A stretch of 64,000 nt of DNA, taken from Rebecca billardiae RCC1528 (lineage: Eukaryota > Protista > Haptophyta). How positions within the stretch are numbered: the stretch's first letter is position 1; each line of letters opens with the position of its first letter. A program made the position numbers and the translations under genes. Under the pieces are notes generated by a model. That model worked only from the letters and a program-made list of their open reading frames with translations. It was not told the DNA's origin and ran no database searches. This document shows positions 1-64,000 of the stretch, one piece after another. The stretch spans positions 248,001-312,000 of the forward strand of contig OZ251246.1 in the NCBI GenBank assembly GCA_965240325.2, read 5' to 3'.

Positions 1-818
1 TGACGACAATCGAATGAGCACGAGTGCGCACGGAGGCGCTGGGCGCCGAGCTGGCGAAGCGCGGCGCCGAGCTCGACGCGCTGCGCGACGCGGCGACGCG
101 GACGCGCTGGGCGCGCGCGGCGCCCTCGTCGCGACGCCCCGTGCAGCAGCTCGAGCAGCCAGCTGTGGAGTAGACGGCCGTCGACTCGAGGGCGCCACCG
201 CGCCGGGTGAGTAGTGAGCACGCACGGGCTCCGCCTCGGTCGGAGGCTGGCTGGCCGCCGCCGTGGCTTCGAGGCCGACGCGGCGGAGGAGGCGGCGGGC
301 GAGCACGGTGGCGCGGTGGAGCAGGCGCGCACGCGCGGCGGCAGGCGCGACCCGCCGCTCGCCTCGTTCCACCCCGAGCTCCGCTCGGTCTCGCCTCTCG
401 GTGCGCGGCTGCGCAGCGCCGTGAGCGCAGGCTGGGGCCGCTGGGGGTGGGGCCAGCAGAGTGGTGCGCGCTCTCGCTCTGCCGGCACGAGGCGCGCCGG
501 CTGAGCGACCAGGGCACCAGCGGCCCGTCGTCGAGCGCGTGGCGCAGCGCGAGCACCTCAAGGCAGGCTTGCCCTGCGCGCGCGCGCCGCTGCCCCGGCC
601 GCCGTCCGTACTTCTTCACGCCGCGGCGGGCCCGCGGCGACAGTCCTCATCGGCCCGCCATGTTGACCAGACTGAGACAGCAGCCGACGGAGGGTGCACC
701 GCGGGCCCCTAACTACGTTGGTTCTACGGAAGGACCGCGGAACGCGGTCATATATATATAGTCTTATGAACTCTTTCGATGGAATCTGAGCTAGTATAGA
801 CTGCTACTAGACTACTAG

Positions 819-855
<37 letters not shown>

Positions 856-1196
856 TCATATATATATAGTACGCTGCTAGTCTCTACTACCGTCAGCCGT
901 CTACGAGTTCGCGGCCACTCCGCGGGCCCCGGGAGTCGGGAGTGCCACCGTGCCGCTCCGCGCGAGCCAGTGTCGTACGGTCCGCTGACTCAGGCCGCGT
1001 GACTCATCGCGTCAGCACGGCCGCAAATATTGTATTCAAAACTAACCGCGGCGGCGCGGCCGGCGCGCGGCCGCGCGCGCATCGCCGCGGCCCGGCCGGC
1101 GGCGGCGGCACGGGCCGGCACCGGCACCCGGCCCGCGCGGTACCAATCCGCCGCGTCGTCTGACGACTCATCCGTGTCCGCAGCAGAGTCGCGCCC

Positions 1197-2102
1197 TCAG
1201 CGATGATGATGCTGGTGCTGGCCCGGAGACGGCGCGTGACTCTGATTGCGTACAAACCGGCTGCACTCCCTCCTGATCGGCCGCCCAAAGTGCGAGTACT
1301 CGCGCTGCGTGATGCGGCATAGCTGCCGGAGGCCGGGCGCGTAGATGGGAGCGGAGAGATTGTACTTGTACTGAAGCTCCTTGCCAGCCGCCTGCGCCAG
1401 CATCAGGTTTTGGTCGTTGCGCTGCCGTCCGCCGTCCGTGTGCCTGGGACTGAAGTCGAGACCATCTGGGAGTCCAGGCCAGCGTAGCGCGGCGAGGGTT
1501 GGCTGCAGCTCGCTGAGCGTGCCGGTCAGCGTCGGCTGGTCGCTGCGTGCCGTGCACACCAGGTCTTGCGGCCTGAAGTGATGGTCGATGCGGCGGCGCC
1601 CAGGGTTCGTCTCGAAGGCATTGCCCAGAGCCTTCACGTACATGTTGAACGTGAGGCAAGACCGATGCCCGCGCAACTCGCGTGGCAGCAGGTGCCTAAT
1701 GCGACCGATCAGGTCTTGAGCCTGGCACGGTCGCGTCGTCGAGCCCGGGCAGCAGCCGACCTTGTCGTGGAAGCCGCTGATGTAGCGATCGATCGGGTCC
1801 CTGATCACGTTGATCCGCATCTGCGCGACCTCGTCAATGTCATTGTCTTTCGAGTAGCGCACGTGCGGCACGCCGGTCCACCCGTCCGGCGCGTGACAGT
1901 TGCGGCCCTTGTCGCTGCTGAGCGCCGCGTGAAGCCCGCAGAAGAGAGTCGTCGAGCCGCACTTGTTGCACGCGCACAGGATGAGCTTCGTGCCTTGCAG
2001 GCCAGTGCCGCGGGCTGGAGGCTCGTACACGACCGTCTCGCCGCCAGCGAGCGCAGCCGCGACGAGCAGGACCACCGTGGGCGCAAACCGCCGTGGTGGC
2101 AT
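1197..2102 (-). CDS. Carbohydrate sulfotransferase (Sulfotransfer_2 / HNK-1ST-CHST-like), secretory pathway, paralog 1
   Basis: N-terminal hydrophobic segment; 5'-PSB-like CNKCGSTT; 3'-PB-like IRDPIDRYISGFHDK; HHFRPQ motif typical of the family. Confidence 0.8.
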   Translation of the reverse strand: MPPRRFAPTVVLLVAAALAGGETVVYEPPARGTGLQGTKLILCACNKCGSTTLFCGLHAALSSDKGRNCHAPDGWTGVPHVRYSKDNDIDEVAQMRINVIRDPIDRYISGFHDKVGCCPGSTTRPCQAQDLIGRIRHLLPRELRGHRSCLTFNMYVKALGNAFETNPGRRRIDHHFRPQDLVCTARSDQPTLTGTLSELQPTLAALRWPGLPDGLDFSPRHTDGGRQRNDQNLMLAQAAGKELQYKYNLSAPIYAPGLRQLCRITQREYSHFGRPIRRECSRFVRNQSHAPSPGQHQHHHR

Positions 2103-2150
2103 GGCTGCCGAGCTCTCAGCTCATGAAGATCTGATGATCACCAGGCAGCA

Positions 2151-3311
2151 ATGGCGGCTGCACCACAGGCGCTAGGTGCGATCTGGCTACTTGCGCTCGC
2201 GCGGCCGCGCGTCACGCTCGTCTCGATCGGCCTCGGCGCCAAGTTTGAGGCCGCGCTGGATTCATTGAATGCCACGGCGGCAGCAGCTGGGTTCGATCAC
2301 GTGCAGCTCTGGCGCACCACGGCCGAGCTGCTGGCTGACCCCAGCGTGCAAAGGCACGCTGATGCGATGCGCAGGCTGGAGGCGCTTCAGGACAGGCGGC
2401 CGTGGTGCATGGTGGGTAAGGGCATCGCGATCCTCCAGGCGATGGCCAAGAGCAAGCATGGGGACTACATCATGTGGGCCGACGCATCGCAGTATCACTC
2501 CGGCAGCCTCGCTGGTGTGGATGTGCGCGCAGCCATCGCCGCTCTCAACGAGCCGCCACCACGCCTGAAGCTGGACGCGCTCCCCACAGCCAGCGCGTGG
2601 GCGCGATGGCTGCGCATGCAGCCGGGCTCGCTCGAACAACTGGGATCCACGCGCACGCCCCGCAGCGCCTTCGGCCTGGTGGCATGCCCATTCGACTGCA
2701 GCACGCACAAGTCAACAGCAGAACTGTGCCTGACTAATGGTAGAAATTCTCACGTCTCAGTGCACACGACGCGAGCGTACGCACAGCGCATAGGGCACGC
2801 GGGGACATTCCTGTCGCAGCCGCACGTGCTGAACAGCAACATCCTCCTGTGCGTGGACAACAGCACCGAGCGCATCGTGCGCGAGTGGGTGAAGATGGCG
2901 TGGGACTCCCCAGAAGGCTTCTGCAAATCAAAACCGCAGGACCAGTCTGCCTGGAGCGTTCTGGTGCACAGCCTGGGGCTGCCACTGATCAACACGTGCC
3001 CATATTTGGCCGTCGCCCCGCACTGGGAGGAGGCTATGGATGCCGCGCACAACGCCACGCGCAGCGTCTATGTGAATTGCCACAGGACAACGAAGAGCAG
3101 TGCATTCATGCTGCGCGCTCTCTCTGAGAGAAGGTTCATGGTGCTGCAAGCGCGGGCTCGAGAGACGGCGGGCGGGCGCCCAGGCGCACACGCCAGTGGC
3201 ATGGTGGCGCGGTCCTCAGTGTACATGCCCACTTGCGACGGTTCCTCGCAGCGGCGTTCCCAGCCGGCGACGAAATTCTGGCAGGCCCGGCGCGCAGGGC
3301 CAGGTGCGTGA
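2151..3311 (+). CDS. Secretory-pathway glycosyltransferase-like protein (GT-A-like, family uncertain)
   Basis: 386-aa ORF with N-terminal hydrophobic stretch, YIMWADAS (DxD-position motif) and QDQSAWSVL (DQ-S motif seen in GT-A-type families); head-to-head with sulfotransferase 1. Confidence 0.5.
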   Translation: MAAAPQALGAIWLLALARPRVTLVSIGLGAKFEAALDSLNATAAAAGFDHVQLWRTTAELLADPSVQRHADAMRRLEALQDRRPWCMVGKGIAILQAMAKSKHGDYIMWADASQYHSGSLAGVDVRAAIAALNEPPPRLKLDALPTASAWARWLRMQPGSLEQLGSTRTPRSAFGLVACPFDCSTHKSTAELCLTNGRNSHVSVHTTRAYAQRIGHAGTFLSQPHVLNSNILLCVDNSTERIVREWVKMAWDSPEGFCKSKPQDQSAWSVLVHSLGLPLINTCPYLAVAPHWEEAMDAAHNATRSVYVNCHRTTKSSAFMLRALSERRFMVLQARARETAGGRPGAHASGMVARSSVYMPTCDGSSQRRSQPATKFWQARRAGPGA

Positions 3312-3553
3312 GTTTGACTCAGTCACAGTGACTGCGTCGGCGTCGCACACGACAAAATCAAAAATAATAATAAGCATATTCATCATCATCAAATTAAACT
3401 ATTATTATATTATATATAAAAATATACTAGAATACTGCTGCTATTATTTTAATAAGAAGCTAGTTGATGGCTGAATATAATTATAAACTGCCCTGGCGGC
3501 GACTGTCCAATTGTTGTAGTCACCGACACTGGCTCTTGAATCAGTAGGTCACA

Positions 3554-4429
3554 TCAGTGCGTGCGCAAAGCGCGGCTGCACTCTCTCCTGATCGGCCGCC
3601 CAAAGTGCGAGTACTCGCGCTGCGTGATGCGGCATAGCTGCGGCACGCTTGGCGCATAGATGGGAGCGGAGAGATTGTACTTGTACTGCGGCTCGTGGCC
3701 GCTGCGCTCCAGCACATTACCATCGGCGCGCTGCCATCCACCGTCTGCGTGTCTAGTGCCGAAGTCGAGGGTCCCTGGGAGTCCAGGCCAGCGTAGCGCG
3801 GCGAGGGTTGGCTGCAGCTCGCTGAGCGTGCCGGTCAGCGTCGGCTGGTCGCTGCGTGCCGTGCACACCAGGTCTTGCGGCCTGAAGTGGTGGTCGATGC
3901 GCAGCCGCCCAGCGTCCGTCTGGAAGGCGTTGCCCAGCGCACCCACGAACAGATCAAACGTGACGCACGGGCGCGAACGCGCCGCCCTTGGCAGCAGGGA
4001 CCTGATGCGACTGACGATGTTCTGCTGCTTCGATTGGCACGGCTGCCACGTGGAGCCCGGGCAGCAGCCGACCTTGTCGTGGAAGCCGCTGATGTAGCGA
4101 TCGATCGGGTCCCTGATCACGTTGACCCGGAGCTGCGCTGTTTCGTTGACGTCATCGAGTTTGGAGTAGCGCACGTGCTGCACGCTGGCCCACTTTTCAG
4201 CCGTGTGGCAGCCGCCCGTCGAGTTCCATTCGCCGCTGCTGAGAGCCTCTTGGAGCCCGCAGAAGAGGGTCGTCGAGCCGCACTTGTTGCACGCGCACAG
4301 GATGAGCTTCGTGCCTCGCAGGCCAGTGCCGCGGGCTGGTGGCTCGTACACGACAGTCTCGCCGCCGGCGAGCGCAGCCGCGACAGCGAGAGCCAGAGCC
4401 ACGGACGGCAAACGCACAGCAGGCGGCAT
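3554..4429 (-). CDS. Carbohydrate sulfotransferase, paralog 2
   Basis: Same motifs as paralog 1. Probable start MPPAVRLP at 4429; the ORF-track extension to 4570 runs into the adjacent repeat element. Confidence 0.8.
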   Translation of the reverse strand: MPPAVRLPSVALALAVAAALAGGETVVYEPPARGTGLRGTKLILCACNKCGSTTLFCGLQEALSSGEWNSTGGCHTAEKWASVQHVRYSKLDDVNETAQLRVNVIRDPIDRYISGFHDKVGCCPGSTWQPCQSKQQNIVSRIRSLLPRAARSRPCVTFDLFVGALGNAFQTDAGRLRIDHHFRPQDLVCTARSDQPTLTGTLSELQPTLAALRWPGLPGTLDFGTRHADGGWQRADGNVLERSGHEPQYKYNLSAPIYAPSVPQLCRITQREYSHFGRPIRRECSRALRTH

Positions 4430-4492
4430 CGTGGGACGAAGCCCATTGATTAGCCCATCATTGATTACTGCATCACAATGCTGTATGGATAC

Positions 4493-5427
4493 GGGAGGTG
4501 TCACCAAACCGAGCTCAGAATGAGGAGTGTACCGAGCTAAGCGGATGTACCATGGTACACTTTGGTACATAATTGGTACACTATTGGTACACTATTGGTA
4601 CATGTAAAGATGTACCAAGTGTACCAATAGTGTACCAATTATGTACCAAAGTGTACCAACGCATCCTGACAATGTACCAAATGCCATTGGGTGTACCATG
4701 GTACATTTTGGTACATCCACATAGCACATGTTGGTACATTACCTGATGTACCAACTCCTCCCAAATGTACCAACTCGTCCGAAGAATGTACCAATGTGTC
4801 CCAACGATGTACCAAATGTACCATACCATGTGTACCAACCGTCCCCCAATGTACCATCAATGTACCAACTTTTCATGAATGTACCAATAGTGTACCATCG
4901 TCGGCGATTCAGAGCAGTGGTACACTTTCCTGGGTGTACCTGGTACACCCAGAATCCCACCAAGTTGGTACATTCCGCTGAAATTATTTGGTACACTTGG
5001 TACATTTTCAGGACGAGTTGGTACATTTTTTGGTACACCCTGGGACAAGTTGGTACACTTTGGGGAGCAGTTGGTACATTCAGGGAGGAGTTGGTACACT
5101 TGGTACACTTTTGTGTGCAAACTGGTACATGGTTGGTACACGTTGGTACACTCATGAAATGTACCAAAGTGTACCATTTATGTACCAAAGTGTACATGGT
5201 ACACCCAACGACATTTGGTACATTGTCAGGATGCGTTGGTACACTTTGGTCACACCATTGGTACACTATTGGTACACTATTGGTACACTATTGGTACACT
5301 TGGTACATCTTTACATGTACCAATAGTGTACCAATAGTGATGTACCAATTATGTACCAAAGTGTACCATGGTACATCCGCTTAGCTCGGTACACTCCGGT
5401 TCTGAGCTCGGTTTGGTCGATCTACCC
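4493..5427. mobile_element. Non-autonomous foldback/MULE-like element built from GGTAC/GTACC repeats
   Basis: GGG...CCC termini; long imperfect TIRs (accaaaccgagctcagaa..ggagtgtaccgagctaagcggatgtaccatggtacactttggtacataattggtaca); flanking 10-bp direct repeat GTATGGATAC at 4483-4492 and 5428-5437. Confidence 0.8.
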
Positions 5428-6853
5428 GTATGGATACTACCCATATACTAAGCAAGTAGTTATTGGGGAACCAGCATGCAGCCTGCGCGTTGGCCAGCTA
5501 GGGACAACCACGGTTCCGGTTCTTTTCAAATATCGCTTTTAAAAAAATAATAAATGGTGTTCCACCCCTTGTAGCTATAACAGTTCTCTGCACAGTGGAA
5601 TTTACCCACCACAGGTGCATGGTTTCTGCACCCTGGCTGCTCCCTCGTGTTTGTCCAGCTGGCGCAACGCTCCGACAGTGTATCGGGTGGAATTCCCATT
5701 TTCTGGCGCACTTCCGCACTGGGGAGGCGGAAAAGCGGCATTTAATACGCGAATAAGGAATAAAATAATAATGGGAATAAAGCGCACGCAGTGCGAAGAA
5801 AGTTTTTCGCGGGTTACATTGTAGTATCAGCGTAGTTACTATGCGAAGCACCATCTGCTGCGAGGCGGCCTGCTTGCGCACGCGGCGTCCCGAGCACCCT
5901 CGGGGCTCAGCTGCGGCTTGGCCTGCGCACGCTCAGCAAGCTCGCGTGCGGCCTGCACCTTGCCCGCCGCCTTGACTCTCGAGCAAGAGGATCGACGTAA
6001 GTAAGAGTGAGCGTGTGCCGCCGAGCTGCTGTCCGGCAGCCACCCGCGACTGCAGCCGCTGGCCGCGGTGCCTGGCCTCGGCGCGGCCCCACAGGCTCAG
6101 CGCTGGGAGCTCATCCTCCTCCTGCGCTCCTCCTCCAGGCGTTTGAGCCGCCGCCGCCTTGGCCGCCTCGTCCTCGTCGATCAGCTGAACGGCGGGAGTG
6201 ATGTCTCTGCTCAGCTGAGTGTGACGTGACAAGCGAGGCGACGAGCGACAGCAGCCCGATGACCAAGCCGACGAGCTCATCGTACGAGCCGTCACGCGTG
6301 CGCTCGTGCCGTGTCTGAGCTGGCTCGCGCTCGTACGCCGACCAGGCTTTGCTCGGACTGAACGCGTGTGCTCAGGCGTCCTTGCGTGTGCGCTTGGACG
6401 GCCGCGGGCCGTCATCTGGTCCGACCGCGCGCAGCTCGATCTCGGAAGCGTTGAGCTGCTCCGCGGTTGACTCACCCTCTACCTCAGGTTCGACCACGGC
6501 AGCAGGCCCCGCAGCAGCCGCCAGGTAGCATCGGCAGGAGCCCCTGCGCCACCCGACGCCGTCCGCACATCGGCCAGCTTGCCGCACACGCGCTGGACCA
6601 CGGCCTCGCCGCGCTTGACGCGGATGTGGTGCCAGGTCGTCGTGCCAATCGTTTGGCTATCGACAACGGGCACGGGCACCTCGATCACGACAACGCCTGT
6701 CGCGTAGGCTGTGTAGCGATGTCCGTCCACGACTCCGTCGTGGGTGGACGGCGCACGCCATCGCGGCCGTGGGCGCAAGTGTCTCGTGAATTGTTTTTTT
6801 ATTCACTAATTCGCCCAGCCGCTACATCGAACTCGACAACGGTTGCTTTTATA

Positions 6854-7643
6854 GTCCCTCACAAGTTTAAGCCTCCCGACATTGTTCGCCATATCAGCGC
6901 AGCAAAGCAGCGGCGCGCCACCATACCAGGGGCGTACTTGGCCCACTCCACTGCCGTGCACATGAGGTGCGCCCGGACCCGATTGCTCGAGTCCTCGCAA
7001 ATAGGCGTGGCTGTGCATCCTGGGTTGACGTTTGGTACCCGGCGGCCGGCGAGCTCGACTGGCGGCGAGCAGACCTGCCTGCGTGCCGCCGGCTGTCGGC
7101 AGCCTCCGTGCGCTGAGCCGCGCGCCGCGCGGTGCGTGTGCGACGTAGCTCCGCCCACGCCACGCATGCACCCTCGCGCCGCGCCGCCAGCTTGGCGCTG
7201 CCGTCAGCCAGAGCCGATCGAGTGCATGCCCGAGCCTGCTCCGAGAGCATCAATATGGGCTGCGTGTGGCTGCGCGTGCACTTTCGTCGCCTAATTTTGC
7301 CAGCGTCGAGTTGGCGCGTGGCACGCCCACCGTAGCAGCACGACTCCCGAATGCACAAAAGCCGGGGGTCAGCTGAATTAATGCAGCTCACACGACCGCG
7401 CTCCACGCCGAAAACCAGCCCGTAGCTGCCCGCCGGCTGGCTCGTGCATGCGCACCGACTGCCGGGCGCATCGACACCGTGGCGCACAGAGCGCGGGTGC
7501 CGCGGCCGGGTGGGTATGTACTGACGCGGCTGGGCCTGGTGCATGCGCGGGCGGATGGGCTCTGCCCGGGTCGGCGCGTAGCGGGCGTGCGGGCTGAGAC
7601 AAAGTCGTGCCTGCTGCAGCCGGCAACTAAATTTGTGGGTCCC
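6854..7643. mobile_element. 790-bp element 'B', left copy (direct terminal repeat of the composite)
   Basis: Apparently identical to 22142-22931; imperfect TIRs (ta)gtccctcacaagttta / taaatttgtgggtccc(ta); no convincing protein. Confidence 0.85.
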
Positions 7644-8120
7644 TAAGTGAGCAGGTAGTAGAAAAGTCGGAACGAGGGCGAGGGCGACGGCGAGCGAGGC
7701 CGGCGTCGGTCCACATGGGTCGGGGATATTCCCGCCGTGCAGCGATCCCAGCGCGTCGTCCGCCTCCGGCGAGTTGGTGGGGCACAGGAGCCCACATCTT
7801 GCGCAGAGCAGCTGAGGTTAATCGGACGCTCCCGCGCGGCGGCGGGGCCGGCAGTTGGGGCCTCCACTGGGTTGGACTTGCGCCACGCCGCTTGTCATAG
7901 CTCGACGAGCTCAACCCGTGGCGCCGAGCTCGTGCCCAGCGCACATCCGCGAGGGCGTGCGGCCCCAGCGCACGCGGCGGCTGCGTCGCTGGGGCGCTCG
8001 CCATGGACGGAACGAGTTCGAATAGAGGCCACACCGCTTCGTCAGCTGTAAGATCAACTTTGGGCGGCTCGGGACGTAACGTGCAGTCATCTTTGGTGGC
8101 CAAGCAGCCGGCGGCGGCTG

Positions 8121-9422
8121 ATGGGCCGCGCGCCGACCGCGCCCAAAGATCGGCGCGGGCGCAAAGGCGCCCACCGCGTCGGCTACGCTCCGAACAGGCG
8201 GGTATCGCGGGAGTGTATTGCTCTGGATTACAACCCGAAGGCCCTGGGCCCTGAGGAGAGGTTTCACCATGCGATCGGCGCGTGCGTGCTGTGCCTCAAT
8301 GAAGGCTCTCCGTTGGCCTCAGCTTTCCAGAGGGCGGCGCGGTCGGCCGAGGTCACCGAGAAGACGATGAAGAAGTGGTTCATGGACTGGCACACGGAGG
8401 GCTGGCACATTGATGCTGACGGGAAGCCGAAGCGCGGTCCACGCCCACGCCTCAGTGCCGAGGCGCAGGCGGCGCTTACGTCCGAGCTCAGCGCCGGGCC
8501 GGCTGGTCAGAGTGTGCGGAAGGCTGCGTGCCGCGCCGTCGGTGCTGGATCGCTCGATGCGTCCGCGCTCGACGTCTCCGACGAGACGCTACGCCGCGCG
8601 GCGCGGAAGAAGATGGATTGGGAGCCGCTCAAGGTGAGGAAGCAGATCACGGCTCAGCAGGCGAAGAAGCGGGTGGCGTTCGCACGGTGGCTGCAGAGAG
8701 TCAAGGCGATGGTTGACAGGCTGTTCTTCACCGACTCGAAGTACTTCAAGTTCGACGTCACGAACCGGAGCACGGTGATGTCGTGGACGCTGCGTGACGA
8801 GCCCAAGCGCAAGCTGAACCAGGTCCAGGCAGGTGACTGCGTGATCCATGGCTACGCCGGCGCCTGCTCTCGCGGCATCACGCCGCTCTATTTTGCCACG
8901 GGCACTCACGGCCGCACGCATGAGAATGGTCGCGGCAAGCAGTGCCGTGGCGTGTGCTGGAAGGAGTACCTGAACGACGTGCTGCCTTTCCTGGACAAGG
9001 AGGCCCAGGCGCTCTTCGGCGACTTCATCAGACAGATGATCTTCCAGCAGGACAGTGCCTCACCCCACACGGCGCTGGCTGTGCGCCAATGGCTCGACGA
9101 GCGGTTTGGCCCCGAGGGACACCTTGGCCCCAAGTCCACCGAGGGTCAGCCGGGCCGTAGCTGGCCGCCGAACAGCGCCGACTTGTCGCTCATTGAGCAT
9201 GTCTGGGCGCGCGTGGAGCAGCTTCTCAACGCATGGAAGCACAAGTGGTGCACCGACAACCCGAGCAAGCAGCGGCCAACCTTCAAGGAGTTCGAGGAGG
9301 TGGTGAAGGCTAAGTTCGAGGAGGTACGGAACGACAAGAAGTTCATCCAGGCGCTGTTCAAATCCTATCGGCGTCGGCTGCAGGACTGCGTCGAGACCAA
9401 GGGTGAGCAGCGCGTGCGCTGA
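8121..9422 (+). CDS. Tc1-like DDE transposase, copy 1 (DD47E)
   Basis: N-terminal HTH-like region with RGPRPRLS linker; catalytic FFTDSK, FQQDSASPH, WPPNSADLSLIEHVW; C-terminal SYRRRLQDCVETKG. Confidence 0.93.
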   Translation: MGRAPTAPKDRRGRKGAHRVGYAPNRRVSRECIALDYNPKALGPEERFHHAIGACVLCLNEGSPLASAFQRAARSAEVTEKTMKKWFMDWHTEGWHIDADGKPKRGPRPRLSAEAQAALTSELSAGPAGQSVRKAACRAVGAGSLDASALDVSDETLRRAARKKMDWEPLKVRKQITAQQAKKRVAFARWLQRVKAMVDRLFFTDSKYFKFDVTNRSTVMSWTLRDEPKRKLNQVQAGDCVIHGYAGACSRGITPLYFATGTHGRTHENGRGKQCRGVCWKEYLNDVLPFLDKEAQALFGDFIRQMIFQQDSASPHTALAVRQWLDERFGPEGHLGPKSTEGQPGRSWPPNSADLSLIEHVWARVEQLLNAWKHKWCTDNPSKQRPTFKEFEEVVKAKFEEVRNDKKFIQALFKSYRRRLQDCVETKGEQRVR

Positions 9423-9540
9423 AGAGCAGTGTCGGACAATGATGGTATATAGTTTATTAGCTGCTCAGTATAGTAGATCTCGAGTCATATCATATCAGCC
9501 TATAGGCTATAGCTTACTCTACGTCTAACGTCACGTCTCA

Positions 9541-12465
9541 CGACGGCTGCGACGAGCGGCGGCTAGCTCAGCAGAGCGGCGCGACTGAGCGATGATGTGC
9601 GCGCCGGGCGGGCACGCCGACGCGTGAGCAGTGCGCCCCGGGGCCGCTCGACGCGCGCGCGCGCGCCCGGCCGCACGGCGCCTCCTCCACGCGGCCCCAT
9701 GTCCCGGCTCAGAGCGAGCAGCTGACAGCAACTGGTCTTCACGATCTGCGGCGGCGGCGAGCAGCTACGACTGCTACGGGGGCCTCAGAGCGCGGCGAGG
9801 ACGCGCGGGCTGGGCGCGATCGGGGTGCGGGACGCTCGGCGCGGCCCAGGCGCACCGAGCCCACGTGCCAGCGAGGTGGCGCGGCGCGCCGCGCGCGCGC
9901 GCTCGCGCGCCGACTTTTGTCGGGTCAGATCAGCTCTTACGGCAGCTCACGGCCTCAGCCGACGGCTGCGACCAGCGGCGGCTAGCTCAGCAGAGCGGCG
10001 CGACTGAGCGATGATGCGCGCGCCGGGCGGGCGCGCCGACACGTGAGCAGTGCGCCCAGGGGCCGCTCGACGCGCACGCGCGCGCCCGGCCGCACGGCGT
10101 CTCCTCCACGCGGCCCCATGTCCCGGCTCAGAGCGAGCAGCTGACAGCAGCTGGTCTTCACGATCTGCGGCGGCGGCGAGCAGCTACGACTGCTACGGGG
10201 GCCTCAGAGCGCGGCGAGGACGAGCTAGCTGGGCGAGATCCGGGTGCGGGGTGCTCTGCGCGGCCCAGGCGCACCGAGCCCACGTGCCAGCGAGGTGGCG
10301 CGGCGCGCCGCGCGCGCGCGCTCGCGCGCCGACTTTTGTCGGGTCAGATCAGCTGACGGCAGCTCACGGCCTCAGCCGACGGCTGCGACCAGCGGCGGCT
10401 AGCTCAGCAGAGCGGCGCGACTGAGCGATGATGCGCGCGCCGGGCGGGCGCGCCGACGCGTGAGCAGTGCGCCCAGGGGCCGCTCGACGCGCACGCGCGC
10501 GCCCGGCCGCACGGCGCCTCCTCCACGCGGCCCCATGTCCCGGCTCAGAGCGAGCAGCTGACAGCAGCTGGTCTTCACGATCTGCGGCGGCGGCGAGCAG
10601 CTACGACTGCTACGGGGGCCTCAGAGCGCGGCGAGGACGAGCTAGCTGGGCGAGATCCGGGTGCGGGGTGCTCTGCGTGGCCCAGGCGCACCGAGCCCAC
10701 GTGCCAGCGAGGTGGCGCGGCGCGCCGCGCGCGCGCGCTCGCGCGCCGACTTTTGTCGGGTCAGATCAGCTGACGGCAGCTCACGGCCTCAGCCGACGGC
10801 TGCGACCAGCGGCGGCTAGCTCAGCAGAGCGGCGCGACTGAGCGATGATGCGCGCGCCGGGCGGGCGCGCCGACGCGTGAGCAGTGCGCCCAGGGGCCGC
10901 TCGACGCGCACGCGCGCGCCCGGCCGCACGGCGTCTCCTCCACGCGGCCCCATGTCCCGGCTCAGAGCGAGCAGCTGACAGCAGCTGGTCTTCACGATCT
11001 GCGGCGGCGGCGAGCAGCTACGACTGCTACGGGGGCCTCAGAGCGCGGCGAGGACGAGCTAGCTGGGCGAGATCCGGGTGCGGGGCACTCGGCGCGGCCC
11101 GGGCACACCGAGCCCACGTGCCAGCGGGGCGGCGCGGCGCCGCGCGCGCGCGCGCGCTCGCGCCGACTTTTGTCGGGTCAGATCAGCTGACGGCAGCTCA
11201 CGGCCTCAGCCGACGGCTGCGACCAGCGGCGGCTAGCTCAGCAGAGCGGCGCGACTGAGCGATGATGCGCGCGCCGGGCGGGCGCGCCGACGCGTGAGCA
11301 GTGCGCCCAGGGGCCGCTCGACGCGCACGCGCGCGCCCGGCCGCACGGCGCCTCCTCCACGCGGCCCCATGTCCCGGCTCAGAGCGAGCAGCTGACAGCA
11401 GCTGGTCTTCACGATCTGCGGCGGCGGCGAGCAGCTACGACTGCTACGGGGACCTCAGAGCGCGGCGAGGACGAGCTAGCTGGGCGAGATCCGGGTGCGG
11501 GGTGCTCTGCGTGGCCCGGGCACACCGAGCCCACGTGCCAGCGGGGCGGCGCGGCGCCGCGCGCGCGCGCGCGCTCGCGCCGACTTTTGTCGGGTCAGAT
11601 CAGCTGACGGCAGCTCACGGCCTCAGCCGACGGCTGCGACCAGCGGCGGCTAGCTCAGCAGAGCGGCGCGACTGAGCGATGATGCGCGCGCCGGGCGGGC
11701 GCGCCGACGCGTGAGCAGTGCGCCCAGGGGCCGCTCGACGCGCACGCGCGCGCCCGGCCGCACGGCGCCTCCTCCACGCGGCCCCATGTCCCGGCTCAGA
11801 GCGAGCAGCTGACAGCAGCTGGTCTTCACGATCTGCGGCGGCGGCGAGCAGCTACGACTGCTACGGGGGCCTCAGAGCGCGGCGAGGACGAGCTAGCTGG
11901 GCGAGATCCGGGTGCGGGGTGCTCTGCGTGGCCCGGGCACACCGAGCCCACGTGCCAGCGGGGCGGCGCGGCGCCGCGCGCGCGCGCGCGCTCGCGCCGA
12001 CTTTTGTCGGGTCAGATCAGCCTACGGCAGCTCACGGCCTCAGCCGACGGCTGCGACCAGCGGCGGCTAGCTCAGCAGAGCGGCGCGACTGAGCGATGAT
12101 GCGCGCGCCGGGCGGGCGCGCCGACACGTGAGCAGTGCGCCCGGATGCCGCTCGACGCGCACGCGCGCGCCCGGCCGCACGGCGTCTCCTCCACGCGGCC
12201 CCATGTCCCGGCTCAGAGCGAGCAGCTGACAGCAGCTGGTCTTCACGATCTGCGGCGGCGGCGAGCAGCTACGACTGCTACGGGGGCCTCAGAGCGCGGC
12301 GAGGACGAGCTAGCTGGGCGAGATCGGGGTGCGGGGCACTCGGCGCGGCCCAGGCACACCGAGCCCACGTGCCAGCGGGGCGGCGCCGCGCCGCGCGCGC
12401 GCGCGCTCGCGCGCCGACTTTTGTCGGGTCAGATCAGCCTACGGCAGCTCACGGCCTCAGCCGAG
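9541..12465. repeat. Tandem array of 7 x ~417-bp GC-rich units in the 3' part of A1
   Basis: Period 417 (first interval 419): equivalent positions at 9631, 10050, 10467, 10884, 11301, 11718, 12135. Confidence 0.95.
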
Positions 12466-12952
12466 GCTGCTCACTTAAGTGAGCAGGTAGTAGAAAAGTC
12501 GGAACGAGGGCGAGGGCGACGGCGAGCGAGGCCGGCGTCGGTCCACATGGGTCGGGGATATTCCCGCCGTGCAGCGATCCCAGCGCGTCGTCCGCCTCCG
12601 GCGAGTTGGTGGGGCACAGGAGCCCACATCTTGCGCAGAGCAGCTGAGGTTAATCGGACGCTCCCGCGCGGCGGCGGGGCCGGCAGTTGGGGCCTCCACT
12701 GGGTTGGACTTGCGCCACGCCGCTTGTCATAGCTCGACGAGCTCAACCCGTGGCGCCGAGCTCGTGCCCAGCGCACATCCGCGAGGGCGTGCGGCCCCAG
12801 CGCACGCGGCGGCTGCGTCGCTGGGGCGCTCGCCATGGACGGAACGAGTTCGAATAGAGGCCACACCGCTTCGTCAGCTGTAAGATCAACTTTGGGCGGC
12901 TCGGGACGTAACGTGCAGTCATCTTTGGTGGCCAAGCAGCCGGCGGCGGCTG

Positions 12953-14254
12953 ATGGGCCGCGCGCCGACCGCGCCCAAAGATCGGCGCGGGCGCAAAGGC
13001 GCCCACCGCGTCGGCTACGCTCCGAACAGGCGGGTATCGCGGGAGTGTATTGCTCTGGATTACAACCCGAAGGCCCTGGGCCCTGAGGAGAGGTTTCACC
13101 ATGCGATCGGCGCGTGCGTGCTGTGCCTCAATGAAGGCTCTCCGTTGGCCTCAGCTTTCCAGAGGGCGGCGCGGTCGGCCGAGGTCACCGAGAAGACGAT
13201 GAAGAAGTGGTTCATGGACTGGCACACGGAGGGCTGGCACATTGATGCTGACGGGAAGCCGAAGCGCGGTCCACGCCCACGCCTCAGTGCCGAGGCGCAG
13301 GCGGCGCTTACGTCCGAGCTCAGCGCCGGGCCGGCTGGTCAGAGTGTGCGGAAGGCTGCGTGCCGCGCCGTCGGTGCTGGATCGCTCGATGCGTCCGCGC
13401 TCGACGTCTCCGACGAGACGCTACGCCGCGCGGCGCGGAAGAAGATGGATTGGGAGCCGCTCAAGGTGAGGAAGCAGATCACGGCTCAGCAGGCGAAGAA
13501 GCGGGTGGCGTTCGCACGGTGGCTGCAGAGAGTCAAGGCGATGGTTGACAGGCTGTTCTTCACCGACTCGAAGTACTTCAAGTTCGACGTCACGAACCGG
13601 AGCACGGTGATGTCGTGGACGCTGCGTGACGAGCCCAAGCGCAAGCTGAACCAGGTCCAGGCAGGTGACTGCGTGATCCATGGCTACGCCGGCGCCTGCT
13701 CTCGCGGCATCACGCCGCTCTATTTTGCCACGGGCACTCACGGCCGCACGCATGAGAATGGTCGCGGCAAGCAGTGCCGTGGCGTGTGCTGGAAGGAGTA
13801 CCTGAACGACGTGCTGCCTTTCCTGGACAAGGAGGCCCAGGCGCTCTTCGGCGACTTCATCAGACAGATGATCTTCCAGCAGGACAGTGCCTCACCCCAC
13901 ACGGCGCTGGCTGTGCGCCAATGGCTCGACGAGCGGTTTGGCCCCGAGGGACACCTTGGCCCCAAGTCCACCGAGGGTCAGCCGGGCCGTAGCTGGCCGC
14001 CGAACAGCGCCGACTTGTCGCTCATTGAGCATGTCTGGGCGCGCGTGGAGCAGCTTCTCAACGCATGGAAGCACAAGTGGTGCACCGACAACCCGAGCAA
14101 GCAGCGGCCACCCTTCAAGGAGTTCGAGGAGGTGGTGAAGGCTAAGTTCGAGGAGGTACGGAACGACAAGAAGTTCATCCAGGCGCTGTTCAAATCCTAT
14201 CGGCGTCGGCTGCAGGACTGCGTCGAGACCAAGGGTGAGCAGCGCGTGCGCTGA
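12953..14254 (+). CDS. Tc1-like DDE transposase, copy 2
   Basis: Protein identical to copy 1 except QRPTF->QRPPF. Confidence 0.93.
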   Translation: MGRAPTAPKDRRGRKGAHRVGYAPNRRVSRECIALDYNPKALGPEERFHHAIGACVLCLNEGSPLASAFQRAARSAEVTEKTMKKWFMDWHTEGWHIDADGKPKRGPRPRLSAEAQAALTSELSAGPAGQSVRKAACRAVGAGSLDASALDVSDETLRRAARKKMDWEPLKVRKQITAQQAKKRVAFARWLQRVKAMVDRLFFTDSKYFKFDVTNRSTVMSWTLRDEPKRKLNQVQAGDCVIHGYAGACSRGITPLYFATGTHGRTHENGRGKQCRGVCWKEYLNDVLPFLDKEAQALFGDFIRQMIFQQDSASPHTALAVRQWLDERFGPEGHLGPKSTEGQPGRSWPPNSADLSLIEHVWARVEQLLNAWKHKWCTDNPSKQRPPFKEFEEVVKAKFEEVRNDKKFIQALFKSYRRRLQDCVETKGEQRVR

Positions 14255-14372
14255 AGAGCAGTGTCGGACAATGATGGTATATAGTTTATTAGCTGCTCAG
14301 TATAGTAGATCTCGAGTCATATCATATCAGCCTATAGGCTATAGCTTACTCTACGTCTAACGTCACGTCTCA

Positions 14373-17297
14373 CGACGGCTGCGACGAGCGGCGGCTAGCT
14401 CAGCAGAGCGGCGCGACTGAGCGATGATGTGCGCGCCGGGCGGGCACGCCGACGCGTGAGCAGTGCGCCCCGGGGCCGCTCGACGCGCGCGCGCGCGCCC
14501 GGCCGCACGGCGCCTCCTCCACGCGGCCCCATGTCCCGGCTCAGAGCGAGCAGCTGACAGCAACTGGTCTTCACGATCTGCGGCGGCGGCGAGCAGCTAC
14601 GACTGCTACGGGGGCCTCAGAGCGCGGCGAGGACGCGCGGGCTGGGCGCGATCGGGGTGCGGGACGCTCGGCGCGGCCCAGGCGCACCGAGCCCACGTGC
14701 CAGCGAGGTGGCGCGGCGCGCCGCGCGCGCGCGCTCGCGCGCCGACTTTTGTCGGGTCAGATCAGCTCTTACGGCAGCTCACGGCCTCAGCCGACGGCTG
14801 CGACCAGCGGCGGCTAGCTCAGCAGAGCGGCGCGACTGAGCGATGATGCGCGCGCCGGGCGGGCGCGCCGACACGTGAGCAGTGCGCCCAGGGGCCGCTC
14901 GACGCGCACGCGCGCGCCCGGCCGCACGGCGTCTCCTCCACGCGGCCCCATGTCCCGGCTCAGAGCGAGCAGCTGACAGCAGCTGGTCTTCACGATCTGC
15001 GGCGGCGGCGAGCAGCTACGACTGCTACGGGGGCCTCAGAGCGCGGCGAGGACGAGCTAGCTGGGCGAGATCCGGGTGCGGGGTGCTCTGCGCGGCCCAG
15101 GCGCACCGAGCCCACGTGCCAGCGAGGTGGCGCGGCGCGCCGCGCGCGCGCGCTCGCGCGCCGACTTTTGTCGGGTCAGATCAGCTGACGGCAGCTCACG
15201 GCCTCAGCCGACGGCTGCGACCAGCGGCGGCTAGCTCAGCAGAGCGGCGCGACTGAGCGATGATGCGCGCGCCGGGCGGGCGCGCCGACGCGTGAGCAGT
15301 GCGCCCAGGGGCCGCTCGACGCGCACGCGCGCGCCCGGCCGCACGGCGCCTCCTCCACGCGGCCCCATGTCCCGGCTCAGAGCGAGCAGCTGACAGCAGC
15401 TGGTCTTCACGATCTGCGGCGGCGGCGAGCAGCTACGACTGCTACGGGGGCCTCAGAGCGCGGCGAGGACGAGCTAGCTGGGCGAGATCCGGGTGCGGGG
15501 TGCTCTGCGTGGCCCAGGCGCACCGAGCCCACGTGCCAGCGAGGTGGCGCGGCGCGCCGCGCGCGCGCGCTCGCGCGCCGACTTTTGTCGGGTCAGATCA
15601 GCTGACGGCAGCTCACGGCCTCAGCCGACGGCTGCGACCAGCGGCGGCTAGCTCAGCAGAGCGGCGCGACTGAGCGATGATGCGCGCGCCGGGCGGGCGC
15701 GCCGACGCGTGAGCAGTGCGCCCAGGGGCCGCTCGACGCGCACGCGCGCGCCCGGCCGCACGGCGTCTCCTCCACGCGGCCCCATGTCCCGGCTCAGAGC
15801 GAGCAGCTGACAGCAGCTGGTCTTCACGATCTGCGGCGGCGGCGAGCAGCTACGACTGCTACGGGGGCCTCAGAGCGCGGCGAGGACGAGCTAGCTGGGC
15901 GAGATCCGGGTGCGGGGCACTCGGCGCGGCCCGGGCACACCGAGCCCACGTGCCAGCGGGGCGGCGCGGCGCCGCGCGCGCGCGCGCGCTCGCGCCGACT
16001 TTTGTCGGGTCAGATCAGCTGACGGCAGCTCACGGCCTCAGCCGACGGCTGCGACCAGCGGCGGCTAGCTCAGCAGAGCGGCGCGACTGAGCGATGATGC
16101 GCGCGCCGGGCGGGCGCGCCGACGCGTGAGCAGTGCGCCCAGGGGCCGCTCGACGCGCACGCGCGCGCCCGGCCGCACGGCGCCTCCTCCACGCGGCCCC
16201 ATGTCCCGGCTCAGAGCGAGCAGCTGACAGCAGCTGGTCTTCACGATCTGCGGCGGCGGCGAGCAGCTACGACTGCTACGGGGACCTCAGAGCGCGGCGA
16301 GGACGAGCTAGCTGGGCGAGATCCGGGTGCGGGGTGCTCTGCGTGGCCCGGGCACACCGAGCCCACGTGCCAGCGGGGCGGCGCGGCGCCGCGCGCGCGC
16401 GCGCGCTCGCGCCGACTTTTGTCGGGTCAGATCAGCTGACGGCAGCTCACGGCCTCAGCCGACGGCTGCGACCAGCGGCGGCTAGCTCAGCAGAGCGGCG
16501 CGACTGAGCGATGATGCGCGCGCCGGGCGGGCGCGCCGACGCGTGAGCAGTGCGCCCAGGGGCCGCTCGACGCGCACGCGCGCGCCCGGCCGCACGGCGC
16601 CTCCTCCACGCGGCCCCATGTCCCGGCTCAGAGCGAGCAGCTGACAGCAGCTGGTCTTCACGATCTGCGGCGGCGGCGAGCAGCTACGACTGCTACGGGG
16701 GCCTCAGAGCGCGGCGAGGACGAGCTAGCTGGGCGAGATCCGGGTGCGGGGTGCTCTGCGTGGCCCGGGCACACCGAGCCCACGTGCCAGCGGGGCGGCG
16801 CGGCGCCGCGCGCGCGCGCGCGCTCGCGCCGACTTTTGTCGGGTCAGATCAGCCTACGGCAGCTCACGGCCTCAGCCGACGGCTGCGACCAGCGGCGGCT
16901 AGCTCAGCAGAGCGGCGCGACTGAGCGATGATGCGCGCGCCGGGCGGGCGCGCCGACACGTGAGCAGTGCGCCCGGATGCCGCTCGACGCGCACGCGCGC
17001 GCCCGGCCGCACGGCGTCTCCTCCACGCGGCCCCATGTCCCGGCTCAGAGCGAGCAGCTGACAGCAGCTGGTCTTCACGATCTGCGGCGGCGGCGAGCAG
17101 CTACGACTGCTACGGGGGCCTCAGAGCGCGGCGAGGACGAGCTAGCTGGGCGAGATCGGGGTGCGGGGCACTCGGCGCGGCCCAGGCACACCGAGCCCAC
17201 GTGCCAGCGGGGCGGCGCCGCGCCGCGCGCGCGCGCGCTCGCGCGCCGACTTTTGTCGGGTCAGATCAGCCTACGGCAGCTCACGGCCTCAGCCGAG
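14373..17297. repeat. 7 x ~417-bp array in A2
   Basis: Same units as in A1, shifted by 4832. Confidence 0.95.
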
Positions 17298-17784
17298 GCT
17301 GCTCACTTAAGTGAGCAGGTAGTAGAAAAGTCGGAACGAGGGCGAGGGCGACGGCGAGCGAGGCCGGCGTCGGTCCACATGGGTCGGGGATATTCCCGCC
17401 GTGCAGCGATCCCAGCGCGTCGTCCGCCTCCGGCGAGTTGGTGGGGCACAGGAGCCCACATCTTGCGCAGAGCAGCTGAGGTTAATCGGACGCTCCCGCG
17501 CGGCGGCGGGGCCGGCAGTTGGGGCCTCCACTGGGTTGGACTTGCGCCACGCCGCTTGTCATAGCTCGACGAGCTCAACCCGTGGCGCCGAGCTCGTGCC
17601 CAGCGCACATCCGCGAGGGCGTGCGGCCCCAGCGCACGCGGCGGCTGCGTCGCTGGGGCGCTCGCCATGGACGGAACGAGTTCGAATAGAGGCCACACCG
17701 CTTCGTCAGCTGTAAGATCAACTTTGGGCGGCTCGGGACGTAACGTGCAGTCATCTTTGGTGGCCAAGCAGCCGGCGGCGGCTG

Positions 17785-19086
17785 ATGGGCCGCGCGCCGA
17801 CCGCGCCCAAAGATCGGCGCGGGCGCAAAGGCGCCCACCGCGTCGGCTACGCTCCGAACAGGCGGGTATCGCGGGAGTGTATTGCTCTGGATTACAACCC
17901 GAAGGCCCTGGGCCCTGAGGAGAGGTTTCACCATGCGATCGGCGCGTGCGTGCTGTGCCTCAATGAAGGCTCTCCGTTGGCCTCAGCTTTCCAGAGGGCG
18001 GCGCGGTCGGCCGAGGTCACCGAGAAGACGATGAAGAAGTGGTTCATGGACTGGCACACGGAGGGCTGGCACATTGATGCTGACGGGAAGCCGAAGCGCG
18101 GTCCACGCCCACGCCTCAGTGCCGAGGCGCAGGCGGCGCTTACGTCCGAGCTCAGCGCCGGGCCGGCTGGTCAGAGTGTGCGGAAGGCTGCGTGCCGCGC
18201 CGTCGGTGCTGGATCGCTCGATGCGTCCGCGCTCGACGTCTCCGACGAGACGCTACGCCGCGCGGCGCGGAAGAAGATGGATTGGGAGCCGCTCAAGGTG
18301 AGGAAGCAGATCACGGCTCAGCAGGCGAAGAAGCGGGTGGCGTTCGCACGGTGGCTGCAGAGAGTCAAGGCGATGGTTGACAGGCTGTTCTTCACCGACT
18401 CGAAGTACTTCAAGTTCGACGTCACGAACCGGAGCACGGTGATGTCGTGGACGCTGCGTGACGAGCCCAAGCGCAAGCTGAACCAGGTCCAGGCAGGTGA
18501 CTGCGTGATCCATGGCTACGCCGGCGCCTGCTCTCGCGGCATCACGCCGCTCTATTTTGCCACGGGCACTCACGGCCGCACGCATGAGAATGGTCGCGGC
18601 AAGCAGTGCCGTGGCGTGTGCTGGAAGGAGTACCTGAACGACGTGCTGCCTTTCCTGGACAAGGAGGCCCAGGCGCTCTTCGGCGACTTCATCAGACAGA
18701 TGATCTTCCAGCAGGACAGTGCCTCACCCCACACGGCGCTGGCTGTGCGCCAATGGCTCGACGAGCGGTTTGGCCCCGAGGGACACCTTGGCCCCAAGTC
18801 CACCGAGGGTCAGCCGGGCCGTAGCTGGCCGCCGAACAGCGCCGACTTGTCGCTCATTGAGCATGTCTGGGCGCGCGTGGAGCAGCTTCTCAACGCATGG
18901 AAGCACAAGTGGTGCACCGACAACCCGAGCAAGCAGCGGCCAACCTTCAAGGAGTTCGAGGAGGTGGTGAAGGCTAAGTTCGAGGAGGTACGGAACGACA
19001 AGAAGTTCATCCAGGCGCTGTTCAAATCCTATCGGCGTCGGCTGCAGGACTGCGTCGAGACCAAGGGTGAGCAGCGCGTGCGCTGA
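17785..19086 (+). CDS. Tc1-like DDE transposase, copy 3
   Basis: Protein identical to copy 1. Confidence 0.93.
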   Translation: MGRAPTAPKDRRGRKGAHRVGYAPNRRVSRECIALDYNPKALGPEERFHHAIGACVLCLNEGSPLASAFQRAARSAEVTEKTMKKWFMDWHTEGWHIDADGKPKRGPRPRLSAEAQAALTSELSAGPAGQSVRKAACRAVGAGSLDASALDVSDETLRRAARKKMDWEPLKVRKQITAQQAKKRVAFARWLQRVKAMVDRLFFTDSKYFKFDVTNRSTVMSWTLRDEPKRKLNQVQAGDCVIHGYAGACSRGITPLYFATGTHGRTHENGRGKQCRGVCWKEYLNDVLPFLDKEAQALFGDFIRQMIFQQDSASPHTALAVRQWLDERFGPEGHLGPKSTEGQPGRSWPPNSADLSLIEHVWARVEQLLNAWKHKWCTDNPSKQRPTFKEFEEVVKAKFEEVRNDKKFIQALFKSYRRRLQDCVETKGEQRVR

Positions 19087-19204
19087 AGAGCAGTGTCGGA
19101 CAATGATGGTATATAGTTTATTAGCTGCTCAGTATAGTAGATCTCGAGTCATATCATATCAGCCTATAGGCTATAGCTTACTCTACGTCTAACGTCACGT
19201 CTCA

Positions 19205-22129
19205 CGACGGCTGCGACGAGCGGCGGCTAGCTCAGCAGAGCGGCGCGACTGAGCGATGATGTGCGCGCCGGGCGGGCACGCCGACGCGTGAGCAGTGCGC
19301 CCCGGGGCCGCTCGACGCGCGCGCGCGCGCCCGGCCGCACGGCGCCTCCTCCACGCGGCCCCATGTCCCGGCTCAGAGCGAGCAGCTGACAGCAACTGGT
19401 CTTCACGATCTGCGGCGGCGGCGAGCAGCTACGACTGCTACGGGGGCCTCAGAGCGCGGCGAGGACGCGCGGGCTGGGCGCGATCGGGGTGCGGGACGCT
19501 CGGCGCGGCCCAGGCGCACCGAGCCCACGTGCCAGCGAGGTGGCGCGGCGCGCCGCGCGCGCGCGCTCGCGCGCCGACTTTTGTCGGGTCAGATCAGCTC
19601 TTACGGCAGCTCACGGCCTCAGCCGACGGCTGCGACCAGCGGCGGCTAGCTCAGCAGAGCGGCGCGACTGAGCGATGATGCGCGCGCCGGGCGGGCGCGC
19701 CGACACGTGAGCAGTGCGCCCAGGGGCCGCTCGACGCGCACGCGCGCGCCCGGCCGCACGGCGTCTCCTCCACGCGGCCCCATGTCCCGGCTCAGAGCGA
19801 GCAGCTGACAGCAGCTGGTCTTCACGATCTGCGGCGGCGGCGAGCAGCTACGACTGCTACGGGGGCCTCAGAGCGCGGCGAGGACGAGCTAGCTGGGCGA
19901 GATCCGGGTGCGGGGTGCTCTGCGCGGCCCAGGCGCACCGAGCCCACGTGCCAGCGAGGTGGCGCGGCGCGCCGCGCGCGCGCGCTCGCGCGCCGACTTT
20001 TGTCGGGTCAGATCAGCTGACGGCAGCTCACGGCCTCAGCCGACGGCTGCGACCAGCGGCGGCTAGCTCAGCAGAGCGGCGCGACTGAGCGATGATGCGC
20101 GCGCCGGGCGGGCGCGCCGACGCGTGAGCAGTGCGCCCAGGGGCCGCTCGACGCGCACGCGCGCGCCCGGCCGCACGGCGCCTCCTCCACGCGGCCCCAT
20201 GTCCCGGCTCAGAGCGAGCAGCTGACAGCAGCTGGTCTTCACGATCTGCGGCGGCGGCGAGCAGCTACGACTGCTACGGGGGCCTCAGAGCGCGGCGAGG
20301 ACGAGCTAGCTGGGCGAGATCCGGGTGCGGGGTGCTCTGCGTGGCCCAGGCGCACCGAGCCCACGTGCCAGCGAGGTGGCGCGGCGCGCCGCGCGCGCGC
20401 GCTCGCGCGCCGACTTTTGTCGGGTCAGATCAGCTGACGGCAGCTCACGGCCTCAGCCGACGGCTGCGACCAGCGGCGGCTAGCTCAGCAGAGCGGCGCG
20501 ACTGAGCGATGATGCGCGCGCCGGGCGGGCGCGCCGACGCGTGAGCAGTGCGCCCAGGGGCCGCTCGACGCGCACGCGCGCGCCCGGCCGCACGGCGTCT
20601 CCTCCACGCGGCCCCATGTCCCGGCTCAGAGCGAGCAGCTGACAGCAGCTGGTCTTCACGATCTGCGGCGGCGGCGAGCAGCTACGACTGCTACGGGGGC
20701 CTCAGAGCGCGGCGAGGACGAGCTAGCTGGGCGAGATCCGGGTGCGGGGCACTCGGCGCGGCCCGGGCACACCGAGCCCACGTGCCAGCGGGGCGGCGCG
20801 GCGCCGCGCGCGCGCGCGCGCTCGCGCCGACTTTTGTCGGGTCAGATCAGCTGACGGCAGCTCACGGCCTCAGCCGACGGCTGCGACCAGCGGCGGCTAG
20901 CTCAGCAGAGCGGCGCGACTGAGCGATGATGCGCGCGCCGGGCGGGCGCGCCGACGCGTGAGCAGTGCGCCCAGGGGCCGCTCGACGCGCACGCGCGCGC
21001 CCGGCCGCACGGCGCCTCCTCCACGCGGCCCCATGTCCCGGCTCAGAGCGAGCAGCTGACAGCAGCTGGTCTTCACGATCTGCGGCGGCGGCGAGCAGCT
21101 ACGACTGCTACGGGGACCTCAGAGCGCGGCGAGGACGAGCTAGCTGGGCGAGATCCGGGTGCGGGGTGCTCTGCGTGGCCCGGGCACACCGAGCCCACGT
21201 GCCAGCGGGGCGGCGCGGCGCCGCGCGCGCGCGCGCGCTCGCGCCGACTTTTGTCGGGTCAGATCAGCCTACGGCAGCTCACGGCCTCAGCCGACGGCTG
21301 CGACCAGCGGCGGCTAGCTCAGCAGAGCGGCGCGACTGAGCGATGATGCGCGCGCCGGGCGGGCGCGCCGACGCGTGAGCAGTGCGCCCAGGGGCCGCTC
21401 GACGCGCACGCGCGCGCCCGGCCGCACGGCGCCTCCTCCACGCGGCCCCATGTCCCGGCTCAGAGCGAGCAGCTGACAGCAGCTGGTCTTCACGATCTGC
21501 GGCGGCGGCGAGCAGCTACGACTGCTACGGGGGCCTCAGAGCGCGGCGAGGACGAGCTAGCTGGGCGAGATCCGGGTGCGGGGTGCTCTGCGTGGCCCGG
21601 GCACACCGAGCCCACGTGCCAGCGGGGCGGCGCGGCGCCGCGCGCGCGCGCGCGCTCGCGCCGACTTTTGTCGGGTCAGATCAGCCTACGGCAGCTCACG
21701 GCCTCAGCCGACGGCTGCGACCAGCGGCGGCTAGCTCAGCAGAGCGGCGCGACTGAGCGATGATGCGCGCGCCGGGCGGGCGCGCCGACACGTGAGCAGT
21801 GCGCCCGGATGCCGCTCGACGCGCACGCGCGCGCCCGGCCGCACGGCGTCTCCTCCACGCGGCCCCATGTCCCGGCTCAGAGCGAGCAGCTGACAGCAGC
21901 TGGTCTTCACGATCTGCGGCGGCGGCGAGCAGCTACGACTGCTACGGGGGCCTCAGAGCGCGGCGAGGACGAGCTAGCTGGGCGAGATCGGGGTGCGGGG
22001 CACTCGGCGCGGCCCAGGCACACCGAGCCCACGTGCCAGCGGGGCGGCGCCGCGCCGCGCGCGCGCGCGCTCGCGCGCCGACTTTTGTCGGGTCAGATCA
22101 GCCTACGGCAGCTCACGGCCTCAGCCGAG
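19205..22129. repeat. 7 x ~417-bp array in A3
   Basis: Same units; unit 5 carries the cagcctacgg variant that is restricted to units 6-7 in A1 and A2. Confidence 0.95.
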
Positions 22130-22141
22130 GCTGCTCACTTA

Positions 22142-22931
22142 GTCCCTCACAAGTTTAAGCCTCCCGACATTGTTCGCCATATCAGCGCAGCAAAGCAGCG
22201 GCGCGCCACCATACCAGGGGCGTACTTGGCCCACTCCACTGCCGTGCACATGAGGTGCGCCCGGACCCGATTGCTCGAGTCCTCGCAAATAGGCGTGGCT
22301 GTGCATCCTGGGTTGACGTTTGGTACCCGGCGGCCGGCGAGCTCGACTGGCGGCGAGCAGACCTGCCTGCGTGCCGCCGGCTGTCGGCAGCCTCCGTGCG
22401 CTGAGCCGCGCGCCGCGCGGTGCGTGTGCGACGTAGCTCCGCCCACGCCACGCATGCACCCTCGCGCCGCGCCGCCAGCTTGGCGCTGCCGTCAGCCAGA
22501 GCCGATCGAGTGCATGCCCGAGCCTGCTCCGAGAGCATCAATATGGGCTGCGTGTGGCTGCGCGTGCACTTTCGTCGCCTAATTTTGCCAGCGTCGAGTT
22601 GGCGCGTGGCACGCCCACCGTAGCAGCACGACTCCCGAATGCACAAAAGCCGGGGGTCAGCTGAATTAATGCAGCTCACACGACCGCGCTCCACGCCGAA
22701 AACCAGCCCGTAGCTGCCCGCCGGCTGGCTCGTGCATGCGCACCGACTGCCGGGCGCATCGACACCGTGGCGCACAGAGCGCGGGTGCCGCGGCCGGGTG
22801 GGTATGTACTGACGCGGCTGGGCCTGGTGCATGCGCGGGCGGATGGGCTCTGCCCGGGTCGGCGCGTAGCGGGCGTGCGGGCTGAGACAAAGTCGTGCCT
22901 GCTGCAGCCGGCAACTAAATTTGTGGGTCCC
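22142..22931. mobile_element. 790-bp element 'B', right copy
   Basis: Direct repeat of 6854-7643, followed by TATA and the remainder of element C. Confidence 0.85.
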
Positions 22932-24426
22932 TATACACCCGCGGTCTTTTGACTGTGCAAATGGGGCGCCGCCCCATGCTCAAATCCGAAGAGAACGAAG
23001 ATGTAAAAGTGTCTGGTCCCTAGATACTGTGCTGTCCGGGTCCCGGTCCGGTCAGATCTGAGCAGCCGGGTTTTCCGCCCGGATAGGCCAGAAAATGGGA
23101 TTTTCACCCTATCATAGTATAATGGCCCGCGGTGCAGGGCGGAGCGCGCAGCGTGGAGCCCGCACCAGCGGGCCCGAACCACGTTTCAAAAAGATCTTTG
23201 ATCAAGAAAAAAGGGACGGGGGGCGGCGGAAAAAAAGGGACGGGGGGCGATTTTTAGGGCTGGCGGAGACCGAGTTTCGAGTTTTTGAGATCGCATTGAG
23301 AGGTCTATCAGGCCCAAAAAAACCGCGCCCAGCTGATTCCCTTAAGTAAAGTGCGATCTGGACGTCAGCTGGACGTGACATTAGTGTAACGGTTCGTTAC
23401 GAGCGAATCGTACTCGTCTTCCCGGATCGCGTGACGTCCGGACTGGGCCACATCCGGATCGTCGGAGGTGACGTGCCCCGGCACGATGGGCGATGGCGGA
23501 TATGCGGGACGGCGCCTGCACGTGCCTCCGGACCCGCCTCCCGCTTGCTGCTCACGCAGTCAGCTGCGACCGTGGCGCATGATCGCAGAAGCAGTGCCGG
23601 CAGTACGGCCTGCATCAGCTAGTGCCGCGCCGTCGTGGCGCGCGCGGTACGGTTGCGCGTTTGCAGCGCTCGCCGCCTCGGCGACGGCACGCGCGTGCGG
23701 CTCAGGTGTGTCAAATGCGGTCTCGTCGGCGCGCTTTCGCCTGCCACCTCGTGCACCCGTGCCGCCAGTTTCATCGTCTTCATGAGGACTGCTGCTGCTG
23801 TCGCCATCCGCTCTCCATCACCCCGAGTCGCCGGTCGCGCGGCGCGCGCGGTAGGCACTAGGCAGGGCGTACGGTCACTCACCCGTGCAACGGGTCAAGT
23901 GGCCAGAGTACGTCTGGTCGTTGGCTGGCACGGGCCGCAGCGCTAAAGCACCCTGCTGTCACACCCGACTCCTTCAGTACTCCGAGCTCCGCGGCACGAC
24001 TCACTCGGCACGATCGCGGACGGGTCGGATCCGAGCTGATCAGCCAGAGTTGGACACAGTTTGGCAGCTACTAGTAGTAATTCCGATGCCGATGGCACGA
24101 TCGCGGACGGGTCGGATCCGAGCTGATCAGCCAGTTGGACATTTGGCAGCTAGTTGTCAGACGGACGTCCGATTTGACGACCGGTGCCGGGTGCGGTCTC
24201 AGGTCCGCTGCTGTGATTGTGTGAAGTGTGAATGAGTCTCGCGGTCGCGCAGGCAGGGCGACGGTCGGACTAATATAGCTTCAGTCATCTCAGAACCGAC
24301 TTCAACTGGCGAACTGCCACTACGGCGGAGAGCCGCGATTGCACGGCCACCGCGGGCCCCCAACTGCGTTGATTCTATGCAGAAAAGGACCGCGGAACGC
24401 GGTCATATTATTGATATAATGATCGG

Positions 24427-25231
24427 CTACGCCGATCTTCGGGTAGTAAACAACGAACGAAGTTGAGGGCGCACGGCCCTGGGCATCGCGCGCAGGTGCT
24501 TGACGAGCTGGTTCGGCACCGTGTTGATGCCGAGCTTTACGGTCATACGGTGAGGTGGCTGCCCGACGGGCTCGGGCTCGTGAGGTGAGCGAGCGCGCGC
24601 TTCAGCTGCGCGCGCCTGCGCGCGGCGTCGGTGCTCGATGCTTGGCCACGCGCGCTTGTGGATGCGGGGGCCCGCCTTGCTGATGGTGGGCGAAACGGCG
24701 ATGCGCCGCCGTATCTCCGCCGCCCGGCTCACCGACACCGGCAGCACGCGGCTCACGAAGGCGTCGCACGGCATGTGGAAGTCGGCCGCGTGCACGCCCA
24801 TGAAGTCGGTCACCGCGACGTCCTGCGCGGTCAGCGTCCTCGCGGCCGCGGCCGCGTCGGCTGCGCCCGTCACCTTGATCTGCGCCACATGGCGCGCACA
24901 GCGGAAGCGGCAGCACTAACGTCGCCAGCGCGCCCGCGTCCAGTTCGACGCGCCGCGTGCCGAGATGCCACGCCGATCGCAGCTCGAGCTCGTCGACAAG
25001 CGTCTGCTGGCCGGCGCCGCCCCACCAGTAGGCGTGCTTGGAAAGCCGCAGCAGCTTGAGCTTCGCGGTGACGCACAACTGTTGCATCTCGGACACGAGC
25101 GGCGCGACCGCCGCGAACCACACCCTCCGCTGCGTCGCCGGCTTCGTGAAGGACGGGTCGTCGTACTCCATCGGCACGCGCGCGTGCGCGCGCGCGCTCC
25201 CGCCCTCGAATCTGTGCGCAGGTGCAGCTTC
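24427..25231 (-). CDS. Hypothetical protein, probably spliced; 5' exons uncertain
   Basis: Coding-like segments MEYDDPSF...LAT and IKVTGAAD...RRSA lie in different frames and could be joined by a short intron ending gcgcag near 24880; no recognised domain. Confidence 0.3.
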
Positions 25232-26629
25232 TTGTCGCCGCTCGTGCGCGCCCGTTCGGCATAGCGTGCAGTCCATGATGTACAGTCCATGATCAAATTC
25301 GAATGTCGCCGCCACGTCGTCCTCCGGCCGCACAGCCGCCGTCTCGCATCGGCGCCGCCATCGCGCCGCCGATGCCGCGCGCCGCCAGCGGCGCGTCCAG
25401 GACGGCGCCCATCGCGGCAAAGTCGACGTCCGCGTCGAGCGCGACGGATGCGAGTGCGTCATCGAACCCGCCAGCGCCTTCTCTCGGCTCGGGCGGCGGC
25501 CGCGACCGCGGCGGATCGGGCGGCAGCGAGGCGTCGCCGTCGCCCGCCCGGGCGTCGTCCATGCCTAGCGCAGCCTGCGCGCGCGAGCGCGGCGAGGCGG
25601 GCGGAGACGGTGCCGGGCCAGGAGAGAAGGGACGCGCGGTGAGCGTCCACGGGCCGCCTCGGCAAGCCGATGTCCGCGCGTACCGGGGGCGCCCTGGGCG
25701 CCGCGAGGAGGCGGGCGCGCGGCGGCGGCACCCGCTTCTTTCTCGCCGCGACACGCGGGTGCCGGCGGTGTCTACGCAAGCCAACTGCCGAGTCCGACCG
25801 TGCGCCTGCCCGCGTATGTACACCCATTTTCAGAGAAGTAGAGAACTCTTATGACTTATTAGTCAATAGAGGAGAATCCAGAAGGGTCGTACGTGAAGCG
25901 GTAGAAATTCTCAGCACACGAGGTTTTCAGGCCCGGCCATCATTGTTGATGAGCGAATTCAGGCCTCATCAACAAATGATCATATGGGTCGAGAGCGAGA
26001 ATGTTCGCCTTCAGGCTGTGTCTTTCATCTGAAATACAAGAATTGGATTGCCACCGAACCAAATGTTTGGTTCGCTTTATGCAGAATCTCGTTTCAGTTG
26101 AATGGCGGGCGATCGTCTTTCGTTGAAACGGTGTTTTTGAAGCGCAGTTCTCTTAAGAGGAGAGGGATGCGTCTAATCTAAAACGCTGTTTTTCAGAAGC
26201 GCGTGAATCAAAGCCGACCCAACCTCTTGTTTTTATGGTTGGCGAGCTGTTTCAGGCTCTTACAATTCAGGCATCTTACTACGACGGAATGTTCCAACAC
26301 ACGGCTGGTGTTATATGTGCTATTCCGCCCTGCATTCCCCTAAGTGTTACTATCGTTAAAATTAGCATCTACTACAAACGCAATCATTGCGGCAGCGATA
26401 TCCACTCATACGTACGAAGGCCACCCACAAAAATCCCCAAAATTCTGCGCGCATCCTCTTTTTGATTTTGCGGAGCACGTGCGCCGCCCCCCCCCGGCTT
26501 TCGCTCACGCTCAGACCTTTCGGGGGGGGGGCCGTGCGCCATAAGTAGTACGTGTAGTATCATTATATATATTAATAAGTAGTACTTGTAGTATCATTAT
26601 ATATATATTGTACAGTAAATAACTTTATT

Positions 26630-27350
26630 TATTGGGTAAACGCGAGCTCCGAGCGTCTCGAGCCCTGCTAAGAGCTCACCGGCACGTCCTCGGGCGCGTC
26701 GTCGGTGACGCCCACGAAGGCAATCTCGACCCTCGCTCCTCTGACGAGCGAAGCTAATCCTCCTGCCGCAACCAACTTTCGGTTGCGCAGGGTGACACGG
26801 CGTTTTGCGGCCCGGCTCGGGAATCTTGTAACCTTCCTGAGCCCCGCTTCCGTGCGTCCGCCAATCGCAGGCGTTACCGACGCACCGCCGTAAGCTCATC
26901 TTTCCCCCAGGTACTCGGTAATGTCATCGGACCTGGGTAAGCTGCGCACGGACCCATGATCCCGGATTCTCGATTCTCAAAACTGGGAATCCGGGCGTCC
27001 ATGAACGAAGTGATCGAGTCCGTTGTTCCTTGGACTCTTCCACGATGGCGCCCGCCTGTGCCGCCGGCGTGCCATCCGTGCCGCGTGCGCCGGGCCGTAC
27101 CGCCCGCGCACGCGCCGCGTCCGTGTCGCTCCGCGTCCGCGCTGCCGCGTCCGCGCTCCGCGTCCACGTCGCTCCGCGCCAGCGCTGCTGCGCTCGCGCT
27201 CCTGCCGCCGCGCGCGCCGCGCGCGCGCGCCGCCAGAGCCAGCCACTGCGTAGCTGATGCCGCCGGCCCGCCTGGTGCGGCGCCGGCCCTGACGTCCCAG
27301 CGGCGACGCCATCTGCTGAGATGCGCGCCCCAGGCTGCGTCAGCTCAACA
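26630..27350 (-). repeat. 3' LTR (minus strand TGTTGAG...CCCAATA)
   Basis: Direct repeat of 33307-34027, adjacent to the PPT. Confidence 0.95.
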
Positions 27351-27386
27351 CCCCCCCTCGACAGCCATAGCCGCGAGCTGCGCCGC

Positions 27387-30300
27387 TTACCGCGCGCGCG
27401 TCGGGTGTCGGTCCACCATGATGGCGTCGACGTGCCGCTTGAACGTCGCACCGTCCGTCGCCTTCGTCATGATGTCAGAGTGGTTGAGTGAGGTGTGTAC
27501 CTTGACCACCTTCACCTTGCCACCCTCCTGCGCGTCACGCACATAGTGATGCTTGATCTCGATGTGCTTCGAGCGCTTGTGGTGCACAGGATTCTCCACG
27601 AGGTCGATAGCCCCCTTGTTGTCCTCTCGCACCTCCGTCGCGGCCCGCGGCGGCTGCCGCATGGACTCGAGTATGCTCCGCAAGTAGCTCACCTCGCGGC
27701 AGCAATCGCTCAGCGCGACGTACTCCGCCTCCGTCGAGCTCAGCGAGACTGTACCTTGCAGCCCGCTGTGCCACGACACCGGCGCCCCATTGTAGAACAC
27801 AATGTATCCACCCGTCGACCTGCCCTTGGTCTCCACCGGATTGCTTGCCCAATCGGAGTCAGCGAAAGCAAGTAGGTCGGGGTGCTCGGAATCTGTCGCA
27901 AACTTGAACAAGATTCCCAATCGCGGGCATCCACGTAAGTAGCGCAGCACGCGCTTCGCACTTACCAGATCCACCGCCCGCGGACATGACATGCGTCGCG
28001 TCAGCATGTTCACCGCGTGCGCGATGTCCGGCCGCGCCGTGACCATCGCAAACATGAGACATCCCACCATCGCCTGGTAGTTCTCAATCTCCGCGCGCTG
28101 CAGCAACGCCTCATCGTCGTCGCTCAGCTGCGTCCGCGCCGCCGGCTCCGGCGTGCGCGCCGGCGTGCTCGCGTTCAAACCGAACCGCTGAAGCACGCTC
28201 TCGACGTACGGCCCCAGATGCATCAGGATGCCGTCGTCATGAACTTCAAACACGGCGCCCAGGAACTTATCGAGCCGCTCACTCAGCTTGATCTCGTAAT
28301 GCTCCTTCAGGTCAGCCGCCAGCTTCTCCACCGCGCGCGCGTCGCGCGTCAGGTTGAGAAACAGCAAGTCGTCGACAAAGCCGCCCGCGATGATGAACTC
28401 GCCCGGCGCCGACTCCTTGACGTAGATGCACGGCGCACTCGGACACTCCGAGAAGCCGCGCGCGAGCAGCTGGGTGCGGTGCGTGCGATGCCACGCGCGC
28501 CCAGACTGGCGTAGGCCCGGATACGCCTTCAGGCTCCGGCCCACGACTTTGTACCCCGGCGGCGCCTGCGTGCTCGGCACGTAGCCCGGCGGGAATGAGA
28601 AGAGAGGCCGCTCATCCGGCTTCAACTCCGAGTTGAGGTACGCGTCCTTGACGTCGCCCTTCGACAGTATGCCCAGCGCCGCAACCGACGCTGCACCCAA
28701 GTCGACTCTCGCGCCCGCCTGCTGAGCGGCGATCGCCACGAGTAGTCGCACTTGTTCCGGCCGGATCGTCGGAGCAAAGACCTCCTGAAAGTCGATCCCC
28801 GGCCGCTGTAGGTTCCCCAGTAGCACCGACCGCGCCTTGAAGCGCGTCACCTCGCCCTCCGGGTTCGACTTCACGTCAAAGACCCACTGGCTCGGCAACA
28901 CCCGCGTGCCCTCCGGAACCACCACCTCCTCCGAGGTGCCGAGCAACTTGTGACCTTCCAAGTGCTCGAGCATGGCGCCCTGCCACTGGGGCGCCTCCGC
29001 CGACCGCATCGCCTCGCGATAGTTCGTCGGCACCTTCACGTTGATCTTCTGGAACACCGACGCGGCGCTGACGACGGCAGTAAGCAGCTGCGGCCGTCGG
29101 CGCGACGTCCGATCCCTGCGAAGCGGATCGTGTCCCATATCCAGGCCGGGCGGCGGCGCGTCCTCGATCACGCCGTCGTCACCGTCTGCGCCGCGCGGCG
29201 GCCCGCCAGCATCTGCTGCGGCCCCGCGCCGTGATTCCGTCGGCGGTATCTGATCCTGCCGACCCGGCTGCGTCATCGACGCGCCTGCCCCGCCACGCCC
29301 GCCCTGCGGCGTCGGCGTCGACGGCTGTGCGCCCGCGCTGCTGCACCCGCGTTGTCCCGCGTCCACGCTGCTGCGCCCGCGCCCCGACGTTGACGCATCT
29401 GCGTCGTCGTCGTACCCGACGTCGAACTCTGTCGCGTCGTCATTCCCGGCGTCGGCTGGCGTCTCGCCGCCATCGCCGTCCTCGTCCTCACCGTCGGCGT
29501 CACCGCCGACTGGACGATGTCCGCCGCTTACCGCGGCGTCGTCACCATCACCCACGTACGCGCCACCGTCAGGTGCGCCCAGCGACGAGTGCCCCCCCTC
29601 GACCAGGTCGGTCTCGTCGATGCGTACGTCACGTGAGTGAACGAGACGTCCGTCGTCTAAACGACATACGTACCCGAGCACGTAGCGCCATGTACCGCGC
29701 CACTGCACGCCGTGCCCACCCCAGAGATAGACACGTCCGGGTAGTGCGCGCTGCTTCAGCTGCCCCAATGCATTGCGCCGTGCGCCCAGCATCAGCACGC
29801 GGCAGCGCGCGCCAAACGCCACGTGATGCTTCCACGTCGGGCGTTTCCCAAAGAACAGCTCATCCGGCGTGAGCCACTCAATGTCTCCATCGTCACGAAT
29901 GATACCACGTGACGCCAGTCGATTGCGCGACGCGCATGCGTGCCACGCCGCGTAGTGCCAATCGACCCTCGAGACTCCACGCGCAACGACCGTGGCGCGC
30001 AGTCTCGACTTCAGCGTGCGGATAGCGCGTTCCGCCACGCCATTCGAGCTCGGCGAGTCGGGCGCCGACGTGACCGTCGACGAGAACCCAAGCTTCGCCA
30101 GCTCACCCTCGACGTACGTACTCAGCAACGTCGAGCCACCGTCGGTGTGAATATGGCGTCGCGCCATAGTACACCCCGACGCCAGGACCCAATGCGACAT
30201 GTGCATGGCCCCTGTTCCAAGCAACTGCGCGTACCAGCGGAATGCCCGACCAACCTCGGCGTCATCCAAGCTGCGTAGCGCGTACACTTGCCATCGACGT

Positions 30301-30701
30301 GAATGCCCATCGATGAATATGATCCCATGAGGATACCCTCCACGTGCGCCATCGGCCCCAACTGGTAAGTCGATCCGCGCCATAGAGAAGATGTCGACGT
30401 GCGTCACCTGCCCAGGGTAGTGCGCCGTCGGCATCGCGTCCGCGAACGACCGCCGCGTCATGCCCGCCGCCGACTGCTCGTCAAGCGGCTCACGCCGCGC
30501 GTTCGCCCCCTCCATCCCCTCGGCCACGCGTCGCGTGCGCTCGAGTAGACGTTGGTCATTGGTGCCCGTTCGAACCGACCAAGTGCGTAACCACGCCGGA
30601 TCAGCGTCTCGCGCCGCCTCCGTAGTAGTAGTGGTATCAGATACCGTAGTGGTTGTGTTTGTGGCCCGCACCTGCGCGGGTTCCGGGCTTAGGCGTTTGG
30701 G
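27387..30701 (-). CDS. pol: Copia pol: integrase - reverse transcriptase - RNase H (entered by frameshift)
   Basis: IN: HVDIF, HTDGG, SNGVAERAIRTL. RT: FKARSV, DVKDAYLNS, GLRQSGRAWH, FVDDLL. RH: FADSDWA, SSTEAEY, EDNKGAI, KHIEIKHHYVRD, SDIMTK. Confidence 0.93.
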   Translation of the reverse strand, partial: PKRLSPEPAQVRATNTTTTVSDTTTTTEAARDADPAWLRTWSVRTGTNDQRLLERTRRVAEGMEGANARREPLDEQSAAGMTRRSFADAMPTAHYPGQVTHVDIFSMARIDLPVGADGARGGYPHGIIFIDGHSRRWQVYALRSLDDAEVGRAFRWYAQLLGTGAMHMSHWVLASGCTMARRHIHTDGGSTLLSTYVEGELAKLGFSSTVTSAPDSPSSNGVAERAIRTLKSRLRATVVARGVSRVDWHYAAWHACASRNRLASRGIIRDDGDIEWLTPDELFFGKRPTWKHHVAFGARCRVLMLGARRNALGQLKQRALPGRVYLWGGHGVQWRGTWRYVLGYVCRLDDGRLVHSRDVRIDETDLVEGGHSSLGAPDGGAYVGDGDDAAVSGGHRPVGGDADGEDEDGDGGETPADAGNDDATEFDVGYDDDADASTSGRGRSSVDAGQRGCSSAGAQPSTPTPQGGRGGAGASMTQPGRQDQIPPTESRRGAAADAGGPPRGADGDDGVIEDAPPPGLDMGHDPLRRDRTSRRRPQLLTAVVSAASVFQKINVKVPTNYREAMRSAEAPQWQGAMLEHLEGHKLLGTSEEVVVPEGTRVLPSQWVFDVKSNPEGEVTRFKARSVLLGNLQRPGIDFQEVFAPTIRPEQVRLLVAIAAQQAGARVDLGAASVAALGILSKGDVKDAYLNSELKPDERPLFSFPPGYVPSTQAPPGYKVVGRSLKAYPGLRQSGRAWHRTHRTQLLARGFSECPSAPCIYVKESAPGEFIIAGGFVDDLLFLNLTRDARAVEKLAADLKEHYEIKLSERLDKFLGAVFEVHDDGILMHLGPYVESVLQRFGLNASTPARTPEPAARTQLSDDDEALLQRAEIENYQAMVGCLMFAMVTARPDIAHAVNMLTRRMSCPRAVDLVSAKRVLRYLRGCPRLGILFKFATDSEHPDLLAFADSDWASNPVETKGRSTGGYIVFYNGAPVSWHSGLQGTVSLSSTEAEYVALSDCCREVSYLRSILESMRQPPRAATEVREDNKGAIDLVENPVHHKRSKHIEIKHHYVRDAQEGGKVKVVKVHTSLNHSDIMTKATDGATFKRHVDAIMVDRHPTRAR

Positions 30702-33250
30702 GGCGGCGCAGCGCCAACGCGCCCCCGCCCCGCGCCCACGCGCCGCACTGGCGCCCTGCGCCGTGCGCGCTGCTCCGCCGGCGCATCGCCGACGTCCGGC
30801 CCCACCTGGCGCCGTACAATCTCGGCGCGCAGCGTGGAATCGCGCGGCAGCTGCACGACGCCGCCTCCCAGCGCCGTAAAGTCCGCAGTGTTGCCGCGCT
30901 GCGAGTAGTGGAACTCGATGCCTGCGTCCGCGCAGTGCTCGACCGACAGCAGCGGCGCCGTGACGCGCCGCGACGCCCACGCCTCGATCTCGAGCGTGAG
31001 GACCTTGTCGCTGTCGTCGTCCGCCGCAAGCTTGACCACCAGGGTCCCGCGGTGAGTGACCCGCTCCCGCGCACCGTTCCCCCACTCGATCTGACATGCG
31101 CCGTCCACCGGGGTAAGATTCGTCAAATCCTCGGCCATGGCGATGTTCTTCCGTGCGCCAGTGTCAAACACCAACGCCCGCGTGTTGTCCTCCGGCGGCG
31201 CCACGCGTGCCTCGGCCGCCCGCGCCGCGACGATCTCAATGTCCTCGTCGCGCTGCGCCCTGCCGCCGATAGCCGCGCCAATAGGCGCCAAGCCGAGTCC
31301 GGCGCCGGCGCCGCCGCCGTCTCCGGCGTCAGCGTCACCGTCGCCACCAACGGCGCCGTCGGGCTCGTCTCCCTGCTCGGGAGCGAACGCGACCTGCGTG
31401 CGGACCGTGCCGCCGCCGTTGCCATTCCCGACCACGGCGCGGGTGCTGCCCCCGCCACCGCCGCCGCCACCGCCACCGCCGCTCCGATGTGAGCCACGGC
31501 TGCGATCCGACCGCGTCGACGCCGCGTCATCGCCAGCGTTCGAGTCGCGATCAGCCTGCGTCACCTGCGGGCAGTAACGCTTGATATGCCCCACGGCGCC
31601 GCACTTGTAGCAGCGCGGCCCGTGCGCGTCGTCGGAGTCGTCCTGGCCTCCGCGGCCGGCGCCGCGGCCAGTGCCGCCGCCGCCACCGCCACGACCTCCG
31701 CCGCCGCCACCACGGCCAGCCGGCGACGTCGTGTCGCCGCCGCCGCCACCCGCCGACGCCGCCGCCGCCTGCGCCAGGCGGAGCCCGTCGATTGGGTGCG
31801 CGCGGGTAGCGCCGCCGCCTCCTGGCGTGCGGCCACCCGCCCCTGGGCGCCCAGGGCCGCCGCGGTCAACCCGCTTGCCCTTGGAGAAGTCCCAGTCCTC
31901 GAACTTGCCGTTGAGCTCGTGCACGAGCTCCTGCACGTCGAAGTTCGTCACGGTCCTGTAGTCCTTCGACTCGTACCGCGTCCGCATCTCGATGCCCGCG
32001 CCCACCGACGGAATGAACTCGATGAGCCGCGCAAGCATCTCCGCCGCTGGCGCTGCGTCACTCAGCTCCTGCAGCAGCACGTGGTTGTGCTGTAGCACCT
32101 GGAAGAGCTTGAGGGCGCCGACGCCGTCCTTGCCGCAGTCAGGCAGGACCGTCCGATGCCAGCGTGCCCGCACCGACATGTACTTCCGCATGTCGTCGGG
32201 CTTGCGCATGCGCAGGATCGTCTTCCACAGGTACAGAAACTCGCGCCCCGGCGTAAGTGCGCCCCGGCGCGCGCGCTCCTCCTGCACCTCCGGCTGCGTC
32301 TCCATGAGGCGGTTGATGTGCTGCCACGCAGCCTCCGTCACCCACGACCGCAGCTCGGTGCGTAAGAAAGCCGTCCCTTTCTCGTACTGCGCCCCGGCGT
32401 ACTTGGCGGGGTCCGCCTCGTCGCCGTCCGGCGCTGCCTCCAACACGCTCTGTCGGAGTTTGATGTCCAGCATGGCGTGCTCGCTCGCCTGCCGCTCATG
32501 CATCTGATCCTCGGTCTCGCGCTCGCGGCGGTAGAGCTCACGCGCGCGCGGATCGAGCGTCACGGCAGCGCCGCCCGCGGGCGCCGCGCCACCCATCCCG
32601 CCGGCGCCGCCCGTAGGCGCCGCGCCGACGCCGGCGCCGCCCGCAGGCGTCGCGCCGTCAGTCCCAGCCGGCGCACCTGCAGCGCCGCCTGTGCCCACAC
32701 CCGGACTGGGTGTGCCGGCCGCCGGACCCGGAGAAATTCCGGATCCGCCGCCCGCCGCCGGACCTGAACCCGGTCCGGTCGCCGTCGGGCCGCCCGGAGT
32801 GGCTAAACCACTCCCCGCGCCCGCCGAGGCAGCCTGCGCGTAGCTTGCCGCCTGCCTCGCCCCCGCCGCCGCCGCCGCACGTTCCGCCGCGGCCCGGCGC
32901 TCGGCGTGCTCGCGGCGCTCGTGCTCGTGGCGATGATCGAGCAGCCGCTGCTGTAGCGCGTAGTTCTCACGCGCCAGGTCCATCCGCTCGACACTGACCT
33001 TGATCATCTTCGCCGCGGATGGGTTGAAAGTTGCCCACGTCTAGTTGTACTCCTCGAGCGTGTTGATGCGGTGCTCCGCGTTCGGGCCATGCGTCACGAT
33101 GATGCCGTTCAGTGCGGACATCGTAGCACCTTGCCCCGCCGGTAGCGCCGCCAGCTTGCTCGCCGATTGCGCGAGCCAACGCTGCTGATTACCTTTGTCG
33201 TTGAGGCTCCCAACGTCGACTGAGCCGTAGTACCGGCCGCTCGTGCTCAT
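30689..33250 (-). CDS. gag: Copia gag-protease (in-frame TAG at 33041-33043 near the N-terminus)
   Basis: Zinc knuckle CYKCGAVGHIKRYC; aspartic protease LVFDTGA; upstream segment MSTSGRYY... (ATG 33250) is in frame with the 772-aa ORF. Confidence 0.88.
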
Positions 33251-33306
33251 CGGCGCGATCGATGAGAAAGCGCCGCGCGTACGATCCCTCCCGATCGCTG
33301 CATGCA

Positions 33307-34027
33307 TATTGGGTAAACGCGAGCTCCGAGCGTCTCGAGCCCTGCTAAGAGCTCACCGGCACGTCCTCGGGCGCGTCGTCGGTGACGCCCACGAAGGCAA
33401 TCTCGACCCTCGCTCCTCTGACGAGCGAAGCTAATCCTCCTGCCGCAACCAACTTTCGGTTGCGCAGGGTGACACGGCGTTTTGCGGCCCGGCTCGGGAA
33501 TCTTGTAACCTTCCTGAGCCCCGCTTCCGTGCGTCCGCCAATCGCAGGCGTTACCGACGCACCGCCGTAAGCTCATCTTTCCCCCAGGTACTCGGTAATG
33601 TCATCGGACCTGGGTAAGCTGCGCACGGACCCATGATCCCGGATTCTCGATTCTCAAAACTGGGAATCCGGGCGTCCATGAACGAAGTGATCGAGTCCGT
33701 TGTTCCTTGGACTCTTCCACGATGGCGCCCGCCTGTGCCGCCGGCGTGCCATCCGTGCCGCGTGCGCCGGGCCGTACCGCCCGCGCACGCGCCGCGTCCG
33801 TGTCGCTCCGCGTCCGCGCTGCCGCGTCCGCGCTCCGCGTCCACGTCGCTCCGCGCCAGCGCTGCTGCGCTCGCGCTCCTGCCGCCGCGCGCGCCGCGCG
33901 CGCGCGCCGCCAGAGCCAGCCACTGCGTAGCTGATGCCGCCGGCCCGCCTGGTGCGGCGCCGGCCCTGACGTCCCAGCGGCGACGCCATCTGCTGAGATG
34001 CGCGCCCCAGGCTGCGTCAGCTCAACA
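33307..34027 (-). repeat. 5' LTR
   Basis: Apparently identical to the 3' LTR, implying a recent insertion. Confidence 0.95.
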
Positions 34028-34523
34028 TTATTATAATCTTATAATATTACAGCGTACCTCCATCAATGAATCGGGCAATCGGCTATAGTGGTGATGAACA
34101 GTTGGCGTCTCTCGCCTGAGCTGTGTGCGTCTCTTATATTCTTAGTAAACTACGACTGTGTAGGATACGCTATCCATCGAATGACGACCCGGGTGTGCTA
34201 GGCTCAGGCTGTAGTCGCACTCCGAAGTGGGCCTCGGCACTCGGCAGGCAGTCACTGGCTCAGGCCCTGCGGCGAGCGCTCATGCCATGCCACTACCCGA
34301 CATCTACAGCGGCGAGCCCTCGCTGACTTCGTCCTAGAGGAGGATACTGCACGGTGAGGTCAGACGAGCCCTCTGCGCCGTGCCGCCGTCGGCCGTTCTG
34401 GCGGGAAGCTCGAACAAGCTGCCATTCGATCAGTCTGCTCGGCCGGTCGGTTGCCACGGGTTGCATGCGATGCGATTACGGCCGGGGCCGGCTGTACTGA
34501 ACATCCCGGCGTGCCCGTAGGCC

Positions 34524-35210
34524 TCACGGAGATCGTATGTGCGCGTCAATTGCCCACGCTTGCAACGCGTACACGCCCAGCAGCCCGATGACAGCGCCGA
34601 CGAAAGTCGTCGGCTCTGTCGCTCCGAGCGTGTCGCCCCCTGCCGTCTCGTGATTCTCGTCCTGATCTCCGACCCCGTGATGAAGCAGGGCTCGGAACGG
34701 ATTGGACGCGTGGGTCAGCGCGAGCGAGCACGCGTAGTAGCACCCCTTGGCCGCGCCGAAGCACACGAGCCAGAGCATCGCCTGGCTGAACCAACGGTCC
34801 GCGCGAAACTGCGGCCCGTAGTCGCCAGTGTGTCCGGCTGAGGACACGCATTCATTGGCGCTGTGCATCCACTTGAAGCACCGCAGACCGGCGACGGTTC
34901 GAAGCAGGAGCTCGAGGAGCCTGAGTAGCAGGATGGCGATGATGGTGCTAGCGGACTCGTCAAAGGCGCGGTCGGACAAGTCGAGCAGCAGCCGGCAGCG
35001 CTCGTCGTCGCCCGCCACGCGGCTGCTCAGCACAAGCATGCGCTCGAGCGCGAGCGTCATCGACGTCGAGAGGGCCTGCTTCCACAAGTCGTACTGAAAC
35101 ACGATGGCTCGCCGCCGGGGGACCTCCGAATGCCGCTTGAGCGCAAGCGACAGAAGGGCGCACCCTCTGCATGCCGCATGCGTCGCGAAGTCCACGCACG
35201 CATGCGCCAT
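34524..35210 (-). CDS. STIMATE/TMEM110 (DUF3661/YPL162C)-like membrane protein
   Basis: EVPRRRAIVFQYDLWKQ resembles the family motif E.PRRP..IW..D.SKQ; GDYGPQFRADRWFSQAMLW resembles G.YG.P.....W..Q; several hydrophobic segments. Start uncertain. Confidence 0.6.
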   Translation of the reverse strand: MAHACVDFATHAACRGCALLSLALKRHSEVPRRRAIVFQYDLWKQALSTSMTLALERMLVLSSRVAGDDERCRLLLDLSDRAFDESASTIIAILLLRLLELLLRTVAGLRCFKWMHSANECVSSAGHTGDYGPQFRADRWFSQAMLWLVCFGAAKGCYYACSLALTHASNPFRALLHHGVGDQDENHETAGGDTLGATEPTTFVGAVIGLLGVYALQAWAIDAHIRSP

Positions 35211-35270
35211 GCCACAAAGTGGCGGTCCGGCCGACAGGGACAAACGACTGCCCAAGTGATCAAAGCATCA

Positions 35271-36346
35271 GAGGCCACTTCACCGAAATCCAGGTTGGGG
35301 AGGATCTCCGCTGCACTGGTGGGGAGGATGTCATCCTCCCCGCTCGCCACGGCTGGGGAGGATGTCCGCCGCGCTGTCCGGTTTTTCGCCGCTGACAAAA
35401 CTTTCGAAAACGAAAGTCGCGCTATGGCGGACCCGGTGTTCCCGCCCGGCGGCGAAAGGGGCGCGGGGCCGGTGGCTCGCGATCCGAAGGGCAGTAGCTC
35501 GCGACCTCGCTTGGGCGGTGGCAGCGGCGCTGTGGCACGGCGTGTACCATCCGCGCGGCTGTGCGCGATCGCGCGGTCCCGTTCGTCGCCACGCCGCGCG
35601 CGACCGTTCACGCCACAGTCTTTCCGCACTGGCATGCACCCGTTGCAAGCGCATGACGGCGGAGAGCTCAGAGAGCCCGTCACGCGCGTGACGACCGTGT
35701 GGGATGGGTTGTGCCGATATGAAGGCTGCCCTTCGTAGGCTTTCTGATGAGCCCATCCAACGTTCAGACCATTCCTAACTGCTGAAAGATGAGTCATCGC
35801 CTGCCACACGGCCATGGAGTTGTGGACAGTACAGCAGCCGTCCATGATCCGCATGCCCGCCTCATGGGCCGGCGCGTGCCTCCCTGAACATGAAGACAAG
35901 CTGTACAACCCATCCCACACGGTCGTCACGCGCGTGACGGGCTCTCTGAGCTCTCCGCCGTCATGCGCTTGCAACGGGTGCATGCCAGTGCGGAAAGACT
36001 GTGGCGTGAACGGTCGCGCGCGGCGTGGCGACGAACGGGACCGCGCGATCGCGCACAGCCGCGCGGATGGTACACGCTGTGCCACAGCGCCGCTGCCACC
36101 GCCCAAGCGAGGTCGCGTGCTACTGCCCTTCGGATCGCGAGCCACCGGCCCCGCGCCCCTTTCGCCGCCGGGCGGGAACACCGGGTCCGCCATAGCGCGA
36201 CTTTCGTTTTCGAAAGTTTTGTCAGCGGCGAAAGACCGGACAGCGCGGCGGACATCCTCCCCAGCCGTGGCGAGCGGGGAGGATGACATCCTCCCCACCA
36301 GTGCAGCGGAGATCCTCCCCAACCTGGATTTCGGTGAAGTGGCCTC
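35271..36346. mobile_element. Foldback element: 442-bp inverted arms, 192-bp spacer
   Basis: Arms 35271-35712 and 35905-36346 (about 3 mismatches seen); termini GAGG...CCTC; flanking direct repeat CATCA. Confidence 0.88.
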
Positions 36347-36455
36347 CATCAGCAAACGATGAGAAGCGAACCGTTTACAATATTGTACGATGCGTACCCC
36401 CGACAGGCAAACGGTTTTTTTGGTTTTTGTCGTTGTTTATTTTGCGCGCGATCCA

Positions 36456-37070
36456 CGAGTCCAACTACTACTAACTTCGGCGAGTCCAACTACTACTAAC
36501 TGCGGCGAGTCCAACTACTACTAACTTCGGCGAGTCCAACTACTACTAACTTCGGGGAGTCCAACTACTACTACTAACTTCGGCGAGTCCAACTACTACT
36601 ACTAACTTCGGCGAGTCCAACTACTACTAACTTCGGCGAGTCGTCCAACTACTACTAACTTCGGCGAGTCCAACTACTACTAACTTCGGCGAGTCCAACT
36701 ACTACTAACTTCGGCGAGTCCAACTACCACTAACTCAGGCGAGTCCAACTACTACTAACTGCGGCGAGCCCAACTACTACCAACTTCGGCGAGTCCAACT
36801 ACTACTACTAACTTCGGCGAGTCCAACTACTACTAACTTCGGCGAGTCCAACTACTACTAACTTCGGCGAGTCCAACTACTACTAACTTCGGCGAGTCCA
36901 ACTACTACTACTAACTTCGGCGAGTCCAACTACTACTAACTTCGGCGAGTCCAACTACCACTAACTCAGGCGAGTCCAACTACTACTAACTGCGGCGAGC
37001 CCAACTACTACCAACTTCGGCGAGTCCAACTACTACCAACTCAGGCAAGTCCAACTACTACTAACTTCGG
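36456..37070. repeat. Minisatellite, ~24 x 25/28 bp (CGAGTCCAACTACTACTAACTTCGG)
   Basis: Contiguous units with no spacers; some carry an extra TAC. Confidence 0.95.
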
Positions 37071-37996
37071 CCACAACATCATCCACCAGCTGCTGACCAA
37101 GAACAGGCTACACCATCGTCCACCACGACCTGCCACTGACCAAGTAGGCGACGACATCATCCGCACCAGCTGCTGACCAAGTAGGGGACGGCCTGGCCGA
37201 CGCCAACATGCTCACTCGCCTTTGATTTCGTGCCCACGCACTTCCTGGTGGGCCTGACGACGTCCGGACGACGACAACAACGACATCCGCCATGGGGACC
37301 AACATCAACGCGCTCACACCACTGCAACTGCTGCAAGCTTCGACCAGTACCACTACAGACGAATCAGGAGAGCTGCGCCCTCGTGCCTGTGTCTTTAAAT
37401 CATAGAATTAGTCATCGACATCGAGCAGGGGCAACTAGCTGTCTAGCAGTATGGTACTGACTATTTATTCGTGATCGGTGATGGCCCTGATCACTGATCA
37501 GAGACATAGGGGGCTATCATAGACACTGACAGAGCAGACTCGCTCGGCCATTCCGGTCAGCACTCGCCCGGCTCATCAGCCTCAGCACGACTGCTCGGTC
37601 GATAATGACGATATGCTGGAGCCATCTGCAGCGCGGGCCAGCGCAGCAGTGTAATTGACACTGTTTGGCGTTGATAATCACGACCTGCGGCCCGCTGGGT
37701 CACTCCGCGGGACTCGCCAAGACGCCAACGGCCACTAGTCGCCACGGACCGCGTGCCACTGCCGCGCCCGCGCGGGACGGCCGGGGCTGCCGCCGGCGCA
37801 GTGCGCATCACTCCGGGGAGTCACCGGAGGCGGAGTGCCGTCACTCGTCAGTGCCGCCACTCCCGCAGCCCGCTGCCCCGCACTCCATCCTGACTGTCAA
37901 CTGAGACTCCGAGTCTCACTACTACTAGTAGCTAGTCACAGAGTCGATCTTGCAAGCAGCACTCAATCCGACTCCGACGCGGAGGGCGCGAGTTAA

Positions 37997-38316
<320 letters not shown>

Positions 38317-38408
38317 GTCGGGCGAGACGACTCACCCACGCCGAGCTATAAGCTAGTCATCATTATTGCTATGACAGCAATGATGACATTAGACGATATA
38401 TCCCCTTA

Positions 38409-38816
38409 GGGCCGTTCTTCACCCCGCCGCGAAAAATTCAACGAAGTTCGGCGAATCGATTTTCGGAGGCGCTCGCCAAGGGGCCGTTCTTGAGCCCCCT
38501 CGCTCGATTCGGATTCAGATTGATTCAGATTGTGTTTGGATCGCGAGGAGAAAAAACTCTAGCGCCGCGCCCAAAATCGACGGACCATCGATCTCAATAG
38601 GATCTCGACCGATTCGACGAAAGTTGGGACGTGAATACGGATTCGTAAACTCAACTTTCGCCGAACCCACGCCGCAGGCCCCTGTTTTGTGGGTTCGGCG
38701 AATTTGCAAACAGGGGTCGCCGGGTCGGCGATTCGGCGAATCCATGGCGGCCCAATTACAAGAAATGCACTCGCCGAATTTCGCCGAATCGCTCGCGGCG
38801 GCGTGAAGAACGGCCC
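38409..38816. mobile_element. PIF/Harbinger (Tourist-like) MITE, 408 bp
   Basis: TIR gggccgttcttcac(c/g)ccgccgcga; TTA target duplication on both sides; internal ttcggcgaa/ttcgccgaa repeats. Confidence 0.88.
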
Positions 38817-39913
38817 TTACCGCAGTCTGCTTCTATACGAAGCAGATTTGGGTGGGCGGCCGCGTGGGGGCGCTGGGCGCGCGGGTAGACGGCGCGAGCG
38901 GGCGCGCGCACGCTTGGGGGCATCTTTGGGACCATACCCATCGATGACCCGAGCCCACCGCCCTCCCCCTTCTCCCGTGCCACGGCGTCCAGACGGAGTG
39001 CCAAACGAGCGTTTGAACATGCCACGAAGCAGATTTGGAATGGTGCTCAAACCGCTGCGGAGGTGATCTTCAGGCTGCGGCGTGATGTTGGGAGGGGTAT
39101 CATATCGTAATCGGGATGACGGTCGTCACCCGTGCGCCGGTCGGTAGGCTGCTACTCAGCGCCCGTAGCCTCGTACGCTGCACCTCGAGCTCAACGGATC
39201 CCTCACCGTGGGCTCTCCGAGTGACACTGAGCACGAGGAGGGTGTACTCGCGAGGGGTACGCGCGTCGCGCCTGCGATCGACGCCACTTAGACAGTCGAA
39301 GAAGCGATACCATCACCACTCCCGCCAAGCGCCTGCTTGACTTGCACTCGGTGTACACACCGCGTGCGGCGTGCCGCAAGGAAGGAGCGACCCGTGCCTC
39401 AGCGTGTCCCGCGCGACGACTGGCTGGTGGGCACTTACACTTTCAGCGTGATCGGTCATGCGAACGCGCGCAGAGTGAGAGTAAGTAACGCGCTGCGCAG
39501 TATATATGCACAGTATATATGCACTGTCTATTGCTACGATCATATCTTTGTCGGTCGCGGCACGTGCTTGAAGCGGCTGCAAGGAGTGCAGCCGGGTGTC
39601 GCGGGCCAGTCGAGTGCCCAGCCAGCACGAAGCCGTGTACAACGCCCAGGCCGAGGCGGGGCGTCCGGGTGGGCCGCAAAGCGCGCGCAGCGGCCGCCGT
39701 CATAAAATCTGCGCTTATTAATAGTTCCATACGAAGCAGATTGAACTGCTGCGGTAATAAGGGGATATATAATAATAAGTAGTCCCGCGCGATGATGCAG
39801 ACTGGACCTCACAGCTCTGGGGGTTGGCCGGCTAGGCCACAGGCACAGCCCACACGCGCCGCCGCGCGGGGGCCCCTCGACGCTCACTGCGGCTCACTCG
39901 GCTCAGTCAGACC

Positions 39914-41992
39914 TCAGATCGGCCGCGGGCGGGCGTCAGCTGTGGCGGCCGGCACGGGGCCGGGCCAGCTCACCGGGACGGCCGCGGCCGCACCCCGCCC
40001 TCCGCCCCTGACGCCCGTGCCCTCCTCCTCCTCCTCCTCCTCGGAAGAGTCGTCGTCCCAGCCGAACATGCGCGCCCAGAAGCCAGGGCGCTCGCGCGGC
40101 TCCTCGCCGTCCGCGTCGGCGTCCGCCGCACGCCTGAGCGCCGTCACCTGCGCGCCCGCGCCGGGCCCGTGAGCGCGCTCACGCGCGCGCGCGCCCAGAG
40201 GCAGCAGTGGCCTGTCGAGGTCAGCGGCGACGTCGCCCTCGGAAAGTTCCAGAAGTTTCCGCTTGGCCGCCTCGGCCGCGCGGGAGACGGAGCCGTCCTC
40301 GGCGAGCGCGCGCTGATGGGTAGCCATGATGCGCGCAATTAGCCCGTCCAGCCGCTCGATCTCGCGGTCGAGTGCAGCATTGCCCGGGCTGCTCCGGCGC
40401 GCGGCGGCGTCCGCTTGCGCGTCCACCGCAGCGACGGGCGTGGCTGACGCGTCGGCGACGGCGAGCGGGTGGTGGGGCGCATCCGAGCCGCGGTCGGCGT
40501 CCGCGTCCGCAGCTGGCGCGCCCACCCCGGGCGAGGTGGGAGCCGCCTCAGCTGCTTGCCCGTCGCCCCCCGCCTCCTCCTCCGCCGCGGGCGCGCGCGG
40601 CACCGACGGCGGCCGGACCATCGTTGGCGGCGTCTGGGCGTGCGGCGTCGCGGACGACGCACGGAGCACACCCGCCGCCGCAAAGCCCAGGGGCGCCGCG
40701 CACGCGGCGCCGGCGGCGCCGTAGCTGGCCGCGCCAAAATCGGAGTGGTGCCGCGTGCACAGGCTGGGCGGAGCGGGCCCGGCCGCGGCGGCGCTCGCGC
40801 GCGCGCCGGCCAGCGGGTGCGCGGGCGTGCCGCCGCCGGCCGCAGTGCCCACCCCACATCGATCCAACGGCTTGGCCGAGCCCGGAGTGCGCGGGGTGTC
40901 CATGGCGGCTGCGCCGCCGCCGCCGGCGCTGGGGCGGCCGCTGCCGCCGAGCTCGGCGTGGGCGCCCTTCGCCCCGCCCCCGCGCCCGCTCGCCAGCGCC
41001 GCCCGCAGCCGCTCCGCCTCGGCGCGCGCGGCGTGCTCCGCGTCGCGCGCGCGCGCGAGCGCCATGCGCATTCGCTCCGATTCCGCCTGCGCCGCCTGCT
41101 GCTCGTCCAGCAGCTCGTCGTTTGCCGTGAGCACGGCCTGATACTTCGTGAGCAGCGAGTCGCGCTCGGCGCCGAGTGCGTCGAGCGCCGAGCGCAGGCT
41201 CGAGACCAGCGGGCTCCCTTCGGCGCGCTCGTGGCTGCGCGCTCGGAGCCGCTGCAGCTCGGCCTCGGCGTCGGAGGCGCGGCCGCTCACCGCGTCCAGA
41301 CGGCTGCGCAGCGCGGCGGTGGTCGCCTGTGCGCGGTGGAGCGCGACAGAGAGCGAGCGCTCGCGCGAGCTCGACTCCTCCAGGAACGCCTCGCGCCCGC
41401 CCTTCGCCGCCGAGATCGCCGAGTCAAGCCGTTCCGCGAGCGAGCGCGCGCGCGCGCCGCGCGCGGAGCCTGCCGGGTGGGCGGTGCCGTGCTCATCCGC
41501 CGCGGCGGCCGACGGCGTCGGCGTCGGCGGTATCTCCTGTAGCAGCGCGCGCGCGAAGTGCGCGGCGAGGGCGAGGGCGTCGGTGCGCGCCTCCGCGGGA
41601 ACCTCGTGCGTCTCGCTCTCGCCGTCGGCGGACGCCCGGCCGTTCGCAGGCGCTTCGTGGCCATCATCAGGGCTGCCAGGCACCGCGAGCGCATCGGCAA
41701 GGTGCGCGGCCGCGTCCATATCCGCGGTGAGCGCATCGAGGCGCTCGGCGATGACGTTGATCGCGGCTGCATACTCGGTGGTCGTGCGCGCCGCCACGGC
41801 CCCGCCACCGACGCCATCGAGCACCGTTGCGGGCGTCAGCGTGCCGCCGCCGGCCGCCGCGGCGGGCGTGCGCCACCGTTCAAACGACTTGCGGCCGTGC
41901 ACGAGCAGCGCGTGCCGGTCAACGGTCGCCGGGCGCCGCGCGGGGACGCTCATGGGCGTGCGCGCGAGCACCGTCGTGCGGCCCTCGCCCAT
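39914..41992 (-). CDS. Hypothetical Ala-rich coiled-coil protein (692 aa)
   Basis: Long ORF with heptad-like segments (LRSRLDAV...AERLRAAL) and an acidic C-terminal patch. Confidence 0.65.
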   Translation of the reverse strand: MGEGRTTVLARTPMSVPARRPATVDRHALLVHGRKSFERWRTPAAAAGGGTLTPATVLDGVGGGAVAARTTTEYAAAINVIAERLDALTADMDAAAHLADALAVPGSPDDGHEAPANGRASADGESETHEVPAEARTDALALAAHFARALLQEIPPTPTPSAAAADEHGTAHPAGSARGARARSLAERLDSAISAAKGGREAFLEESSSRERSLSVALHRAQATTAALRSRLDAVSGRASDAEAELQRLRARSHERAEGSPLVSSLRSALDALGAERDSLLTKYQAVLTANDELLDEQQAAQAESERMRMALARARDAEHAARAEAERLRAALASGRGGGAKGAHAELGGSGRPSAGGGGAAAMDTPRTPGSAKPLDRCGVGTAAGGGTPAHPLAGARASAAAAGPAPPSLCTRHHSDFGAASYGAAGAACAAPLGFAAAGVLRASSATPHAQTPPTMVRPPSVPRAPAAEEEAGGDGQAAEAAPTSPGVGAPAADADADRGSDAPHHPLAVADASATPVAAVDAQADAAARRSSPGNAALDREIERLDGLIARIMATHQRALAEDGSVSRAAEAAKRKLLELSEGDVAADLDRPLLPLGARARERAHGPGAGAQVTALRRAADADADGEEPRERPGFWARMFGWDDDSSEEEEEEEGTGVRGGGRGAAAAVPVSWPGPVPAATADARPRPI

Positions 41993-42640
41993 GCTCGCGC
42001 TGCGCCCCGCCCAGCCGCACTCGGCGAACGCGCGTGCTGCGTCGTGCGCGGGCTTGCGGCTTGCGCGAGGTCGCCGGCTATTGTAGCTCGCGAGATGGCG
42101 AGATGCGCGCGCGCTTGACGACTGACGATCGAAAGGGGGTGCCGGATCACATGGTTTTTGAGGTTTTCCGGGTGTACTCCGGACAGGTGTAACGCCTCCG
42201 GACAGGGCTCGCTCGAGTCGGAGTCGAGGGCGTGGCAGCCGTGGCTGACACTACTCACTAATAACAGTGACAGTGACGAGTGACGGCGTGGGCTGGGCAG
42301 ATCTGGCGACCGGAGCGCCGAGCCCTTGGCCGAGCTGTGGGGTTGCTCACTGCCCGGGTCCGCCGCCAGCCCGGGCCTGGGCAGTGATCCGTGTGATGAT
42401 GTTGAACGGGCATGACGGGCCCTTGGCAAGGCCCGCCGCTTGGTTAAGGCTACAGAGTACTAGTACTCCGACTACGTCTAGCTTACGGCTTATCAGTCCT
42501 ACGGGGGATTTGCATATTATGAATTCATATATTGGCGCGCACCTTTTTTAAAACCTTTGTAAGTTTTTGTCCGCGCTAGTCTCACTCATAATCAGACTTA
42601 ACTAAGTTACTTTATAGTCTGGGCACCGCTGCCCAATAAT

Positions 42641-42731
<91 letters not shown>

Positions 42732-43275
42732 GGTATTCAATAAGCCCATCATGCGTAAATCTGACGTAATAATTCATCGCCGGCAACGGCGGTCCCTGGG
42801 GCCCGCGAGCGCTGACGACTCGCGCGGGGACCGGCCCGGGGTCCGGAGCGAACTGCCGAGGCCGCGTGTCGCCTACGTCTACGACGCCGACGGAGCCTGT
42901 CAGTGGCCTCAGTGTAAGTCGGATGGGCGGCCCGCGAAAACGTGGCGCCGCCCTGGTCATTTTGGGCCCTGTTCATCCCCATTATTAGTTTCACTGATGT
43001 GTCAAAATGGCGGAGGTCATATCTCATGAACCACACCGGCTGTGAGCGGCAGGCTGTCTGATAGGCAGACTGCGTGCGCAAAGCGCCAGAAGACGAAGTC
43101 CAGAGGCTCACGCCAGTCACGGAGAGACTGCTTCACACTCCGCGTTCGTGTCGTAGTAGCGCTGCGTTGGCGCTGCTACGCGCGCTGGCTCGAGCTGCTC
43201 GACTCGGGGTTGGCACGTGTGCGCGGGCTGCTCGCTGACAAACCCCACCCCAGCCTCGCCCGTGATGGGCTCCAG

Positions 43276-43855
43276 CTAGTGTGGCTCCAGGCGGACAATC
43301 ATGTCCATCGCGCCATCGGGAATGAGGTCCATTGGCGGCTCGACCATGGTCCTGACGCTCATGCCGTGGTCGCACGTCCAGATGGCATGGGCCATCATGG
43401 CGCTGTTGCCGTTGACGCCGCCAAAGGTGCCTCTGAGAGCACAACGACGCTGTCGGGCAGCACGCACGGCAATGAGGGGAGAAGATGTCAACGTGGGCAC
43501 ACGCGCAGAGCACATGTCAGTGGCGGCAAGGGAGGTCGTGGCGGTGGCGACGCGATGGACGCGCGCTTGGCATGTGACCGCGGTGATTGAGTTGCGCGCC
43601 GCAGGGCGCGCTCACAGACGACAACAAGTACTCGTAGTTGCACTCAGCCCCCTCGGCGTGATCGACGCCGAGGACCAACGTTGCATCACCATCCTGGTTG
43701 ATGGGCTCGAGGACATCTGGGAAGAAGCTGTCGAATGGGGTGCCAGGTGGCTGCACAGTGCAGCTGTTCTGGCCCTCAGTGCCGACCACCTTGGTCAGGC
43801 GCTCGCCCGTAAAGTTGCCGAGTGACCATACCATCTGGGGCTGGGGAGGGGCCAT
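43276..43855 (-). CDS. Small two-exon hypothetical protein (~137 aa)
   Basis: Exon 43855-43616 (MAPPQPQ...EYLLSS), GTGAGC...CGACAG intron 43615-43450, exon 43449-43276 continuing in frame to a stop. Confidence 0.5.
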
Positions 43856-44104
43856 GATGCCGGTCGGACGGACGGCCGATGACGGGACGACGAAATGGCG
43901 GGCTTGGATATTATCGCCGCTCTCACTCCATGTGGCTGATGAGTGGAAGGCTGGAAGCTGAAAGCTGGAAGGTCGTCTCACTCGTCCGTTGCAAGGTCCG
44001 TTGGCTCCCGGCCGATCCGTTGGCTCCTGCTTTGAATTGGACGAGCGCGAAGACGATGGGCGCCGGCGGCGACAGCGCTTGAAGCCCTGCGCAAGGTCGG
44101 GTCA

Positions 44105-44921
44105 ATGCCGAGCGCGTCGCTCCCGGCAGCGCACGCCGCGGCGTGCGATGCCGGCGCTTCTGACGAGGCAGAGACGCGGCGTCGAAAGGCGCCCAAGCAC
44201 GCCACGTGCGCCGCGGATGGCTGCACCAACAATGCCCGGCAGGTGTGCACACTGCCGCCCGCGGCGAGCGCGGCGCGCGCTTGTCCCGCCTCCTCACTCA
44301 CTCCGCGCGCGCGCGCCGCGCCGGGGCGGGCGGCGGCGACAGGGTGGCATGTGCATCAAGCACGGCGGCGGTTGGCGGTGCACTGAGCCCGGGTGCAGCA
44401 GCTCCGGCCGAGGGCCGTCGCGCCGGTGCACGAAGCACGGCGGCGGCGCACTCTGCTCCGTGCACGGCTGCACGCGCGCGGCGCGTCACCGGAGCGGGCT
44501 ATGCTGCGCGCACGGCGCGCCGCTGTCGCCTCGACGCACGGCCGCGGATACAGACGTGGCCCGCGCGGCGCACAAACGCACCAAGCCCGCGCTCGACGCG
44601 CCCTCCACTGGCACCGACCTGCCGCCGCCCGCGCACGGACTCGTCGCTGTCGTCGTCCCGATTTCGGCCGCAGCGAGTCACGACGGCATCACGGCCCTTG
44701 CGCCCGTGCTCGCGCTGCCCGTGCCGCTCGCGCAGCCGCCAGCGGACTCGCATGTCCCGGACGGCTCCGCCGCCGAGGCGGCGCCGGCTTTAGCCGGCGG
44801 CGGCATTGAGGCCGCCACCACAGCCACCGCCCTGCCTGCTGCCCAGGCGGCAACGTGCGCCACGGAGCCCTCTGCAGGCGCAGGCGTGACCTTGCACGAC
44901 ATTTCCAACAGTGGCCGGTGA
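44105..44921 (+). CDS. WRKY19-like zinc-finger repeat protein (C..HGGG..C...GC), two exons
   Basis: CAADGCTNNARQ|GGMCIKHGGGWRCTEPGC...CTKHGGGALCSVHGC...CCAHG; removing GT-AG intron 44243-44342 restores the repeat. Confidence 0.78.
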
Positions 44922-46273
44922 CTGCTTGTCGCAGGCGCCGATGCTGCGCACGGCCTGATGGAGCCGCGAATGCTCATCAGCGCATTCGGCGCGGCGGGCC
45001 AGTTGACGGTCGACACGCGTGGCGCGCGGTGCGCCGGTCAGCCCGGTGCGCGGCCTCAGTGAGACTGCCACTCTTCGGAGACTCTGCCGCCAGTCAGTGT
45101 GAGTGACTCAGACGTGACTCTCAGCTGCCCGTCTCACCGCCGTCTGAGCATGCAAATGCGATATGGCGTGCATGCCGACTCGGGCTCTCCCGGGATTCTT
45201 GGCCCCGGGCAGTTCTCGCGGAGTACGGTCCGTAGTCGTACTCGTAGACCGTACCGCCGGCTGTCCCGGGTACTGTAGCGGGCCGGGTACCCCTGGGCAG
45301 ACGCGCCACCGGCCGCACCGGGACCGCTCACCGCACGGAGTACTGCGTCTGCTGAGTAGTCAACGCGAATGAGACTCCGCGCAGAGCCACTATTAGCCAG
45401 ATAGCGCATAGTATATGATCGAGTAGCTTAGTATACTCAACTGACAACCGGTGGCTGTCGTACTCCGGTCAGCATACACTAGCTACGCCGCAGTACGACA
45501 CGACACACTCGTGTACGCAATAGTCACACAGTCACTGTGACCGAATCACTCAATCACTCGGCCACACCGACTCCGGACTCGCCCGTCGCCGTCACTCGCC
45601 GTGACTCCGGCCACTTGGACTCGCGGTCTCGGCCCGAGTCGGCGTGCCAACACTGGTACGGTACTGGACAGTGACACTCGGTGACGGACGACAGTCAGTC
45701 AGGCGCAGTCGGCAGTGGCAACACCGCAAGGCGCAACACCCGGGGCCGGCGGAACACGGCACTGCACGTACTCCACCGGGTCCGGACTCCGGGCCGCACA
45801 GTCCGTCAGTCGGCCGACTCCGGGCCGGACCGCCAGTCCAGCGCCGGCCCGACTCACTCGTCTCATGAGACATGAGACAGTTATTCATGAGTCATGATCA
45901 GGCTGACGATTATTATTCGTCTGAATCGGACTACTGACGCGGGCTATATAATAATATATAAACCGCCAGACGGTCCGCGAACCGGACACACGCGGTCACT
46001 CTGCGACATCGGTAGTCAGCGTCGATAGCCGACCGGCCGACTCAGTCGTCGGGCCGAAGATCAAGATCCGCGACGCTAGGCTTGGCGAATGGGCGGAATG
46101 GCGGCTACGGGCGACGCGGTGATCGACCGCGCGTTCGAGTCGCGCCAATTCCGAGTTCTCATCGCCAGCGTGAGTCGTGACCGTGTGGCGGACACGGTGC
46201 GCACCCGACGACTGGCGCCCGTTGGCGGGGCACGCCTGGCGGGCCTCGAGCCTGCTCCCTGCCTCCGCCCGCC

Positions 46274-47713
46274 TCACGACATGTCGCGCGGGTCGAAGAA
46301 GTTGTCTGGCGCGAGCGGGCGCAGCGTCTCGGCCGCGGCCGGGTCGGTCGCTTGGGCGTCGCCCGCATCGTCATCCGCCGCGGTCGACGGCGCGAGCAGC
46401 TTGTGCCAGAACTCGGTGGCCGCGCGCTTCCTCGACGCCCCGCCCGGCAGCGCCGCGGCGTCGGCGGGCGCGGGCGCGCCCGCCGAGTCGGACGGCATGC
46501 GCGCCAGCGCGTCGCTCGCCGCGCCGCTCGGCAGCAGCCGTTCGGCGCCCGTGGCCGCGCGCGCGGCGTCGGCCGGCGCCGAGGGATCATAGCTGGCGAC
46601 CGGGTCGGCGATGTCTGAGTTGGTGAGCAGCATGGTGAAGCCGAGCGCGCGCGCCTCCTCGGCGACGCGCGCGCGCACCGCCGCCATCAGCGGCTGCCAC
46701 GCCGGGCCGGTGCCCACCGCGGCGAACGCGCGCGCGCGGAACGCGTCGCGCGATCGACACCACGCGGCGAACCGCGCGGCGACGACCGTAGACCACGCGC
46801 ACGTGCTCACGAGCGCGGCGGCAGCGAGCATCGCGGCGCCGGAGTCGGAGTCGTACGCGGCGAGGCAGGCGCGCGTGAGCCCGAGCACGAGCGCCGCGCC
46901 CGCGCCCACCAGCGCCGCCGGGCCCGCCACGCGCCACGACTGCGCCGTCAGGAACACGCGCACCGGCCGGAATGATGTGAAGGTAGCGCCGTGCCAGAGC
47001 GAGAGCGCGGCGCGCGAGCCGGCGCCGTCGTCGCAGACGAAGGTGCCGAGGTAGAGCTCGGAGTGGAGGAGGCGTCGGAGGTCCTCGCGGGGCAGCGCCA
47101 GGTCCCGCCCGGCGTACGCCCCGTCGATCACCGCCAGCGCCTCGTCGACCGTCTCGATGCGCCGGACGCCGCCCGCGCGCGACGCGGCCGCCTGCTCGGG
47201 CGCGGACGGTGCCTTCGGGGAGTAGAGGAGCGTGAACTTGAGGCGGCGGGGCGAGGCGGGGCGCCAGCCGAGCCGCGTGTACAGCGCCTTGGCCTTCTTG
47301 TTGTCCGCGTTCACCGAGAGGTACAGGTACTCCACGCCCAACGCCGGCGCCGCGCAACGCCGCTCGACCTCGCGGCTCAGGCCCAGGCCGATCCCGCGCC
47401 GCTGATACGCCTCGGAGACGCGCAGGTCGAAGACGTAGCCCACGGTGCGCAGCGAGCCGTGGACGTAGGCGCGCTTGATCGCGACGGCGACCACCCCGCA
47501 CACCGCGCCGCCGCACGTGTCGTCCACGCACACGAGCACGAGCTTGGCCGGAAACAACGAGGCCTTTGCGTCGAATGCCTGGTGGTGGATAATCGTCATC
47601 TTGACCAGGCCTCGGTAGGCTTGGAACTGGGAGGCGAGCAGCTCGAGCTGCTTGCACGCCTCGTCGTCCGAATCCACATAGTCGCGCACGCGCAGCCCGT
47701 CGCTGAGCGCCAT
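46274..47713 (-). CDS. GNAT N-acetyltransferase, HOOKLESS1-like
   Basis: GYVFDLRVSEAYQRRGIG (motif A), YLYLSVNADNKKAKALYTRLGW (motif B); two hydrophobic segments in the C-half; probable start MALSDGLRV. Confidence 0.8.
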   Translation of the reverse strand: MALSDGLRVRDYVDSDDEACKQLELLASQFQAYRGLVKMTIIHHQAFDAKASLFPAKLVLVCVDDTCGGAVCGVVAVAIKRAYVHGSLRTVGYVFDLRVSEAYQRRGIGLGLSREVERRCAAPALGVEYLYLSVNADNKKAKALYTRLGWRPASPRRLKFTLLYSPKAPSAPEQAAASRAGGVRRIETVDEALAVIDGAYAGRDLALPREDLRRLLHSELYLGTFVCDDGAGSRAALSLWHGATFTSFRPVRVFLTAQSWRVAGPAALVGAGAALVLGLTRACLAAYDSDSGAAMLAAAALVSTCAWSTVVAARFAAWCRSRDAFRARAFAAVGTGPAWQPLMAAVRARVAEEARALGFTMLLTNSDIADPVASYDPSAPADAARAATGAERLLPSGAASDALARMPSDSAGAPAPADAAALPGGASRKRAATEFWHKLLAPSTAADDDAGDAQATDPAAAETLRPLAPDNFFDPRDMS

Positions 47714-47930
47714 CCCGCCGGCGGCCTCGCACGAGCCGCGCGCGGGAGGGGCGGGCTCGCGAAAAGCTCGCCGGCCTGCTGTCGGGCCCGCCGCGGCGGC
47801 CCCGCTCGGGCTGGGCTGAAAGCGCGACGGCCGACCCGGACGGATCAAGTTTCGTGAGTCCTTGCCGCCATCGCGTGGCGCAAGCAAAAAGCACGTGGAC
47901 GGTCGGTCCTGATCGGCGAACGTCGCCGGC

Positions 47931-49040
47931 ATGACGAGCATGCGCGCGCTCGCGCTCGTCGTGCTCGCGCTGGTGGGCGTACCGTGCGCCGTGCGCAGCT
48001 CGAGCGTGCGCCGTGGCCCCGACTACACGCGCGGTGGCCCGCGCCGTGCCGGCAGCAGCCCGCCGCGCACCCGGCGCCCGCCGGCGGGCGCGCGCTCTTT
48101 CGAGTCGGCCGGCGCGGTGCCGACAGATTCCGTGTACGGCGTGAATCCGGTGCTCGCGGCGCTGACGGCGGGGCGGCGCCCGGTGCACACGCTCTACCTC
48201 CAGGACTCGCTCGCGCCCAAGGCGCGCAAGGACGCCGCCGCCCTCGAGCGCATCGTCAGCCTCGCCGAGCGCGCGGGCGCTCGGATCGTCCGCGTCGACA
48301 AGGGCGAATTGAATAATATGGCGCGGAATAAGCCGCACCAGGGGTTGCTGCTCTCGGTGGACGCGCTGCCCGAGCACAGGCTGGCCGAGCTGCCGCCCGT
48401 GCAGCCCACCGAGGCCGGGTACCCCGTCTGGCTCGCGCTTGACGAAGTCCAGGACCCGCAGAATCTGGGCGCGCTGCTGCGCTCCGCCCACTTCCTCGGC
48501 GCGAGCGGCGTGCTCGTGTCCGCGCGCAACTCGGCGCCGCTGTCGGGGGCGACGTCGAAGGCGAGCGCGGGGGCGATGGAGGTGATGCGCGTGCACTCCA
48601 CCACCAATCTCGTCTCCACGCTCGCTCGCTCGCGCGCGAACGGCTGGCGCGTGCTCGGCGCCGCGCTCGGCTCGCCGTCTGAGACAGTCCTGGCGCACGA
48701 AGCCAAACTGCATGGGCCGACGGTCCTCGTGCTCGGGAACGAGGGCTCGGGGCTGCGCACGCTGGTGCGGCGCGAGTGCGACGAGCTCATCGCGATCCCC
48801 GCCGCGCCGCCCGGCAGCGCGGACGCCTTCGGCGCTGAGGACGGCTGGGATGCGGACGACGAAACCGAATCCACCGACGCAGGCGTCGGCGCGCGCGCAG
48901 ACGATGTTGATGGTGACTACGGCGGCGGTGCGCGGGGTGGCTTTGCAGTCGACTCGCTCAACGTGAGCGTCGCCGGCGCCATCCTGCTCCACCAGCTGCT
49001 GCTGCAGCGGCACGCGGCCGCCGGGGCACAGAGTGAGTGA
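47931..49040 (+). CDS. MRM1: SpoU/TrmH-family rRNA 2'-O-methyltransferase (RlmB/MRM1 type), organelle-targeted
   Basis: VYGVNPV, HQGLLL, LDEVQDPQNLGALLRSA, LGNEGSGLR, VDSLNVSVAGAILL; N-terminal targeting-like peptide. Confidence 0.9.
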   Translation: MTSMRALALVVLALVGVPCAVRSSSVRRGPDYTRGGPRRAGSSPPRTRRPPAGARSFESAGAVPTDSVYGVNPVLAALTAGRRPVHTLYLQDSLAPKARKDAAALERIVSLAERAGARIVRVDKGELNNMARNKPHQGLLLSVDALPEHRLAELPPVQPTEAGYPVWLALDEVQDPQNLGALLRSAHFLGASGVLVSARNSAPLSGATSKASAGAMEVMRVHSTTNLVSTLARSRANGWRVLGAALGSPSETVLAHEAKLHGPTVLVLGNEGSGLRTLVRRECDELIAIPAAPPGSADAFGAEDGWDADDETESTDAGVGARADDVDGDYGGGARGGFAVDSLNVSVAGAILLHQLLLQRHAAAGAQSE

Positions 49041-49353
49041 GCTACGTGCAGAATGCGGTGCCAGGGCCTGTAATCTCGCCTGCCTGAGAGCTGTGTCATG
49101 TGTGCGTCTTTTCTTAGTTACAAACTGTAGCATCACTAATCTTCCTTTGCCTTGGTCAGCTGCAGCTGTGTGCGTCTCTTATTATTCTTAGTAAACTGTA
49201 TGGGTACTATTTGGTACTATGGGGGGGGCGCAGGATCAATCCCATCCGGCCATCCCGCGCGCCCTTGGCTGATCCTAGTCATCCCGCCACGACAGAAGTA
49301 ATTAATCAGCGCTCCCAAGCCGTCCGCCCCCGCCGCGGCGCCGATCAACCGAG

Positions 49354-51600
49354 ATGCTAACGAGCGGCACGCGCACTCTGGTGCGCGGCGGACTGGCCGC
49401 CTCGGCGATCGGTCTGGCGCTCCTCGTGTGCACCTTTGTGCGCGAGCACGCCGCCGCGCACGCCGACGCGCAGCCCCTCGCCCTCAGCCGCGCGGCTTTT
49501 GGCGCACACCTGCGCCGCCTGCCCGCGCACGTGCCGCACCACGTGTGCGTGACGGGCTCGCACGCGGAGCAGACGGCGCGCGCGCTGCTGCTCCCCGAGG
49601 ACACCAAGCTGCGCTCGTTCGACATGCCCTCCCGCCTCAACCCGGAGAACGAGTGCACCGCGCTCGAGGCGGCGGTCGGGCACACACTCGTCACGGTTGC
49701 CGAGATTATTGAGGACCGGTGCGCCGCGCGCTGGAAGGTGCACACCTCGACGTGCGACGTGCTGGTGCACGCGGAGGAGGGCGCGGAGTGCGAGCAGCTC
49801 TTCAAGCTCCGCGCCATCGCCGACCAGCCGCACGCGCCGCTCGTCGTGCTCGCCGCCGGCTGGTCGCACGACGCGGGCGCGCCGGCTGACGCGCCGTTGC
49901 TGCACTGCTACAAGGCGCGCGTGCGCCGCGCCGCGCAGCAGAAGCTGGCGCCGCTCGAGGCGGAGGCGATGGCGCCGCACACGGCGCTGCCGCTCCACGG
50001 TGGCGCGCGCACGGGCGTTGCGCTGCACGCGCTCATGCGCGAGCTGCTGGCGCAGACGGCCGGCGCTCGGCCGCACAGCCACGCGCACTGGCTGGCGCGC
50101 TCGGCGGTGCACGCGCAGCGCGACGACGCGCGCGCGCTGCGCTCGCGCCTGCTCGAGGGCGACCCGTCCGTGCGGGTGGTCGACGTGCATGTTGAGATGA
50201 TGAAGGCGTCGCAGGGCCTGCCGCACCGCCTTGCCCACCTCGCGCCGCACGCGCCCGTGCCGGAGGCGGACACGCCGCCCGCCGCCGAGGGGCCTCAGGG
50301 GCAGGGGCAGCCGGCGCGCGCGGCGCAGCGGCAGCCGCAGCAGCGCCGCCGCCGCGCGCAGGAGGAGGAGGAGGAGGAGGAGCAGCCGGCCCTCGTGATC
50401 ACGGCGGACTCCGGCATGATCAGCGCCGGCTTCGCCGGCGACGACGCCCCCCGCACCGTCTTCCCCGCGATCGTCGGCCGCCCGCGGCACAAGGGCGTGC
50501 TGGTGGGCCTTGACCAGAAAGACGTGTACGTGGGCGAGGAGGCGCAGGCGAAGCGGGGCATCCTTACACTCAAGTACCCGATCGAGCACGGGATCGTGAG
50601 CAGCTGGGACGACATGGAGAAGCTCTGGCACCACGCCTTCTACAACGAGCTGCGCGTCGCGCCCGAGGAGTTCGCCGTGCTGCACTCCGAGGCGCCGCTC
50701 AACCCGAAGGCCAACCGCGAGAAGATGACGCAGATCATGTTCGAGACGTTCCACGTGGGCGGGTTCTACGTGTCGGTGGACGCGGTGCTCGCGCTGTACG
50801 CGTCGGGGCGCACGACGGGCATCGTGCTCGAGGCGAACGACGGCGTGATCCACTCCGTCCCCATCTACGAGGGCTACTTCCTGCCGCACGCGGTGCAGCG
50901 GCTCGACATGGGCGACCGCGACCTGACGGAGTACATGATGAAGCTGCTCACTGAGCGCGGCTACAGTTTCACCACGGACGCCGAGCGCGAGGTCGTGCGC
51001 GACATCAAGGAGAAGCTCGCCTTCGTCGTGCAGGACTACGACGACGCACTCGAGTCCTCGCGGCTCTCGCACAACGACCTCGAGACGAGCTACGAGCTAC
51101 CGGACGGACAGGTCATCCAGGTCGCCAGCGAGCGCTTCCGCGCCACCGAGCCGCTTTTCAAGCCGAGCTTCCTCGGGCTGGAGCAGGAGGGCATCCACAC
51201 GCTGGTGTTCCAATCCATCATGAAGTGCGACACCGACATCCGGACGGACATGTTCAGCAACGTCGTGCTGGCGGGCCCCGCGACCAGGTACGACGGGATC
51301 GTCGCTCGCATGGAGAGGGAGTTGCAGCACCTCGCGCCCGACTCGATGAGGATCAAGATAGTGCGCGCGCGCGCGCGCGCGTGCGTTTGCGCGTGTGTAC
51401 TGCACCGCGTGGCCATGCTCACGCCATGTCGTGCGCGCCATCGCGCCGCACCGCAGATCGCGCCGCCCGCGCGCAAGTACTCCACGTGGATCGGCGGCAG
51501 CATCCTCGCCTCGCTCAGCACCTTTCAACACATGTGGATCACGAAGGCCGAGTACGACGAGGCCGGTCCGTCCATCGTCCACCGCAAGACCGGGCAGTAG
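49354..51600 (+). CDS. Actin fusion protein: 336-aa N-terminal extension plus divergent actin (716 aa after removing intron 51361-51456)
   Basis: Full-length actin from 50362 ([50 protein letters not shown]); 96-nt in-frame GT-AG intron; no stop between the upstream domain and actin. Confidence 0.88.
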
Positions 51601-52046
51601 AGTCGTCTTGGCTACTTGAGTAGCGAGTCTCGTCAGCACCGGCAGGCTCGGCTTGCCACGGCCGACGCCTCGAGCCGCGTCACCGTTATTCGTCATGACG
51701 GTAGGCGTTGGGCGGGGGGCTCATACACGCGGCGGGCCCGGGCCGATTAGGCTTATATTAATTATTATATTACTGATCATAAGAACCGGACACGTACTAT
51801 AGACTAGACTATAGTAAGATTCTCAGTATGTAGAGTCGTAGTGTATTAGTGTCAGTAGTAGTACAGTTTACTAATATAAGAATAAGAGACGCACACAGCT
51901 CAGGCAGGCGAGATTCCTGTACTACATCCGCATTGAAGAATGAGGCCGCTGATGCATATATATATATATACTGCTGGAGTGCTGCTCGGTATGTCTGTGT
52001 AAGTGTGATGAGTGTGAGCGCAATAAGGCGCGTAGTCCGCGGCTAT

Positions 52047-53387
52047 GGGTGAAAATCCCATTTTCTGGCCTATCCGGGCGGAAAATCCGGCTGCTCAGAT
52101 CTGACCGGACCGGGACCCGGACAGCACAGTATCTAGGGACCAGACACTTTTACATCTTCGTTCTCTTCGGATTTGAGCATGGGGCGGCGCCCCATTTGCA
52201 CAGTCAAAAGACCGCGGGTGTAAAAGCAACCGTTGTCGAGTTCGATGTAGCGGCTGGGCGAATTAGTGAATAAAAAAACAATTCACGAGACACTTGCGCC
52301 CACGGCCGCGATGGCGTGCGCCGTCCACCCACGACGGAGTCGTGGACGGACATCGCTACACAGCCTACGCGACAGGCGTTGTCGTGATCGAGGTGCCCGT
52401 GCCCGTTGTCGATAGCCAAACGATTGGCACGACGACCTGGCACCACATCCGCGTCAAGCGCGGCGAGGCCGTGGTCCAGCGCGTGTGCGGCAAGCTGGCC
52501 GATGTGCGGACGGCGTCGGGTGGCGCAGGGGCTCCTGCCGATGCTACCTGGCGGCTGCTGCGGGGCCTGCTGCCGTGGTCGAACCTGAGGCAGAGGGTGA
52601 GTCAACCGCGGAGCAGCTCAACGCTTCCGAGATCGAGCTGCGCGCGGTCGGACCAGATGACGGCCCGCGGCCGTCCAAGCGCACACGCAAGGACGCCTGA
52701 GCACACGCGTTCAGTCCGAGCAAAGCCTGGTCGGCGTACGAGCGCGAGCCAGCTCAGACACGGCACGAGCGCACGCGTGACGGCTCGTACGATGAGCTCG
52801 TCGGCTTGGTCATCGGGCTGCTGTCGCTCGTCGCCTCGCTTGTCACGTCACACTCAGCTGAGCAGAGACATCACTCCCGCCGTTCAGCTGATCGACGAGG
52901 ACGAGGCGGCCAAGGCGGCGGCGGCTCAAACGCCTGGAGGAGGAGCGCAGGAGGAGGATGAGCTCCCAGCGCTGAGCCTGTGGGGCCGCGCCGAGGCCAG
53001 GCACCGCGGCCAGCGGCTGCAGTCGCGGGTGGCTGCCGGACAGCAGCTCGGCGGCACACGCTCACTCTTACTTACGTCGATCCTCTTGCTCGAGAGTCAA
53101 GGCGGCGGGCAAGGTGCAGGCCGCACGCGAGCTTGCTGAGCGTGCGCAGGCCAAGCCGCAGCTGAGCCCCGAGGGTGCTCGGGACGCCGCGTGCGCAAGC
53201 AGGCCGCCTCGCAGCAGATGGTGCTTCGCATAGTAACTACGCTGATACTACAATGTAACCCGCGAAAAAATTTCTTCGCACTGCGTGCGCTTTATTCCCA
53301 TTATTATTTTATTCCTTATTCGCGTATTAAATGCCGCTTTTCCGCCTCCCCAGTGCGGAAGTGCGCCAGAAAATGGGAATTCCACCC
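52047..53387. mobile_element. TIR element 'C' copy 2, intact, inverted relative to copy 1
   Basis: Same TIRs; TSD CTAT (52043-52046, 53388-53391); about 3 substitutions versus copy 1; contains the empty TA site (plus strand gggtg-TA-aaagcaacc, ~52221). Confidence 0.92.
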
Positions 53388-55032
53388 CTATATGCTTTTC
53401 ATCACGACTCCCGTGATACTGAGTCCTGTTATCATTGGCGCCTCCAAGATGATGATGTCACGTACGTACTCCTTATTAAAATATTATATATAATATATAT
53501 AAGGAGACACTGACTCAATTTCAGCTTGGGCGGACGCAAAGCTGTGTGCGCCCCTCGCCCTCGCCGTCGAGGACCATACGCCGCAGGACGCCCGTGCTCG
53601 CGGTGAGCAGGCACTGCTGCCAGCGGGCCGGCGGGTCCGTCCGCGGCCGCGCGGAGCACAGCAGCATGCTCCGCGCCACGGGCGCGTTGGAAAAATGACG
53701 GTACCCCAAACCACCGCACGACCCCAGCAAAACGTATACTAGTATCACGGAAGTCGCGTGTGCACGCTTGGCGCGGGCGTGTGCCACTTGGTCTTGTGTG
53801 CGGCATTGATGCTGGCGAAGTGAGCCGCCTTCTCTTGCTGCCCCTGAGGCAAGGGTGGGCTATAACGCGTCATGACGCCCATTTCCAGCGTCACGTCATG
53901 AGCCTGTGGACGTCACGCGTTTTACGCGTAATTTACGCGTCATAGCAACACGTCTTTTGGCGGGTACCGTTTCGTCCGTTACGTATGTATTTTTGTAATT
54001 GGTGATATATTAAAAGGAGTTGACCGGTTTCGGGGTTCCCTTCCCGTATCTAGTTAGTCAGTGCGCCGGGTTCCGGCCGGACTGCGGCACAGCAGTGGGC
54101 TCGTCGCCCCAAGGCGAGGGCTCCCGCTCCCGCACCCATGTGGCCGTGGAGCTGGAGGATCCACGAGCTGGTGTTGGGGCAGGGCTGCACCGCCGCCCGG
54201 CACCGCGGCGCCGCCACGCGGCGCGCGCGCGCGGCGCCGCGCGCGCAGCCGCCTGTGGCACTACTGTGACTAGTGTGAGTCCGGGTGTGCCAGGCGTGGG
54301 CAGAGCGCTGTCCGGGCGTCACGTTACGCCATTCCTCGCGTCACGTCATGACGTCATGACGTGACGTCACGTCATGACGCGTCACACACGCCCAGCCTTG
54401 CCCTGAGGATGGGAAGCACTACCGCATACCCCACACTCACTCCGTCTCCTGCCGATGAGGCCTGATGTCTCACTGATGAAGCGGAAGCGACACGCCCGGA
54501 AGCACTCGCGATGCCGCCGAGACAGGCAACACCGTTGCCCAGCGTCGCCTTGTGGGACATGGCGAGCCGCTGGAGCGGCCATGCTCTCCCAGCTCGCGCG
54601 GCCACCCCACTGCGCCCCCCCCCCCCCCCCGCCCATCCGCTAAGACTAGATAGATTCGTATCTTCGTCCGGGCCGCGTTGGGCACGGACGGACGACGTAC
54701 TGAGCTCGAAGCAAAGAACATTCGTCGAGTTTTCGGAATAAAGAGAGGGGAACGAGGACGGCGCGACACTTATTCATGCATCTGAAGCATTCGCGACGAT
54801 GATGTATGATTATTCTTATATCAATTTGCATGCGGACCAAGCTTCGACCAGTACCACTACAGACGAATCAGGAGAGCTGCGCCCTCGTGCCTGTGTCTTT
54901 AAATCATAGAATTGGTCCAGCCGGGCAAGCGCGGGTTCATCCGGTCATCGGAAGTACTCAGAGTAGCACCTGCACATGATGATGAGTGGTATTTTAGCGT
55001 ATAGTACGTTAAAGTAGTATATTCTGTAGTAT

Positions 55033-55300
55033 GTCAAGTCGTCATCATTGCTTGCCATGTCATTAGATACGCATCATCATATGGAAGCCCATGGCGCACA
55101 TTCTCTCTCTATGCCTCCGCGTCCCCTCGGCACTGATATATTACCGGCGAAAGATCAAACCTAACGACGAGTATAAAGCCTGGGAGGAGGATGCTGAGGA
55201 ACCAATCGAGGGGATGCGGAGGCATAGAGAGAGAATGTGCGCCATGGGCTTCCATATGATGATGCGTATCTAATGACATGGCAAGCAATGATGACTTGAC
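55033..55300. repeat. Inverted repeat / MITE-like hairpin, ~95-bp arms with 77-bp loop
   Basis: 55033-55129 is the near-perfect reverse complement of 55207-55300; no clear TSD. Confidence 0.85.
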
Positions 55301-55703
55301 GCCAAGCGCAACTTCTTTCCGTTTCGTGGGAAAGTTCGATCAGGAATTCGTCAGCACAAATTCACGTGGTACCCCCTCAGCTCCGCTCAGCCTGGCGCTT
55401 TACTACAGGTTACGAAGAATCAGAGACACACACAGGTCGCAGATGTATTCGTAGTGATGCGTGATGATGCGCGAATATGACCGCACGTCCGCAGATGCTC
55501 AACCGGCTCAACGATCAGGCGGGGAGGGGGTACTCGTTGGCGGTCAACCGGTGGGGTAACCAGCCTGGAAGCCTGGAGGGTACACATCACCAATCGATCT
55601 GAGTGCAGTGAAGTGTGAGCTCCGCGCATCAGGCAAGCAACCCGCCGCCATGCAAATGAGCGCGGGCGCGGTCCATCAGTATTCATCCACGGGGGCACGC
55701 AGC

Positions 55704-56823
55704 ATGTATCCCTCGCACCCGCAGATCGCCGTGATGAGGCACGCATGTCGCCGGCTGAGTGGCGACCATGAGCACGAGGACGACACGCGCCGCGCCAAGC
55801 AGCAATGCGTCGACTTCATCGCCACGCCACCACCACCGTCGACGACCACGCAGGCGCTGGCGGGCGTAGCGGGGGCGGGGCAGACGAACGAGCTTGAGTT
55901 GACCATCCAGTCGATTCTCGACAGCGTCATGCATGACGCTGCGGTGGTTGCTGAGCTGCACCACTTGCTCTCGTGCAAGGCTGGAGGCCGCGCGTATCGG
56001 AGCACTCTCGTCGCCATGCCGGGCTGTGCGACGGACATCCCCATCGCCGTCCGACTTTGTGCGACGCGTGCTGAGCGAGGACCCCGCGCTATCACCACGC
56101 AAGGCGGCATCCGCAGATGCCGCCAGCGACGCCGCCCACGCGGTGGCGGCGGTGCCATCACCGGCGCGCCTGCTGCCTGCTCTTGTGCACCACCCCTCGT
56201 CGTGGTCGTGGACGGCCGCGACGGCAGAAGATGCCTTCACCCCGGATGGCCTGCAGCCCACGTGGAATGCCCAGGCGTGGGCAGCTGCTTTGCCGCACGG
56301 GCTGACCCACGCATCGCGCTTTGCGGCAGAGGGCACCTATTCGCACGGGTTCACGCCGGCCAGTGATCTCGCTGCCTGCGCTGCGCCCCTGGCGCCGCCG
56401 GTGCTCACCGCCGTGGGCTCCTCCATGTTGCCTGATGCCATGACAAATGATGGCCTGCCTACCGTGATGCCGCCGACGATGGGCTTCGCCTCGCTGCCCA
56501 CCGCCGCAATGCCGGTGCTGGCGCAGTCCGTGCAACCTGTCACGCAGCGGCAGCTCCCGCACACAGGGTTCATCGGCGTGCGCTGCCGCCGGTCAGCGAG
56601 ACCGGGCGAGCAGCATGCGAATATGCCGTATCATGGGCGCGTACGGTACAAGGGCAGGGAGCACTACACGCGGTTCTTCGCGTCGCCGGAGAAAGCCGCG
56701 CGCGCGCGTGACGAGCTCGTCGTCCAGCTTGGCCTTCACCACGCGCGAAAATTGAATTTCCCTTTGCCGGAGTCGGGGGCAGAGGTGGCGGTTTCTGAAT
56801 ACGACAACAGCTCGACCGACTGA
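55704..56823 (+). CDS. AP2/ERF-domain protein (AP2 domain at the C-terminus; 5' exon structure uncertain)
   Basis: TGFIGVR...YHGRVRYKGREHYTRFFASPEKAARARDELVVQLG...KLNFP matches the AP2 pattern. Confidence 0.7.
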
Positions 56824-57723
56824 ATGAACCGAGCACGCGTACCGTACGACCTCATCCTGATTAAGGCGCGCAGGGCGCCCGGGCCGGGGTCGAGTCGGCC
56901 GGCGACAGCCGCGGCTGTCGCCTCTCGCAGCTGCTCGCCGCTAGGTCGGCAGGCGGCGACATCGACTAATTCATCTAGGGTTTAAGACACAACAACGTCT
57001 GTCAGTGACAGGCCGATTCTGAGGACGCGGCTCGTCTGTCCTGATTCGTCTGTCGAAGTACTGATTGGAGGCGGAGGATGTGTAAGCGCGATGGCCGCGG
57101 ATGAGGGATGGAGTCGTCGCCGATGCTGATCATACCGCGGAGGAGTAGTAGGCGCCCAGAGATGCCGCTGTACTTGCAGTCGTCGGTCGTCACGCCGTGC
57201 CCGTTGCGGCCGTTGCCGTCCCGGCTGACGGTCCGAGTTGCGGATGCAGTACGGTGCCAGTAGTTCACGCCAGCCGGTGCGGTCGACTACTGTACGACCT
57301 CACTGTTACTGTACTAACCAGTCAGCGTCCCGCGAAGCCGCTCCGGAACAGGCACTCGGCTGCGGCGGCCTCTGCCGTCGCCACCGGTCCGGGCGTACCC
57401 CAGCAGGCCGTTACCACATTCACTACCATCACGCCCACTACCAGGCCCACCGAGACGAGTGACCGTTCCGCCATCCTGCCTTCCTCACTACTACCGCTAC
57501 TCTCTGCCCCTGGCGCCCTGCCCCCGAGTACCAGCCGGTATACGGCCGGCGGGGCCGGTCCGACTCCAGGGCTGCCGCGGCGCTGACTGAGTGTCGCCGT
57601 GTCGGCGCGGGTCCGTGCGGGCGCGGCACAACTCACATCATCACGCTGCCTGACTCTCAGGAGTCAGGTCGGAACAAACGGAAGGCGGCGCGGACACTGT
57701 CGTGAGTGTCGAGTGTCGTACGT

Positions 57724-57800
<77 letters not shown>

Positions 57801-58454
57801 GATCTCTGTATATAATATATATATGTCTAGCCACTCCGCCATGCCCGGCTCGTACAAGGCGTCGGGTACGAATGGACTCTGGAGCTGGATGGTCGCGGCG
57901 CGCGGCGTCGTGGAGTAGACAGACCACAATGATCAATCATGGAACGATCAGGTTAGCTATGTTGGGATTTGAGCAACGAACGACAGCGGGCGCTGGCAGC
58001 GGCGTGGCGGTTGAGCTGCTGCCCGAGGTCGAGAGGGCGCCCGCGAGTGCGACGCGGCGAAGACAGATGATGACGTCGCGCCGCCGAACGATCAGGCGGG
58101 GAGCCGGGCCACACAGACAGCCAGCGACCTTACCGAGCAGAGGGGCTGCGGCGACTGCGGTGCACCTCCTGCAGCGGAGCGTGCACCCGGCAGTGCCCGA
58201 TGCAGGCGATTCCCTTGCCCAGCTCGGCGCCTTCGTCGTGAGCAGCCCCATGGCGCCCCCGAGAGTGAAGCCTGATCGATCCGATGTGAGCGGTAACCAA
58301 CCGAGTCCTGCAGGTGCGCCGCTGTGGGCCAGATTGGCAGCGCACCAGGACTCCGCCTGCGCGCGGCGGTGCGCACAGGACAACGCAGGAATGCCGTGCG
58401 AGCCGGATTCTTGGCGTCGCTCATAGACACTCAGTTATAGGTTCCCTATAACGC

Positions 58455-58545
<91 letters not shown>

Positions 58546-58930
58546 CTACTACCGCCGTATATAACGTGCGCGCACAGCAGCGCGCAGTCAGTGCCGCAGT
58601 GTGGCTGCCGCAGTGTCTGCTGCTGATGACACTGTCACTCATCACGGCCGCTGGCGCCCGCGCTGCCGGTAGTAGTGCATCACCACGACATTATAGAATA
58701 ATTATAATAATATATCTATATATATTATATGATACACACACATCGTCTCTCTCTCTCTCTCTCATATCATATTATATATAAAATTTGCAGCCGCGCCTGA
58801 TGCCGCTGGCAGCTGCCGGCCGCGCGGCGTGACTCGCGCGAGGCCCGCGAGGCGGGCGGCGCGACGCTGGCCACTGCCGCGTAGTGCCCGGCCGTGCCAC
58901 CCCGCCAGCCCTTGCGCCCGCGGCGCCGCG

Positions 58931-59821
58931 CTAGGCCGCAGACGCCGCTGGCCCCACGGCGCCTGACCCGCCGCCGTCACCCCCGCGCTTCCGGCCCGTC
59001 CGGGGTGTCACTTTGATCCAGCCGGCAAGTGCCAGCAGCACGAGATGCAGCGAGATGATCGTGAGTAGGGGTAGCGCATCCGGCCACAGCGAGCCGGCCC
59101 GGGCGAGCACCACGGTGTTCGCCGCGCAGCCGAGCACGTCCAGCGCGGTCACGCCGAACGAGTACCCCTCCACCTCCCACGTGCCCACGAAGACGCGCAG
59201 CTGCGGCAAAAAGCCGACGCCGAAAAATGCTGCGGGGAGCACGTGGCCAAAAAGAGCGAGTACTGCAGTGGGCGCGGCGGCGAGCGCGCGCGCGAGCAGC
59301 CAGATGCACAGCCCAGAGGCGAGGGTCAGCGCGGCGGCGACGACGGCGAGGGGGGCAGACGCCTTGCGCGCGTACACCGCCACCTGCGCTTCGAGCACCG
59401 CGCTCATTGCGCAGAAGGACGCCATGGAGGCGAGCAGCCATGCTGACGCGCCTGACACGACAAGCGCGCCGCCGTAGATGAGCGAGCCGAGGTGCCAGAG
59501 GACGACGAGCGAAAGGGAGAGGCCATCCGTAGAACGTCGCCGGTGGTTGAGGAGCGCCTGCGGCGCGAGGATGAGGGCGAAGCACGCCGCACCGACCGCC
59601 CCGCACGCTGTATCCAGAACGGCGCTGGCCGCTGCAGTTGCCGCCGCCTCGCGCGCAGCGGCGGCCGGTGCGGCGCGGGGTCTCGGCACGGGGCTCGCAG
59701 CCACGGGTGGTGCGACTTGCTCTACGCCTCCCCGCGCCCTGAGGACGAGCACGGGCGGTCGGGCCACGAAGCCCCGTGTGGCATGGACCATCATCAGCAT
59801 CGTGAAGGTTGCGACCGCCAT
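58931..59821 (-). CDS. PQ-loop membrane transporter
   Basis: ILAPQALLNHRRRSTDGLS and FLPQL...VEGYS repeats with multiple TM helices; probable start MAVATF with a presequence-like N-terminus. Confidence 0.82.
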   Translation of the reverse strand: MAVATFTMLMMVHATRGFVARPPVLVLRARGGVEQVAPPVAASPVPRPRAAPAAAAREAAATAAASAVLDTACGAVGAACFALILAPQALLNHRRRSTDGLSLSLVVLWHLGSLIYGGALVVSGASAWLLASMASFCAMSAVLEAQVAVYARKASAPLAVVAAALTLASGLCIWLLARALAAAPTAVLALFGHVLPAAFFGVGFLPQLRVFVGTWEVEGYSFGVTALDVLGCAANTVVLARAGSLWPDALPLLTIISLHLVLLALAGWIKVTPRTGRKRGGDGGGSGAVGPAASAA

Positions 59822-59873
59822 CGTGGGATCTGGTGCAACGTTTAGGCGGCGGTTGGCCGGGCCTGCCGCGAGC

Positions 59874-61927
59874 ATGGCCTCCCCCGCCCACCGCCACGTG
59901 CGGGTGGCGCCGGAGGAGGGCCTGCAGGCCGAGAGCCCGCCCGCGCCCGGTCGTGCTGCGGCGCCAGCCACGTCGCCGAGCGCGCCACCATCGCTCCTCT
60001 CCTCGCTCAGGACCGCGCACGCGCGCGTGGCAGCGTGGGTACGCGCCGCGAGCCGTGTGCTCCTCAACCCGTCCCGGCGAATCCTGCTCCTCTCGCAGCT
60101 CGCGCTCGTGGCCCTGCTGTACGGCGGCACGTTCATCGGCATGGTCGTCACGATGCGCGACGAGGTGAGCGTGTTGTCCTACGAGCCGGCGCGGCGCGTC
60201 CTCACCGAGCGCGCGGAGGACGGCGGCGAGCGAGCGATTCGTATCGATCTCAGAGCGTGCGATCTCCTCGTCACGCGCGTGCGCGGCGACGGCGTGCAGC
60301 TGTTCGAGACGACGCTGCCGCTGCCCTTCGCCAACCACAGCGCGACCGAGCACGTCTCGCTGCACGACACGGGCGGCTGCCTCGTCGCCACGTGCGTCGG
60401 CCCTGCCGGCGACAAGCGAACGAAAACCAGCGTTCCGCTCGCTGGCGTGAGCGCGCGGCTCGAGATCGGATCTGAGCTGCGCGTGCTCTGGACGGAGGTG
60501 CGCTCGACGGCAGCGGCGCGCTCGTCCATCCTCATCGACGGCGCGCCGCTCGGCGCCGAGCTCAGCCTGCTCGGCAGCCAGCTGCTCGCGCGCGTGCGCT
60601 CAGTGCGCGTGAACGCACTCCGGGCGACGCTGCGCGCTGGGCTGCTCGAGCTCACGCGCGTGGACGCGCCGTACATGCAGATCTCGGCCGGCGCGGCGGG
60701 CGTGTCGGTGCAGCTGCACGACTCGGCCCGGCTCACCCTGCGGGGCGAGAACGGCGCCAGCGTGCTCTCGCGCCTCTGCCTCTCCGACGCGGACGGCGCG
60801 CCGGCCGCGCCGACCGCGGGCGACCTTGAAGAGGTGGCTGAGGATTTGGAGAAGGGATTGAATTCTTTTTCGGCCGAGTTTTACCTCGGGATGGGCGGGC
60901 CCGCGTACGCCGGCGGCGAGAACGCGAGCAGCGCGCCGGCGCAGCTGATCGAGCTGACGCGCGGCGACGCGGACGGCGCGCTCGGCGCGCTCTTCGTCGC
61001 CCACGGCGTGAGCCACTCGGAGCGCGACGCAGCCAACACTCTCGATAGAACGCGCGGCGCGCGCATGGCGGTCGAGCCGCGCTTCGCCGCGTGGGCGGCG
61101 AGGCAGTTTGAGGCCGGGATGTACCTCCTGCGGCTGCGCGTGGTGGGCGTGGGGCTGGACGAGACGACGCTCGGCGCCGCGCCCGGCTCGAGCCCGCGCG
61201 ACGAGCTCGAGTTCGTCTACTCCGCTTTCGGGCCGGTACTTATATGGCACCCACTCGACTTGCTATGGCTCTCGACTTACTCACTTAGTGGCGAGCAGGT
61301 AGTGAGGGGTACGGCGATGCTCGAGGCGGCGGAGTGCGTGCCGTTCGGCGGCGGGCGGCGGGGTCAGCGCGACGTGTGCGCGCTCGACGAGCCCACGCCG
61401 TCGCGCCCCGAGCCCACGGCCGTCGGCGCCATCCATGCTGCCCTTTGGCACGCGCTACCGACTGCGGCCACCGCCGGCGCGACGGGCGAAGCACTTTCGT
61501 CCGACGGCGGCACCGGCAGCGCGTCGAGCTACGCTGCGCTGTACGCGGTGCTGGGCAACCCGCTGAGCGTGCGGCCTCTCGAGAGCCTCTCCTCCGCGCC
61601 GCCCTCCTCGCCCGCGCCGATGCTCCTGCACTTCGAGCCCTCGATCGACCCAGCAGATGTCTCGCTGCCGAGCGAGCCGATCATCGGACGCGCGGCGCCG
61701 GTTCTGATGACCGAGCGCGAATGGGCGGCGGTGGCGCTGTACCTGCTGATCCAGCTGCTGGGCGTGAGCGCGACGAGCACGCTGCTCGTGCGCACGTACT
61801 TTGTGAAGCAGCGCGCCGTGAACATGGCGCACTGCTCGCGCCTCTTCCCCAAGGTGCACATGCTGATGATGAGTGGCGGCGGCGGCGGGGATGGCGGGGA
61901 TGGCGGCGGTGGCGGCGGCGGCGAGGA

Positions 61928-61968
<41 letters not shown>

Positions 61969-63480
61969 GCGTCGATGCCGGCGGCAGCGTTGATGGTGGC
62001 GGTGCTGTCGGCGGCGGTGGCGCGGCGTGGCCGGGGGCGGAGACCAAGGGCGGCGGCGGCGTCCGCGGCCGTGCGTCCGAGGGCGCAACCTCGACGATGC
62101 GCGTCGAGCCGGATGACGAGCGCGACCTGGGGATGGTGATCGACGGTCGGTCTGTTCCGGCGCTCCGGCGCGCGTTCCAAAACCCCCACATGTCCGGGCG
62201 CGCGCGCTTCCGGGTGCTCGAGGACTCGATCGGGCTCTCGGTGAACATTTTTAAGATGATTGACGTGTTCGTGTTGCAGCGGCTGCTGCCGAGAGACTCG
62301 ACGGACTCGCTGCCGTTCGCACTCAGCACCGTCGCCGTGCACTACGCGTGCACGCTCGTTGTCGTCGTGCTTCCATGGTTCACCGCGTGGCTCTCGAGCC
62401 GCTCGACGATCGCCGCGCGCGCCGGCTGCGCATGGCCGGAGGAGCTGCGCGGCAGCTGTCCGCGCGCGCCCGAGTACGCACCCAGCGTACTGCCCACCGC
62501 GCTGGCGCTGGGGTTCGTAGCCTTCATGGGCGTGTACGCCTCCCTCGAGTGTACGCGCGACGCGGCGCGCTCCGCCCCAACGCGAGCGCTCGCCGGCCGC
62601 GCGGCCGCGCGGGGCGCCGCGCCGATTCACACGGCGCGCGCGCGCTCCGCCCGCGGCGCCCCGGCCTCTCGCAGACCTGTGCCGCCGGCTGGACGAGCTC
62701 AGTGCCGGCGCGCTTGCCGAGGGCGAGGTGGCAATCAACCGCTTCCGTGCGCTCATCCTGCGCATCAAGTGCTCCGTCCTCTTCCGCCGCGTCTTCTACG
62801 CCCAGCTGCTGCTCCTCACCGTGGGCGGGCTGTGGTGGACGCAGCACGCGCTCATGTACCTACTCCTACTGGCGTGCGTGATGCCGCAGCGCGTGGTGCC
62901 TGTGGTGCTCGCGCTCGCCTCGATCGTCATCAACGCGCGGCTCACCTACGGCTCGCTCCTGCGCGCGCACAACGCGCTCAACAGGCGGCTCAAGGGCCTC
63001 CGGGACACGGCGGTCACGCGCTCGGACGAGATGGAGTCGGCGGTCGAGGCGGTGCTCATGCGGTTTGGGTTCGACAAGGTGCAGATCATGCTGATCATCG
63101 TCGTCTACTCGATCGCCTTCGCCGCGTGCGTCGCGTTCCTCTTCCTCAGCGTCTCGCTCTTTGTCGGTCCAGAAGGGTATATCTCGACGCTCGTCTCGTC
63201 AGCCATCGCCCTGTCCTCCGCCTTCCGCTCCCTGAGCTCGGCGACGGGGAGCGAGGTGTCGGCAGCCATGCTGGATAACCTGAAGACGGAGGCCGCGGTG
63301 CAGGGCGAGCTGGGCGAGCTGCTCGAGGCGTCCAACATGGCGCGCGAGCTGGGTATGGGGGTCGAGGACGCCGCCGGGGAGGAGGACGTGGCCGTCGCGG
63401 TGCAGCGCGCGACGTCGCTCGGCGCGCCGGTCAGAGCCCTGAGCGGCGAGATCAGCAGAGTGCTGGCGGCGGACCAGTAG
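59874..63480 (+). CDS. Large multi-pass membrane protein, hypothetical (intron 62551-62674)
   Basis: N-terminal TM, long probably luminal domain, poly-Gly tract and multiple C-terminal TMs; a phase-1 GT-AG intron joins the 1266-aa and 250-aa ORF frames. Confidence 0.72.
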
Positions 63481-64000
63481 CCGTGATGACGACAGCAGGC
63501 TGGCCACAGGGTCTGACCGAGTCGGGGCTCGTCGCGGCAATGAGGCGCGGCTACGACTGCGGCCCGGCCGGACCGTGGGTGCTGCGCCGGCCGCGAAGGT
63601 CCGTCCACTCGTCCCGCGAGCCGCGACATGGGCATCATGGGGCATGGCACGGCATCGGATATATCATAATCGTCATTATCGCAGCGACGACGCGCAGTAG
63701 GTCGCAGCAGTCGTCGACGTCGAGTACGTCTACTTATGAGGATGACGATCGACTGCTAGTTACTCTCTCTCGCGTCTCTCTCTCTCTCGTAAAGCTCTCT
63801 CTCGCTGCTCTCTGAGTACAGCCTACTGTAGCAAGGGTGTCCAGGGTCCGCAACAGCCAGTGCGCAGCGCGGCAGAGGCTGTGACATCGCGAGGTCGCCG
63901 CTCGCCAGTGGGACTCGCCCGCCCGCCGCCGTGCACGGCGGCCGAGCCGCTCGCGCCGTGCGCTCCTGCGGCCGTCGGATCGGGCTGCGTAGGCGGCGCG

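Follow-up and report, generated by a model that had tools for sequence, protein, structure and literature searches.

Why should three nearly identical transposase-bearing modules lie in the same direction between two long direct repeats, with one TA per inner joint and an additional TA outside each outer end? This arrangement occurs in a 64,000-nucleotide stretch of DNA, termed the window below, from Rebecca billardiae, a GC-rich alga. The insertion is 16,082 bp long and lies within another repeat, element C. Its order is TA, B, A, TA, A, TA, A, B, TA, where B is a long terminal direct repeat (LTDR) and A is the inner module (Table 1).

Table 1. Features of the insertion and related copies of A and B in the genome (plain numbers are positions in the window; C-numbered contigs are those of the genome assembly)
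Feature	Position	Strand	Basis or remark
Insertion within element C	6852-22933		self-BLAST and direct reading
Element C copy 1, host of the insertion	5685-6851 (left part), 22934-23109 (right part)	+	
Left TA target-site duplication	6850-6851	.	single TA in C copy 2
B1, left LTDR, 794 bp, TAG...CTA, non-coding	6852-7645	+	100% identical to B2
A copy 1, inner module, 4,830 bp, perfect 9-bp TIR AGTGAGCAG	7646-12475	+	
Transposase gene in A copy 1, 433 aa, IS630/Tc1/mariner type	8121-9422	+	NF033545, alignment, fold
Satellite in A copy 1, 7 x 417 bp	9541-12470	+	TRF and unit-by-unit reading
Lone TA, A1/A2 joint	12476-12477	.	centre of 20-bp palindrome
A copy 2, 4,830 bp	12478-17307	+	1 substitution vs copy 1
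Transposase genes in A copies 2 and 3	12953-14254, 17785-19086		
417-bp satellite in A copies 2 and 3	14373-17302, 19205-22134		
Lone TA, A2/A3 joint	17308-17309	.	
A copy 3, 4,830 bp	17310-22139	+	2 adjacent substitutions vs copy 1
B2, right LTDR, 794 bp	22140-22933	+	self-BLAST
Right TA target-site duplication	22934-22935	.	
Element C copy 2, uninterrupted	52047-53387	-	empty-site TA at 52221-52222
B-A-B elsewhere	contigs C39, C35, C10, C33, C17, two on C1		
B-A4-B	contig C7		at 2670034-2687615; A-TA-A joint read in sequence
B-A-B-A-B multimers	contigs C3, C1		
B-TA-B dimer	C1:2318313-2319898		
Solo Bs	contigs C8, C13, C10		

Element C is a 1,341-bp TIR element with a 4-bp target-site duplication (TSD), and its uninterrupted second copy preserves the empty site. 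When the two parts of C copy 1 are aligned to copy 2, they overlap by exactly 2 bp, the TA of the empty site. This means that the duplication is TA and that the inserted unit is TAG...CTA. What moves is the block bounded by the outer B ends, and on insertion it duplicates the TA at which it lands. A first-pass annotation had proposed the empty site with one TA, the TAG...CTA termini and the TA duplication, and the alignment agrees on each. Its count of TAs is also borne out by the coordinates: every inner joint holds one TA, which at the B/A joints is the terminal TA of B itself, and an extra TA lies outside each outer B. The A-A joint, on direct reading, is the perfect 20-bp palindrome that had been described. 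Three other duplications were considered and rejected. A 4-bp TATA duplication is ruled out by the empty site in C copy 2; a TTAA TSD for A (piggyBac- or Kolobok-like) does not fit the outer A joints, which read CTAA and TTAG; and a TAA/TTA TSD for A (Harbinger-like) fails on 3-bp flanks that are inverse, not direct.

The two B copies of the insert match at every position over their full length and lie in direct orientation. Their ends form an imperfect 18-bp TIR with 13 of 18 positions matching (p ~3e-5). No Pfam, atlas, Rfam or tRNA match was found in B, and a 216-aa ORF within it was rejected as a gene, as it could be assigned to no family and its atlas score is 0.78. The flank pattern TA-TAG...CTA-TA is found at nine composite loci for which the sequence of both ends was read, in the B-B dimer and in two of the three full solo Bs, the third having TG on the right, and the sequence surrounding these loci varies from one to the next. 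Since the termini of B themselves include a TA, two successive TAs are expected at every outer end. Private SNPs may be common to both Bs of one element (position 146 on contig C33, position 791 on contig C17) or be found in only one of them (position 648, contig C1). This pattern is expected if monomers are re-cut from multimers made by unequal crossover.

Identical direct repeats, SNPs common to both, solo repeats and tandem multimers would equally suit a non-autonomous LTR retrotransposon with B as its LTR. However, the empty site, where 2 bp are duplicated rather than the 4-6 bp of LTR retrotransposons, refutes this identity, and its probability is negligible. The termini are TAG...CTA instead of TG...CA, no tRNA-complementary site follows B and no purine tract precedes B2, the sole gene is a DDD transposase with no reverse transcriptase, and B-TA-B exists without any internal region.

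The inner module A consists of one convincing gene and a satellite; its other ORFs have no Pfam match, and it contains no Rfam family or tRNA. The 417-bp satellite units make up the right 60% of A, and each unit repeats the right subterminal region of A; the satellite was born from the element's own end. The number of units ranges from 5 to about 22 between loci, and is constant within arrays: 7, 7 and 7 in the window, and 5, 5, 5 and 5 on contig C7. The four A copies on contig C7 are 100% identical, and those in the window 99.96-100% identical. Equal satellite counts inside arrays, with different counts between loci, point to local amplification of A. Both ends of A carry the short motif AAAAGTCGG, 17 and 54 nt in. 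The left end of A has no exact match in the metagenome contigs.

The gene in A encodes an intact IS630/Tc1/mariner DDD transposase, as judged by profile and fold. It was identified by a relaxed Pfam search, NCBIfam, a full HMMER search and a fold search. The protein matches NCBIfam NF033545 (E 2.9e-12, below the curated cut-off). Pfam at its default threshold gives no match, and HTH_29 and HTH_32 match weakly (E 0.1-0.2), these two being clear in relatives. In an alignment of 24 sequences the catalytic residues D205, D311 and D354 do not vary; a spacer of 42 residues lies between the second and third D. An AlphaFold model (pLDDT 82) matches the catalytic domains of Mos1 (E 2.7e-11), Sleeping Beauty and SETMAR with TM 0.76-0.83 on the target. 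The model has helices at residues 30-162, and full-length Mos1 aligns over about 400 columns with a TM of only 0.4-0.5. A PDB sequence search gave no match, a word-based protein search matched the transposase to itself alone, and a full HMMER search of 1.84 billion representatives gave only 2 matches below 1e-30. By its sequence, the transposase is an isolated branch of IS630/Tc1/mariner. Other IS630-type genes are found in the genome on contigs C31, C29, C20 and C11, and a paralog 37% identical to the transposase lies at C11:82759-84006. Contig C11 also has a 2,683-bp array.

The genome contains 23 intact A copies, in all of which the transposase gene is open, and each adjoins B or another A. 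For 22 of the 23 left ends this contact is given by coordinates or sequence, and for the remaining one it follows from length arithmetic. None of the 23 is a solo A that would show independent movement, and none lies at another TA or beside another element. B-A-B recurs at about 11 loci besides the window, and B occurs mainly in the composite, to which about 29 of its 34 left ends belong. A further A-TA-A joint is deduced from length arithmetic at one locus on contig C1, and one tail-to-tail A pair lies inside a suspect inverted duplication on the same contig. The census upholds the first-pass description of a composite DNA transposon with direct terminal repeats of about 790 bp, and the B-B dimer suggested there does exist. 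What was to refute that description, insertion of A at random TAs and no recurrence of B-A-B, had the opposite outcome, A being never found outside a B or A context.

The recurrence of B-A-B, together with its solo, dimer and multimer forms, indicates that it is a single transposing unit with LTDRs. The insert is likely to be a member of an IS630/Tc1/mariner family whose normal build is LTDR-INT-LTDR, with the triple A as a secondary, local development. The family is very young and probably still active. The transposase encoded by A appears to act on the B ends, because the genome has no second intact TA-type transposase in abundance, and none is encoded by any further element with B-like ends. 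The ends of A and B, compared in all orientations, have short motifs in common and no convincing similarity, so that cleavage of the B ends is something we infer rather than read from the termini.

A comparable build is known from animals. KolobokP elements are organized as LTDR-INT-LTDR, with the transposase in INT and LTDRs of 450-660 bp bearing short TIRs (Kojima & Bao 2022, Mobile DNA 13:24, PMC9587614). They also occur as solo LTDRs with TSDs, as (LTDR-INT)n-LTDR and as LTDR-(INT)2-4-LTDR, with one terminal motif per INT-INT joint, and LTDR-(INT)n-LTDR has been ascribed to inner-LTDR excision from multimers and to unequal crossover (PMC9587614). The B/A family likewise has its INT between LTDRs with their own TIRs, the 794-bp Bs, in the window and at the further loci, and both its solo LTDRs and its two multimer types are found. 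It differs in that its transposase is of IS630/Tc1/mariner and not Kolobok type, in that its TSD is TA, and in that A lacks the His-Me finger (homing-type) nuclease gene of KolobokP. In addition, its INT has a 9-bp TIR and a 417-bp satellite of its own, and its host is an alga.

It may be asked whether the triple A is real. If the assembler had expanded a repeat, one A, or some other number, would lie between the Bs; the A copies are almost identical, and each carries a 2.9-kb satellite that is hard to assemble. This is nevertheless very unlikely. The three copies carry different substitutions, and copies that differ by 1 and 2 substitutions are not byte-identical assembler loops, as far as the assembly alone tells. 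The A-TA-A joint is also present on contig C7 in sequence and at one C1 locus by length arithmetic, the assembly of the genome into 41 contigs implies long reads, and KolobokP has the equivalent LTDR-(INT)n-LTDR form.

Under the preferred reading, that of one transposing unit with local amplification, unequal crossover between Bs would produce (B-A)n-B multimers, as on contigs C3 and C1. If an inner B were then lost from a multimer, A-TA-A would remain, and the copy number of A could then be altered by unequal exchange among A copies. The single inner TA may be explained by a 2-nt stagger and sticky TA ends, as knowledge of the family suggests. Module ends would be cut Tc1-style, the 3' strand at the boundary itself and the 5' strand 2 nt further in. 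The stagger would give 3'-TA overhangs on flanks and element ends that can pair with one another. Removal of a TA-ended module would thus reseal to one TA, the joining of two ends or closure of a circle would likewise leave one TA, and a true insertion would add a second. Against this reading, no excision footprint, circle or half-element was seen, and several steps are needed to lose two or three inner Bs while both outer Bs are retained.

The lone TA of the inner joints, that of B-TA-B included, would also result if modules circularised and ligated through TA overhangs, or if a circle of B and A were copied by rolling circle. Transposase acting on the outer B ends would bring the products into the genome, or else they would recombine homologously with a B or A already there. 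Private SNPs common to both Bs of an element agree with this route, circular units have been discussed for KolobokP, and 6 of 80 metagenome relatives are head-to-tail overlapping contigs, among them L066 with two copies 96% alike. It is rather unlikely, however. Circle junctions are not observable in an assembly, a private SNP would end up in just one B if a circle recombined with a resident one, and head-to-head joints, which palindromic TA ends equally allow, are unseen apart from the suspect tail-to-tail A pair on contig C1.

A further alternative is that A is an independent Tc1-like transposon that prefers the TA at abutted transposon ends, whether in a B-B dimer or circle or at its own end, so that ordinary insertion with TA duplication would produce both B-A-B and A-TA-A. 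Tc1/mariner integration favours TA-centred near-palindromic targets, and abutted ends provide these, matching 20/20 at A-A, 13/18 per arm at B-B and 21/21 per arm in the metagenome relative L053. The perfect 9-bp TIR of A, with TA on both sides, does resemble that of a Tc1-like element nested in a B-B junction, which counts against the preferred reading, and an unoccupied B-TA-B dimer is present. Yet none of the 23 A copies lies at another TA or beside a non-B/A element, and the A haplotypes and B variants form a single nested lineage, not a set of independent captures. Moreover, although donor loci differ in satellite count, tandem As always match their neighbours, which would not be expected had they arrived from elsewhere. 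This alternative is unlikely. The first-pass annotation held that the structure implies end-targeting by A or integration as concatemers; given the lack of solo A and the equal satellite counts within arrays, no such implication holds, and targeting of transposon ends is not needed to explain the layout.

It is also conceivable that B is an unrelated MITE moved by another transposase, and that A once fell into a B-B dimer and hitch-hikes, the layout then having no functional significance. The termini of A and B are indeed unlike, and the genome has the further IS630-type genes mentioned above. However, no B-like end was found in the genome near any of the genes on those four contigs, most B left ends belong to the composite, and a similar two-module unit appears in a relative of 28% identity. 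Chance nesting of this kind is therefore quite improbable.

Returning to the preferred reading, the B/A family can be set beside other known elements. It has in common with Tc1, Sleeping Beauty and Mos1 a DDD/E RNase H-like fold, TA duplication and short inverted ends, and it may also share their helical N-terminal DNA-binding part, whereas canonical Tc1/mariner members are built TIR-gene-TIR, without long direct repeats. Two small TIR-bounded elements in direct orientation that mobilise what lies between them recall bacterial composite transposons with direct IS repeats, such as Tn9. In the latter, the transposase comes from the flanking IS, with cargo at the centre; in the B/A family, the flanks are non-coding, with no credible gene, and the centre encodes the transposase. 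Bacterial composite transposons have been discussed in relation to KolobokP as well (PMC9587614). Bari1 of Drosophila melanogaster is found in precise head-to-tail arrays, every copy of which is short of exactly two terminal nucleotides, a loss attributed to aberrant transposase activity (PMC8834629). Both are Tc1-family arrays, and the B/A family loses one TA (2 nt) per joint. Bari1 arrays, however, are single-module, of about 80 copies, heterochromatic and immobile as a block, whereas A arrays lie inside a mobile LTDR unit.

The metagenome contig L053, a distant relative (28% identity), reads as a 1,318-bp transposase module and a 751-bp module, each TA-bounded and with its own inverted ends. 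It has no flanks, and an alternative reading is a tandem array of a 1,364-bp element with one TIR of 31-33 bp. A scan for two modules in six head-to-tail metagenome contigs was clear for L053 only, moderate for L052 and gave no clear result in the other four. Tentatively, the whole Tc1/mariner-like branch, comprising the B/A family, the 37% paralog and L053-like elements, may be built of two TA-ended modules with self-complementary TA overhangs left by Tc1-type cuts staggered by 2 nt, which would allow scarless removal, circles and head-to-tail re-joining, the LTDRs being an inherited and maintained design. If so, LTDRs would give a cut-and-paste element a second, recombination-based means of multiplication, and the 2-nt loss in Bari1 arrays, long without explanation, would be accounted for as well.

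Within the literature searched, LTDRs on a DNA transposon had previously been described for the KolobokP lineage only. Recurrence of the same forms in another kingdom and an unrelated superfamily, from monomer and solo repeat to the two types of multimer and the single motif at inner joints, would demonstrate that this design arises repeatedly or is selected. With all 23 transposase genes open, repeats of 100% identity, an empty site at hand and clean TA bookkeeping, the B/A family is a good test system, suited to the study of composite movement, multimer formation and the possible involvement of sticky 2-nt ends.

The insert in the window is composed of two modules, an end module termed B (a long terminal direct repeat, LTDR) and an inner module termed A (INT), arranged as B-A-A-A-B. 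Direct reading shows that adjacent A copies are separated by one TA, that the sole TA at each B/A joint is the terminal TA belonging to B, and that each B has one additional TA on its outer side. Where two A copies meet, the sequence is a perfect 20-bp palindrome. The host of the insertion is element C, a TIR element of 1,341 bp; its ends start with GGGTGGAATTCCC, and its target duplications are of 4 bp (TATC in one copy and ATAG in the other). Its second copy, 99.8% alike, is uninterrupted, and both halves of copy 1 align to it with a 2-bp overlap at TA, which means that the target duplication is TA and that a unit of 16,082 bp with TAG...CTA ends was inserted. Self-comparison and direct reading bear out to the base the B/A anatomy and the palindrome proposed in the first-pass annotation, and its count of eight TAs rather than six is correct. 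The window spans 248001-312000 of contig C30 in a eukaryotic assembly (72 Mb in 41 contigs, ~67% G+C); besides the insert, the window contains a gene with an actin domain and an LTR element of the copia type.

Coordinates of the insert modules and of other repeats in the window
Feature	Position	Description	Basis
B1	6852-7645	794 bp, TAG...CTA	self-comparison and direct reading
A copy 1	7646-12475	4,830 bp	self-comparison and direct reading
A copy 2	12478-17307	4,830 bp	self-comparison and direct reading
A copy 3	17310-22139	4,830 bp	self-comparison and direct reading
B2	22140-22933	794 bp, TAG...CTA, 100% identical to B1	self-comparison and direct reading
Element C copy 1	5685-6851 and 22934-23109	interrupted by the insert	
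Element C copy 2	52047-53387	minus strand (53387-52047)	
Direct repeat pair	1253-2067 and 3566-4387	~820 bp, 83% identical, upstream of element C	
Imperfect palindrome	4503-5417	915 bp, 76% self-complementary	
Copia-type LTR retrotransposon	26630-34027	minus strand, ORFs with RVT_2 and zinc knuckle	
Copia-type LTRs	26630-27350 and 33307-34027	721 bp, 100% identical	
Tandem repeat	36456-37071	25-bp unit (103-bp period also scored), 24 copies, ~90% matches	

Module A is bounded by a perfect 9-bp TIR, and the subterminal word AAAAGTCGG is present near both of its ends. It contains one convincing gene (8121-9422), whose 433-aa product has no Pfam match at normal thresholds and is assigned by NCBIfam to the IS630-family transposases (E 2.9e-12). 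HMMER, run in full against 1.84 billion representatives, matched ~400 distant Tc1/IS630-like proteins, which carry HTH_Tnp_Tc3_2, HTH_32 and DDE_3 domains; only two matches fell below 1e-30, namely the query protein and a relative with 37% identity. In a 24-sequence alignment, no variation is seen at D205, D311 or D354, and a spacer of 42 residues separates the second and third D. An AlphaFold model (pLDDT 82) matches transposase structures of Mos1, Sleeping Beauty and SETMAR. A satellite of seven 417-bp units makes up the right 60% of A; every unit repeats the module's right subterminal region, and the final unit stops 5 bp before the A terminus.

Module B is non-coding, and its inverted ends are imperfect (13/18 matches). 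Two B copies (C10:268669-271163 and C35:669270-671769) are each split by a ~1.7-kb insertion, at different sites (~651 and ~393 of B), and nothing in the window matches the start of this insert. On contig C11 (1815387-1823455), the left end of B is matched four times, each time with 3 mismatches and at a constant spacing of exactly 2,683 bp, and no B-right-like ends are found there; this series may be a tandem array of a related element.

Across the genome, an open transposase frame is found in 23 of 23 A copies, and every A left end abuts B or another A (22 by coordinates or sequence, one from length arithmetic). B-A-B monomers occur on C39, C35, C10, C33 and C17 and twice on C1. Multimers of the B-A-B-A-B type are present on C3, where there is a deletion, and within a C1 cluster. 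There are also three full solo Bs and an A-less B-TA-B dimer (C1:2318313-2319898). These are the arrangements about which the first-pass annotation had asked; A does not sit at random TAs, and B-A-B recurs. A second tandem form, B-A4-B, is present on C7, and it is very improbable that the A-A arrays are an assembly artefact. At the C1 cluster, the outer flanks match one another in inverted orientation (2327503-2329002 versus 2390506-2392005, 1497/1500 identical), which reflects either a genuine large palindrome or an assembly error, and inside the cluster two A copies lie tail to tail by coordinates.

All outer ends read in sequence show TA/TAG...CTA/TA, except for one solo B with TG on its right side. 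Because the flanking sequence varies from locus to locus, the B-ended block transposes as a unit and duplicates TA, which supports the earlier reading of the insert as a composite. About 29 of 34 genomic B left ends sit in composites, and chance nesting of A and B is improbable. The other IS630-type genes of the genome have no B-like end nearby, and we infer that the A transposase acts on B ends. Other open IS630/Tc1-type frames are located at C11:82759-84006 (37% identical to the A protein), C31:420083-420901 (which passes the NCBIfam cut-off), C29:739000-740007 and C20:1683592-1684599.

The true insertion of a TA-ended unit gives TA/TA, and the inner joints hold one TA; therefore, the inner joints did not come from B insertion. 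Either A, which has no TA ends, inserted into a shared TA, or the joints were formed by joining or resealing. The constant position of A beside B or another A could reflect targeting of end junctions by A, which we consider rather unlikely. In Tc1 and Tc3, cuts are staggered by 2 nt. If the module ends were cut in the same way, all four exposed ends would carry mutually complementary 3'-TA overhangs, since the terminal dinucleotide is TA. Removal of the inner B from B-A-B-A-B would then be resealed to A-TA-A, closing or joining modules would leave one TA, and an ordinary site from which a B-ended unit had been excised would be expected to read TATATA. From A-TA-A, unequal exchange between A copies would give three or four A. 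Routes through circles or concatemers are possible but doubtful. We infer this resealing origin of the single-TA joints, and it is testable.

The A satellite has 5 to 17 units in sequenced copies, and up to ~22 in the C1 cluster by length arithmetic. Within each tandem array the count is uniform (7,7,7 in the window and 5,5,5,5 on C7). The C7 A copies are 100% identical, and the three in the window differ by 1 and 2 substitutions. This uniformity and near-identity show that the arrays arose by local growth, not by the arrival of copies from other loci. In addition, a private substitution is found in both Bs of one element on C33 (position 146) and on C17 (position 791), and in a single B of one element on C1 (position 648). 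A haplotypes group C17 beside C3, whose Bs are without the C17 change. A plain cut-and-paste composite would not transfer a change between its two ends. A middle B produced by unequal crossover between Bs would be a hybrid, and a monomer cut again out of such a multimer would then carry the private substitution in both Bs; products of both steps are visible in the genome.

Among 80 metagenome contigs encoding distant relatives of the A transposase (21-34% identity), six have head-to-tail end overlaps. The overlap in contig L066 (714 bp, 96% identical) takes in the 3' part of the gene, indicating two tandem copies. Contig L053 repeats every 2,073 bp, and two TAs divide this period into a module of 1,318 bp (379-aa ORF, ends matching 10/12) and another of 751 bp (ends matching 21/21). 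Judged from the sequence, this would be the same two-module pattern as B/A. However, the contig has no flanks and its two inverted repeats lie directly side by side; an alternative reading is a tandemly arrayed 1,364-bp element in which they form a single TIR of 31-33 bp. Contig L052 is a weaker case. The closest metagenome relative of the transposase, on L051 (34% identity), is followed at the contig end by a 200-bp direct repeat (2253-2832, 94.5% identical, spaced 382 bp), which may be a satellite positioned like that of A.

KolobokP elements, known from molluscs and other animals, are DNA transposons in which two LTDRs with their own TIRs enclose an internal region (PMC9587614). They occur as solo LTDRs, (LTDR-INT)n-LTDR and LTDR-(INT)2-4-LTDR, the last with a single terminal motif at INT-INT joints, and excision of inner LTDRs, unequal crossover and a possible circle of LTDR+INT have been put forward to explain these forms (PMC9587614). 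In the literature searched, the term LTDR in this sense was confined to that paper and a single review citing it. Solo LTDRs, both multimer types and the single motif at INT-INT joints are all found in the B-A family. However, its transposase belongs to another superfamily, its TSD is TA, it has no His-Me nuclease, and its inner module carries a satellite and a TIR of its own; thus, it is not a KolobokP. Within Tc1/mariner, precise head-to-tail joints have their nearest precedent in the Bari1 array of Drosophila, in which each copy lacks exactly the first two nucleotides (PMC8834629), and the joints of the B-A family likewise lack one TA. The B-A element is an LTDR transposon in the Tc1/mariner superfamily, and its family is a second, independent case of the KolobokP architecture.

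What the first reader, a model, noticed from the sequence alone, without database searches (positions are those of the whole stretch)
49354..51600. Secretory-type proprotein carrying a full actin whose ATP site is systematically dismantled
Seen: one frame encodes a hydrophobic N-terminal segment ([17 protein letters not shown]), a Cys-containing domain, a P/Q/A linker, then QQRRRR-AQ immediately before an acidic actin N-terminus ([13 protein letters not shown]). Against conventional actin: P1 loop DNGSGMCKAG -> [10 protein letters not shown] (D11T, G13D, K18S); catalytic Q137 -> D (YVSVDAV); P2 loop DSGDG -> EANDG; G182 -> D (DMGDRD); adenosine loop SGGTTMY -> AGPATRY; C-terminal CF -> TGQ. 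In contrast the D-loop, the H73 region, EAPLNPK...FETF, YEGY, the hydrophobic plug (FLGLE) and [13 protein letters not shown] are retained, with no stops or frameshifts. Changes concentrated on nucleotide contacts imply selection for a nucleotide-independent actin fold rather than decay. Inference: the protein enters the ER and a kexin/furin-like protease cuts at RRRR (similar to the RRLQ/RxL sites of algal secreted proteins), releasing a luminal or extracellular pseudo-actin that could act as a scaffold or decoy. Alternatively it is a membrane-tethered actin that caps or anchors filaments.
Basis: partly seen in the sequence, partly recalled or inferred. Interest (0 to 1): 0.92.

Follow-up and report, generated by a model that had tools for sequence, protein, structure and literature searches.

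The report
Leader-bearing pseudo-Arf–actin fusion, ATP site lost
This alga gene encodes one protein with a secretion-type leader, a dead GTPase-shaped domain and an actin that can no longer hold ATP; it belongs to an undescribed marine-protist family that may place actin outside the cytosol.

Summary
ORF 49354-51600(+) encodes four parts:
- a hydrophobic leader;
- a 250-residue Cys-rich domain;
- a disordered linker ending in RRRR;

One correction: the ORF reads through an in-frame 96-nt GT-AG intron (51361-51456).

The fusion is real. Coding periodicity is continuous, and at least 12 relatives share the architecture. These include an Effrenium voratum (dinoflagellate) transcript and marine metatranscriptome contigs.

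ATP-contact positions are hit preferentially: 11/21 against 28/177 other invariant positions (p=4e-4). Filament and partner surfaces stay actin-like. The loss began in an ancestor shared with a faster-decaying sister copy. Other family members keep intact ATP sites.

A secretory route is favoured but unproven. For it:
- short cleavable-type signal peptides in eight relatives;
- the charge rule;
- two cysteine pairs lost only together;
- a dibasic site at the actin boundary in 12/14 members.

Against it: actin folding needs cytosolic chaperonin, and Arf folds are cytosolic.

No RNA evidence could be obtained for this copy.

The scan already reported this family on another piece of this genome (s1-348440). 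I found no paper describing it.

The parts
49354..49440 (+). Leader: short basic N-flank (residues 1-11, charge +3) and an 18-residue hydrophobic run (residues 12-29). Signal-anchor or signal-peptide type.
   Evidence: The charge difference C-flank minus N-flank is -4, which predicts N-terminus cytosolic and C-terminus exoplasmic.
49486..50241 (+). N-domain (about residues 45-296): Arf-like G-domain fold without GTP motifs. Six conserved Cys (65, 101, 123, 134, 146, 185) and the HHVCVTG strand.
50242..50343 (+). Low-complexity P/Q/A/G linker, predicted disordered.
   Evidence: pLDDT 46-58 for residues 301-334. Length and sequence vary across the family.
50344..50355 (+). RRRR (residues 331-334): conserved dibasic junction and candidate endoprotease site.
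   Evidence: The last two Arg are invariant in alignment A1. A dibasic lies 9-19 residues before actin position 11 in 12/14 members. The junction has pLDDT <50 in the full-length relative model.
50356..51360 (+). Actin domain, exon part 1. It starts A-Q then seven Glu (50362-50382) and covers actin positions about 1-330.
   Evidence: Pfam PF00022 E 4.5e-114. 70% identity to conventional actin.
50401..50424 (+). Degenerate P1 phosphate loop (actin 11-18): T-A-D-S-G-M-I-S in place of D-N-G-S-G-M-C-K.
50779..50781 (+). Q137 replaced by Asp (the residue that positions the catalytic water).
   Evidence: The sister copy P0121 shares this change.
50830..50853 (+). Degenerate P2 phosphate loop (actin 154-161): E-A-N-D-G-V-I-H.
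50914..50916 (+). G182 replaced by Asp.
51271..51291 (+). Degenerate adenine-pocket loop (actin 300-306): A-G-P-A-T-R-Y.
51361..51456 (+). In-frame 96-nt GT-AG intron (phase 0), read through by the ORF. Not part of the protein.
   Evidence: The sister gene on L002 has an intron at the same position.
51457..51600 (+). Actin exon 2 (actin about 331-375) with stop codon. The C-terminus is RKTGQ in place of RKCF.

Best explanation
The gene is one member of an undescribed protein family of marine protists. Family members have four parts in order:
- a hydrophobic leader;
- a cysteine-rich pseudo-GTPase domain with an Arf-like fold;
- a flexible linker ending in a dibasic site;
- an actin.

Shown:
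- The architecture is real, and other organisms make it as one transcript.
- The N-domain has a G-domain fold but no GTP-binding motifs.
- In this copy the actin has lost most residues that hold ATP and Mg. It keeps the surfaces that actins use to contact each other and their binding proteins.

Inferred mechanism:
- The leader inserts the nascent chain into the ER with the N-terminus in the cytosol and the rest in the lumen.
- The N-domain folds there with three disulfides. It acts as a carrier or sorting domain.
- A dibasic-specific protease of the late secretory pathway cuts after R334. This frees a pseudo-actin of about 382 residues that begins A-Q and a run of Glu.
- Unable to bind or hydrolyse ATP, the released protein cannot run a polymerisation cycle. 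It would serve as a static actin-shaped binding module.
- That module could cap or join polymers of ATP-competent paralogues of the same family, or hold actin-binding partners in a lumenal or extracellular space.
For: Fusion:
- GC3 is 0.94-0.96 in one frame across both domains.
- Relatives P0120-P0124, P0127, P0128, P0135, P0139, P0147 and P0150 share the architecture.
- The Effrenium voratum transcript P0150 maps to adjacent exons of a genome contig.

N-domain fold. The GTP-binding motifs (Walker A, NKxD) are absent in alignment A3.

ATP-site loss with retained surfaces.

Secretory route:
- Eight relatives begin with hydrophobic runs of 5-17 residues (9-15 in six) at the extreme N-terminus, each followed within a few residues by small residues spaced as at -3/-1, read by eye.
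- This copy's flanks give a charge difference of -4.
- There are eight conserved Cys positions. Two pairs are lost only together: P159/A205 (17 sequences with both Cys, 7 with neither, 0 with one) and C146/C185 (lost together in three sequences).
- Actin-domain cysteines are depleted: median 2 against 5.
- The N12 glycosylation sequon is gone in 7/12 fusion actins and in 0/15 conventional actins.

Cleavage:
- A dibasic lies 9-19 residues before actin position 11 in 12/14 members. In 7 of them it lies 9-11 residues before, and the native N-terminal length is 10.
- The junction is disordered.
Against: - No RNA, proteomic or localisation data exist for this gene.
- From established knowledge, actin folding depends on the cytosolic chaperonin CCT and prefoldin. 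Arf-family G domains, including membrane-anchored ones such as SR-beta, are cytosolic.
- Near-conventional members (P0120, P0135) and a member with a C-terminal thymosin-beta motif look built for cytosolic partners.
- The cysteine co-losses amount to only 1-2 events per pair on the tree. The tool's sign test cannot reach significance.
- Signal peptides were judged by hand rules, not by a trained predictor.
- The hydrophobic run of this copy (18 residues) fits an uncleaved anchor as well as a signal peptide.
- The sister copy's actin domain is decaying (NG86 dN/dS 0.73 against 0.38 for the N-domain). The actin moiety may therefore be dispensable in this lineage.
Confidence: 0.5

Rival explanations
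1. Cytosolic, membrane-tethered pseudo-actin. The hydrophobic N-terminus anchors the protein in an organelle or plasma membrane with the pseudo-Arf domain and actin facing the cytosol, as in SR-beta or Arl-type anchors. The ATP-free actin moiety binds the end or side of ordinary filaments, or binds actin-binding proteins. It thereby anchors or caps the cytoskeleton at that membrane. The RR motif is then a binding or hinge element, not a cleavage site.
For: - The best structural matches are Arf, Arl and Sar1, and the pre-domain helix aligns to the Arf N-terminal helix.
- Filament and partner surfaces are conserved at the level of real actins.
- Relatives P0122 and P0149 carry a thymosin-beta tail.
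- Actin's need for cytosolic chaperonin (established knowledge).
Against: - Six relatives have hydrophobic runs of only 5-13 residues, too short to span a membrane, and signal-peptidase-type c-regions.
- The C-flanks are not basic, unlike N-out/C-in anchors. The charge rule gives N-in/C-out for this copy.
- An even set of conserved cysteines is lost in pairs.
- Cysteines are depleted in the actin moiety.
Confidence: 0.3
2. A paralogue on its way out. After duplication within an expanded family, the actin moiety lost ATP binding and is drifting. The gene is kept, if at all, for its N-domain.
For: - For the pair formed by this copy and P0121, NG86 dN/dS is 0.73 in actin, 0.75 in the linker and 0.38 in the N-domain.
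- Five contact positions differ between the two copies.
- P0121 has a truncated C-terminus and 73/177 non-contact changes.
- No expression data exist.
Against: - This copy changed only 11 of 177 otherwise invariant non-contact positions on its own, against 56 in the sister copy.
- GC3 of 0.96 and the intact frame and intron signals are kept.
- P0120 shows the same selective pattern, 7/21 against 9/177.
Confidence: 0.12
3. Annotation artefact. Two separate genes or exons happen to lie in one open frame in GC-rich DNA, and actin is not fused.
For: Long chance ORFs are common here. One intron is read through.
Against: Homologous fused transcripts exist in other organisms. Codon periodicity is continuous. 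No Met lies at the start of the actin domain.
Confidence: 0.03

Closest known systems
Conventional actin (Pfam PF00022)
   Same: Full actin fold, 70% identity. The D-loop, W-loop, barbed-end groove and H73 region are kept.
   Different: 11 of 21 nucleotide and Mg contact positions are replaced. The actin is fused behind a 341-residue N-terminal region. The C-terminal Cys-Phe is lost. One cysteine remains, against 3-7 in conventional actins.
Ubiquitin-actin fusions of chlorarachniophytes (Archibald et al. 2003, as reviewed in PMC6332867)
   Same: Actin is synthesised behind an N-terminal carrier domain. A processing site sits exactly at the actin N-terminus.
   Different: The carrier here is a leader plus a pseudo-Arf domain, not ubiquitin. 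The junction is dibasic, not the ubiquitin C-terminus. PMC6332867 reports ubiquitin-actin only in Bigelowiella and its relatives.
Arf/Arl/Sar1 small GTPases and membrane-anchored SR-beta
   Different: No Walker A, no NKxD and no sequence-level similarity. It carries eight conserved cysteine positions instead.
Proprotein-convertase (kexin/furin) substrates, and the RRL motif cut by Golgi aspartyl protease ASP5 in Toxoplasma (PMC4764566)
   Same: A leader, then a domain, then an exposed basic motif directly before the mature part. Many relatives read R-R-L followed by acidic residues.
   Different: This copy reads RRRR-A, with no Leu. No protease, cleavage product or taxonomic link to apicomplexans was shown.
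Laboratory actin-thymosin beta4 fusions, used to keep recombinant actin monomeric (for example 10.1101/833152)
   Same: Relatives P0122 and P0149 naturally carry a thymosin-beta motif directly after the actin C-terminus.
   Different: The window's copy has no such tail. Natural fusions of this kind did not turn up in the paper search.

Membership tests
Actin family (PF00022) | Sequence match to the actin profile over the whole fold | tested here: met
   E 4.5e-114, 381.7 bits against a cut-off of 27.
Conventional ATP-binding actin | Intact P1 loop (D11-K18), Q137, P2 loop (D154-H161) and adenine pocket (G182, G302-Y306) | tested here: not met
   11 of 21 invariant contact positions are replaced, including D11, G13, K18, Q137, D154, G156, G182 and G302.
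Conventional ATP-binding actin | Free-standing protein of about 375 residues with its own start codon | tested here: not met
   No Met lies at the actin start. The domain follows 341 in-frame coding residues.
Conventional ATP-binding actin | Actual nucleotide binding and polymerisation | not testable with these tools
   Needs purified protein.
Arf-family small GTPase | G-domain fold | tested here: met
Arf-family small GTPase | Walker A GxxxxGK[ST] and NKxD guanine motif | tested here: not met
   The family consensus after strand 1 is C-V-T-G-[NS]-[RH]-A. There is no NKxD (alignment A3).
Arf-family small GTPase | Sequence-level homology | tested here: not met
   No Pfam family above noise. The profile finds 0 PDB sequences at E<=10.
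Secretory proprotein with convertase site | N-terminal signal peptide or signal anchor | tested here: inconclusive
   An 18-residue hydrophobic run, an N-flank of +3 and a C-flank of -1. Relatives have short runs with small -3/-1 residues, read by eye. No trained predictor was available.
Secretory proprotein with convertase site | Exposed dibasic or R-x-[KR]-R motif before the mature part | tested here: met
   RRRR at residues 331-334 in a low-confidence stretch. The feature is conserved in 12/14 members.
Secretory proprotein with convertase site | Cleavage and lumenal location | not testable with these tools
   No proteomic or localisation data.
ASP5/plasmepsin V substrates (RRL / RxLxE/Q/D) | R-R-L or R-x-L-x-[EQD] motif | tested here: not met
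   This copy has RRRR-A-Q-E. Several relatives do read R-R-L plus acidic residues.
Leader/pseudo-Arf/dibasic/actin family (undescribed; also scan note s1-348440) | Homologous N-domain followed by a dibasic junction and actin | tested here: met
   N-domain E 1e-112 to P0121 and 1e-41 to P0122. 26 representatives were found, and 12 of 21 scanned carry Actin.

The most novel reading that the evidence does not exclude
Some marine algae and dinoflagellates deliver actins into the secretory pathway. A signal peptide and a disulfide-bonded pseudo-Arf carrier take the actin across the ER membrane, and a basic-site protease then releases it with a native-length acidic N-terminus. ATP-competent and ATP-dead paralogues such as this one would form an actin system in a lumenal or extracellular compartment, folded without the cytosolic chaperonin.
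Probability: 0.4. Interest if true: 0.95.

Novelty: new variant of a known kind. Interest (0 to 1): 0.8.

Why it matters
Actin is treated as a strictly cytosolic and nuclear protein whose folding needs the cytosolic chaperonin. This family places actin behind signal peptides, a disulfide-type domain and a processing site.

If the topology is confirmed, it would reveal an actin system outside the cytosol and a way of folding actin there.

If the topology is cytosolic instead, the family would be a new way of hard-wiring an actin monomer to a membrane through a dead Arf domain.

This particular copy adds a natural experiment. Nucleotide binding has been removed while the interaction surfaces remain. 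That is useful for asking what an ATP-free actin can still do.

The family is abundant enough in ocean metatranscriptomes to matter for the cell biology of plankton.

Tried and rejected
- **RNA evidence.** No RNA run was listed. Three coded runs of unknown kind were listed.
Later searches used only the N-domain (49354-50355), flank motifs, or relatives' sequences.
  - Local tools (run_python, and the repeat finder by reference) did span those places.
- **Whole-protein search.** It was swamped by tandem actins. Only P0120 was informative.
- **N-domain families.** Pfam gave only noise. The PDB profile search gave nothing.
- **Methyltransferase lead.** The protein-atlas features scored 0.72-0.78, below the tool's own trust level. 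I rejected this lead because both fold searches list only GTPases.
- **Profile search for annotated or non-actin relatives.** It found only unnamed marine fragments.
- **Actin tree.** It is unresolved. Holding all fusion actins together costs 19.3 log-likelihood units (AU p=0.031). A single origin of the actin moiety is therefore doubtful. Gene conversion with ordinary actin or long-branch effects could explain this. The Effrenium fusion actin lies outside the conventional actin clade of its own family of dinoflagellates (100/100).
- **Cysteine co-loss.** It is too few events for a test.
- **dN/dS.** Only the NG86 method ran; YN00 failed. Extreme GC3 biases dS.
- **Full-length model of relative P0120.** Both domains are confident, but pTM is 0.53, so there is no reliable docking between them. 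Model coordinates cannot be read, so Cys-Cys distances were not measured.
- **Taxon names.** Only Effrenium voratum is named.
- **Paper searches.** None found a description of this architecture.
Full report
**What is there**

The + strand carries an ATG-to-stop frame of 748 codons at 49354-51600. Long open frames are cheap in this DNA: window GC is 0.51-0.78 and the opposite strand holds a 571-codon ORF. Coding was therefore judged by codon-position composition.

GC at the third position is 0.94 over the N-terminal 334 codons and 0.96 over the actin part, in the same frame. Clear periodicity is seen in every 150-nt bin.

The exception is 51361-51456 (GC3 0.75, no periodicity). It starts GTGCGC, ends CGCAG and is 96 nt long. 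It corresponds exactly to a 32-residue gap in every relative. It is a phase-0 intron that happens to stay in frame. The mature product has 716 residues.

**The actin part**

Pfam Actin matches at E 4.5e-114. Identity to conventional actins reaches 70%.

I aligned the domain with 15 conventional actins taken from earlier hits. Numbering starts from the DNGSG motif.

Of 198 columns invariant in the conventional set, 21 belong to a nucleotide and Mg contact list. I fixed that list beforehand from my knowledge of actin structures: positions 11-18, 137, 154-161, 182, 210, 213, 214, 302-306 and 336. This copy differs at 11 of those 21 and at 28 of the other 177 (odds ratio 5.9, p=0.0004).

Contact surfaces are kept about as well as in true actins:
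- barbed-end groove 20/21;
- W-loop 7/8;
- top of subdomain 4, 14/16;
- D-loop 9/13.

**The fusion is real and belongs to a family**

A word-indexed search restricted to the N-terminal 334 residues found four proteins of 598-705 residues that also carry Actin. The whole-protein search found P0120, which covers 94% of the query.

An exhaustive HMMER scan of 1.84 billion representatives with the N-domain alone found 26 proteins, 25 of them below 1e-10. Of 21 scanned, 12 carry Actin. The rest are short fragments or end in low-complexity tails.

Three lines show that N-domain and actin are made as one message:
- P0120 and P0122 sit on 2.2-kb contigs with short untranslated ends and no intron. These look like transcripts.
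- P0150 is an MMETSP transcript of the dinoflagellate Effrenium voratum.
- P0150 maps onto a 76-kb genome contig as adjacent blocks, separated by an intron of about 90 nt inside the N-domain.

**The N-domain**

AlphaFold2 on a 29-sequence alignment gave pLDDT 83.8 and pTM 0.78, with the core above 90.

At sequence level there is nothing: no Pfam family and no PDB sequence at E<=10 with the profile.

The strand-1 to helix-1 junction reads C-V-T-G-[NS]-[RH]-A. There is no Walker A lysine-serine and no NKxD. So the domain is a pseudo-GTPase.

A methyltransferase hint from language-model features scored 0.72-0.78, below that tool's trust level. The fold searches contradict it.

**Where the protein goes**

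Every N-complete member has a hydrophobic segment before the domain, and these fall into two classes.
- Eight members have runs at the extreme N-terminus, 9-15 residues in six of them. Each run is followed within a few residues by small residues spaced as at -3/-1 of a signal-peptidase site; I read these sites by eye.
- This copy and its nearer relatives have 18-26 residue runs behind a short basic flank. Here the N-flank is +3 and the C-flank -1. By the charge-difference rule this predicts N-terminus in the cytosol and the remainder outside.

The domain has eight conserved cysteine positions.
- Positions equivalent to P159 and A205 of this copy are both Cys in 17 sequences, both absent in 7, and never singly absent.
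- C146 and C185 are replaced together in three related sequences.
- This copy keeps six cysteines.
- On the tree these co-losses are only one or two events each, so the pattern is suggestive and not statistical.

The actin moieties of the family carry fewer cysteines than conventional actins: median 2 against 5, Mann-Whitney p=7.5e-5, rows not independent. The N-G-S sequon at N12 is lost in 7 of 12 fusion actins and in none of 15 conventional actins.

Together these features favour an oxidising, lumenal or extracellular location.

Against this stand two pieces of established knowledge. Actin folding depends on cytosolic CCT and prefoldin. Arf-type domains, including membrane-anchored ones, work in the cytosol.

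I put the lumenal reading at roughly 0.5-0.55 and the cytosolic tether at 0.3.

**The junction**

The two arginines before the actin start are invariant in the six-sequence alignment.

Across 14 members a dibasic pair lies 9-19 residues before actin position 11 in 12 of them. In seven it lies 9-11 residues before, which matches the native N-terminal length of 10. Several read R-x-[KR]-R. Many read R-R-L followed by acidic residues.

The stretch is disordered in the model of this copy, with pLDDT 46-58. In a full-length model of P0120, residues 291-295 at the junction fall below 50 between two confident domains.

A cut there would leave an actin with an acidic N-terminus of normal length. Two known systems offer parallels:
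- Basic motifs before a mature part are cut by kexin/furin-type enzymes (general knowledge).
- In Toxoplasma, the Golgi protease ASP5 cuts at R-R-L (PMC4764566).

This copy lacks the Leu, so only the dibasic reading applies. Cleavage itself is inference.

**How the ATP site was lost**

The N-domain tree pairs this copy with P0121 at 99% support. P0121 is therefore probably a paralogue. That is an inference from length alone.

The two copies compare as follows:
- They share N12A, Q137D and D154E.
- They differ from each other at D11, G13, K18, G156 and G302.

So the site was disabled in their common ancestor and the freed positions then drifted.

Outside the contacts, this copy alone changed 11 of 177 invariant positions. 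P0121 alone changed 56 and has also lost its C-terminal 20 residues.

Pairwise NG86 dN/dS is 0.38 for the N-domain, 0.73 for actin and 0.75 for the linker. That result is dominated by P0121's long branch (1.37 against 0.35).

The state of the ATP site varies across the family:
- P0120 shows the same selective pattern as this copy: 7/21 against 9/177, p=0.0003.
- P0122, P0149 and P0150 have lost Q137.
- P0135, P0123 and P0124 keep almost all contact residues (0, 1 and 1 of 21 changed).

The family therefore began with a working actin, and one branch gave up the nucleotide.

**Origin of the actin moiety**

The actin tree is poorly resolved.
- The Effrenium fusion actin lies outside the well-supported clade of conventional actins from its own family of dinoflagellates.
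- Forcing all fusion actins together is marginally rejected (AU p=0.031).
- Gene conversion with ordinary actin or long-branch effects could both explain this.

**Comparison with what is known**

Carrier-actin fusions are known as ubiquitin-actin in chlorarachniophytes (PMC6332867). Laboratory actin-thymosin fusions are standard reagents. Notably, relatives P0122 and P0149 carry a natural thymosin-beta tail.

Four paper searches found no description of a leader/pseudo-Arf/actin protein.

The scan itself had already flagged the same design on another piece of this genome, and a follow-up agent there reached a similar reading (s1-348440). I reached the fold, family and junction results independently on this copy. 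New here are the ATP-site statistics, the shared-ancestor analysis, the second cysteine pair and the intron.

**Verdict**

The fusion and the family are solid, and loss of nucleotide binding is very likely. The secretory proprotein mechanism is the best single reading but is unproven. A cytosolic membrane tether is the main rival.

Noticed in passing
window 49072-49200 and 51862-51915: The gene is bracketed by an inverted repeat of about 65 nt, with a partial second copy upstream. Its 18-nt core also occurs at 34121(+) and 55418(-): 5 matches against 0.01 expected. It looks like a dispersed MITE-like or regulatory intergenic repeat. It could relate to the spread of paralogues. It is absent from L002.
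   Followed up: partly
L003 22-2139 (P0122) and its relative P0149: Two related family members carry a thymosin-beta motif (Pfam PF01290, E 3.9e-5) directly after the actin C-terminus. This is a natural actin-thymosin fusion, likely to keep its own actin monomeric.
   Followed up: partly
L002 280-2476 (P0121): This is the sister gene, with an intron at the same codon. Its N-domain is conserved (72% identity). Its actin domain is strongly diverged and lacks the last 20 or so residues.
   Followed up: partly
window 47931-49040 (+) and 46274-47941 (-): The upstream neighbours are a SpoU-type RNA 2'-O-methyltransferase with its substrate-binding domain, and a GNAT acetyltransferase on the other strand. 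The two frames overlap by about 10 nt at their starts.
   Followed up: no
L004 10001-12558: In a dinoflagellate genome contig (GC 0.50), prokaryote-style gene calling split the family gene into two ORFs at an intron of about 90 nt. The last 41 residues of the transcript map in a different frame, which points to an indel or assembly difference.
   Followed up: partly
window 51950-51975: A short (AT)n microsatellite and AT-rich islands lie in the otherwise GC-rich intergenic DNA on both sides of the gene.
   Followed up: no
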